From assembly GCA_964057225.1 (NCBI GenBank), contig OZ059895.1:4092001-4156000 (forward strand): a stretch of 64,000 nt of DNA, written 5' to 3'. Position numbers and translations under genes: made by a program. Under the pieces are notes generated by a model. It did not search any database and was not told the origin of the DNA. It was given only the letters and a program-made list of their open reading frames with translations. This document shows positions 1-64,000 of this stretch, piece by piece (the stretch's first letter is position 1; every line of letters starts with the position of its first letter). This DNA is from Auanema rhodensis (taxonomy: Eukaryota; Animalia; Nematoda).

Positions 1-3000
1 TTGAGTGTACATGGAAACTCAACATACACTAATGCATCATTTTTCAAACGATCATAACTAATTTTTGTATTAAGCGTTTCTCAATGAAGTATAGTGCAAT
101 CGATGCGGATTTTTAAGCTGCGTCGATCTGTGTTATCAGATTTGCGCTAGCTTGAAAATGCACCGAGATATCAACTGATATAAGTTCACACTTATATCCT
201 CGATTTTCACCCTGAAGAATTAATTTTTTCGTTGAATAACATTGCCCATCGTCTTTGCCTTGAAAAAAGGAATCTAAAAACATCTACTTTTTGCTAAATT
301 ATTTTGAAATTTTTCGAAAAAATTTTTGTCAAAATGTTTTTGGAAGCAATGTTGAGTGTACATGGAAACTCAACATACACTAATGCATCATTTTTCAAAC
401 GATCATAACTAAGTTTTGTATTAAGCGTTTCTCAATGAAGTATAGTGCATTCGATGCGGATTTTTAAGCTGCGTCGATCTGTGTTATCAGATTTGCGCTA
501 GCTTGAAAATGCACCGAGATATCAACTGATATAAGTTCACACTTATATCCTCGATTTTCACCCTGAAGAATTAATTTTTTCGTTGAATAACATTGCCCAT
601 CGTCTTTGCCTTGAAAAAAGGAATCTAAAAACATCTACTTTTTGCTAAATTATTTTGAAATTTTTTGAAAAAATGTTTGTCAAAATGTTTTTGGAAGCAA
701 TGTTGAGTGTACATGGAAACTCAACATACACTAATGCATCATTTTTCAAACGATCATAACTAATTTTTGTATTAAGCGTTTCTCAATGAAGTATAGTGCA
801 TTCGATGCGGATTTTTAAGCTGCGTCGATCTGTGTTATCAGATTTGCGCTAGCTTAAAAATGCACCGAGATATCAACTGATATAAGTTCGAACTTATATC
901 CTCGATTTTCACCCTGAAGAATTAATTTTTTCGTTGAATAACATTGCCCATCGTCTTTGCCTTGAAAAAAGGAATCTAAAAACATCTACTTTTTGCTAAA
1001 TTATTTTGAAATTTTTCGAAAAAATTTTTGTCAAAATGTTTTTGGAAGCAATGTTGAGTGTACATGGAAACTCAACATACACTAATGCATCATTTTTCAA
1101 ACGATCATAACTAAGTTTTGTATTAAGCGTTTCTCAATGAAGTATAGTGCATTCGATGCGGATTTTTAAGCTGCGTCGATCTGTGTTATCAGATTTGCGC
1201 TAGCTTAAAAATTCACCGAGATATCAACTGATATAAGTTAACACTTATATCCTCGATTTTCACCCTGAAGAATTAATTTTTTCGTTGAATAACATTGTCC
1301 ATCATCTTTGCCTTAAAAAAAGGAATCTAAAAACATCTACTTTTTGCTAAATTATTTTGAAATTTTTCGAAAAAATTTTTGTCAAAATGTTTTTGGAAGC
1401 AATGTTGAGTGTACATGGAAACTCAACATACACTAATGCATCATTTTTCAAACGATCATAACTAATTTTTGTATTAAGCGTTTCTCAATGTAGTATAGTG
1501 CATTCGATGCGGATTTTTAAGCTGCGTCGATCTGTGTTATCAGATTTGCGCTAGCTTGAAAATGCACCGAGATATCAACTGATATAAGTTCACACTTATA
1601 TCCTCGATTTTCACCCTGAAGAATTAATTTTTTCGTTGAATAACATTGCCCATCGTCTTTGCCTTGAAAAAAGGAATCTAAAAACATCTACTTTTTGCTA
1701 AATTATTTTGGAATTTTTTGAAAAAATGTTTGTCAAAATGTTTTTGGAAGCAATGTTGAGTGTACATGGAAACTCAACATACACTAATGCATCATTTTTC
1801 AAACGATCGTAACTAATTTTTGTATTAAGCGTTTCTCAATGAAGTATAGTGCATTCGATGCGGATTTTTAAGCTGCGTCGATCTGTGTTATCAGATTTGC
1901 GCTAGCTTGAAAATGCACCGAGATATCAACTGATATAAGTTCACACTTATATCCTCGATTTTCACCCTGAAGAATTAATTTTTTCGTTGAATAACATTGC
2001 CCATCGTCTTTGCCTTGAAAAAAGGAATCTAAAAACATCTACTTTTTGCTAAATTATTTTGAAATTTTTCGAAAAAATTTTTGTCAAAATGTTTTTGGAA
2101 GCAATGTTGAGTGTACATGGAAACTCAACATACACTAATGCATCATTTTTTAAACGATCATAACTAAGTTTTGTATTAAGCGTTTCTCAATGAAGTATAG
2201 TGCATTCGATGCGGATTTTTAAGCTGCGTCGATCTGTGTTATCAGATTTGCGCTAGCTTGAAAATGCACCGAGATATCAACTGATATAAGTTCACACTTA
2301 TATCCTCGATTTTCACCCTGAAGAATTAATTTTTTCGTTGAATAACATTGCCCATCGTCTTTGCCTTGAAAAAAGGAATCTAAAAACATCTACTTTTTGC
2401 TAAATTATTCTGAAATTGTTTGAAAAAATGTTTGTCAAAATGTTTTTGGAAGCAATGTTGAGTGTACATGGAAACTCAACATACACTAATGCATCATTTT
2501 TCAAACGATCATAACTGATTTTTGTATTAAGCGTTTCTCAATGAAGTATAGTGCATTCGATGCGGATTTTTAAGCTGCGTCGATCTGTGTTATCAGATTT
2601 GCGCTAGCTTAAAAATGCACCGAGATATCAACTGATATAAGTTCAAACTTATATCCTCGATTTTCACCCTGAAGAATTAATTTTTTCGTTGAATAACATT
2701 GCCCATCGTCTTTGCCTTGAAAAAAGGAATCTAAAAACATCTACTTTTTGCTAAATTATTTTGAAATTTTTCGAAAAAATTTTTGTCAAAATGTTTTTGG
2801 AAGCAATGTTGAGTGTACATGGAAACTCAACATACACTAATGCATCATTTTTCAAACGATCATAACTAAGTTTTGTATTAAGCGTTTCTCAATGAAGTAT
2901 AGTGCATTCGATGCGGATTTTTAAGCTGCGTCGATCTGTGTTATCAGATTTGCGCTAGCTTGAAAATGCACCGAGATATCAACTGATATAAGTTCACACT

Positions 3001-6000
3001 TATATCCTCGATTTTCACCCTGAAGAATTAATTTTTTCGTTGAATAACATTGCCCATCGTCTTTGCCTTGAAAAAAGGAATCTAAAAACATCTACTTTTT
3101 GCTAAATTATTTTGAAATTTTTTGAAAAAATGTTTGTCAAAATGTTTTTGGAAGCAATGTTGAGTGTACATGGAAACTCAACATACACTAATGCATCATT
3201 TTTCAAACGATCATAACTAATTTTTGTATTAAGCGTTTCTCAATGTAGTATAGTGCATTCGATGCGGATTTTTAAGCTGCGTCGATCTGTGTTATCAGAT
3301 TTGCGCTAGCTTGAAAATGCACCGAGATATCAACTGATATAAGTTCACACTTATATCCTCGATTTTCACCCTGAAGAATTAATTTTTTCGTTGAATAACA
3401 TTGCCCATCGTCTTTGCCTTGAAATAAGGAATCTAAAAACATCTACTTTTTGCTAAATTATTTTGAAATTTTTCGAAAAAATTTTTGTCAAAATGTTTTT
3501 GGAAGCAATGTTGAGTGTACATGGAAACTCAACATACACTAATGCATCATTTTTCAAACGATCATAACTAATTTTTGTATTAAGCGTTTCTCAATGAAGT
3601 ATAGTGCATTCGATGCGGATTTTTAAGCTGCGTCGATCTGTGTTATCAGATTTGCGCTAGCTTGAAAATGCACCGAGATATCAACTGATATAAGTTCACA
3701 CTTATATCCTCGATTTTCACCCTGAAGAATTAATTTTTTCGTTGAATAACATTGCCCATCGTCTTTGCCTTGAAAAAAGGAATCTAAAAACATCTACTTT
3801 TTGCTAAATTATTTTGAAATTTTTTGAAAAAATGTTTGTCAAAATGTTTTTGGAAGCAATGTTGAGTGTACATGGAAACTCAACATACACTAATGCATCA
3901 TTTTTCAAACGATCGTAACTAATTTTTGTATTAAGCGTTTCTCAATGAAGTATAGTGCATTCGATGCGGATTTTTAAGCTGCGTCGATCTGTGTTATCAG
4001 ATTTGCGCTAGCTTGAAAATGCACCGAGATATCAACTGATATAAGTTCACACTTATATCCTCGATTTTCACCCTGAAGAATTAATTTTTTCGTTGAATAA
4101 CATTGCCCATCGTCTTTGCCTTGAAAAAAGGAATCTAAAAACATCTACTTTTTGCTAAATTATTTTGAAATTTTTCGAAAAAATTTTTGTCAAAATGTTT
4201 TTGGAAGCAATGTTGAGTGTACATGGAAACTCAACATACACTAATGCATCATTTTTCAAACGATCATAACTAAGTTTTGTATTAAGCGTTTCTCAATGAA
4301 GTATAGTGCATTCGATGCGGATTTTTAAGCTGCGCCGATCTGTGTTATCAGATTTGCGCTAGCTTAAAAATTCACCGAGATATCAACTGATATAAGTTCA
4401 CACTTATATCCTCGATTTTCACCCTGAAGAATTGATTTTTTCGTTGAATAACATTGTCCATCATCTTTGCCTTAAAAAAAGGAATCTAAAAACATCTACT
4501 TTTTGCTAAATTATTTTGAAATTTTTCGAAAAAATTTTTGTCAAAATGTTTTTGGAAGCAATGTTGAGTGTACATGGAAACTCAACATACACTAATGCAT
4601 CATTTTTCAAACGATCATAACTAATTTTTGTATTAAGCGTTTCTCAATGTAGTATAGTGCATTCGATGCGGATTTTTAAGCTGCGTCGATCTGTGTTATC
4701 AGATTTGCGCTAGCTTGAAAATGCACCGAGATATCAACTGATATAAGTTCACACTTATATCCTCGATTTTCACCCTGAAGAATTAATTTTTTCGTTGAAT
4801 AACATTGCCCATCGTCTTTGCCTTGAAATAAGGAATCTAAAAACATCTACTTTTTGCTAAATTATTTTGAAATTTTTCGAAAAAATTTTTGTCAAAATGT
4901 TTTTGGAAGCAATGTTGAGTGTACATGGAAACTCAACATACACTAATGCATCATTTTTCAAACGATCATAACTAATTTTTGTATTAAGCGTTTCTCAATG
5001 AAGTATAGTGCATTCGATGCGGATTTTTAAGCTGCGTCGATCTGTGTTATCAGATTTGCGCTAGCTTGAAAATGCACCGAGATATCAACTGATATAAGTT
5101 CACACTTATATCCTCGATTTTCACCCTGAAGAATTAATTTTTTCGTTGAATAACATTGCCCATCGTCTTTGCCTTGAAAAAAGGAATCTAAAAACATCTA
5201 CTTTTTGCTAAATTATTTTGAAATTTTTTGAAAAAATGTTTGTCAAAATGTTTTTGGAAGCAATGTTGAGTGTACATGGAAACTCAACATACACTAATGC
5301 ATCATTTTTCAAACGATCATAACTAAGTTTTGTATTAAGCGTTTCTCAATGAAGTATAGTGCATTCGATGCGGATTTTTAAGCTGCGTCGATCTGTGTTA
5401 TCAGATTTGCGCTAGCTTGAAAATGCACCGAGATATCAACTGATATAAGTTCACACTTATATCCTCGATTTTCACCCTGAAGAATTAATTTTTTCGTTGA
5501 ATAACATTGCCCATCGTCTTTGCCTTGAAAAAAGGAATCTAAAAACATCTACTTTTTGCTAAATTATTTTGAAATTTTTCGAAAAAATTTTTGTCAAAAT
5601 GTTTTTGGAAGCAATGTTGAGTGTACATGGAAACTCAACATACACTAATGCATCATTTTTCAAACGATCATAACTAAGTTTTGTATTAAGCGTTTCTCAA
5701 TGAAGTATAGTGCATTCGATGCGGATTTTTAAGCTGCGCCGATCTGTGTTATCAGATTTGCGCTAGCTTAAAAATTCACCGAGATATCAACTGATATAAG
5801 TTCACACTTATATCCTCGATTTTCACCCTGAAGAATTGATTTTTTCGTTGAATAACATTGTCCATCATCTTTGCCTTAAAAAAAGGAATCTAAAAACATC
5901 TACTTTTTGCTAAATTATTTTGAAATTTTTCGAAAAAATTTTTGTCAAAATGTTTTTGGAAGCAATGTTGAGTGTACATGGAAACTCAACATACACTAAT

Positions 6001-9000
6001 GCATCATTTTTCAAACGATCATAACTAATTTTTGTATTAAGCGTTTCTCAATGTAGTATAGTGCATTCGATGCGGATTTTTAAGCTGCGTCGATCTGTGT
6101 TATCAGATTTGCGCTAGCTTGAAAATGCACCGAGATATCAACTGATATAAGTTCACACTTATATCCTCGATTTTCACCCTGAAGAATTAATTTTTTCGTT
6201 GAATAACATTGCCCATCGTCTTTGCCTTGAAATAAGGAATCTAAAAACATCTACTTTTTGCTAAATTATTTTGAAATTTTTCGAAAAAATTTTTGTCAAA
6301 ATGTTTTTGGAAGCAATGTTGAGTGTACATGGAAACTCAACATACACTAATGCATCATTTTTCAAACGATCATAACTAATTTTTGTATTAAGCGTTTCTC
6401 AATGAAGTATAGTGCATTCGATGCGGATTTTTAAGCTGCGTCGATCTGTGTTATCAGATTTGCGCTAGCTTGAAAATGCACCGAGATATCAACTGATATA
6501 AGTTCACACTTATATCCTCGATTTTCACCCTGAAGAATTAATTTTTTCGTTGAATAACATTGCCCATCGTCTTTGCCTTGAAAAAAGGAATCTAAAAACA
6601 TCTACTTTTTGCTAAATTATTTTGAAATTTTTTGAAAAAATGTTTGTCAAAATGTTTTTGGAAGCAATGTTGAGTGTACATGGAAACTCAACATACACTA
6701 ATGCATCATTTTTCAAACGATCGTAACTAATTTTTGTATTAAGCGTTTCTCAATGAAGTATAGTGCATTCGATGCGGATTTTTAAGCTGCGTCGATCTGT
6801 GTTATCAGATTTGCGCTAGCTTAAAAATGCACCGAGATATCAACTGATATAAGTTCACACTTATATCCTCGATTTTCACCCTGAAGAATTAATTTTTTCG
6901 TTGAATAACATTGTCCATCGTCTTTGCCTTAAAAAAATGAATCTAAAAACATCTACTTTTTGCTAAATTATTTTGAAATTTTTCGAAAAAATTTTTGTCA
7001 AAATGTTTTTGGAAGCAATGTTGAGTGTACATGGAAACTCAACATACACTAATGCATCATTTTTCAAACGATCATAACTAATTTTTGTATTAAGCGTTTC
7101 TCAATGAAGTATAGTGCATTCGATGCGGATTTTTAAGCTGCGTCGATCTGTGTTATCAGATTTGCGCTAGCTTAAAAATGCACCGAGATATCAACTGATA
7201 TAAGTTCAAACTTATATCCTCGATTTTCACCCTGAAGAATTAATTTTTTCGTTGAATAACATTGCCCATCGTCTTTGCCTTGAAAAAAGGAATCTAAAAA
7301 CATCTACTTTTTGCTAAATTATTTTGAAATTTTTCGAAAAAATTTTTGTCAAAATGTTTTTGGAAGCAATGTTGAGGGTACATGGAAACTCAACATACAC
7401 TAATGCATCATTTTTCAAACGATCATAACTAAGTTTTGTATTAAGCGTTTCTCAATGAAGTATAGTGCATTCGATGCGGATTTTTAAGCTGCGTCGATCT
7501 GTGTTATCAGATTTGCACTAGCTTAAAAATTCACCGAGATATCAACTGATATAAGTTCACACTTATATCCTCGATTTTCACCCTGAAGAATTAATTTTTT
7601 CGTTGAATAACATTGTCCATCATCTTTGCCTTAAAAAAAGGAATCTAAAAACATCTACTTTTTGCTAAATTATTTTGAAATTTTTCGAAAAAATTTTTGT
7701 CAAAATGTTTTTGGAAGCAATGTTGAGTGTACATGGAAACTCAACATACACTAATGCATCATTTTTCAAACGATCATAACTAATTTTTGTATTAAGCGTT
7801 TCTCAATGTAGTATAGTGCATTCGATGCGGATTTTTAAGCTGCGTCGATCTGTGTTATCAGATTTGCGCTAGCTTGAAAATGCACCGAGATATCAACTGA
7901 TATAAGTTCACACTTATATCCTCGATTTTCACCCTGAAGAATTAATTTTTTCGTTGAATAACATTGCCCATCGTCTTTGCCTTGAAATAAGGAATCTAAA
8001 AACATCTACTTTTTGCTAAATTATTTTGAAATTTTTCGAAAAAATTTTTGTCAAAATGTTTTTGGAAGCAATGTTGAGTGTACATGGAAACTCAACATAC
8101 ACTAATGCATCATTTTTCAAACGATCATAACTAATTTTTGTATTAAGCGTTTCTCAATGAAGTATAGTGCATTCGATGCGGATTTTTAAGCTGCGTCGAT
8201 CTGTGTTATCAGATTTGCGCTAGCTTGAAAATGCACCGAGATATCAACTGATATAAGTTCACACTTATATCCTCGATTTTCACCCTGAAGAATTAATTTT
8301 TTCGTTGAATAACATTGCCCATCGTCTTTGCCTTGAAAAAAGGAATCTAAAAACATCTACTTTTTGCTAAATTATTTTGAAATTTTTTGAAAAAATGTTT
8401 GTCAAAATGTTTTTGGAAGCAATGTTGAGTGTACATGGAAACTCAACATACACTAATGCATCATTTTTCAAACGATCGTAACTAATTTTTGTATTAAGCG
8501 TTTCTCAATGAAGTATAGTGCATTCGATGCGGATTTTTAAGCTGCGTCGATCTGTGTTATCAGATTTGCGCTAGCTTGAAAATGCACCGAGATATCAACT
8601 GATATAAGTTCACACTTATATCCTCGATTTTCACCCTGAAGAATTAATTTTTTCGTTGAATAACATTGCCCATCGTCTTTGCCTTGAAAAAAGGAATCTA
8701 AAAACATCTACTTTTTGCTAAATTATTTTGAAATTTTTCGAAAAAATTTTTGTCAAAATGTTTTTGGAAGCAATGTTGAGTGTACATGGAAACTCAACAT
8801 ACACTAATGCATCATTTTTCAAACGATCATAACTAAGTTTTGTATTAAGCGTTTCTCAATGAAGTATAGTGCATTCGATGCGGATTTTTAAGCTGCGTCG
8901 ATCTGTGTTATCAGATTTGCGCTAGCTTAAAAATTCACCGAGATATCAACTGATATAAGTTCACACTTATATCCTCGATTTTCACCCTGAAGAATTGATT

Positions 9001-12000
9001 TTTTCGTTGAATAACATTGTCCATCATCTTTGCCTTAAAAAAAGGAATCTAAAAACATCTACTTTTTGCTAAATTATTTTGAAATTTTTCGAAAAAATTT
9101 TTGTCAAAATGTTTTTGGAAGCAATGTTGAGTGTACATGGAAACTCAACATACACTAATGCATCATTTTTCAAACGATCATAACTAATTTTTGTATTAAG
9201 CGTTTCTCAATGTAGTATAGTGCATTCGATGCGGATTTTTAAGCTGCGTCGATCTGTGTTATCAGATTTGCGCTAGCTTGAAAATGCACCGAGATATCAA
9301 CTGATATAAGTTCACACTTATATCCTCGATTTTCACCCTGAAGAATTAATTTTTTCGTTGAATAACATTGCCCATCGTCTTTGCCTTGAAATAAGGAATC
9401 TAAAAACATCTACTTTTTGCTAAATTATTTTGAAATTTTTCGAAAAAATTTTTGTCAAAATGTTTTTGGAAGCAATGTTGAGTGTACATGGAAACTCAAC
9501 ATACACTAATGCATCATTTTTCAAACGATCATAACTAATTTTTGTATTAAGCGTTTCTCAATGAAGTATAGTGCATTCGATGCGGATTTTTAAGCTGCGT
9601 CGATCTGTGTTATCAGATTTGCGCTAGCTTGAAAATGCACCGAGATATCAACTGATATAAGTTCACACTTATATCCTCGATTTTCACCCTGAAGAATTAA
9701 TTTTTTCGTTGAATAACATTGCCCATCGTCTTTGCCTTGAAAAAAGGAATCTAAAAACATCTACTTTTTGCTAAATTATTTTGAAATTTTTTGAAAAAAT
9801 GTTTGTCAAAATGTTTTTGGAAGCAATGTTGAGTGTACATGGAAACTCAACATACACTAATGCATCATTTTTCAAACGATCGTAACTAATTTTTGTATTA
9901 AGCGTTTCTCAATGAAGTATAGTGCATTCGATGCGGATTTTTAAGCTGCGTCGATCTGTGTTATCAGATTTGCGCTAGCTTAAAAATGCACCGAGATATC
10001 AACTGATATAAGTTCACACTTATATCCTCGATTTTCACCCTGAAGAATTAATTTTTTCGTTGAATAACATTGTCCATCGTCTTTGCCTTAAAAAAATGAA
10101 TCTAAAAACATCTACTTTTTGCTAAATTATTTTGAAATTTTTCGAAAAAATTTTTGTCAAAATGTTTTTGGAAGCAATGTTGAGTGTACATGGAAACTCA
10201 ACATACACTAATGCATCATTTTTCAAACGATCATAACTAATTTTTGTATTAAGCGTTTCTCAATGAAGTATAGTGCATTCGATGCGGATTTTTAAGCTGC
10301 GTCGATCTGTGTTATCAGATTTGCGCTAGCTTAAAAATGCACCGAGATATCAACTGATATAAGTTCAAACTTATATCCTCGATTTTCACCCTGAAGAATT
10401 AATTTTTTCGTTGAATAACATTGCCCATCGTCTTTGCCTTGAAAAAAGGAATCTAAAAACATCTACTTTTTGCTAAATTATTTTGAAATTTTTCGAAAAA
10501 ATTTTTGTCAAAATGTTTTTGGAAGCAATGTTGAGGGTACATGGAAACTCAACATACACTAATGCATCATTTTTCAAACGATCATAACTAAGTTTTGTAT
10601 TAAGCGTTTCTCAATGAAGTATAGTGCATTCGATGCGGATTTTTAAGCTGCGTCGATCTGTGTTATCAGATTTGCACTAGCTTAAAAATTCACCGAGATA
10701 TCAACTGATATAAGTTCACACTTATATCCTCGATTTTCACCCTGAAGAATTAATTTTTTCGTTGAATAACATTGTCCATCATCTTTGCCTTAAAAAAAGG
10801 AATCTAAAAACATCTACTTTTTGCTAAATTATTTTGAAATTTTTCGAAAAAATTTTTGTCAAAATGTTTTTGGAAGCAATGTTGAGTGTACATGGAAACT
10901 CAACATACACTAATGCATCATTTTTCAAACGATCATAACTAATTTTTGTATTAAGCGTTTCTCAATGTAGTATAGTGCATTCGATGCGGATTTTTAAGCT
11001 GCGTCGATCTGTGTTATCAGATTTGCGCTAGCTTGAAAATGCACCGAGATATCAACTGATATAAGTTCACACTTATATCCTCGATTTTCACCCTGAAGAA
11101 TTAATTTTTTCGTTGAATAACATTGCCCATCGTCTTTGCCTTGAAATAAGGAATCTAAAAACATCTACTTTTTGCTAAATTATTTTGAAATTTTTCGAAA
11201 AAATTTTTGTCAAAATGTTTTTGGAAGCAATGTTGAGTGTACATGGAAACTCAACATACACTAATGCATCATTTTTCAAACGATCATAACTAATTTTTGT
11301 ATTAAGCGTTTCTCAATGAAGTATAGTGCATTCGATGCGGATTTTTAAGCTGCGTCGATCTGTGTTATCAGATTTGCACTAGCTTAAAAATTCACCGAGA
11401 TATCAACTGATATAAGTTCACACTTATATCCTCGATTTTCACCCTGAAGAATTAATTTTTTCGTTGAATAACATTGTCCATCATCTTTGCCTTAAAAAAA
11501 GGAATCTAAAAACATCTACTTTTTGCTAAATTATTTTGAAATTTTTCGAAAAAATTTTTGTCAAAATGTTTTTGGAAGCAATGTTGAGTGTACATGGAAA
11601 CTCAACATACACTAATGCATCATTTTTCAAACGATCATAACTAATTTTTGTATTAAGCGTTTCTCAATGAAGTATAGTGCATTCGATGCGGATTTTTAAG
11701 CTGCGTCGATCTGTGTTATCAGATTTGCGCTAGCTTGAAAATGCACCGAGATATCAACTGATATAAGTTCACACTTATATCCTCGATTTTCACCCTGAAG
11801 AATTAATTTTTTCGTTGAATAACATTGCCCATCGTCTTTGCCTTGAAATAAGGAATCTAAAAACATCTACTTTTTGCTAAATTATTTTGAAATTTTTCGA
11901 AAAAATTTTTGTCAAAATGTTTTTGGAAGCAATGTTGAGTGTACATGGAAACTCAACATACACTAATGCATCATTTTTCAAACGATCATAACTAATTTTT

Positions 12001-13699
12001 GTATTAAGCGTTTCTCAATGAAGTATAGTGCATTCGATGCGGATTTTTAAGCTGCGTCGATCTGTGTTATCAGATTTGCGCTAGCTTGAAAATGCACCGA
12101 GATATCAACTGATATAAGTTCACACTTATATCCTCGATTTTCACCCTGAAGAATTAATTTTTTCGTTGAATAACATTGCCCATCGTCTTTGCCTTGAAAA
12201 AAGGAATCTAAAAACATCTACTTTTTGCTAAATTATTTTGAAATTTTTTGAAAAAATGTTTGTCAAAATGTTTTTGGAAGCAATGTTGAGTGTACATGGA
12301 AACTCAACATACACTAATGCATCATTTTTCAAACGATCGTAACTAATTTTTGTATTAAGCGTTTCTCAATGAAGTATAGTGCATTCGATGCGGATTTTTA
12401 AGCTGCGTCGATCTGTGTTATCAGATTTGCGCTAGCTTAAAAATGCACCGAGATATCAACTGATATAAGTTCACACTTATATCCTCGATTTTCACCCTGA
12501 AGAATTAATTTTTTCGTTGAATAACATTGTCCATCGTCTTTGCCTTAAAAAAATGAATCTAAAAACATCTACTTTTTGCTAAATTATTTTGAAATTTTTC
12601 GAAAAAATTTTTGTCAAAATGTTTTTGGAAACAATGTTGAGTGTACATGGAAACTCAACATACACTAATGCATCATTTTTCAAACGATCATAACTAATTT
12701 TTGTATTAAGCGTTTCTCAATGAAGTATAGTGCATTCGATGCGGATTTTTAAGCTGCGTCGATCTGTGTTATCAGATTTGCGCTAGCTTAAAAATGCACC
12801 GAGATATCAACTGATATAAGTTCAAACTTATATCCTCGATTTTCACCCTGAAGAATTAATTTTTTCGTTGAATAACATTGCCCATCGTCTTTGCCTTGAA
12901 AAAAGGAATCTAAAAACATCTACTTTTTGCTAAATTATTTTGAAATTTTTCGAAAAAATTTTTGTCAAAATGTTTTTGGAAGCAATGTTGAGGGTACATG
13001 GAAACTCAACATACACTAATGCATCATTTTTCAAACGATCATAACTAAGTTTTGTATTAAGCGTTTCTCAATGAAGTATAGTGCATTCGATGCGGATTTT
13101 TAAGCTGCGTCGATCTGTGTTATCAGATTTGCACTAGCTTAAAAATTCACCGAGATATCAACTGATATAAGTTCACACTTATATCCTCGATTTTCACCCT
13201 GAAGAATTAATTTTTTCGTTGAATAACATTGTCCATCATCTTTGCCTTAAAAAAAGGAATCTAAAAACATCTACTTTTTGCTAAATTATTTTGAAATTTT
13301 TCGAAAAAATTTTTGTCAAAATGTTTTTGGAAGCAATGTTGAGTGTACATGGAAACTCAACATACACTAATGCATCATTTTTCAAACGATCATAACTAAT
13401 TTTTGTATTAAGCGTTTCTCAATGTAGTATAGTGCATTCGATGCGGATTTTTAAGCTGCGTCGATCTGTGTTATCAGATTTGCGCTAGCTTGAAAATGCA
13501 CCGAGATATCAACTGATATAAGTTCACACTTATATCCTCGATTTTCACCCTGAAGAATTAATTTTTTCGTTGAATAACATTGCCCATCGTCTTTGCCTTG
13601 AAAAAAGGAATCTAAAAACATCTACTTTTTGCTAAATTATTTTGAAATTTTTCGAAAAAATTTTTGTCAAAATGTTTTTGGAAGCAATGTTGAGTGTAC

Positions 13700-16600
13700 A
13701 TGGAAACTCAACATACACTAATGCATCATTTTTCAAACGATCGTAACTAATTTTTGTATTAAGCGTTTCTCAATGAAGTATAGTGCATTCGATGCGGATT
13801 TTTAAGCTGCGTCGATCTGTGTTATCAGATTTGCGCTAGCTTGAAAATGCACCGAGATATCAACTGATATAAGTTCACACTTATATCCTCGATTTTCACC
13901 CTGAAGAATTAATTTTTTCGTTGAATAACATTGCCCATCGTCTTTGCCTTGAAAAAAGGAATCTAAAAACATCTACTTTTTGCTAAATTATCTTGAAATT
14001 TTTTGAAAAAATGTTTGTCAAAATGTTTTTGGAAGCAATGTTGAGTGTACATGGAAACTCAACATACACTAATGCATCATTTTTCAAACGATCATAACTA
14101 ATTTTTGTATTAAGCGTTTCTCAATGAAGTATAGTGCATTCGATGCGGATTTTTAAGCTGCGTCGATCTGTGTTATCAGATTTGCGCTAGCTTAAAAATG
14201 CACCGAGATATCAACTGATATAAGTTCAAACTTATATCCTCGATTTTCACCCTGAAGAATTAATTTTTTCGTTGAATAACATTGTCCATCGTCTTTGCCT
14301 TAAAAAAATGAATCTAAAAACATCTACTTTTTGCTAAATTATTTTGAAATTTTTCGAAAAAATTTTTGTCAAAATGTTTTTGGAAGCAATGTTGAGTGTA
14401 CATGGAAACTCAACATACACTAATGCATCATTTTTCAAACGATCATAACTAATTTTTGTATTAAGCGTTTCTCAATGAAGTATAGTGCATTCGATGCGGA
14501 TTTTTTATGCTGCGTCGATCTGTGTTATCAGATTTGCGCTAGCTTGAAAATGCACCGAGATATCAACTGATATAAGTTCACACTTATGACCTCGATTTTC
14601 ACCCTGAAGAATTAATTTTTTCGTTGAATAACATTGCCCATCGTCTTTGCCTTGAAAAAAGGAATCTAAAAACATCTACTTTTTGCTAAATTATTTTGAA
14701 ATTTTTCGAAAAAATTTTTGTCAAAATGTTTTTGGAAGCAATGTTGAGTGTACATGGAAACTCAACATACACTAATGCATCATTTTTCAAACGATCATAA
14801 CTAAGTTTTGTATTAAGCGTTTCTCAATGAAGTATAGTGCATTCGATGCGGATTTTTAAGCTGCGTCGATCTGTGTTATCAGATTTGCGCTAGCTTAAAA
14901 ATTCACCGAGATATCAACTGATATAAGTTCACACTTATATCCTCGATTTTCACCCTGAAGAATTAATTTTTTCGTTGAATAACATTGTCCATCATCTTTG
15001 CCTTAAAAAAAGGAATCTAAAAACATCTACTTTTTGCTAAATTATTTTGAAATTTTTCGAAAAAATTTTTGTCAAAATGTTTTTGGAAGCAATGTTGAGT
15101 GTACATGGAAACTCAACATACACTAATGCATCATTTTTCAAACGATCATAACTAATTTTTGTATTAAGCGTTTCTCAATGTAGTATAGTGCATTCGATGC
15201 GGATTTTTAAGCTGCGTCGATCTGTGTTATCAGATTTGCGCTAGCTTGAAAATGCACCGAGATATCAACTGATATAAGTTCACACTTATATCCTCGATTT
15301 TCACCCTGAAGAATTAATTTTTTCGTTGAATAACATTGCCCATCGTCTTTGCCTTGAAATAAGGAATCTAAAAACATCTACTTTTTGCTAAATTATTTTG
15401 AAATTTTTCGAAAAAATTTTTGTCAAAATGTTTTTGGAAGCAATGTTGAGTGTACATGGAAACTCAACATACACTAATGCATCATTTTTCAAACGATCAT
15501 AACTAATTTTTGTATTAAGCGTTTCTCAATGAAGTATAGTGCATTCGATGCGGATTTTTAAGCTGCGTCGATCTGTGTTATCAGATTTGCGCTAGCTTGA
15601 AAATGCACCGAGATATCAACTGATATAAGTTCACACTTATATCCTCGATTTTCACCCTGAAGAATTAATTTTTTCGTTGAATAACATTGCCCATCGTCTT
15701 TGCCTTGAAAAAAGGAATCTAAAAACATCTACTTTTTGCTAAATTATTTTGAAATTTTTTGAAAAAATGTTTGTCAAAATGTTTTTGGAAGCAATGTTGA
15801 GTGTACATGGAAACTCAACATACACTAATGCATCATTTTTCAAACGATCGTAACTAATTTTTGTATTAAGCGTTTCTCAATGAAGTATAGTGCATTCGAT
15901 GCGGATTTTTAAGCTGCGTCGATCTGTGTTATCAGATTTGCGCTAGCTTAAAAATGCACCGAGATATCAACTGATATAAGTTCACACTTATATCCTCGAT
16001 TTTCACCCTGAAGAATTAATTTTTTCGTTGAATAACATTGTCCATCGTCTTTGCCTTAAAAAAATGAATCTAAAAACATCTACTTTTTGCTAAATTATTT
16101 TGAAATTTTTCGAAAAAATTTTTGTCAAAATGTTTTTGGAAGCAATGTTGAGTGTACATGGAAACTCAACATACACTAATGCATCATTTTTCAAACGATC
16201 ATAACTAATTTTTGTATTAAGCGTTTCTCAATGAAGTATAGTGCATTCGATGCGGATTTTTAAGCTGCGTCGATCTGTGTTATCAGATTTGCGCTAGCTT
16301 GAAAATGCACCGAGATATCAACTGATATAAGTTCACACTTATATCCTCGATTTTCACCCTGAAGAATTAATTTTTTCGTTGAATAACATTGCCCATCGTC
16401 TTTGCCTTGAAAAAAGGAATCTAAAAACATCTACTTTTTGCTAAATTATTTTGAAATTTTTTGAAAAAATGTTTGTCAAAATGTTTTTGGAAGCAATGTT
16501 GAGTGTACATGGAAACTCAACATACACTAATGCATCATTTTTCAAACGATCGTAACTAATTTTTGTATTAAGCGTTTCTCAATGAAGTATAGTGCATTCG

Positions 16601-19600
16601 ATGCGGATTTTTAAGCTGCGTCGATCTGTGTTATCAGATTTGCGCTAGCTTAAAAATGCACCGAGATATCAACTGATATAAGTTCACACTTATATCCTCG
16701 ATTTTCACCCTGAAGAATTAATTTTTTCGTTGAATAACATTGTCCATCGTCTTTGCCTTAAAAAAATGAATCTAAAAACATCTACTTTTTGCTAAATTAT
16801 TTTGAAATTTTTCGAAAAAATTTTTGTCAAAATGTTTTTGGAAGCAATGTTGAGTGTACATGGAAACTCAACATACACTAATGCATCATTTTTCAAACGA
16901 TCATAACTAATTTTTGTATTAAGCGTTTCTCAATGTAGTATAGTGCATTCGATGCGGATTTTTAAGCTGCGTCGATCTGTGTTATCAGATTTGCGCTAGC
17001 TTGAAAATGCACCGAGATATCAACTGATATAAGTTCACACTTATATCCTCGATTTTCACCCTGAAGAATTAATTTTTTCGTTGAATAACATTGCCCATCG
17101 TCTTTGTCTTGAAATAAGGAATCTAAAAACATCTACTTTTTGCTAAATTATTTTGAAATTTTTCGAAAAAATTTTTGTCAAAATGTTTTTGGAAGCAATG
17201 TTGAGTGTACATGGAAACTCAACATACACTAATGCATCATTTTTCAAACGATCATAACTAATTTTTGTATTAAGCGTTTCTCAATGAAGTATAGTGCATT
17301 CGATGCGGATTTTTAAGCTGCGTCGATCTGTGTTATCAGATTTGCGCTAGCTTGAAAATGCACCGAGATATCAACTGATATAAGTTCACACTTATATCCT
17401 CGATTTTCACCCTGAAGAATTAATTTTTTCGTTGAATAACATTGCCCATCGTCTTTGCCTTGAAAAAAGGAATCTAAAAACATCTACTTTTTGCTAAATT
17501 ATTTTGAAATTTTTTGAAAAAATGTTTGTCAAAATGTTTTTGGAAGCAATGTTGAGTGTACATGGAAACTCAACATACACTAATGCATCATTTTTCAAAC
17601 GATCGTAACTAATTTTTGTATTAAGCGTTTCTCAATGAAGTATAGTGCATTCGATGCGGATTTTTAAGCTGCGTCGATCTGTGTTATCAGATTTGCGCTA
17701 GCTTAAAAATGCACCGAGATATCAACTGATATAAGTTCACACTTATATCCTCGATTTTCACCCTGAAGAATTAATTTTTTCGTTGAATAACATTGTCCAT
17801 CGTCTTTGCCTTAAAAAAATGAATCTAAAAACATCTACTTTTTGCTAAATTATTTTGAAATTTTTCGAAAAAATTTTTGTCAAAATGTTTTTGGAAGCAA
17901 TGTTGAGTGTACATGGAAACTCAACATACACTAATGCATCATTTTTCAAACGATCATAACTAATTTTTGTATCAAGCGTTTCTCAATGAAGTATAGTGCA
18001 TTCGATGCGGATTTTTAAGCTGCGTCGATCTGTGTTATCAGATTTGCGCTAGCTTGAAAATGCACCGAGATATCAACTAATATAAGTTCACACTTATATC
18101 CTCGATTTTCACCCTGAAGAATTAATTTTTTCGTTGAATAACATTGCCCATCGTCTTTGCCTTGAAAAAAGGAATCTAAAAACATCTACTTTTTGCTAAA
18201 TTATTTTGAAATTTTTTGAAAAAATGTTTGTCAAAATGTTTTTGGAAGCAATGTTGAGTGTACATGGAAACTCAACATACACTAATGCATCATTTTTCAA
18301 ACGATCGTAACTAATTTTTGTATTAAGCGTTTCTCAATGAAGTATAGTGCATTCGATGCGGATTTTTAAGCTGCGTCGATCTGTGTTATCAGATTTGCGC
18401 TAGCTTAAAAATGCACCGAGATATCAACTGATATAAGTTCACACTTATATCCTCGATTTTCACCCTGAAGAATTAATTTTTTCGTTGAATAACATTGCCC
18501 ATCGTCTTTGCCTTGAAATAAGGAATCTAAAAACATCTACTTTTTGCTAAATTATTTTGAAATTTTTCGAAAAAATTTTTGTCAAAATGTTTTTGGAAGC
18601 AATGTTGAGTGTACATGGAAACTCAACATACACTAATGCATCATTTTTCAAACGATCATAACTAATTTTTGTATTAAGCGTTTCTCAATGAAGTATAGTG
18701 CATTCGATGCGGATTTTTAAGCTGCGTCGATCTGTGTTATCAGATTTGCGCTAGCTTGAAAATGCACCGAGATATCAACTGATATAAGTTCACACTTATA
18801 TCCTCGATTTTCACCCTGAAGAATTAATTTTTTCGTTGAATAACATTGCCCATCGTCTTTGCCTTGAAAAAAGGAATCTAAAAACATCTACTTTTTGCTA
18901 AATTATTTTGAAATTTTTTGAAAAAATGTTTGTCAAAATGTTTTTGGAAGCAATGTTGAGTGTACATGGAAACTCAACATACACTAATGCATCATTTTTC
19001 AAACGATCGTAACTAATTTTTGTATTAAGCGTTTCTCAATGAAGTATAGTGCATTCGATGCGGATTTTTAAGCTGCGTCGATCTGTGTTATCAGATTTGC
19101 GCTAGCTTAAAAATGCACCGAGATATCAACTGATATAAGTTCACACTTATATCCTCGATTTTCACCCTGAAGAATTAATTTTTTCGTTGAATAACATTGT
19201 CCATCGTCTTTGCCTCAAAAAAATGAATCTAAAAACATCTACTTTTTGCTAAATTATTTTGAAATTTTTCGAAAAAATTTTTGTCAAAATGTTTTTGGAA
19301 GCAATGTTGAGTGTACATGGAAACTCAACATACACTAATGCATCATTTTTCAAACGATCGTAACTAATTTTTGTATTAAGCGTTTCTCAATGAAGTATAG
19401 TGCATTCGATGCGGATTTTTAAGCTGCGTCGATCTGTGTTATCAGATTTGCGCTAGCTTAAAAATGCACCGAGATATCAACTGATATAAGTTCACACTTA
19501 TATCCTCGATTTTCACCCTGAAGAATTAATTTTTTCGTTGAATAACATTGTCCATCGTCTTTGCCTTAAAAAAATGAATCTAAAAACATCTACTTTTTGC

Positions 19601-22600
19601 TAAATTATTTTGAAATTTTTCGAAAAAATTTTTGTCAAAATGTTTTTGGAAGCAATGTTGAGTGTACATGGAAACTCAACATACACTAATGCATCATTTT
19701 TCAAACGATCATAACTAATTTTTGTATTAAGCGTTTCTCAATGAAGTATAGTGCATTCGATGCGGATTTTTAAGCTGCGTCGATCTGTGTTATCAGATTT
19801 GCGCTAGCTTGAAAATGCACCGAGATATCAACTGATATAAGTTCACACTTATATCCTCGATTTTCACCCTGAAGAATTAATTTTTTCGTTGAATAACATT
19901 GCCCATCGTCTTTGCCTTGAAATAAGGAATCTAAAAACATCTACTTTTTGCTAAATTATTTTGAAATTTTTCGAAAAAATTTTTGTCAAAATGTTTTTGG
20001 AAGCAATGTTGAGTGTACATGGAAACTCAACATACACTAATGCATCATTTTTCAAACGATCATAACTAAGTTTTGTATTAAGCGTTTCTCAATGAAGTAT
20101 AGTGCATTCGATGCGGATTTTTAAGCTGCGTCGATCTGTGTTATCAGATTTGCACTAGCTTAAAAATTCACCGAGATATCAACTGATATAAGTTCACACT
20201 TATATCCTCGATTTTCACCCTGAAGAATTAATTTTTTCGTTGAATAACATTGTCCATCATCTTTGCCTTAAAAAAAGGAATCTAAAAACATCTACTTTTT
20301 GCTAAATTATTTTGAAATTTTTCGAAAAAATTTTTGTCAAAATGTTTTTGGAAGCAATGTTGAGTGTACATGGAAACTCAACATACACTAATGCATCATT
20401 TTTCAAACGATCATAACTAATTTTTGTATTAAGCGTTTCTCAATGTAGTATAGTGCATTCGATGCGGATTTTTAAGCTGCGTCGATCTGTGTTATCAGAT
20501 TTGCGCTAGCTTGAAAATGCACCGAGATATCAACTGATATAAGTTCACACTTATATCCTCGATTTTCACCCTGAAGAATTAATTTTTTCGTTGAATAACA
20601 TTGCCCATCGTCTTTGCCTTGAAATAAGGAATCTAAAAACATCTACTTTTTGCTAAATTATTTTGAAATTTTTCGAAAAAATTTTTGTCAAAATGTTTTT
20701 GGAAGCAATGTTGAGTGTACATGGAAACTCAACATACACTAATGCATCATTTTTCAAACGATCATAACTAATTTTTGTATTAAGCGTTTCTCAATGAAGT
20801 ATAGTGCATTCGATGCGGATTTTTAAGCTGCGTCGATCTGTGTTATCAGATTTGCGCTAGCTTGAAAATGCACCGAGATATCAACTGATATAAGTTCACA
20901 CTTATATCCTCGATTTTCACCCTGAAGAATTAATTTTTTCGTTGAATAACATTGCCCATCGTCTTTGCCTTGAAAAAAGGAATCTAAAAACATCTACTTT
21001 TTGCTAAATTATTTTGAAATTTTTTGAAAAAATGTTTGTCAAAATGTTTTTGGAAGCAATGTTGAGTGTACATGGAAACTCAACATACACTAATGCATCA
21101 TTTTTCAAACGATCGTAACTAATTTTTGTATTAAGCGTTTCTCAATGAAGTATAGTGCATTCGATGCGGATTTTTAAGCTGCGTCGATCTGTGTTATCAG
21201 ATTTGCGCTAGCTTGAAAATGCACCGAGATATCAACTGATATAAGTTCACACTTATATCCTCGATTTTCACCCTGAAGAATTAATTTTTTCGTTGAATAA
21301 CATTGCCCATCGTCTTTGCCTTGAAAAAAGGAATCTAAAAACATCTACTTTTTGCTAAATTATCTTGAAATTTTTTGAAAAAATGTTTGTCAAAATGTTT
21401 TTGGAAGCAATGTTGAGTGTACATGGAAACTCAACATACACTAATGCATCATTTTTCAAACGATCATAACTAATTTTTGTATTAAGCGTTTCTCAATGAA
21501 GTATAGTGCATTCGATGCGGATTTTTAAGCTGCGTCGATCTGTGTTATCAGATTTGCGCTAGCTTAAAAATGCACCGAGATATCAACTGATATAAGTTCA
21601 AACTTATATCCTCGATTTTCACCCTGAAGAATTAATTTTTTCGTTGAATAACATTGTCCATCGTCTTTGCCTTAAAAAAATGAATCTAAAAACATCTACT
21701 TTTTGCTAAATTATTTTGAAATTTTTCGAAAAAATTTTTGTCAAAATGTTTTTGGAAGCAATGTTGAGTGTACATGGAAACTCAACATACACTAATGCAT
21801 CATTTTTCAAACGATCATAACTAATTTTTGTATTAAGCGTTTCTCAATGAAGTATAGTGCATTCGATGCGGATTTTTTATGCTGCGTCGATCTGTGTTAT
21901 CAGATTTGCGCTAGCTTGAAAATGCACCGAGATATCAACTGATATAAGTTCACACTTATGACCTCGATTTTCACCCTGAAGAATTAATTTTTTCGTTGAA
22001 TAACATTGCCCATCGTCTTTGCCTTGAAAAAAGGAATCTAAAAACATCTACTTTTTGCTAAATTATTTTGAAATTTTTCGAAAAAATTTTTGTCAAAATG
22101 TTTTTGGAAGCAATGTTGAGTGTACATGGAAACTCAACATACACTAATGCATCATTTTTCAAACGATCATAACTAAGTTTTGTATTAAGCGTTTCTCAAT
22201 GAAGTATAGTGCATTCGATGCGGATTTTTAAGCTGCGTCGATCTGTGTTATCAGATTTGCGCTAGCTTAAAAATTCACCGAGATATCAACTGATATAAGT
22301 TCACACTTATATCCTCGATTTTCACCCTGAAGAATTAATTTTTTCGTTGAATAACATTGTCCATCATCTTTGCCTTAAAAAAAGGAATCTAAAAACATCT
22401 ACTTTTTGCTAAATTATTTTGAAATTTTTCGAAAAAATTTTTGTCAAAATGTTTTTGGAAGCAATGTTGAGTGTACATGGAAACTCAACATACACTAATG
22501 CATCATTTTTCAAACGATCATAACTAATTTTTGTATTAAGCGTTTCTCAATGTAGTATAGTGCATTCGATGCGGATTTTTAAGCTGCGTCGATCTGTGTT

Positions 22601-25600
22601 ATCAGATTTGCGCTAGCTTGAAAATGCACCGAGATATCAACTGATATAAGTTCACACTTATATCCTCGATTTTCACCCTGAAGAATTAATTTTTTCGTTG
22701 AATAACATTGCCCATCGTCTTTGCCTTGAAATAAGGAATCTAAAAACATCTACTTTTTGCTAAATTATTTTGAAATTTTTCGAAAAAATTTTTGTCAAAA
22801 TGTTTTTGGAAGCAATGTTGAGTGTACATGGAAACTCAACATACACTAATGCATCATTTTTCAAACGATCATAACTAATTTTTGTATTAAGCGTTTCTCA
22901 ATGAAGTATAGTGCATTCGATGCGGATTTTTAAGCTGCGTCGATCTGTGTTATCAGATTTGCGCTAGCTTGAAAATGCACCGAGATATCAACTGATATAA
23001 GTTCACACTTATATCCTCGATTTTCACCCTGAAGAATTAATTTTTTCGTTGAATAACATTGCCCATCGTCTTTGCCTTGAAAAAAGGAATCTAAAAACAT
23101 CTACTTTTTGCTAAATTATTTTGAAATTTTTTGAAAAAATGTTTGTCAAAATGTTTTTGGAAGCAATGTTGAGTGTACATGGAAACTCAACATACACTAA
23201 TGCATCATTTTTCAAACGATCGTAACTAATTTTTGTATTAAGCGTTTCTCAATGAAGTATAGTGCATTCGATGCGGATTTTTAAGCTGCGTCGATCTGTG
23301 TTATCAGATTTGCGCTAGCTTAAAAATGCACCGAGATATCAACTGATATAAGTTCACACTTATATCCTCGATTTTCACCCTGAAGAATTAATTTTTTCGT
23401 TGAATAACATTGTCCATCGTCTTTGCCTTAAAAAAATGAATCTAAAAACATCTACTTTTTGCTAAATTATTTTGAAATTTTTCGAAAAAATTTTTGTCAA
23501 AATGTTTTTGGAAGCAATGTTGAGTGTACATGGAAACTCAACATACACTAATGCATCATTTTTCAAACGATCATAACTAATTTTTGTATTAAGCGTTTCT
23601 CAATGAAGTATAGTGCATTCGATGCGGATTTTTAAGCTGCGTCGATCTGTGTTATCAGATTTGCGCTAGCTTGAAAATGCACCGAGATATCAACTGATAT
23701 AAGTTCACACTTATATCCTCGATTTTCACCCTGAAGAATTAATTTTTTCGTTGAATAACATTGCCCATCGTCTTTGCCTTGAAAAAAGGAATCTAAAAAC
23801 ATCTACTTTTTGCTAAATTATTTTGAAATTTTTTGAAAAAATGTTTGTCAAAATGTTTTTGGAAGCAATGTTGAGTGTACATGGAAACTCAACATACACT
23901 AATGCATCATTTTTCAAACGATCGTAACTAATTTTTGTATTAAGCGTTTCTCAATGAAGTATAGTGCATTCGATGCGGATTTTTAAGCTGCGTCGATCTG
24001 TGTTATCAGATTTGCGCTAGCTTAAAAATGCACCGAGATATCAACTGATATAAGTTCACACTTATATCCTCGATTTTCACCCTGAAGAATTAATTTTTTC
24101 GTTGAATAACATTGTCCATCGTCTTTGCCTTAAAAAAATGAATCTAAAAACATCTACTTTTTGCTAAATTATTTTGAAATTTTTCGAAAAAATTTTTGTC
24201 AAAATGTTTTTGGAAGCAATGTTGAGTGTACATGGAAACTCAACATACACTAATGCATCATTTTTCAAACGATCATAACTAATTTTTGTATTAAGCGTTT
24301 CTCAATGTAGTATAGTGCATTCGATGCGGATTTTTAAGCTGCGTCGATCTGTGTTATCAGATTTGCGCTAGCTTGAAAATGCACCGAGATATCAACTGAT
24401 ATAAGTTCACACTTATATCCTCGATTTTCACCCTGAAGAATTAATTTTTTCGTTGAATAACATTGCCCATCGTCTTTGTCTTGAAATAAGGAATCTAAAA
24501 ACATCTACTTTTTGCTAAATTATTTTGAAATTTTTCGAAAAAATTTTTGTCAAAATGTTTTTGGAAGCAATGTTGAGTGTACATGGAAACTCAACATACA
24601 CTAATGCATCATTTTTCAAACGATCATAACTAATTTTTGTATTAAGCGTTTCTCAATGAAGTATAGTGCATTCGATGCGGATTTTTAAGCTGCGTCGATC
24701 TGTGTTATCAGATTTGCGCTAGCTTGAAAATGCACCGAGATATCAACTGATATAAGTTCACACTTATATCCTCGATTTTCACCCTGAAGAATTAATTTTT
24801 TCGTTGAATAACATTGCCCATCGTCTTTGCCTTGAAAAAAGGAATCTAAAAACATCTACTTTTTGCTAAATTATTTTGAAATTTTTTGAAAAAATGTTTG
24901 TCAAAATGTTTTTGGAAGCAATGTTGAGTGTACATGGAAACTCAACATACACTAATGCATCATTTTTCAAACGATCGTAACTAATTTTTGTATTAAGCGT
25001 TTCTCAATGAAGTATAGTGCATTCGATGCGGATTTTTAAGCTGCGTCGATCTGTGTTATCAGATTTGCGCTAGCTTAAAAATGCACCGAGATATCAACTG
25101 ATATAAGTTCACACTTATATCCTCGATTTTCACCCTGAAGAATTAATTTTTTCGTTGAATAACATTGTCCATCGTCTTTGCCTTAAAAAAATGAATCTAA
25201 AAACATCTACTTTTTGCTAAATTATTTTGAAATTTTTCGAAAAAATTTTTGTCAAAATGTTTTTGGAAGCAATGTTGAGTGTACATGGAAACTCAACATA
25301 CACTAATGCATCATTTTTCAAACGATCATAACTAATTTTTGTATCAAGCGTTTCTCAATGAAGTATAGTGCATTCGATGCGGATTTTTAAGCTGCGTCGA
25401 TCTGTGTTATCAGATTTGCGCTAGCTTGAAAATGCACCGAGATATCAACTAATATAAGTTCACACTTATATCCTCGATTTTCACCCTGAAGAATTAATTT
25501 TTTCGTTGAATAACATTGCCCATCGTCTTTGCCTTGAAAAAAGGAATCTAAAAACATCTACTTTTTGCTAAATTATTTTGAAATTTTTTGAAAAAATGTT

Positions 25601-27400
25601 TGTCAAAATGTTTTTGGAAGCAATGTTGAGTGTACATGGAAACTCAACATACACTAATGCATCATTTTTCAAACGATCGTAACTAATTTTTGTATTAAGC
25701 GTTTCTCAATGAAGTATAGTGCATTCGATGCGGATTTTTAAGCTGCGTCGATCTGTGTTATCAGATTTGCGCTAGCTTAAAAATGCACCGAGATATCAAC
25801 TGATATAAGTTCACACTTATATCCTCGATTTTCACCCTGAAGAATTAATTTTTTCGTTGAATAACATTGCCCATCGTCTTTGCCTTGAAATAAGGAATCT
25901 AAAAACATCTACTTTTTGCTAAATTATTTTGAAATTTTTCGAAAAAATTTTTGTCAAAATGTTTTTGGAAGCAATGTTGAGTGTACATGGAAACTCAACA
26001 TACACTAATGCATCATTTTTCAAACGATCATAACTAATTTTTGTATTAAGCGTTTCTCAATGAAGTATAGTGCATTCGATGCGGATTTTTAAGCTGCGTC
26101 GATCTGTGTTATCAGATTTGCGCTAGCTTGAAAATGCACCGAGATATCAACTGATATAAGTTCACACTTATATCCTCGATTTTCACCCTGAAGAATTAAT
26201 TTTTTCGTTGAATAACATTGCCCATCGTCTTTGCCTTGAAAAAAGGAATCTAAAAACATCTACTTTTTGCTAAATTATTTTGAAATTTTTTGAAAAAATG
26301 TTTGTCAAAATGTTTTTGGAAGCAATGTTGAGTGTACATGGAAACTCAACATACACTAATGCATCATTTTTCAAACGATCGTAACTAATTTTTGTATTAA
26401 GCGTTTCTCAATGAAGTATAGTGCATTCGATGCGGATTTTTAAGCTGCGTCGATCTGTGTTATCAGATTTGCGCTAGCTTAAAAATGCACCGAGATATCA
26501 ACTGATATAAGTTCACACTTATATCCTCGATTTTCACCCTGAAGAATTAATTTTTTCGTTGAATAACATTGTCCATCGTCTTTGCCTCAAAAAAATGAAT
26601 CTAAAAACATCTACTTTTTGCTAAATTATTTTGAAATTTTTCGAAAAAATTTTTGTCAAAATGTTTTTGGAAGCAATGTTGAGTGTACATGGAAACTCAA
26701 CATACACTAATGCATCATTTTTCAAACGATCGTAACTAATTTTTGTATTAAGCGTTTCTCAATGAAGTATAGTGCATTCGATGCGGATTTTTAAGCTGCG
26801 TCGATCTGTGTTATCAGATTTGCGCTAGCTTAAAAATGCACCGAGATATCAACTGATATAAGTTCACACTTATATCCTCGATTTTCACCCTGAAGAATTA
26901 ATTTTTTCGTTGAATAACATTGTCCATCGTCTTTGCCTTAAAAAAATGAATCTAAAAACATCTACTTTTTGCTAAATTATTTTGAAATTTTTCGAAAAAA
27001 TTTTTGTCAAAATGTTTTTGGAAGCAATGTTGAGTGTACATGGAAACTCAACATACACTAATGCATCATTTTTCAAACGATCATAACTAATTTTTGTATT
27101 AAGCGTTTCTCAATGAAGTATAGTGCATTCGATGCGGATTTTTAAGCTGCGTCGATCTGTGTTATCAGATTTGCGCTAGCTTGAAAATGCACCGAGATAT
27201 CAACTGATATAAGTTCACACTTATATCCTCGATTTTCACCCTGAAGAATTAATTTTTTCGTTGAATAACATTGCCCATCGTCTTTGCCTTGAAATAAGGA
27301 ATCTAAAAACATCTACTTTTTGCTAAATTATTTTGAAATTTTTCGAAAAAATTTTTGTCAAAATGTTTTTGGAAGCAATGTTGAGTGTACATGGAAACTC
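13700..27400 (+). repeat. 21-monomer (7372-bp) higher-order duplication within the left array (approximate ends)
   Basis: Private variants recur 7372 bp apart: TATCTTG 13992/21364, +1 T and TATGCTG at about 14501/21873, TTTGTCTT 17107/24479, ATCAAGC 17973/25345, GCCTCAA 19216/26588. Confidence 0.9.
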
Positions 27401-29099
27401 AACATACACTAATGCATCATTTTTCAAACGATCATAACTAATTTTTGTATCAAGCGTTTCTCAATGAAGTATAGTGCATTCGATGCGGATTTTTAAGCTG
27501 CGTCGCTCTGTGTTATCAGATTTGCGCTAGCTTGAAAATGCACCGAGATATCAACTGATATAAGTTCACACTTATATCCTCGATTTTCACCCTGAAGAAT
27601 TAATTTTTTCGTTGAATAACATTGCCCATCGTCTTTGCCTTGAAAAAAGGAATCTAAAAACATCTACTTTTTGCTAAATTATTTTGAAATTTTTCGAAAA
27701 AATTTTTGTCAAAATGTTTTTGGAAGCAATGTTGAGTGTACATGGAAACTCAACATACACTAATGCATCATTTTTCAAACGATCATAACTAATTTTTGTA
27801 TTAAGCGTTTCTCAATGAAGTATAGTGCATTCGATGCGGATTTTTAAGCTGCGTCGATCTGTGTTATCAGATTTGCGCTAGCTTGAAAATGCACCGAGAT
27901 ATCAACTGATATAAGTTCACACTTATATCCTCGATTTTCACCCTGAAGAATTAATTTTTTCGTTGAATAACATTGCCCATCGTCTTTGCCTTGAAAAAAG
28001 GAATCTAAAAACATCTACTTTTTGCTAAATTATTTTGAAATTTTTTGAAAAAATGTTTGTCAAAATGTTTTTGGAAGCAATGTTGAGTGTACATGGAAAC
28101 TCAACATACACTAATGCATCATTTTTCAAACGATCGTAACTAATTTTTGTATTAAGCGTTTCTCAATGAAGTATAGTGCATTCGATGCGGATTTTTAAGC
28201 TGCGTCGATCTGTGTTATCAGATTTGCGCTAGCTTAAAAATGCACCGAGATATCAACTGATATAAGTTCACACTTATATCCTCGATTTTCACCCTGAAGA
28301 ATTAATTTTTTCGTTGAATAACATTGTCCATCGTCTTTGCCTTAAAAAAATGAATCTAAAAACATCTACTTTTTGCTAAATTATTTTGAAATTTTTCGAA
28401 AAAATTTTTGTCAAAATGTTTTTGGAAGCAATGTTGAGTGTACATGGAAACTCAACATACACTAATGCATCATTTTTCAAACGATCGTAACTAATTTTTG
28501 TATTAAGCGTTTCTCAATGAAGTATAGTGCATTCGATGCGGATTTTTAAGCTGCGTCGATCTGTGTTATCAGATTTGCGCTAGCTTGAAAATGCACCGAG
28601 ATATCAACTGATATAAGTTCACACTTATATCCTCGATTTTCACCCTGAAGAATTAATTTTTTCGTTGAATAACATTGCCCATCGTCTTTGCCTTGAAAAA
28701 AGGAATCTAAAAACATCTACTTTTTGCTAAATTATTTTGAAATTTTTTGAAAAAATGTTTGTCAAAATGTTTTTGGAAGCAATGTTGAGTGTACATGGAA
28801 ACTCAACATACACTAATGCATCATTTTTCAAACGATCATAACTAATTTTTGTATTAAGCGTTTCTCAATGAAGTATAGTGCATTCGATGCGGATTTTTAA
28901 GCTGCGTCGATCTGTGTTATCAGATTTGCGCTAGCTTAAAAATGCACCGAGATATCAACTGATATAAGTTCTCACTTATATCCTCGATTTTCACCCTGAA
29001 GAATTAATTTTTTCGTTGAATAACATTGTCCATCGTCTTTGCCTTAAAAAAATGAATCTAAAAACATCTACTTTTCGCTAAATTATTTTGAAATTTTTC

Positions 29100-32000
29100 G
29101 AAAAAATTTTTGTCAAAATGTTTTTGGAAGCAATGTTGAGTGTACATGGAAACTCAACATACACTAATGCATCATTTTTCAAACGATCATAACTAATTTT
29201 TGTATTAAGCGTTTCTCAATGAAGTATAGTGCATTCGATGCGGATTTTTAAGCTGCGTCGATCTGTGTTATCAGATTTGCGCTAGCTTGAAAATGCACCG
29301 AGATATCAACTGATATAAGTTCACACTTATATCCTCGATTTTCACCCTGAAGAATTAATTTTTTCGTTGAATAACATTGCCCATTGTCTTTGCCTTGAAA
29401 AAAGGAATCTAAAAACATCTACTTTTTGCTAAATTATTTTGAAATTTTTTGAAAAAATGTTTGTCAAAATGTTTTTGGAAGCAATGTTGAGTGTACATGG
29501 AAACTCAACATACACTAATGCATCATTTTTCAAACGATCATAACTAAGTTTTGTATTAAGCGTTTCTCAATGAAGTATAGTGCATTCGATGCGGATTTTT
29601 AAGCTGCGTCGATCTGTGTTATCAGATTTGCGCTAGCTTGAAAATGCACCGAGATATCAACTGATATAAGTTCACACTTATATCCTCGATTTTCACCCTG
29701 AAGAATTAATTTTTTCGTTGAATAACATTGCCCATCGTCTTTGCCTTGGAAAAAGGAATCTAAAAACATCTACTTTTTGCTAAATTATTTTGAAATTTTT
29801 TGAAAAAATTTTTGTCAAAATGTTTTTGGAAGCAATGTTGAGTGTACATGGAAACTCAACATACACTAATGCATCATTTTTCAAACGATCATAACTAATT
29901 TTTGTATTAAGCGTTTCTCAATAAAGTATAGTGCATTCGATGCGGATTTTTAAGCTGCGTCGATCTGTGTTATCAGATTTGCGCTAGCTTAAAAATGCAC
30001 CGAGATATCAACTGATATAAGTTCACACTTATATCCTCGATTTTCACCCTGAAGAATTAATTTTTTCGTTGAATAACATTGTCCATCGTCTTTGCCTTAA
30101 AAAAATGAATCTAAAAACATCTACTTTTTGCTAAATTATTTTGAAATTTTTCGAAAAAATTTTTGTCAAAATGTTTTTGGAAGCAATGTTGAGTGTACAT
30201 GGAAACTCAACATACACTAATGCATCATTTTTCAAACGATCATAACTAATTTTTGTATTAAGCGTTTCTCAATGAAGTATAGTGCATTCGATGCGGATTT
30301 TTAAGCTGCGTCGATCTGTGTTATCAGATTTGCGCTAGCTTGAAAATGCACCGAGATATCAACTGATATAAGTTCACACTTATATCCTCGATTTTCACCC
30401 TGAAGAATTAATTTTTTCGTTGAATAACATTGCCCATCGTCTTTGCCTTGAAAAAAGAAATCTAAAAACATCTACTTTTTGCTAAATTATTTTGAAATTT
30501 TTTGAAAAAATGTTTGTCAAAATGTTTTTGGAAGCAATGTTGAGTGTACATGGAAACTCAACATACACTAATGCATCATTTTTCAAACGATCATAACTAA
30601 TTTTTGTATTAAGCGTTTCTCAATAAAGTATAGTGCATTCGATGCGGATTTTTAAGCTGCGTCGATCTGTGTTATCAGATTTGCGCTAGCTTAAAAATGC
30701 ACCGAGATATCAACTGATATAAGTTCACACTTATATCCTCGATTTCACCCTGAAGAATTAATTTTTTCGTTGAATAACATTGTCCATCGTCTTTGCCTTA
30801 AAAAAATGAATCTAAAAACATCTACTTTTTGCTAAATTATTTTGAAATTTTTCGAAAAAATTTTTGTCAAAATGTTTTTGGAAGCAATGTTGAGTGTACA
30901 TGGAAACTCAACATACACTAATGCATCATTTTTCAAACGATCATAACTAATTTTTGTATTAAGCGTTTCTCAATGAAGTATAGTGCATTCGATGCGGATT
31001 TTTAAGCTGCGTCGATCTGTGTTATCAGATTTGCGCTAGCTTAAAAATGCACCGAGATATCAACTGATATAAGTTCTCACTTATATCCTCGATTTTCACC
31101 CTGAAGAATTAATTTTTTCGTTGAATAACATTGTCCATCGTCTTTGCCTTAAAAAAATGAATCTAAAAACATCTACTTTTTGCTAAATTATTTTGAAATT
31201 TTTCGAAAAAATTTTTGTCAAAATGTTTTTGGAAGCAATGTTGAGTGTACATGGAAACTCAACATACACTAATGCATCATTTTTCAAACGATCATAACTA
31301 ATTTTTGTATTAAGCGTTTCTCAATGAAGTATAGTGCATTCGATGCGGATTTTTAAGCTGCGTCGATCTGTGTTATCAGATTTGCGCTAGCTTGAAAATG
31401 CACCGAGATATCAACTGATATAAGTTCACACTTATATCCTCGATTTTCACCCTGAAGAATTAATTTTTTCGTTGAATAACATTGCCCATCGTCTTTGCCT
31501 TGGAAAAAAGAATCTAAAAACATCTACTTTTTGCTAAATTATTTTGAAATTTTTTGAAAAAATTTTTGTCAAAATGTTTTTGGAAGCAATGTTGAGTGTA
31601 CATGGAAACTCAACATACACTAATGCATCATTTTTCAAACGATCATAACTAATTTTTGTATTAAGCGTTTCTCAATAAAGTATAGTGCATTCGATGCGGA
31701 TTTTTAAGCTGCGTCGATCTGTGTTATCAGATTTGCGCTAGCTTAAAAATGCACCGAGATATCAACTGATATAAGTTCACACTTATATCCTCGATTTTCA
31801 CCCTGAAGAATTAATTTTTTCGTTGAATAACATTGTCCATCGTCTTTGCCTTAAAAAAATGAATCTAAAAACATCTACTTTTTGCTAAATTATTTTGAAA
31901 TTTTTCGAAAAAATTTTTGTCAAAATGTTTTTGGAAGCAATGTTGAGTGTACATGGAAACTCAACATACACTAATGCATCATTTTTCAAACGATCATAAC

Positions 32001-35000
32001 TAATTTTTGTATTAAGCGTTTCTCAATGAAGTATAGTGCATTCGATGCGGATTTTTAAGCTGCGTCGATCTGTGTTATCAGATTTGCGCTAGCTTGAAAA
32101 TGCACCGAGATATCAACTGATATAAGTTCACACTTATATCCTCGATTTTCACCCTGAAGAATTAATTTTTTCGTTGAATAACATTGCCCATCGTCTTTGC
32201 CTTGAAAAAAGGAATCTAAAAACATCTACTTTTTGCTAAATTATTTTGAAATTTTTTGAAAAAATGTTTGTCAAAATGTTTTTGGAAGCAATGTTGAGTG
32301 TACATGGAAACTCAACATACACTAATGCATCATTTTTCAAACGATCATAACTAATTTTTGTATTAAGCGTTTCTCAATAAAGTATAGTGCATTCGATGCG
32401 GATTTTTAAGCTGCGTCGATCTGTGTTATCAGATTTGCGCTAGCTTAAAAATGCACCGAGATATCAACTGATATAAGTTCACACTTATATCCTCGATTTT
32501 CACCCTGAAGAATTAATTTTTTCGTTGAATAACATTGTCCATCGTCTTTGCCTTAAAAAAATGAATCTAAAAACATCTACTTTTTGCTAAATTATTTTGA
32601 AATTTTTCGAAAAAATTTTTGTCAAAATGTTTTTGGAAGCAATGTTGAGTGTACATGGAAACTCAACATACACTAATGCATCATTTTTCAAACGATCATA
32701 ACTAATTTTTGTATTAAGCGTTTCTCAATAAAGTATAGTGCATTCGATGCGGATTTTTAAGCTGCGTCGATCTGTGTTATCAGATTTGCGCTAGCTTAAA
32801 AATGCACCGAGATATCAACTGATATAAGTTCACACTTATATCCTCGATTTTCACCCTGAAGAATTAATTTTTTCGTTGAATAACATTGTCCATCGTCTTT
32901 GCCTTAAAAAAATGAATCTAAAAACATCTACTTTTTGCTAAATTATTTTGAAATTTTTCGAAAAAATTTTTGTCAAAATGTTTTTGGAAGCAATGTTGAG
33001 TGTACATGGAAACTCAACATACACTAATGCATCATTTTTCAAACGATCATAACTAATTTTTGTATTAAGCGTTTCTCAATGAAGTATAGTGCATTCGATG
33101 CGGATTTTTAAGCTGCGTCGATCTGTGTTATCAGATTTGCGCTAGCTTGAAAATGCACCGAGATATCAACTGATATAAGTTCACACTTATATCCTCGATT
33201 TTCACCCTGAAGAATTAATTTTTTCGTTGAATAACATTGCCCATTGTCTTTGCCTTGAAAAAAGGAATCTAAAAACATCTACTTTTTGCTAAATTATTTT
33301 GAAATTTTTTGAAAAAATGTTTGTCAAAATGTTTTTGGAAGCAATGTTGAGTGTACATGGAAACTCAACATACACTAATGCATCATTTTTCAAACGATCA
33401 TAACTAAGTTTTGTATTAAGCGTTTCTCAATGAAGTATAGTGCATTCGATGCGGATTTTTAAGCTGCGTCGATCTGTGTTATCAGATTTGCGCTAGCTTG
33501 AAAATGCACCGAGATATCAACTGATATAAGTTCACACTTATATCCTCGATTTTCACCCTGAAGAATTAATTTTTTCGTTGAATAACATTGCCCATCGTCT
33601 TTGCCTTGGAAAAAGGAATCTAAAAACATCTACTTTTTGCTAAATTATTTTGAAATTTTTTGAAAAAATTTTTGTCAAAATGTTTTTGGAAGCAATGTTG
33701 AGTGTACATGGAAACTCAACATACACTAATGCATCATTTTTCAAACGATCATAACTAATTTTTGTATTAAGCGTTTCTCAATAAAGTATAGTGCATTCGA
33801 TGCGGATTTTTAAGCTGCGTCGATCTGTGTTATCAGATTTGCGCTAGCTTAAAAATGCACCGAGATATCAACTGATATAAGTTCACACTTATATCCTCGA
33901 TTTTCACCCTGAAGAATTAATTTTTTCGTTGAATAACATTGTCCATCGTCTTTGCCTTAAAAAAATGAATCTAAAAACATCTACTTTTTGCTAAATTATT
34001 TTGAAATTTTTCGAAAAAATTTTTGTCAAAATGTTTTTGGAAGCAATGTTGAGTGTACATGGAAACTCAACATACACTAATGCATCATTTTTCAAACGAT
34101 CATAACTAATTTTTGTATTAAGCGTTTCTCAATGAAGTATAGTGCATTCGATGCGGATTTTTAAGCTGCGTCGATCTGTGTTATCAGATTTGCGCTAGCT
34201 TGAAAATGCACCGAGATATCAACTGATATAAGTTCACACTTATATCCTCGATTTTCACCCTGAAGAATTAATTTTTTCGTTGAATAACATTGCCCATCGT
34301 CTTTGCCTTGAAAAAAGAAATCTAAAAACATCTACTTTTTGCTAAATTATTTTGAAATTTTTTGAAAAAATGTTTGTCAAAATGTTTTTGGAAGCAATGT
34401 TGAGTGTACATGGAAACTCAACATACACTAATGCATCATTTTTCAAACGATCATAACTAATTTTTGTATTAAGCGTTTCTCAATAAAGTATAGTGCATTC
34501 GATGCGGATTTTTAAGCTGCGTCGATCTGTGTTATCAGATTTGCGCTAGCTTAAAAATGCACCGAGATATCAACTGATATAAGTTCACACTTATATCCTC
34601 GATTTCACCCTGAAGAATTAATTTTTTCGTTGAATAACATTGTCCATCGTCTTTGCCTTAAAAAAATGAATCTAAAAACATCTACTTTTTGCTAAATTAT
34701 TTTGAAATTTTTCGAAAAAATTTTTGTCAAAATGTTTTTGGAAGCAATGTTGAGTGTACATGGAAACTCAACATACACTAATGCATCATTTTTCAAACGA
34801 TCATAACTAATTTTTGTATTAAGCGTTTCTCAATGAAGTATAGTGCATTCGATGCGGATTTTTAAGCTGCGTCGATCTGTGTTATCAGATTTGCGCTAGC
34901 TTAAAAATGCACCGAGATATCAACTGATATAAGTTCTCACTTATATCCTCGATTTTCACCCTGAAGAATTAATTTTTTCGTTGAATAACATTGTCCATCG

Positions 35001-37500
35001 TCTTTGCCTTAAAAAAATGAATCTAAAAACATCTACTTTTTGCTAAATTATTTTGAAATTTTTCGAAAAAATTTTTGTCAAAATGTTTTTGGAAGCAATG
35101 TTGAGTGTACATGGAAACTCAACATACACTAATGCATCATTTTTCAAACGATCATAACTAATTTTTGTATTAAGCGTTTCTCAATGAAGTATAGTGCATT
35201 CGATGCGGATTTTTAAGCTGCGTCGATCTGTGTTATCAGATTTGCGCTAGCTTGAAAATGCACCGAGATATCAACTGATATAAGTTCACACTTATATCCT
35301 CGATTTTCACCCTGAAGAATTAATTTTTTCGTTGAATAACATTGCCCATCGTCTTTGCCTTGGAAAAAAGAATCTAAAAACATCTACTTTTTGCTAAATT
35401 ATTTTGAAATTTTTTGAAAAAATTTTTGTCAAAATGTTTTTGGAAGCAATGTTGAGTGTACATGGAAACTCAACATACACTAATGCATCATTTTTCAAAC
35501 GATCATAACTAATTTTTGTATTAAGCGTTTCTCAATAAAGTATAGTGCATTCGATGCGGATTTTTAAGCTGCGTCGATCTGTGTTATCAGATTTGCGCTA
35601 GCTTAAAAATGCACCGAGATATCAACTGATATAAGTTCACACTTATATCCTCGATTTTCACCCTGAAGAATTAATTTTTTCGTTGAATAACATTGTCCAT
35701 CGTCTTTGCCTTAAAAAAATGAATCTAAAAACATCTACTTTTTGCTAAATTATTTTGAAATTTTTCGAAAAAATTTTTGTCAAAATGTTTTTGGAAGCAA
35801 TGTTGAGTGTACATGGAAACTCAACATACACTAATGCATCATTTTTCAAACGATCATAACTAATTTTTGTATTAAGCGTTTCTCAATGAAGTATAGTGCA
35901 TTCGATGCGGATTTTTAAGCTGCGTCGATCTGTGTTATCAGATTTGCGCTAGCTTGAAAATGCACCGAGATATCAACTGATATAAGTTCACACTTATATC
36001 CTCGATTTTCACCCTGAAGAATTAATTTTTTCGTTGAATAACATTGCCCATCGTCTTTGCCTTGAAAAAAGGAATCTAAAAACATCTACTTTTTGCTAAA
36101 TTATTTTGAAATTTTTTGAAAAAATGTTTGTCAAAATGTTTTTGGAAGCAATGTTGAGTGTACATGGAAACTCAACATACACTAATGCATCATTTTTCAA
36201 ACGATCATAACTAATTTTTGTATTAAGCGTTTCTCAATAAAGTATAGTGCATTCGATGCGGATTTTTAAGCTGCGTCGATCTGTGTTATCAGATTTGCGC
36301 TAGCTTAAAAATGCACCGAGATATCAACTGATATAAGTTCACACTTATATCCTCGATTTTCACCCTGAAGAATTAATTTTTTCGTTGAATAACATTGTCC
36401 ATCGTCTTTGCCTTAAAAAAATGAATCTAAAAACATCTACTTTTTGCTAAATTATTTTGAAATTTTTCGAAAAAATTTTTGTCAAAATGTTTTTGGAAGC
36501 AATGTTGAGTGTACATGGAAACTCAACATACACTAATGCATCATTTTTCAAACGATCATAACTAATTTTTGTATTAAGCGTTTCTCAATAAAGTATAGTG
36601 CATTCGATGCGGATTTTTAAGCTGCGTCGATCTGTGTTATCAGATTTGCGCTAGCTTAAAAATGCACCGAGATATCAACTGATATAAGTTCACACTTATA
36701 TCCTCGATTTTCACCCTGAAGAATTAATTTTTTCGTTGAATAACATTGTCCATCGTCTTTGCCTTAAAAAAATGAATCTAAAAACATCTACTTTTTGCTA
36801 AATTATTTTGAAATTTTTCGAAAAAATTTTTGTCAAAATGTTTTTGGAAGCAATGTTGAGTGTACATGGAAACTCAACATACACTAATGCATCATTTTTC
36901 AAACGATCATAACTAATTTTTGTATTAAGCGTTTCTCAATGAAGTATAGTGCATTCGATGCGGATTTTTAAGCTGCGTCGATCTGTGTTATCAGATTTGC
37001 GCTAGCTTGAAAATGCACCGAGATATCAACTGATATAAGTTCACACTTATATCCTCGATTTTCACCCTGAAGAATTAATTTTTTCGTTGAATAACATTGC
37101 CCATTGTCTTTGCCTTGAAAAAAGGAATCTAAAAACATCTACTTTTTGCTAAATTATTTTGAAATTTTTCGAAAAAATTTTTGTCAAAATGTTTTTGGAA
37201 GCAATGTTGAGTGTACATGGAAACTCAACATACACTAATGCATCATTTTTCAAACGATCATAACTAAGTTTTGTATTAAGCGTTTCTCAATGAAGTATAG
37301 TGCATTCGATGCGGATTTTTAAGCTGCGTCGATCTGTGTTATCAGATTTGCGCTAGCTTGAAAATGCACCGAGATATCAACTGATATAAGTTCACACTTA
37401 TATCCTCGATTTTCACCCTGAAGAATTAATTTTTTCGTTGAATAACATTGCCCATCGTCTTTGCCTTGAAAAAAGGAATCTAAAAACATCTACTTTTTGC
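29100..37500 (+). repeat. 11-monomer (3860-bp) higher-order repeat, a little over 2 copies (approximate ends)
   Basis: 1-bp deletion GATTTCACCC at 30741/34601, CCATTGTC at 29385/33245/37105, AAAGAAATC at 30458/34318. Confidence 0.9.
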
Positions 37501-38629
37501 TAAATTATTTTGAAATTTTTTGAAAAAATTTTTGTCAAAATGTTTTTGGAAGCAATGTTGAGTGTACATGGAAACTCAACATACACTAATGCATCATTTT
37601 TCAAACGATCATAACTAATTTTTGTATTAAGCGTTTCTCAATAAAGTATAGTGCATTCGATGCGGATTTTTAAGCTGCGTCGATCTGTGTTATCTGATTT
37701 GCGCTAGCTTGAAAATGCACCGAGATATCAACTGATATAAGTTCACACTTATATCCTCGATTTTCACCCTGAAGAATTAATTTTTTCGTTGAATAACATT
37801 GCCCATCGTCTTTGCCTTGAAAAAAGGAATCTAAAAACATCTACTTTTTGCTAAATTATTTTGAAATTTTTCGAAAAAACTTTTGTCAAAATGTTTTTGG
37901 AAGCAATGTTGAGTGTACATGGAAACTCAACATACACTAATGCATCATTTTTCAAACGATCATAACTAATTTTTTATTAAGCGTTTCTCAATGAAGTATA
38001 GTGCATTCGATGCGGATTTTTAAGCTGCGTCGATCTTTGTTATCAGATTTGCGCTAGCTTGAAAATGCACCGAGATATCAACTGATATAAGTTCACACTT
38101 ATATCCTCGATTTTCACCCTGAAGAATTAATTTTTTCGTTGAATAACATTGCCCATCGTCTTTGCCTTGAAAAAAGGAATCTAAAAACATCTACTTTTTG
38201 CTAAATTATTTTGAAATTTTTTGAAAAAATGTTTGTCAAAATGTTTTTGGAAGCAATGTTGAGTGTACATGGAAACTCAACATACACTAATGCATCATTT
38301 TTCAAACGATCATAACTAATTTTTGTATTAAGCGTTTCTCAATGAAGTATAGTGCATTCGATGCGGATTTTTTTTACGTGAACTGACGTACGCCAAATGC
38401 TTCACTTTTAAATTCATATTCCGAAAAGATACAGAATATAAAAATAATGATTTATTCAATTTATAGTGATAAAACAGTTAATAATAAATGCGACTACGCG
38501 CTATGAGTCAACAATGTGAACTGATTTAAAAGTGAAGCATTTGGCGTACGTCAGTTCACGTAAATATGACGTAAACTGTATACGACCGCTCACAACAGAA
38601 ATATATTTTAAAATGAATTTACTTATTTT

Positions 38630-38766
38630 TAGCGCGTAGTCGCATATTTAATAATATATATCGTGATTCATAAAATATTTCTTATAAATAAATCATTTTC
38701 ATTATATTTCGTTTTAATTTCGAGATATAAAAAGATATATATTATTAAATATGCGACTACGCGCTA
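38630..38766. repeat. IR1 mirror copy: perfect 33-bp arms 38630-38662 and 38734-38766
   Basis: Exact reverse complements by direct reading. Confidence 0.93.
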
Positions 38767-39054
38767 TGAGCCAACTATGTGAACTGAAAGATAACTTTAT
38801 AGTCCTCGTTACGTCAATTTCACGCGCTTATGACGTGACGCGTATACAACCGGTTTTCTCAAACCAAATGAGAATAAATGATTAATGAATTATTTCTTTT
38901 CAGGATGATTTTAATATTTAATGAATTCTCACTTTTTTAATAGTTTCTCCGTTACTTTCATTAAATTTCGTATAATATACGAAACATTCCAGCCCGAATC
39001 GGGTTGTTTAATATGTTTCACGAAAGAATTCATTTTATTTCATTTAAAAAATGT

Positions 39055-39557
39055 TTATTTTCGTTTGGTACATGTGCAGATAATAAAATTATACTGCTTC
39101 AAATTACAAAATTTACAAATTTTTGCTTTTGTGCAATCTCCTTTATGTCTGTTAAGACAGAGTAAGCATAACTTCATAGAGACTGCTTTGGTAAACTTAG
39201 AAAGTTTAGATGGATGTTGGGAACATTTTTCGGTGTTGTGTTCTTTTTTACAGAGTTTGCAGTATGACTTCGGTTTATATGTTATAGTTGATGTACCATC
39301 TTTCTTAAATAATTTTTTGTTATTTATAAGTTGTTTATTATTAAATTATATACCTTTTCTGGTTGTTTACTACTTATCTCTCGTTTTTCAGAGTAAATAT
39401 CATTCAATTTCTTCAGTGCTTCACACATAGTAACCACGTGTTTCTCCAGAAAGGATATTCTTTCTATGAGATTGTCGGTGGTTGCTTGGTTTTCTTCAAT
39501 TCCTTCCTCCAGAAGTAGTTCTTCATAATCATTCATGATTTCGTTCTGTTCCTTCAT
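39055..39557 (-). CDS. Mirror copy of the spliced zinc-knuckle gene: exon 1 39557-39354, intron 39353-39304, exon 2 39303-39055
   Basis: Reverse complement of 45509-46011 with the splice sites conserved. One intronic SNP and one T/P change near the C-terminus (ICTCTKRK). Confidence 0.8.
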
Positions 39558-39560
39558 GAG

Positions 39561-39665
39561 AAATGAATTTTTCTGTTAGATTCTTTTCTTTATATACTAT
39601 TTCTGGTTGCGTGACTTTACGTGACGTTCACGTAACGTTATGACGTGTCACGAATCATCCGCCGC
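39561..39665 (-). promoter_or_regulatory. Mirror copy of the putative promoter
   Basis: Reverse complement of 45401-45505, with TTTATATA at 39589-39596. Confidence 0.6.
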
Positions 39666-39807
39666 AAAAAAAAACGACCGATTAACTCTTTTCACATAAT
39701 TTGAATTACTTTTTATTTAAAATTAATATATATATATATATATATTTTTTATTCTAGAAACTACACTATGCATCTACAATATTTAATTTAATTCAATGTT
39801 GTTATAG

Positions 39808-42747
39808 TTAAAAGAACATAGTGTAGTCAATTTTTTCGATATTCCGAAGTCTATTTTTCCATAATTCTGGATTATTCTCTTTTATATTTTTTGGTTCATT
39901 ACTTTTTTCATGATTTTGCAATGATTCACTGTTTATTCTATGATTTTCTTCGTTATTTGGTGTATTTTCTGATATTTCCAGAGGGATGAGATGATTAATA
40001 GATCTGAGAAATCGATTCCCTTCAGAATTTCTAATTTTGACGGTTCTGATCTCTCCATCTTGCGAATATATCAATTCTTCAATAATTGCAAGTGGCCATT
40101 TGTGTCTTTTTACGTTATTTTCAATGCATAAAACAATTTCACCAACTTTGGGATTTGTTTTATTACAGTTTTTGTTGATAGCACTCTTGTTAGATAATGC
40201 TCTTAGTTCTTCAAGGTAAGTTAAAGACCATTCTCTCCAAAATTCCGAAATAGTTCTATTGCAAATACTCATCCAGTCTTTTATTTCGTTAATTTGAGAT
40301 AAATTTGTTTTCTTTGCATTATCCGAGAATTCGCAAATGAGGTTTTCTGGATGGTAGTACTCTAGACTTTTAGGAGTTATTATTTTGTCAAAATCGTCAT
40401 GTATGTACGATATAGGTCTCGAATTTATTATATTTTCAATTTCTGTTAAAATTGTACTTAATTCATTGAAATAAACTGTTCTTGTTCCAAGTGTTTTTAT
40501 TAAGTACTTTTTTGTTACTCCAATCAATCTTTCATAAAATCCTCCTTTCCATGGTGAATAAGGAGTTATTTTTTGCCAGTTTACATGCTTTTTTTCAATG
40601 AAAGTTTCGAGAATTTTATCAGTTTTTGTAAACTGACTGCCGTTATCTGATATTATTTTTGTTGGTACTCGTTTTCGAGCAAAAAATTTTCTCAGATTTA
40701 GTGTTAATTCTTTACTGGAGCAATCATTGGCTAAATCCAAATATACTGCTCGTGTACACAGGCAAGTAATTAACATAATCCAAACCTTCTTGTCATAATT
40801 ACTATTTGTTTTTACTAATAACGGACCGGCGTAATCAATACCTATATTTTCGAAAGGTTTATATATTAGGACTCTTTCTTTTGGTAATTGAGGATAATTT
40901 GGGTATTTATATGGCCTATTATTTAATTTTTTACATTTTAAACATTTTGAAATTACTGTATTTATGCATGTTTTAAGTTTTATGATGAAAAATTCTCTTC
41001 TTACTATTGCCATCATGGTTTCTCGCGAACTATGAAGCGATGTCTCATGAATGTAAGTAAGAATAAGTTTAGTGAATGTTTTTTTTCCAAAAAGAAGAAT
41101 TGGATACTGTTTGTTACTATTTTCTGAGTTGCCTAATCGGCCTCGCACTCTTAATATTCCAGAATCATCTGTAATTATATCCAATTTCTTGTATTTTTCT
41201 TTTTTAAGCAAAATGCTGTTTTGGTTTTGATGACATTTTATTAGAAGTTGTTGAATCATTTTGTTTTTTGTCAACGTATCTTTTTCATTAAAATTCTCAA
41301 GCAGATTTTGACTTGTTTTTCCGATATTTTTCTGCATTTTAGTGATGAAAATTAGAACTTGGCGAATTATGTTAATGAACTTTGAATACGATGAAAAAGT
41401 TTGTGCCAAGAAATCTAAATCTTGATTCTCAGCTGGATTCATTTCAGATTTTAACAACAAAGTCACTATTTTTAGTTGTGGTTCATCACAATACTTTTCT
41501 ATAACTTCTTTCAATGTTTTTATGTGCAAATTTCGTTCTTTTTCTGCTTTATACCATTGAGGACCTTCGATCCATTGCATATATGTTTCATCGGGTTTTT
41601 CTAAACCTCTCGTAGGTAAATCGGCAGGATTAAACTTTGTATTCACATAAAAAAATTCAATTTTTCGGTTTCCTTGTTCAATTTCGGTTATTAATTCTGT
41701 TATTTTGTTCAATCTGTTCCGTACATATATTTTTTTCGTTGGATTCTTATGTAACCAATATAGAACAACTTGTGAATCAGTGAAAATTTTAATATTTTTG
41801 ATTTTTACGTTTATTTCTTTGATATTTTCTTTTAACATTTTCATTCCGAAAAGAACAGCAGTTAGTTCTTTCATTGGTATGGTTCCTTCAACCATTGTCG
41901 ATGATTTAGAGCATAAAAAATCTATTTTTTCAATTTTTCCATGAATATTTATACTCATCACATATGCGACGGCCGCTATGACATCTTTAGACGCGTCAGT
42001 GAATAATAAAAATTCATATTTTTGAGATGTATCGCTTGTTTCATCGATAATTGCTCTTTTAATTTCGATTTTTTCGTTTTCGATCTTTTTATATAAGGTT
42101 TTCCATACTGATTGTTGTTTTTCTGGTATTAGTTCGTCCCATCCTATTTTGGAATCCCAAATTTCTTTCAAAAATAACCTTAGTTTTAATGTTAGAGGTT
42201 GTGTTATACCGAGAGGGTCGAATATTGAGTTTATATAGCTCAAAATTCCTCTTTTGGTGATAGACTTCTCTTCCCATTTGGGTATTTTTATTAATAAAAC
42301 ATCTTTTTTACCGTTGTAATGCATTCCTAGTATTTTGAAGCTTGTTTCTTTAATCTGGTCTTTGATTGGGATCATGTCTTTTTGAATTACATCATTAGTA
42401 TAAAATTCTCTAACGTTCATTCCTATTTTTGAAAATAAATTTTTTACTTCCTCATAAAATTTGAAAATTTGATCTTTATTTTCAATTTTCAGCATTATGT
42501 TGTCCACATAAATGTTTCTTAATATATTTTCTGAGATTTCACTTTTTTCCGTTTTTAAAAAATAAATTATGCTTGCTGCTAATAGGAATGGTGAACTGTT
42601 CACTCCAAAAGGTATTCTTGTAAATCGTAAGTTTAGAATGTTACTTTTCTGCGTTCCTTTGTGAATGTCTTTCACCCATAAAATTCTTGTTAAATCTCTA
42701 TGATTTTCGTCTAATTCTATTTGGTGGAACGCTTTCTCTATGTCCAT
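39808..42747 (-). CDS. pol: BEL/Pao Pol fragment, 979 aa: reverse transcriptase (from motif A), RNase H, integrase and C-terminal domain
   Basis: RT: DIEKAFHQI, RIPFGVNSSPFLL, YVDN. RNase H: FTDAS, TIPMKEL, FTDSQ, NPADLPTRG. Integrase zinc finger: HETSLH...CLKC. DDE core: IGIDYAGP, ISDNGSQF, GGFYERLIG. BEL-type C-terminus: FWREWSLTYLEELR...WPLAIIEEL...RSINHLIPLE. No stops or frameshifts. Confidence 0.95.
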   Translation of the reverse strand: MDIEKAFHQIELDENHRDLTRILWVKDIHKGTQKSNILNLRFTRIPFGVNSSPFLLAASIIYFLKTEKSEISENILRNIYVDNIMLKIENKDQIFKFYEEVKNLFSKIGMNVREFYTNDVIQKDMIPIKDQIKETSFKILGMHYNGKKDVLLIKIPKWEEKSITKRGILSYINSIFDPLGITQPLTLKLRLFLKEIWDSKIGWDELIPEKQQSVWKTLYKKIENEKIEIKRAIIDETSDTSQKYEFLLFTDASKDVIAAVAYVMSINIHGKIEKIDFLCSKSSTMVEGTIPMKELTAVLFGMKMLKENIKEINVKIKNIKIFTDSQVVLYWLHKNPTKKIYVRNRLNKITELITEIEQGNRKIEFFYVNTKFNPADLPTRGLEKPDETYMQWIEGPQWYKAEKERNLHIKTLKEVIEKYCDEPQLKIVTLLLKSEMNPAENQDLDFLAQTFSSYSKFINIIRQVLIFITKMQKNIGKTSQNLLENFNEKDTLTKNKMIQQLLIKCHQNQNSILLKKEKYKKLDIITDDSGILRVRGRLGNSENSNKQYPILLFGKKTFTKLILTYIHETSLHSSRETMMAIVRREFFIIKLKTCINTVISKCLKCKKLNNRPYKYPNYPQLPKERVLIYKPFENIGIDYAGPLLVKTNSNYDKKVWIMLITCLCTRAVYLDLANDCSSKELTLNLRKFFARKRVPTKIISDNGSQFTKTDKILETFIEKKHVNWQKITPYSPWKGGFYERLIGVTKKYLIKTLGTRTVYFNELSTILTEIENIINSRPISYIHDDFDKIITPKSLEYYHPENLICEFSDNAKKTNLSQINEIKDWMSICNRTISEFWREWSLTYLEELRALSNKSAINKNCNKTNPKVGEIVLCIENNVKRHKWPLAIIEELIYSQDGEIRTVKIRNSEGNRFLRSINHLIPLEISENTPNNEENHRINSESLQNHEKSNEPKNIKENNPELWKNRLRNIEKIDYTMFF

Positions 42748-45258
42748 TACAACGGTGAAAAAGATGTTTTATTAATAAAAATACCCAAATGGGAAGAGAA
42801 GTCTATCACCAAAAGAGGAATTTTGAGCTATATAAACTCAATATTCGACCCTCTCGGTATAACACAACCTCTAACATTAAAACTAAGGTTATTTTTGAAA
42901 GAAATTTGGGATTCCAAAATAGGATGGGACGAACTAATACCAGAAAAACAACAATCAGTATGGAAAACCTTATATAAAAAGATCGAAAACGAAAAAATCG
43001 AAATTAAAAGAGCAATTATCGATGAAACAAGCGATACATCTCAAAAATATGAATTTTTATTATTCACTGACGCGTCTAAAGATGTCATAGCGGCCGTCGC
43101 ATATGTGATGAGTATAAATATTCATGGAAAAATTGAAAAAATAGATTTTTTATGCTCTAAATCATCGACAATGGTTGAAGGAACCATACCAATGAAAGAA
43201 CTAACTGCTGTTCTTTTCGGAATGAAAATGTTAAAAGAAAATATCAAAGAAATAAACGTAAAAATCAAAAATATTAAAATTTTCACTGATTCACAAGTTG
43301 TTCTATGTTGGTTACATAAGAATCCAACGAAAAAAATATATGTACGGAACAGATTGAACAAAATAACAGAATTAATAACCGAAATTGAACAAGGAAACCG
43401 AAAAATTGAATTTTTTTATGTGAATACAAAGTTTAATCCTGCCGATTTACCTACGAGAGGTTTAGAAAAACCCGATGAAACATATATGCAATGGATCGAA
43501 GGTCCTCAATGGTATAAAGCAGAAAAAGAACGAAATTTGCACATAAAAACATTGAAAGAAGTTATAGAAAAGTATTGTGATGAACCACAACTAAAAATAG
43601 TGACTTTGTTGTTAAAATCTGAAATGAATCCAGCTGAGAATCAAGATTTAGATTTCTTGGCACAAACTTTTTCATCGTATTCAAAGTTCATTAACATAAT
43701 TCGCCAAGTTCTAATTTTCATCACTAAAATGCAGAAAAATATCGGAAAAACAAGTCAAAATCTGCTTGAGAATTTTAATGAAAAAGATACGTTGACAAAA
43801 AACAAAATGATTCAACAACTTCTAATAAAATGTCATCAAAACCAAAACAGCATTTTGCTTAAAAAAGAAAAATACAAGAAATTGGATATAATTACAGATG
43901 ATTCTGGAATATTAAGAGTGCGAGGCCGATTAGGCAACTCAGAAAATAGTAACAAACAGTATCCAATTCTTCTTTTTGGAAAAAAAACATTCACTAAACT
44001 TATTCTTACTTACATTCATGAGACATCGCTTCATAGTTCGCGAGAAACCATGATGGCAATAGTAAGAAGAGAATTTTTCATCATAAAACTTAAAACATGC
44101 ATAAATACAGTAATTTCAAAATGTTTAAAATGTAAAAAATTAAATAATAGGCCATATAAATACCCAAATTATCCTCAATTACCAAAAGAAAGAGTCCTAA
44201 TATATAAACCTTTCGAAAATATAGGTATTGATTACGCCGGTCCGTTATTAGTAAAAACAAATAGTAATTATGACAAGAAGGTTTGGATTATGTTAATTAC
44301 TTGCCTGTGTACACGAGCAGTATATTTGGATTTAGCCAATGATTGCTCCAGTAAAGAATTAACACTAAATCTGAGAAAATTTTTTGCTCGAAAACGAGTA
44401 CCAACAAAAATAATATCAGATAACGGCAGTCAGTTTACAAAAACTGATAAAATTCTCGAAACTTTCATTGAAAAAAAGCATGTAAACTGGCAAAAAATAA
44501 CTCCTTATTCACCATGGAAAGGAGGATTTTATGAAAGATTGATTGGAGTAACAAAAAAGTACTTAATAAAAACACTTGGAACAAGAACAGTTTATTTCAA
44601 TGAATTAAGTACAATTTTAACAGAAATTGAAAATATAATAAATTCGAGACCTATATCGTACATACATGACGATTTTGACAAAATAATAACTCCTAAAAGT
44701 CTAGAGTACTACCATCCAGAAAACCTCATTTGCGAATTCTCGGATAATGCAAAGAAAACAAATTTATCTCAAATTAACGAAATAAAAGACTGGATGAGTA
44801 TTTGCAATAGAACTATTTCGGAATTTTGGAGAGAATGGTCTTTAACTTACCTTGAAGAACTAAGAGCATTATCTAACAAGAGTGCTATCAACAAAAACTG
44901 TAATAAAACAAATCCCAAAGTTGGTGAAATTGTTTTATGCATTGAAAATAACGTAAAAAGACACAAATGGCCACTTGCAATTATTGAAGAATTGATATAT
45001 TCGCAAGATGGAGAGATCAGAACCGTCAAAATTAGAAATTCTGAAGGGAATCGATTTCTCAGATCTATTAATCATCTCATCCCTCTGGAAATATCAGAAA
45101 ATACACCAAATAACGAAGAAAATCATAGAATAAACAGTGAATCATTGCAAAATCATGAAAAAAGTAATGAACCAAAAAATATAAAAGAGAATAATCCAGA
45201 ATTATGGAAAAATAGACTTCGGAATATCGAAAAAATTGACTACACTATGTTCTTTTAG
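42745..45258 (+). pseudogene. pol: BEL/Pao Pol fragment lacking the RT catalytic core (RNase H and integrase frame intact)
   Basis: Matches the left copy from HYNG onward except K>E (42757), Y>C (43307) and a TAG instead of TAA stop. The ORF-track start at 42721 is a TTG in antisense spacer sequence, not an ATG. The first in-frame ATG is near 43108. Confidence 0.88.
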
Positions 45259-45323
45259 CTATAACAACATTGAATTAAATTAAATTTTGTAGATGCATAG
45301 TGTAGTTTCTAGAATAAAAAAAA

Positions 45324-45341
45324 TATATATATATATATATT
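45324..45341. repeat. (TA)n microsatellite between pol and the accessory gene (mirror at about 39725-39744)
   Basis: Direct reading of the TATATA run. Confidence 0.9.
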
Positions 45342-45400
45342 AATTTTAAATAAAAAGTAATTCAAATTATGTGAAAAGAGTTAATCGGTCGTTTTTTTTT

Positions 45401-45505
45401 GCGGCGGATGATTCGTGACACGTCATAACGTTACGTGAACGTCACGTAAAGTCACGCAACCAGAAATAGTATATAAAGAAAAGAATCTAACAGAAAAATT
45501 CATTT
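45401..45505 (+). promoter_or_regulatory. Putative Pol II promoter of the zinc-knuckle gene: clustered ACGT/TGACGT-like sites, TATA box and Inr
   Basis: CpG-rich GTGACACGTCATAACGTTACGTGAACGTCACGTAAAGTCACG in AT-rich DNA, TATATAAA at 45470-45477, TCATTT at 45500-45505 (30 nt after the TATA start), ATG at 45509. Confidence 0.6.
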
Positions 45506-45508
45506 CTC

Positions 45509-46011
45509 ATGAAGGAACAGAACGAAATCATGAATGATTATGAAGAACTACTTCTGGAGGAAGGAATTGAAGAAAACCAAGCAACCACCGACAATCTCAT
45601 AGAAAGAATATCCTTTCTGGAGAAACACGTGGTTACTATGTGTGAAGCACTGAAGAAATTGAATGATATTTACTCTGAAAAACGAGAGATAAGTAGTAAA
45701 CAACCAGAAAAGGTATATAATTTATTAATAAACAACTTATAAATAACAAAAAATTATTTAAGAAAGATGGTACATCAACTATAACATATAAACCGAAGTC
45801 ATACTGCAAACTCTGTAAAAAAGAACACAACACCGAAAAATGTTCCCAACATCCATCTAAACTTTCTAAGTTTACCAAAGCAGTCTCTATGAAGTTATGC
45901 TTACTCTGTCTTAACAGACATAAAGGAGATTGCACAAAAGCAAAAATTTGTAAATTTTGTAATTTGAAGCAGTATAATTTTATTATCTGCCCATGTACCA
46001 AACGAAAATAA
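45509..46011 (+). CDS. Predicted spliced gene: exon 1 45509-45712, intron 45713-45762, exon 2 45763-46011; 150-aa protein with helical N-terminus and three zinc knuckles
   Basis: GAAAAG|GTATAT...TTTAAG|AAAGAT is a phase-0, 50-nt AT-rich intron. Exon 2 translates to KDGTSTITYKPKSYCKLCKKEHNTEKCSQHPSKLSKFTKAVSMKLCLLCLNRHKGDCTKAKICKFCNLKQYNFIICPCTKRK*, containing CX2CX3HX4C, CX2CX3HX3C and a degenerate third CX2C...C. Confidence 0.8.
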
Positions 46012-46026
46012 ACATTTTTTAAATGA

Positions 46027-46032
46027 AATAAA
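46027..46032 (+). terminator. Candidate polyadenylation signal of the zinc-knuckle gene (mirror 39034-39039)
   Basis: AATAAA begins 16 nt after the stop codon. Weak evidence on its own in AT-rich DNA. Confidence 0.4.
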
Positions 46033-46212
46033 ATGAATTCTTTCGTGAAACATATTAAACAACCCGATTCGGGCTGGAATGTTTCGTATATTATACGAAA
46101 TTTAATGAAAGTAACGGAGAAACTATTAAAAAAGTGAGAATTCATTAAATATTAAAATCATCCTGAAAAGAAATAATTCATTAATCATTTATTCTCATTT
46201 GGTTTGAGAAAA

Positions 46213-46315
46213 CCGGTTGTATACGCGTCACCTCATAAGCGCGTGAAATTGACGTAACGAGGACTATAAAGTTATCTTTCAGTTCACATAGTTGGCTCAT
46301 AGCGCGTAGTCGCAT
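46213..46315 (+). other. Conserved CpG-rich non-coding module B (candidate structured RNA or regulatory/LTR element; mirror 38751-38853)
   Basis: Paralogous to 46477-46578: CGGTYGTATAC..ACGTCATA..CGTGAA..TGA-(26 nt)-TCAGTTCACA..GTTGRCTCATAGCGCGTAGTCGCAT. Confidence 0.55.
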
Positions 46316-46436
46316 ATTTAATAATATATATCTTTTTATATCTCGAAATTAAAACGAAATATAATGAAAATGATTTATTTATAAGAAATATTTTATGAAT
46401 CACGATATATATTATTGAATATGCGACTACGCGCTA
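46300..46436. repeat. Nested inverted repeat IR1: 33-bp arms 46300-46332 and 46404-46436, 71-bp spacer
   Basis: TAGCGCGTAGTCGCATATTTAATAATATATATC and its reverse complement, with one mismatch at 46417. Confidence 0.93.
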
Positions 46437-46758
46437 AAAATAAGTAAATTCATTTTAAAATATATTTCTGTTGTGAGCGGTCGTATACAGTTTACGTCAT
46501 ATTTACGTGAACTGACGTACGCCAAATGCTTCACTTTTAAATCAGTTCACATTGTTGACTCATAGCGCGTAGTCGCATTTATTATTAACTGTTTTATCAC
46601 TATAAATTGAATAAATCATTATTTTTATATTCTGTATCTTTTCGGAATATAAATTTAAAAGTGAAGCATTTGGCGTACGTCAGTTCACGTAAATATGACG
46701 TAAACTGTATACGACCGCTCACAACAGAAATATATTTTAAAATGAATTTACTTATTTT
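46437..46758. repeat. Nested inverted repeat IR2: 106-bp arms 46437-46542 and 46653-46758, 110-bp spacer
   Basis: AAAATAAGTAAATTC...CACTTTTAAAT and its reverse complement. The left-arm mirror is cut to 41 bp (38373-38413 pairing with 38524-38564) by the satellite junction. Confidence 0.93.
46477..46578 (+). other. Conserved CpG-rich non-coding module C (paralog of B; mirror 38488-38589)
   Basis: Same blocks and spacing as module B, with an unrelated 26-nt middle segment. Confidence 0.55.
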
Positions 46759-47036
46759 CTATTTAAAACCAATTTTCTTATGTTTTACTTAATTTAATGA
46801 TTCATTACTTATTCTTTCGTATATATACGAAACATTCCCCCTAAAAAAGGGCATTTTCGAACAGATTATAGATTATAGGTGAATGGGGAATTTTTTGTTT
46901 CTTTCTTTGTATGAACGAAATTTATATTCCGAAAAGATACAGAATATAAAAATAATGATTTATTCAATTTATAGTGATAAAACAGTTAATAATAAATGCG
47001 ACTACGCGCTATGAGTCAACAATGTGAACTGATTTA
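46538..47036. repeat. Overlapping inverted repeat IR3: 119-bp arms 46538-46656 and 46918-47036
   Basis: TAAATCAGTTCACATTGTTGACTC...CGGAATATAAATTT and its reverse complement, ending at the right satellite junction. Confidence 0.93.
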
Positions 47037-50000
47037 CATTTTGACAAAAATTTTTTCAAAAAATTTCAAAATAATTTAGCAAAAAGTAGATGTTTTTAAA
47101 TTTCTTTTTTCAAGGCAAAGACGATGGGCAATGTTATTCAACGAAAAAATTAATTCTTCAGGGTGAGAATCGAGGATATATGTGTGAACTTATATCAGTT
47201 GATATCTCGGTGCATTTTCAAGCTAGCGCAAATCTGATAACACAGATCGACGCAGCTTAAAAATCCGCATCGAATGCACTATACTTCATTGAGAAACGCT
47301 TAATACAAAAATAAGTTATGATCGTTTGAAAAATGATGCATTAGTGTATGTTGAGTTTCCATGTACACTCAACATTGCTTCCAAAAACATTTTGACAAAA
47401 ATTTTTTCGAAAAATTTCAAAATAATTTAGCAAAAAGTAGATGTTTTTAGATTCCTTTTTTCAAGGCAAAGACAATGGGCAATGTTATTCAACGAAAAAA
47501 TTAATTCTTCAGGGTGAAAATCGAGGATATAAGTGTGAACTTATATCAGTTGATATCTCGGTGCATTTTCAAGCTAGCGCAAATCTGATAACACAGATCG
47601 ACGCAGCTTAAAAATCCGCATCGAATGCACTATACTTCATTGAGAAACGCTTAATACAAAAATTAGTTATGATTGTTTGAAAAATGATGCATTAGTGTAT
47701 GTTGAGTTTCCATGTACACTCAACATTGCTTCCAAAAACATTTTGACAAAAATTTTTTCGAAAAATTTCAAAATAATTTAGCAAAAAGTAGATGTTTTTA
47801 GATTCATTTTTTTAAGGCAAAGACGATGGACAATGTTATTCAACGAAAAAATTAATTCTTCCGGGTGAAAATCGAGGATATAAGTGTGAACTTATATCAG
47901 TTGATATCTCGGTGCATTTTCAAGCTAGCGCAAATCTGATAACACAGATCGACGCAGCTTAAAAATCCGCATCGAATGCACTATACTTCATTGAGAAACG
48001 CTTAATACAAAAATTAGTTATGATTGTTTGAAAAATGATGCATTAGTGTATGTTGAGTTTCCATGTACACTCAACATTGCTTCCAAAAACATTTTGACAA
48101 AAATTTTTTCGAAAAATTTCAAAATAATTTAGCAAAAAGTAGATGTTTTTAGATTCCTTTTCTCAAGGCAAAGACGATGGACAATGTTATTCAACGAAAA
48201 AATTAATTCTTCAGGGTGAAAATCGAGGATATAAGTGTGAACTTATATCAGTTGATATCTCGGTGCATTTTTAAGCTAGCGCAAATCTGATAACACAGAT
48301 CGACGCAGCTTAAAAATCCGCATCGAATACACTATACTACATTGAGAAACGTTTAATACAAAAATTAGTTATGATCGTTTGAAAAATGATGCATTAGTGT
48401 ATGTTGAGTTTCCATGTACACTCAACATTGCTTCCAAAAACATTTTGACAAAAATTTTTTCGAAAAATTTCAAAATAATTTAGCAAAAAGTAGATGTTTT
48501 TAGATTCCTTTTTTTAAGGCAAAGACGATGGACAATGTTATTCAACGAAAAAATTAATTCTTCAGGGTGAAAATCGAGGATATAAGTGTGAACTTATATC
48601 AGTTGATATCTCGGTGCATTTTCAAGCTAGCGCAAATCTGATAACACAGATCGACGCAGCTTAAAAATCCGCATCGAATGCACTATACTTCATTGAGAAA
48701 CGCTTAATACAAAAATTAGTTATGATTGTTTGAAAAATGATGCATTAGTGTATGTTGAGTTTCCATGTACACTCAACATTGCTTCCAAAAACATTTTGAC
48801 AAAAATTTTTTCGAAAAATTTCAAAATAATTTAGCAAAAAGTAGATGTTTTTAGATTCCTTTTCTCAAGGCAAAGACGATGGACAATGTTATTCAACGAA
48901 AAAATTAATTCTTCAGGGTGAAAATCGAGGATATAAGTGTGAACTTATATCAGTTGATATCTCGGTGCATTTTTAAGCTAGCGCAAATCTGATAACACAG
49001 ATCGACGCAGCTTAAAAATCCGCATCGAATACACTATACTACATTGAGAAACGTTTAATACAAAAATAAGTTATGATCGTTTGAAAAATGATGCATTAGT
49101 GTATGTTGAGTTTCCATGTACACTCAACATTGCTTCCAAAAACATTTTGACAAAAATTTTTTCGAAAAATTTCAAAATAATTTAGCAAAAAGTAGATGTT
49201 TTTAGATTCATTTTTTTAAGGCAAAGACGATGGACAATGTTATTCAACGAAAAAATTAATTCTTCAGGGTGAAAATCGAGGATATAAGTGTGAACTTATA
49301 TCAGTTGATATCTCGGTGCATTTTCAAGCTAGCGCAAATCTGATAACACAGATCGACGCAGCTTAAAAATCCGCATCGAATGCACTATACTTCATTGAGA
49401 AACGCTTAATACAAAAATTAGTTATGATTGTTTGAAAAATGATGCATTAGTGTATGTTGAGTTTCCATGTACACTCAACATTGCTTCCAAAAACATTTTG
49501 ACAAAAATTTTTTCGAAAAATTTCAAAATAATTTAGCAAAAAGTAGATGTTTTTAGATTCCTTTTTTTAAGGCAAAGACGATGGACAATGTTATTCAACG
49601 AAAAAATTAATTCTTCAGGGTGAAAATCGAGGATATAAGTGTGAACTTATATCAGTTGATATCTCGGTGCATTTTCAAGCTAGCGCAAATCTGATAACAC
49701 AGATCGACGCAGCTTAAAAATCCGCATCGAATGCACTATACTTCATTGAGAAACGCTTAATACAAAAATTAGTTATGATTGTTTGAAAAATGATGCATTA
49801 GTGTATGTTGAGTTTCCATGTACACTCAACATTGCTTCCAAAAACATTTTGACAAAAATTTTTTCGAAAAATTTCAAAATAATTTAGCAAAAAGTAGATG
49901 TTTTTAGATTCATTTTTTTAAGGCAAAGACGATGGACAATGTTATTCAACGAAAAAATTAATTCTTCAGGGTGAAAATCGAGGATATAAGTGTGAACTTA

Positions 50001-53000
50001 TATCAGTTGATATCTCGGTGCATTTTCAAGCTAGCGCAAATCTGATAACACAGATCGACGCAGCTTAAAAATCCGCATCGAATGCACTATACTTCATTGA
50101 GAAACGCTTAATACAAAAATTAGTTATGATTGTTTGAAAAATGATGCATTAGTGTATGTTGAGTTTCCATGTACACTCAACATTGCTTCCAAAAACATTT
50201 TGACAAAAATTTTTTCGAAAAATTTCAAAATAATTTAGCAAAAAGTAGATGTTTTTAGATTCATTTTTTTAAGGCAAAGACGATGGACAATGTTATTCAA
50301 CGAAAAAATTAATTCTTCAGGGTGAAAATCGAGGATATAAGTGTGAACTTATATCAGTTGATATCTCGGTGCATTTTCAAGCTAGCGCAAATCTGATAAC
50401 ACAGATCGACGCAGCTTAAAAATCCGCATCGAATGCACTATACTTCATTGAGAAACGTTTAATACAAAAATAAGTTATGATCGTTTGAAAAATGATGCAT
50501 TAGTGTATGTTGAGTTTCCATGTACACTCAACATTGCTTCCAAAAACATTTTGACAAAACTTTTTTCGAAAAATTTCAAAATAATTTAGCAAAAAGTAGA
50601 TGTTTTTAGATTCATTTTTTTAAGGCAAAGACGATGGACAATGTTATTCAACGAAAAAATTAATTCTTCAGGGTGAAAATCGAGGATATAAGTGTGAACT
50701 TATATCAGTTGATATCTCGGTGCATTTTCAAGCTAGCGCAAATCTGATAACACAGATCGACGCAGCTTAAAAATCCGCATCGAATGCACTATACTTCATT
50801 GAGAAACGCTTAATACAAAAATTAGTTATGATTGTTTGAAAAATGATGCATTAGTGTATGTTGAGTTTCCATGTACACTCAACATTGCTTCCAAAAACAT
50901 TTTGACAAAAATTTTTTCGAAAAATTTCAAAATAATTTAGCAAAAAGTAGATGTTTTTAGATTCCTTTTTTTAAGGCAAAGACGATGGACAATGTTATTC
51001 AACGAAAAAATTAATTCTTCAGGGTGAAAATCGAGGATATAAGTGTGAACTTATATCAGTTGATATCTCGGTGCATTTTCAAGCTAGCGCAAATCTGATA
51101 ACACAGATCGACGCAGCTTAAAAATCCGCATCGAATGCACTATACTTCATTGAGAAACGCTTAATACAAAAATTAGTTATGATTGTTTGAAAAATGATGC
51201 ATTAGTGTATGTTGAGTTTCCATGTACACTCAACATTGCTTCCAAAAACATTTTGACAAAAATTTTTTCGAAAAATTTCAAAATAATTTAGCAAAAAGTA
51301 GATGTTTTTAGATTCATTTTTTTAAGGCAAAGACGATGGACAATGTTATTCAACGAAAAAATTAATTCTTCAGGGTGAAAATCGAGGATATAAGTGTGAA
51401 CTTATATCAGTTGATATCTCGGTGCATTTTCAAGCTAGCGCAAATCTGATAACACAGATCGACGCAGCTTAAAAATCCGCATCGAATGCACTATACTTCA
51501 TTGAGAAACGCTTAATACAAAAATTAGTTATGATTGTTTGAAAAATGATGCATTAGTGTATGTTGAGTTTCCATGTACACTCAACATTGCTTCCAAAAAC
51601 ATTTTGACAAAAATTTTTTCGAAAAATTTCAAAATAATTTAGCAAAAAGTAGATGTTTTTAGATTCCTTTTTTTAAGGCAAAGACGATGGACAATGTTAT
51701 TCAACGAAAAAATTAATTCTTCAGGGTGAAAATCGAGGATATAAGTGTGAACTTATATCAGTTGATATCTCGGTGCATTTTCAAGCTAGCGCAAATCTGA
51801 TAACACAGATCGACGCAGCTTAAAAATCCGCATCGAATGCACTATACTTCATTGAGAAACGCTTAATACAAAAATTAGTTATGATTGTTTGAAAAATGAT
51901 GCATTAGTGTATGTTGAGTTTCCATGTACACTCAACATTGCTTCCAAAAACATTTTGACAAAAATTTTTTCGAAAAATTTCAAAATAATTTAGCAAAAAG
52001 TAGATGTTTTTAGATTCCTTTTCTCAAGGCAAAGACGATGGACAATGTTATTCAACGAAAAAATTAATTCTTCAGGGTGAAAATCGAGGATATAAGTGTG
52101 AACTTATATCAGTTGATATCTCGGTGCATTTTTAAGCTAGCGCAAATCTGATAACACAGATCGACGCAGCTTAAAAATCCGCATCGAATACACTATACTA
52201 CATTGAGAAACGTTTAATACAAAAATAAGTTATGATCGTTTGAAAAATGATGCATTAGTGTATGTTGAGTTTCCATGTACACTCAACATTGCTTCCAAAA
52301 ACATTTTGACAAAAATTTTTTCGAAAAATTTCAAAATAATTTAGCAAAAAGTAGATGTTTTTAGATTCATTTTTTTAAGGCAAAGACGATGGACAATGTT
52401 ATTCAACGAAAAAATTAATTCTTCAGGGTGAAAATCGAGGATATAAGTGTGAACTTATATCAGTTGATATCTCGGTGCATTTTCAAGCTAGCGCAAATCT
52501 GATAACACAGATCGACGCAGCTTAAAAATCCGCATCGAATGCACTATACTTCATTGAGAAACGCTTAATACAAAAATTAGTTATGATTGTTTGAAAAATG
52601 ATGCATTAGTGTATGTTGAGTTTCCATGTACACTCAACATTGCTTCCAAAAACATTTTGACAAAAATTTTTTCGAAAAATTTCAAAATAATTTAGCAAAA
52701 AGTAGATGTTTTTAGATTCCTTTTCTCAAGGCAAAGACGATGGACAATGTTATTCAACGAAAAAATTAATTCTTCAGGGTGAAAATCGAGGATATAAGTG
52801 TGAACTTATATCAGTTGATATCTCGGTGCATTTTTAAGCTAGCGCAAATCTGATAACACAGATCGACGCAGCTTAAAAATCCGCATCGAATACACTATAC
52901 TACATTGAGAAACGTTTAATACAAAAATTAGTTATGATCGTTTGAAAAATGATGCATTAGTGTATGTTGAGTTTCCATGTACACTCAACATTGCTTCCAA

Positions 53001-56000
53001 AAACATTTTGACAAAAATTTTTTCGAAAAATTTCAAAATAATTTAGCAAAAAGTAGATGTTTTTAGATTCCTTTTTTAAAGGCAAAAATGATGGACAATG
53101 TTATTCAACGAAAAAATTAATTCTTCAGGGTGAAAATCGAGGATATAAGTGTGAACTTATATCAGTTAATATCTCGGTGCATTTTTAAGCTAGCGCAAAT
53201 CTGATAACACAGATCGACGCAGCTTACAAATCCGCATCGAATGCACTATACTTCATTGAGAAACGCTTAATACAAAACTTAGTTATGATCGTTTGAAAAA
53301 TGATGCATTAGTGTATGTTGAGTTTCCATGTACACTCAACATTGCTTCCAAAAACATTTTGACAAAAATTTTTTCGAAAAATTTCAAAATAATTTAGCAA
53401 AAAGTAGATGTTTTTAGATTCCTTTTTTAAAGGCAAAGATGATGGACAATGTTATTCAACGAAAAAATTAATTCTTCAGGGTGAAAATCGAGGATATAAG
53501 TGTGAACTTATATCAGTTGATATCTCGGTGCATTTTCAAGCTAGCGCAAATCTGATAACACAGATCGACGCAGCTTAAAAATCCGCATCGAATGCACTAT
53601 ACTTCATTGAGAAACGCTTAATACAAAAATTAGTTATGATTGTTTGAAAAATGATGCATTAGTGTATGTTGAGTTTCCATGTACACTCAACATTGCTTCC
53701 AAAAACATTTTGACAAAAATTTTTTCGAAAAATTTCAAAATAATTTAGCAAAAAGTAGATGTTTTTAGATTCCTTTTCTCAAGGCAAAGACGATGGACAA
53801 TGTTATTCAACGAAAAAATTAATTCTTCAGGGTGAAAATCGAGGATATAAGTGTGAACTTATATCAGTTGATATCTCGGTGCATTTTTAAGCTAGCGCAA
53901 ATCTGATAACACAGATCGACGCAGCTTAAAAATCCGCATCGAATACACTATACTACATTGAGAAACGTTTAATACAAAAATTAGTTATGATCGTTTGAAA
54001 AATGATGCATTAGTGTATGTTGAGTTTCCATGTACACTCAACATTGCTTCCAAAAACATTTTGACAAAAATTTTTTCGAAAAATTTCAAAATAATTTAGC
54101 AAAAAGTAGATGTTTTTAGATTCCTTTTTTTAAGGCAAAGACGATGGACAATGTTATTCAACGAAAAAATCAATTCTTCAGGGTGAAAATCGAGGATATA
54201 AGTGTGAACTTATATCAGTTGATATCTCGGTGCATTTTTAAGCTAGCGCAAATCTGATAACACAGATCGACGCAGCTTAAAAATCCGCATCGAATACACT
54301 ATACTACATTGAGAAACGTTTAATACAAAAATTAGTTATGATCGTTTGAAAAATGATGCATTAGTGTATGTTGAGTTTCCATGTACACTCAACATTGCTT
54401 CCAAAAACATTTTGACAAAAATTTTTTCGAAAAATTTCAAAATAATTTAGCAAAAAGTAGATGTTTTTAGATTCCTTATTTAAAGGCAAAGATGATGGAC
54501 AATGTTATTCAACGAAAAAATTAATTCTTCAGGGTGAAAATCGAGGATATAAGTGTGAACTTATATCAGTTAATATCTCGGTGCATTTTTAAGCTAGCGC
54601 AAATCTGATAACACAGATCGACGCAGCTTACAAATCCGCATCGAATACACTATACTACATTGAGAAACGTTTAATACAAAAATTAGTTATGATCGTTTGA
54701 AAAATGATGCATTAGTGTATGTTGAGTTTCCATGTACACTCAACATTGCTTCCAAAAACATTTTGACAAAAATTTTTTCGAAAAATTTCAAAATAATTTA
54801 GCAAAAAGTAGATGTTTTTAGATTCCTTTTTTAAAGGCAAAAATGATGGACAATGTTATTCAACGAAAAAATTAATTCTTCAGGGTGAAAATCGAGGATA
54901 TAAGTGTGAACTTATATCAGTTAATATCTCGGTGCATTTTTAAGCTAGCGCAAATCTGATAACACAGATCGACGCAGCTTACAAATCCGCATCGAATGCA
55001 CTATACTTCATTGAGAAACGCTTAATACAAAACTTAGTTATGATCGTTTGAAAAATGATGCATTAGTGTATGTTGAGTTTCCATGTACACTCAACATTGC
55101 TTCCAAAAACATTTTGACAAAAATTTTTTCGAAAAATTTCAAAATAATTTAGCAAAAAGTAGATGTTTTTAGATTCCTTTTTTAAAGGCAAAGATGATGG
55201 ACAATGTTATTCAACAAAAAAATTAATTCTTCAGGGTGAAAATCGAGGATATAAGTGTGAACTTATATCAGTTGATATCTCGGTGCATTTTCAAGCTAGC
55301 GCAAATCTGACGCTTAAAAATCCGCATCGAATGCACTATACTTCATTGAGAAACGCTTAATACAAAAATTAGTTATGATTGTTTGAAAAATGATGCATTA
55401 GTGTATGTTGAGTTTCCATGTACACTCAACATTGCTTCCAAAAACATTTTGACAAAAATTTTTTCGAAAAATTTCAAAATAATTTAGCAAAAAGTAGATG
55501 TTTTTAGATTCCTTTTCTCAAGGCAAAGACGATGGACAATGTTATTCAACGAAAAAATTAATTCTTCAGGGTGAAAATCGAGGATATAAGTGTGAACTTA
55601 TATCAGTTGATATCTCGGTGCATTTTTAAGCTAGCGCAAATCTGATAACACAGATCGACGCAGCTTAAAAATCCGCATCGAATACACTATACTACATTGA
55701 GAAACGTTTAATACAAAAATTAGTTATGATCGTTTGAAAAATGATGCATTAGTGTATGTTGAGTTTCCATGTACACTCAACATTGCTTCCAAAAACATTT
55801 TGACAAAAATTTTTTCGAAAAATTTCAAAATAATTTAGCAAAAAGTAGATGTTTTTAGATTCCTTTTTTAAAGGCAAAGATGATGGACAATGTTATTCAA
55901 CGAAAAAATTAATTCTTCAGGGTGAAAATCGAGGATATAAGTGTGAACTTATATCAGTTAATATCTCGGTGCATTTTTAAGCTAGCGCAAATCTGATAAC

Positions 56001-59000
56001 ACAGATCGACGCAGCTTACAAATCCGCATCGAATGCACTATACTTCATTGAGAAACGCTTAATACAAAACTTAGTTATGATCGTTTGAAAAATGATGCAT
56101 TAGTGTATGTTGAGTTTCCATGTACACTCAACATTGCTTCCAAAAACATTTTGACAAAAATTTTTTCGAAAAATTTCAAAATAATTTAGCAAAAAGTAGA
56201 TGTTTTTAGATTCCTTTTTTAAAGGCAAAGATGATGGACAATGTTATTCAACGAAAAAATTAATTCTTCAGGGTGAAAATCGAGGATATAAGTGTGAACT
56301 TATATCAGTTGATATCTCGGTGCATTTTCAAGCTAGCGCAAATCTGACGCTTAAAAATCCGCATCGAATGCACTATACTTCATTGAGAAACGCTTAATAC
56401 AAAACTTAGTTATGATCGTTTGAAAAATGATGCATTAGTGTATGTTGAGTTTCCATGTACACTCAACATTGCTTCCAAAAACATTTTGACAAAAATTTTT
56501 TCGAAAAATTTCAAAATAATTTAGCAAAAAGTAGATGTTTTTAGATTCCTTTTTTAAAGGCAAAGATGATGGACAATGTTATTCAACGAAAAAATTAATT
56601 CTTCAGGGTGAAAATCGAGGATATAAGTGTGAACTTATATCAGTTGATATCTCGGTGCATTTTCAAGCTAGCGCAAATCTGACGCTTAAAAATCCGCATC
56701 GAATGCACTATACTTCATTGAGAAACGCTTAATACAAAACTTAGTTATGATCGTTTGAAAAATGATGCATTAGTGTATGTTGAGTTTCCATGTACACTCA
56801 ACATTGCTTCCAAAAACATTTTGACAAAAATTTTTTCGAAAAATTTCAAAATAATTTAGCAAAAAGTAGATGTTTTTAGATTCCTTTTTTAAAGGCAAAG
56901 ATGATGGACAATGTTATTCAACGAAAAAATTAATTCTTCAGGGTGAAAATCGAGGATATAAGTGTGAACTTATATCAGTTGATATCTCGGTGCATTTTCA
57001 AGCTAGCGCAAATCTGATAACACAGATCGACGCAGCTTAAAAATCCGCATCGAATGCACTATACTACATTGAGAAACGCTTAATACAAAACTTAGTTATG
57101 ATCGTTTGAAAAATGATGCATTAGTGTATGTTGAGTTTCCATGTACACTCAACATTGCTTCCAAAAACATTTCGACAAAAATGTTTTCGAAAAATTTCAA
57201 AATAATTTAGCAAAAAGTAGATGTTTTTAGATTTCTTTTTTTAAGGCAAAGACGATGGACAATGTTATTCAACGAAAAAATTAATTCTTCAGGGTGAAAA
57301 TCGAGGATATAAGTGTGAACTTATATCAGTTGATATCTCGGTGCATTTTCAAGCTAGCGCAAATCTGATAACACAGATCGACGCAGCTTAAAAATCCGCA
57401 TCGAATGCACTATACTACATTGAGAAACGCTTAATACAAAAATTAGTTATGATCGTTTGAAAAATGATGCATTAGTGTATGTTGAGTTTCCATGTACACT
57501 CAACATTGCTTCCAAAAACATTTTGACAAAAATTTTTTCGAAAAATTTCAAAATAATTTAGCAAAAAGTAGATGTTTTTAGATTCCTTTTTTCAAGGCAA
57601 AGATGATGGACAATGTTATTCAACGAAAAAATTAATTCTTCAGGGTGAAAATCGAGGATATAAGTGTGAACTTATATCAGTTGATATCTCGGTGCATTTT
57701 CAAGCTAGCGCAAATCTGACGCTTAAAAATCCGCATCGAATGCACTATACTTCATTGAGAAACGCTTAATACAAAACTTAGTTATGATCGTTTGAAAAAT
57801 GATGCATTAGTGTATGTTGAGTTTCCATGTACACTCAACATTGCTTCCAAAAACATTTCGACAAAAATGTTTTCGAAAAATTTCAAAATAATTTAGCAAA
57901 AAGTAGATGTTTTTAGATTTCTTTTTTTAAGGCAAAGACGATGGACAATGTTATTCAACGAAAAAATTAATTCTTCAGGGTGAAAATCGAGGATATAAGT
58001 GTGAACTTATATCAGTTGATATCTCGGTGCATTTTTAAGCTAGCGCAAATCTGACGCTTAAAAATCCGCATCGAATGCACTATACTACATTGAGAAACGC
58101 TTAATACAAAAATTAGTTATGATCGTTTGAAAAATGATGCATTAGTGTATGTTGAGTTTCCATGTACACTCAACATTGCTTCCAAAAACATTTTGACAAA
58201 AATTTTTTCGAAAAATTTCAAAATAATTTAGCAAAAAGTAGATGTTTTTAGATTTCTTTTTTTAAGGCAAAGACGATGGACAATGTTATTCAACGAAAAA
58301 ATTAATTCTTCAGGGTGAAAATCGAGGATATAAGTGTGAATTTATATCAGTTGATATCTCGGTGCATTTTCAAGCTAGCGCAAATCTGATAACACAGATC
58401 GACGCAGCTTAAAAATCCGCATCGAATGCACTATACTACATTGAGAAACGCTTAATACAAAAATTAGTTATGATCGTTTGAAAAATGATGCATTAGTGTA
58501 TGTTGAGTTTCCATGTACACTCAACATTGCTTCCAAAAACATTTTGACAAAAATTTTTTCGAAAAATTTCAAAATAATTTAGCAAAAAGTAGATGTTTTT
58601 AGATTCCTTTTTTCAAGGCAAAGATGATGGACAATGTTATTCAACGAAAAAAATTATTCTTCAGGGTGAAAATCGAGGATATAAGTGTGAACTTATATCA
58701 GTTGATATCTCGGTGCATTTTCAAGCTAGCGCAAATCTGATAACACAGATCGACGCAGCTTAACAATCCGCATCGAATGCACTATACTACATTGAGAAAC
58801 GCTTAATACAAAACTTAGTTATGATCGTTTGAAAAATGATGCATTAGTGTATGTTGAGTTTCCATGTACACTCAACATTGCTTCCAAAAACATTTTGACA
58901 AAAATTTTTTCGAAAAATTTCAAAATAATTTAGCAAAAAGTAGATGTTTTTAGATTCCTTTTTTCAAGGCAAAGATGATGGACAATGTTATTCAACGAAA

Positions 59001-62000
59001 AAAATTATTCTTCAGGGTGAAAATCGAGGATATAAGTGTGAACTTATATCAGTTGATATCTCGGTGCATTTTCAAGCTAGCGCAAATCTGATAACACAGA
59101 TCGACGCAGCTTAAAAATCCGCATCGAATGCACTATACTACATTGAGAAACGCTTAATACAAAACTTAGTTATGATCGTTTGAAAAATGATGCATTAGTG
59201 TATGTTGAGTTTCCATGTACACTCAACATTGCTTCCAAAAACATTTCGACAAAAATGTTTTCGAAAAATTTCAAAATAATTTAGCAAAAAGTAGATGTTT
59301 TTAGATTTCTTTTTTTAAGGCAAAGACGATGGACAATGTTATTCAACGAAAAAATTAATTCTTCAGGGTGAAAATCGAGGATATAAGTGTGAACTTATAT
59401 CAGTTGATATCTCGGTGCATTTTCAAGCTAGCGCAAATCTGATAACACAGATCGACGCAGCTTAAAAATCCGCATCGAATGCACTATACTACATTGAGAA
59501 ACGCTTAATACAAAAATTAGTTATGATCGTTTGAAAAATGATGCATTAGTGTATGTTGAGTTTCCATGTACACTCAACATTGCTTCCAAAAACATTTTGA
59601 CAAAAATTTTTTCGAAAAATTTCAAAATAATTTAGCAAAAAGTAGATGTTTTTAGATTCCTTTTTTCAAGGCAAAGATGATGGACAATGTTATTCAACGA
59701 AAAAATTAATTCTTCAGGGTGAAAATCGAGGATATAAGTGTGAACTTATATCAGTTGATATCTCGGTGCATTTTCAAGCTAGCGCAAATCTGACGCTTAA
59801 AAATCCGCATCGAATGCACTATACTTCATTGAGAAACGCTTAATACAAAACTTAGTTATGATCGTTTGAAAAATGATGCATTAGTGTATGTTGAGTTTCC
59901 ATGTACACTCAACATTGCTTCCAAAAACATTTCGACAAAAATGTTTTCGAAAAATTTCAAAATAATTTAGCAAAAAGTAGATGTTTTTAGATTTCTTTTT
60001 TTAAGGCAAAGACGATGGACAATGTTATTCAACGAAAAAATTAATTCTTCAGGGTGAAAATCGAGGATATAAGTGTGAACTTATATCAGTTGATATCTCG
60101 GTGCATTTTCAAGCTAGCGCAAATCTGATAACACAGATCGACGCAGCTTAAAAATCCGCATCGAATGCACTATACTACATTGAGAAACGCTTAATACAAA
60201 AATCAGTTATGATCGTTTGAAAAATGATGCATTAGTGTATGTTGAGTTTCCATGTACACTCAACATTGCTTCCAAAAACATTTTGACAAAAATTTTTTCG
60301 AAAAATTTCAAAATAATTTAGCAAAAAGTAGATGTTTTTAGATTTCTTTTTTTAAGGCAAAGACGATGGACAATGTTATTCAACGAAAAAATTAATTCTT
60401 CAGGGTGAAAATCGAGGATATAAGTGTGAACTTATATCAGTTGATATCTCGGTGCATTTTCAAGCTAGCGCAAATCTGATAACACAGATCGACGCAGCTT
60501 AAAAATCCGCATCGAATGCACTATACTACATTGAGAAACGCTTAATACAAAAATTAGTTATGATCGTTTGAAAAATGATGCATTAGTGTATGTTGAGTTT
60601 CCATGTACACTCAACATTGCTTCCAAAAACATTTTGACAAAAATTTTTTCGAAAAATTTCAAAATAATTTAGCAAAAAGTAGATGTTTTTAGATTCCTTT
60701 TTTCAAGGCAAAGATGATGGACAATGTTATTCAACGAAAAAAATTATTCTTCAGGGTGAAAATCGAGGATATAAGTGTGAACTTATATCAGTTGATATCT
60801 CGGTGCATTTTCAAGCTAGCGCAAATCTGACGCTTAAAAATCCGCATCGAATGCACTATACTTCATTGAGAAACGCTTAATACAAAACTTAGTTATGATC
60901 GTTTGAAAAATGATGCATTAGTGTATGTTGAGTTTCCATGTACACTCAACATTGCTTCCAAAAACATTTTGACAAAAATTTTTTCGAAAAATTTCAAAAT
61001 AATTTAGCAAAAAGTAGATGTTTTTAGATTCCTTTTTTTAAGGCAAAGATGATGGACAATGTTATTCAACGAAAAAATTAATTCTTCAGGGTGAAAATCG
61101 AGGATATAAGTGTGAACTTATATCAGTTGATATCTCGGTGCATTTTTAAGCTAGCGCAAATCTGATAACACAGATCGACGCAGCTTAAAAATCCGCATCG
61201 AATGCACTATACTACATTGAGAAACGCTTAATACAAAACTTAGTTATGATCGTTTGAAAAATGATGCATTAGTGTATGTTGAGTTTCCATGTACACTCAA
61301 CATTGCTTCCAAAAACATTTTGACAAAAATTTTTTCGAAAAATTTCAAAATAATTTAGCAAAAAGTAGATGTTTTTAGATTTCTTTTTTTAAGGCAAAGA
61401 CGATGGACAATGTTATTCAACGAAAAAATTAATTCTTCAGGGTGAAAATCGAGGATATAAGTGTGAACTTATATCAGTTGATATCTCGGTGCATTTTTAA
61501 GCTAGCGCAAATCTGATAACACAGATCGACGCAGCTTAAAAATCCGCATCGAATGCACTATACTACATTGAGAAACGCTTAATACAAAAATCAGTTATGA
61601 TCGTTTGAAAAATGATGCATTAGTGTATGTTGAGTTTCCATGTACACTCAACATTGCTTCCAAAAACATTTTGACAAAAATTTTTTCGAAAAATTTCAAA
61701 ATAATTTAGCAAAAAGTAGATGTTTTTAGATTTCTTTTTTTAAGGCAAAGACGATGGACAATGTTATTCAACGAAAAAATTAATTCTTCAGGGTGAAAAT
61801 CGAGGATATAAGTGTGAACTTATATCAGTTGATATCTCGGTGCATTTTCAAGCTAGCGCAAATCTGATAACACAGATCGACGCAGCTTAAAAATCCGCAT
61901 CGAATGCACTATACTACATTGAGAAACGCTTAATACAAAAATTAGTTATGATCGTTTGAAAAATGATGCATTAGTGTATGTTGAGTTTCCATGTACACTC

Positions 62001-64000
62001 AACATTGCTTCCAAAAACATTTTGACAAAAATTTTTTCGAAAAATTTCAAAATAATTTAGCAAAAAGTAGATGTTTTTAGATTCCTTTTTTCAAGGCAAA
62101 GATGATGGACAATGTTATTCAACGAAAAAAATTATTCTTCAGGGTGAAAATCGAGGATATAAGTGTGAACTTATATCAGTTGATATCTCGGTGCATTTTC
62201 AAGCTAGCGCAAATCTGACGCTTAAAAATCCGCATCGAATGCACTATACTTCATTGAGAAACGCTTAATACAAAACTTAGTTATGATCGTTTGAAAAATG
62301 ATGCATTAGTGTATGTTGAGTTTCCATGTACACTCAACATTGCTTCCAAAAACATTTTGACAAAAATTTTTTCGAAAAATTTCAAAATAATTTAGCAAAA
62401 AGTAGATGTTTTTAGATTCCTTTTTTTAAGGCAAAGATGATGGACAATGTTATTCAACGAAAAAATTAATTCTTCAGGGTGAAAATCGAGGATATAAGTG
62501 TGAACTTATATCAGTTGATATCTCGGTGCATTTTTAAGCTAGCGCAAATCTGATAACACAGATCGACGCAGCTTAAAAATCCGCATCGAATGCACTATAC
62601 TACATTGAGAAACGCTTAATACAAAACTTAGTTATGATCGTTTGAAAAATGATGCATTAGTGTATGTTGAGTTTCCATGTACACTCAACATTGCTTCCAA
62701 AAACATTTTGACAAAAATTTTTTCGAAAAATTTCAAAATAATTTAGCAAAAAGTAGATGTTTTTAGATTCCTTTTTTTAAGGCAAAGATGATGGACAATG
62801 TTATTCAACGAAAAAATTAATTCTTCAGGGTGAAAATCGAGGATATAAGTGTGAACTTATATCAGTTGATATCTCGTTGCATTTTCAAGCTAGCGCAAAT
62901 CTGACGCTTAAAAATCCGCATCGAATGCACTATACTTCATTGAGAAACGCTTAATACAAAACTTAGTTATGATCGTTTGAAAAATGATGCATTAGTGTAT
63001 GTTGAGTTTCCATGTACACTCAACATTGCTTCCAAAAACATTTCGACAAAAATGTTTTCGAAAAATTTCAAAATAATTTAGCAAAAAGTAGATGTTTTTA
63101 GATTTCTTTTTTTAAGGCAAAGACGATGGACAATGTTATTCAACGAAAAAATTAATTCTTCAGGGTGAAAATCGAGGATATAAGTGTGAACTTATATCAG
63201 TTGATATCTCGGTGCATTTTCAAGCTAGCGCAAATCTGATAACACAGATCGACGCAGCTTAAAAATCCGCATCGAATGCACTATACTACATTGAGAAACG
63301 CTTAATACAAAAATTAGTTATGATCGTTTGAAAAATGATGCATTAGTGTATGTTGAGTTTCCATGTACACTCAACATTGCTTCCAAAAACATTTTGACAA
63401 AAATTTTTTCGAAAAATTTCAAAATAATTTAGCAAAAAGTAGATGTTTTTAGATTTCTTTTTTTAAGGCAAAGACGATGGACAATGTTATTCAACGAAAA
63501 AATTAATTCTTCAGGGTGAAAATCGAGGATATAAGTGTGAACTTATATCAGTTGATATCTCGGTGCATTTTCAAGCTAGCGCAAATCTGATAACACAGAT
63601 CGACGCAGCTTAAAAATCCGCATCGAATGCACTATACTACATTGAGAAACGCTTAATACAAAAATTAGTTATGATCGTTTGAAAAATGATGCATTAGTGT
63701 ATGTTGAGTTTCCATGTACACTCAACATTGCTTCCAAAAACATTTTGACAAAAATTTTTTCAAAAAATTTCAAAATAATTTAGCAAAAAGTAGATGTTTT
63801 TAGATTCCTTTTTTCAAGGCAAAGATGATGGACAATGTTATTCAACGAAAAAATTAATTCTTCAGGGTGAAAATCGAGGATATAAGTGTGAACTTATATC
63901 AGTTGATATCTCGGTGCATTTTCAAGCTAGCGCAAATCTGATAACACAGATCGACGCAGCTTAAAAATCCGCATCGAATGCACTATACTACATTGAGAAA
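47036..64000 (-). repeat. Same 351-bp satellite in inverted orientation, right array (about 49 monomers including 335-bp variants, runs off the window end)
   Basis: The reverse complement of the left monomer (GAGTTTCCATGTACACTCAA) recurs every 351 bp, starting at ACATTTTGACAAAAA (47036). Confidence 0.99.
55100..63050 (-). repeat. Zone containing 335-bp deletion monomers, often in 3-mer (1037 bp) and 4-mer (1388 bp) units
   Basis: CTGATAACACAGATCGACGCAGCTTAA is shortened to CTGACGCTTAA at about 55310, 56347, 56682, 57719, 58054, 59793, 60830, 62218 and 62905. Confidence 0.92.

What the first reader, a model, noticed from the sequence alone, without database searches (positions are those of the whole stretch)
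45401..46032. Hidden intron-containing 'mini-Gag' zinc-knuckle gene with its own promoter, downstream of BEL/Pao pol
Seen: the 77-aa ORF contains AAG|GT at 45712/45713. Removing a 50-nt AT-rich GT..TTTAAG intron fuses it in frame to an 82-codon Cys-rich frame that the ORF track misses. The 150-aa product has an acidic, amphipathic-helix N-terminus and CKLCKKEHNTEKC / CLLCLNRHKGDC / CKFCNLKQYNFIIC. A TATA box, Inr and AATAAA flank it at sensible spacing. Known: three successive Cys/His knuckles are the signature of BEL/Pao Gag, which normally lies upstream of pol in the same polyprotein. The post-integrase position usually holds env-like ORFs or nothing, and ordinary spliceosomal introns tend to be lost in retrotransposition. 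Inference: this is a separately transcribed, capsid-less nucleocapsid-like accessory protein. It could act as an RNA chaperone, export factor, silencing suppressor or dominant-negative copy-number regulator, and the element would have to retain the intron in its genomic RNA. A co-opted host gene next to the element is the alternative.
Basis: partly seen in the sequence, partly recalled or inferred. Interest (0 to 1): 0.85.

Follow-up and report, generated by a model that had tools for sequence, protein, structure and literature searches.

The report
Capsid-less Gag-like gene after Bel/Pao pol
Just downstream of a truncated Bel/Pao retroelement polymerase lies a small two-frame gene for a long acidic helix joined to the element family's three-zinc-knuckle RNA-binding module but lacking the capsid core; the sequence features are real and a few similar proteins exist elsewhere, but this copy sits in a dead, mirror-duplicated relic inside satellite DNA, and its splicing and function remain unproven.

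Summary
The Cys-rich frame is a true relative of the Bel/Pao Gag nucleocapsid module: it matches a Gag carrying Pfam DUF1759 at E 6e-11, with nine invariant Cys/His columns. Neither frame contains a capsid core. A few other proteins share the layout of a helical, acidic N-terminus plus three knuckles. One of them is multi-copy in Caenorhabditis remanei.

The link between the two frames is only circumstantial. The 50-nt stretch looks like an intron: 10% GC, stops in all frames, GT..AG. Its splice sites are weak, and no tool or relative confirms it. The first frame has no significant homologue.

The pol is cut short at its 5' end, and pol plus mini-gene are present twice as a 3.9-kb head-to-head inverted duplication (99.75% identical). 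This lies inside a 351-bp satellite array whose two sides have opposite orientation. No LTR can be delimited.

I read it as an element-borne, capsid-less Gag derivative preserved in a dead locus. That makes it a new variant of a known kind, of moderate interest.

The parts
45509..46011 (+). Mini-gene, right-arm copy, given as one part. A first frame with ATG encodes an acidic single helix; a second frame encodes the three-knuckle module and ends in TAA.
39055..39557 (-). Mirror copy of the mini-gene in the left arm. Both frames are open. It differs from the right copy at 2 bases, giving 1 amino-acid change in the second frame.
45391..45508 (+). Promoter-like stretch: G+C-rich cluster of five ACGT cores (45420-45447), TATAAA at 45472, Inr-like motif with its A at 45502, 7 nt before the ATG.
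46007..46032 (+). Two AATAAA motifs. The first overlaps the stop codon.
42745..45258 (+). Right-arm Bel/Pao pol fragment: 'Peptidase_A17'/RNase H-like region, integrase zinc and core domains, DUF5641. One uninterrupted frame, cut off at its 5' end by the palindrome junction.
39808..42744 (-). Left-arm Bel/Pao pol fragment. It is 423 nt longer at its 5' end and so also holds the C-terminal two thirds of the RT domain. One uninterrupted frame, cut off at its 5' end.
38373..42321 (.). Left arm of the inverted duplication.
42322..42744 (.). Non-palindromic spacer. It continues the left copy's pol.
42745..46693 (.). Right arm of the inverted duplication. It is 99.75% identical to the left arm: 10 substitutions, no gaps.
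46012..47035 (.). Rearranged 3' flank. It has two further ACGT-cluster/TATA-like modules, a 44-nt direct repeat, and two perfect local inverted repeats (106 and 119 nt). The last 342 nt have no partner in the left arm. No ORF of note and no recognisable LTR ends.
45636..46145 (-). Antisense ORF of 169 codons overlapping the mini-gene (mirror copy 38921..39430, plus strand). It is unusually long and has no homologue in Pfam or the PDB.
1..38372 (+). 351-bp satellite array, about 109 monomers.
47036..64000 (-). The same 351-bp satellite in the opposite orientation.

Best explanation
The segment encodes a Gag-derived protein without a capsid core. It has an acidic helix of about 65 residues that could oligomerise, followed by the basic three-knuckle nucleocapsid module of Bel/Pao Gag. 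It belongs to the 3' part of a Bel/Pao element, lying 250 nt after the pol stop on the same strand with the same A-rich bias, and not to the host. Inferred mode of action: the helix brings copies together and the knuckle module binds nucleic acid. The protein would then coat or chaperone the element's RNA, either helping full-length Gag or competing with it. Expression from its own TATA/Inr promoter and removal of the 50-nt stretch as an intron are plausible but not shown. This particular locus is a relic: the element lost its 5' half and was duplicated head to head inside satellite DNA.
For: Shown. The second frame matches Bel/Pao Gag proteins carrying DUF1759 (E 5.9e-11 and 1.1e-8), with nine invariant Cys/His columns. 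Core-less proteins share the layout of a helical acidic N-terminus plus three knuckles: P0003, P0005, P0007, P0004. P0003 shares the derived third knuckle and the same C-terminal end. P0005's N-terminal region recurs at two other C. remanei loci. The first frame is a confident single helix, with 7 of 10 a/d positions hydrophobic in the best heptad register. The intron-like stretch has 10% GC, a value found in none of the 2463 50-nt windows of the pol ORF, and has stops in all three frames. The A-rich strand bias of pol continues through the mini-gene and fades after it. The TATA-Inr pair and ACGT cluster lie directly upstream. Both arm copies keep both frames open.
Against: The first frame has no database homologue. 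Its similarity to the relatives' N-termini is only suggestive (2-4% of shuffles score as well), and it has none to Gag N-termini. The splice sites are weak: the donor lacks the usual G at +5, and the acceptor is AAG behind an A-rich tract (comparison with consensus is from general knowledge). No relative's gene structure was examined. The short relatives are singletons (one member, one contig each), and some could be fragments or faulty gene models. With gag missing from the window, a recent origin from the element's own gag cannot be tested. No LTR is delimited, so 'inside the element' rests on position and composition alone. No expression data.
Confidence: 0.5

Rival explanations
1. It is a functionless scrap of gag. 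A rearranged or internally deleted Bel/Pao gag lost its capsid core, landed next to the pol fragment in a region prone to rearrangement, and carries one frameshift that the reader bridged with a chance GT..AG pair.
For: The locus is heavily rearranged, with a palindrome, perfect local inverted repeats and an unpaired 342 nt. Twelve frame-compatible GT..AG pairs exist nearby, so finding one is not remarkable. The splice sites are weak. The first frame lacks homologues. A 96-codon open frame is not rare by chance (6% of shuffles).
Against: The same core-less layout ends at the same point in independent proteins and is multi-copy in C. remanei. The stretch between the frames has a composition never seen in the element's coding sequence, and stops in every frame. 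An ATG sits 37 nt after a TATA box with an ACGT cluster, leaving no room for the R-U5-PBS leader that precedes a normal gag (PMC8742986 for the normal layout).
Confidence: 0.25
2. The TATA box, Inr and AATAAA are the U3 promoter, R start and poly(A) signal of the element's 3' LTR. The small ORF would then lie inside the LTR and would not be an internal gene with a promoter of its own.
For: An LTR carries exactly this set of signals in this order. A span from just after the pol stop to beyond 46032 (about 0.75 kb) fits the 0.2-1.2 kb LTR range (PMC8742986). A sense-strand AATAAA straight after the gene would otherwise end the genomic RNA before the LTR.
Against: No polypurine tract or TG start is evident after the pol stop. 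A further 1 kb of non-satellite sequence follows before the satellite. An R region of about 0.5 kb holding a Gag-like ORF has no precedent known to me. There is no second LTR in the window for comparison.
Confidence: 0.12
3. It is a host gene, or a domesticated Gag-derived host gene, that merely neighbours the element.
For: P0005, P0008 and P0009 are annotated as ordinary hypothetical proteins on C. remanei chromosomes.
Against: The gene lies between a pol fragment and a satellite array of more than 17 kb, and it was duplicated together with the pol. It shares the pol's strand bias. The C. remanei relatives are multi-copy, as mobile-element genes are.
Confidence: 0.05
4. The real gene is the 169-codon ORF on the opposite strand, and the sense frames are secondary.
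For: The ORF is longer than any open frame in 500 shuffles of the region. The antisense frame is stop-free opposite the second sense frame in only 1.7% of codon-order shuffles. Its codon score is slightly positive.
Against: The sense frame has homologues with invariant Cys/His. The antisense product is rich in Leu, Phe, Ser and Ile, as expected opposite a Lys/Glu-rich gene, and has no Pfam or PDB match. The codon score favours any stop-free frame.
Confidence: 0.05

Closest known systems
Nucleocapsid (NC) domain of Bel/Pao (Belpaoviridae) Gag
   Same: Three successive Cys/His knuckles with the same spacing and a basic character. Direct sequence homology to Gag proteins carrying Pfam DUF1759. 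Three knuckles are described as a belpaovirus hallmark (bioRxiv 10.64898/2026.03.22.711591).
   Different: In Gag the module follows the capsid core and lies upstream of pol. Here there is no core and the module lies downstream of integrase. The third knuckle has Tyr where relatives have His, with an extra Cys pair at the end, a trait shared only with P0003.
Core-less 'helix plus three knuckles' proteins P0003, P0005 (C. remanei GCK72_000732), P0007 and P0004
   Same: Same layout and same end point, 31-41% identity over the knuckle module. None has a DUF1759 match.
   Different: Their N-termini are not demonstrably homologous to the window's first frame. Their genomic context was not examined. 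None has a described function.
env-like third genes of Bel/Pao elements (for example in Tas and roo)
   Same: Same position, downstream of pol (PMC8742986, PMC13524379).
   Different: Those encode envelope or fusion glycoproteins. This protein is small and soluble-looking, with an acidic helix and zinc knuckles.
Ty1 p22/p18, the self-encoded truncated Gag that limits Ty1 copy number (my own knowledge, not tested here)
   Same: A shortened Gag-derived protein encoded by the element itself from an internal start. It is a model for how a partial Gag can interfere with assembly.
   Different: p22 is collinear with gag and keeps the C-terminal capsid part. This protein lacks the capsid entirely, is a separate gene after pol, and belongs to another family.
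ORF1 proteins of non-LTR retrotransposons: L1 ORF1p coiled coil, and I-factor or Jockey-type ORF1 with CCHC knuckles (PMC5940361, PMC3905857)
   Same: A helix that could oligomerise, plus a basic nucleic-acid-binding part and no capsid shell. This is the closest analogy for how it may work.
   Different: There is no sequence relationship, those proteins lie upstream of the RT gene, and the element class differs.

Membership tests
Bel/Pao (Belpaoviridae) element, for the locus | pol with RT, RNase H and integrase in that order, and the family's Pfam signature (Peptidase_A17, DUF5641) | tested here: met
   Peptidase_A17 at 1e-39, DUF5641 at 1e-14, Integrase_H2C2, rve, and the RVT_1 C-terminal part in the left copy
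Bel/Pao (Belpaoviridae) element, for the locus | Flanking LTRs of 0.2-1.2 kb, with PBS and polypurine tract (PMC8742986) | tested here: inconclusive
   Both copies lack their 5' half, so no LTR pair exists in the window. No clear polypurine tract or TG..CA ends were seen in the 3' flank.
Bel/Pao (Belpaoviridae) element, for the locus | gag with capsid core and NC, upstream of pol | tested here: not met
   Absent from both copies because of the 5' truncation. This says nothing about the intact family.
Bel/Pao Gag protein, for the mini-gene | Three-knuckle NC module homologous to that of Gag | tested here: met
Bel/Pao Gag protein, for the mini-gene | Capsid core (Pfam DUF1759) | tested here: not met
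   no DUF1759 match in either frame at E up to 1, and about 82 residues before the first Cys leave no room for it. So it is a Gag derivative, not a Gag.
Pfam zf-CCHC (PF00098) zinc knuckle | Match to the family profile | tested here: not met
   no match at E up to 1. The first knuckle has spacing C-X2-C-X3-H-X4-C.
Spliceosomal intron, for the 50-nt stretch | GT..AG ends, frame-restoring length, non-coding composition | tested here: met
Spliceosomal intron, for the 50-nt stretch | Predicted by a tool, or shared by relatives | not tested
   No splice predictor was available.
Spliceosomal intron, for the 50-nt stretch | Spliced transcripts | not testable with these tools
   No transcript data were available.
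env-like third gene of Bel/Pao | Envelope or fusion glycoprotein features | tested here: not met
   no such domain. The product is an acidic helix plus a basic knuckle module.

The most novel reading that the evidence does not exclude
A lineage of Bel/Pao elements carries a second, separately expressed and spliced Gag paralogue downstream of integrase. This paralogue has shed the capsid core and acts on the element's own RNA as a self-encoded helper or brake. The scattered core-less relatives (P0003, P0005, P0007) would be the same gene in other hosts.
Probability: 0.3. Interest if true: 0.7.

Novelty: new variant of a known kind. Interest (0 to 1): 0.45.

Why it matters
Bel/Pao elements are described as having gag, pol and sometimes an env-like gene. 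If this is a capsid-less Gag paralogue after integrase, it would be a new kind of accessory gene for the family. It would also be a natural case of a retroelement encoding a shortened Gag in addition to its normal one, an arrangement linked in yeast Ty1 to copy-number control. The locus is also a clean example of a fold-back type inverted duplication of a retroelement inside satellite DNA.

Tried and rejected
- Word-indexed protein searches found nothing, either with the second frame as it stands open or with the 77-codon ORF.
- Pfam gave no significant hit for either frame.
- PDB sequence searches gave nothing with the second frame. A profile of A1 gave only marginal eIF3g knuckle hits at E 0.016.
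- Foldseek with the second-frame model (pLDDT 71) gave no match below E 1 in the PDB or BFVD.
- The first frame showed no significant BLASTP similarity to P0003, P0004 or P0005. Against profiles of full Gag N-termini it scored at shuffle level.
- Rfam gave only sub-threshold hairpin-like hits. The bacterial promoter/terminator scan does not apply here.
- A paper search on the satellite length did not identify a host.
- A 'second complete element in tandem' is rejected. There is no room for an LTR, leader and PBS between the pol stop and the ATG, and no pol follows the mini-gene.
- I tested whether the palindrome runs through the satellites. No mirrored register exceeds the 98% background.

Full report
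**Layout of the window.** The window is not a simple element in unique DNA.
- Bases 1-38372 are about 109 copies of a 351-bp satellite. Bases 47036-64000 are the same satellite in the opposite orientation.
- Between them lies an 8.7-kb core that is a head-to-head inverted duplication. The left arm is 38373-42321 and the right arm is 42745-46693. They are 99.75% identical, with 10 substitutions and no gaps. A 423-nt non-palindromic spacer separates them.
- Ten substitutions and no indels, the asymmetric spacer, and 342 nt present only on the right (46694-47035) argue for a real structure and against a read artefact. I could not check reads.
- The satellite arrays themselves show no mirrored register above the 98% background.
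- The contig is not human. It carries a Bel/Pao element, a family not found in mammals (PMC3118150), in 31% G+C DNA.

**The element.** The two large ORFs (39808..42747 minus, 42721..45258 plus) are Bel/Pao pol. They match Peptidase_A17, the integrase zinc and core domains, and DUF5641. The left copy also holds the C-terminal two thirds of RT.
- Break count: each copy has one 5' truncation at the palindrome junction.
- The retained pol parts have no internal stop or frameshift.
- gag, protease and the first part of RT are absent from both copies.
- The spacer continues the left copy's pol. This is the pattern expected of a fold-back inverted duplication after a break inside the element (inference).

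**The observation.**
- The mini-gene exists twice. The second copy is at 39055..39557 on the minus strand, with both frames open and one amino-acid difference.
- In the splice tests, one search printed the frame-compatible GT/AG pairs and one search printed stop counts per frame in the proposed intron. I use these only as counts.

**What the second frame is.** An exhaustive HMMER search of 1.84 billion representatives gave seven hits.
- Three are Bel/Pao Gag proteins. They have the capsid-core domain DUF1759 followed by the same Cys/His module, repeated three or four times in two of them.
- Nine Cys/His columns are invariant across all eight aligned sequences.
- So the frame is a genuine relative of the Bel/Pao nucleocapsid module. 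A 2026 preprint calls three knuckles a distinguishing feature of belpaoviruses (10.64898/2026.03.22.711591).
- Pfam zf-CCHC, the PDB and two fold libraries gave nothing significant.

**Core-less relatives.** The other four hits (P0003 106 aa, P0007 149 aa, P0005 168 aa, P0004 293 aa) have no DUF1759. They consist of an acidic, helical N-terminus running straight into the three knuckles.
- P0003 is the closest, at 41% identity. It shares the window's derived third knuckle and the same C-terminal end.
- P0005 is a hypothetical protein of Caenorhabditis remanei. Its N-terminal region recurs at about 90% identity in two further proteins of that genome, so it is multi-copy there.
- The architecture that the splice model predicts therefore exists elsewhere. 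It is rare, though: each cluster has one member on one contig.

**The first frame and the link between the frames.** The first frame folds as one helix (pLDDT 92), has net charge -8, and has a plausible heptad register.
- It has no database homologue and no similarity to Gag N-termini.
- Against profiles of the short relatives' N-termini it beats 96-98% of shuffles. That is suggestive only.
- For an intron: the 50-nt stretch has 10% G+C, a value found in none of the 2463 windows of the pol ORF. It has stops in all three frames and canonical GT..AG ends.
- Against an intron: the splice sites are weak, 12 frame-compatible GT..AG pairs exist nearby, and no tool or relative confirms it.
- A 20-nt repeat makes the donor region an 18-of-20 copy of the TATA-box region. 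I cannot explain this.
- I put intron against a single frameshift at about even odds.

**Position in the element.** The gene starts 250 nt after the pol stop, on the same strand, and the A-rich strand bias of pol runs through it and then fades.
- The ATG lies 37 nt after a TATA box. That leaves no room for the R-U5-PBS leader of a normal gag, so this is not the start of a second element.
- About 1 kb of non-satellite sequence follows. It has two more ACGT-cluster/TATA-like modules and two perfect local inverted repeats, and no recognisable LTR ends.
- With no 5' LTR in the window, the 3' LTR cannot be delimited. I cannot exclude that the TATA/Inr/AATAAA set is the LTR's own.

**What I left out.** The ICTV profile defines Bel/Pao elements as viruses that infect metazoa (PMC8742986). 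I therefore did not fetch DNA of related elements or of the relatives' loci by look-up, pattern or accession. That step is referred.

**Verdict.** The most likely reading (0.5) is an element-borne, capsid-less Gag derivative that binds nucleic acid through its knuckles and self-associates through its helix, preserved here in a dead, truncated and mirror-duplicated copy. A functionless gag scrap with one frameshift is the main rival (0.25).

Noticed in passing
window 38373-46693: The whole pol-plus-mini-gene unit is a head-to-head inverted duplication (arms 3949 nt, 99.75% identical, 423-nt spacer). It is flanked by 351-bp satellite arrays of opposite orientation. Seven of the 10 arm differences lie in the 1.4 kb after pol, and only 3 lie in the 2.5 kb of pol.
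   Followed up: yes
window 45636-46145 (minus strand); mirror copy 38921-39430 (plus strand): A 169-codon antisense ORF overlaps the mini-gene. It is longer than any open frame in 500 shuffles, and the frame is stop-free opposite the second sense frame in only 1.7% of codon-order shuffles. No Pfam or PDB match. No large protein-database search was left for it.
   Followed up: partly
window 45457-45476 and 45701-45720: A 20-nt direct repeat (18 of 20 identical).
   Followed up: no
window 46437-47036: Two perfect local inverted repeats (106 nt and 119 nt, both 100% complementary) interlock here. The last 342 nt before the satellite have no counterpart in the left arm. A single deletion on the left would explain both this and the differing satellite phase at the two junctions.
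   Followed up: partly
window 45420-45447, about 46240-46270, about 46490-46520: Three clusters of ACGT cores (bZIP-site-like), each followed by a TATA-like box. Only the first precedes an ORF. The second and third share a 44-nt repeat that starts with an Inr-like TCAGTT.
   Followed up: partly
proteins P0001 and P0002: These Bel/Pao Gag proteins carry the three-knuckle module three or four times in tandem, an unusually long nucleocapsid region.
   Followed up: no
window 1-38372 and 47036-64000: The 351-bp satellite is about 98% identical between monomers and shows no similarity to the element. A paper search on the monomer length did not identify the host.
   Followed up: partly
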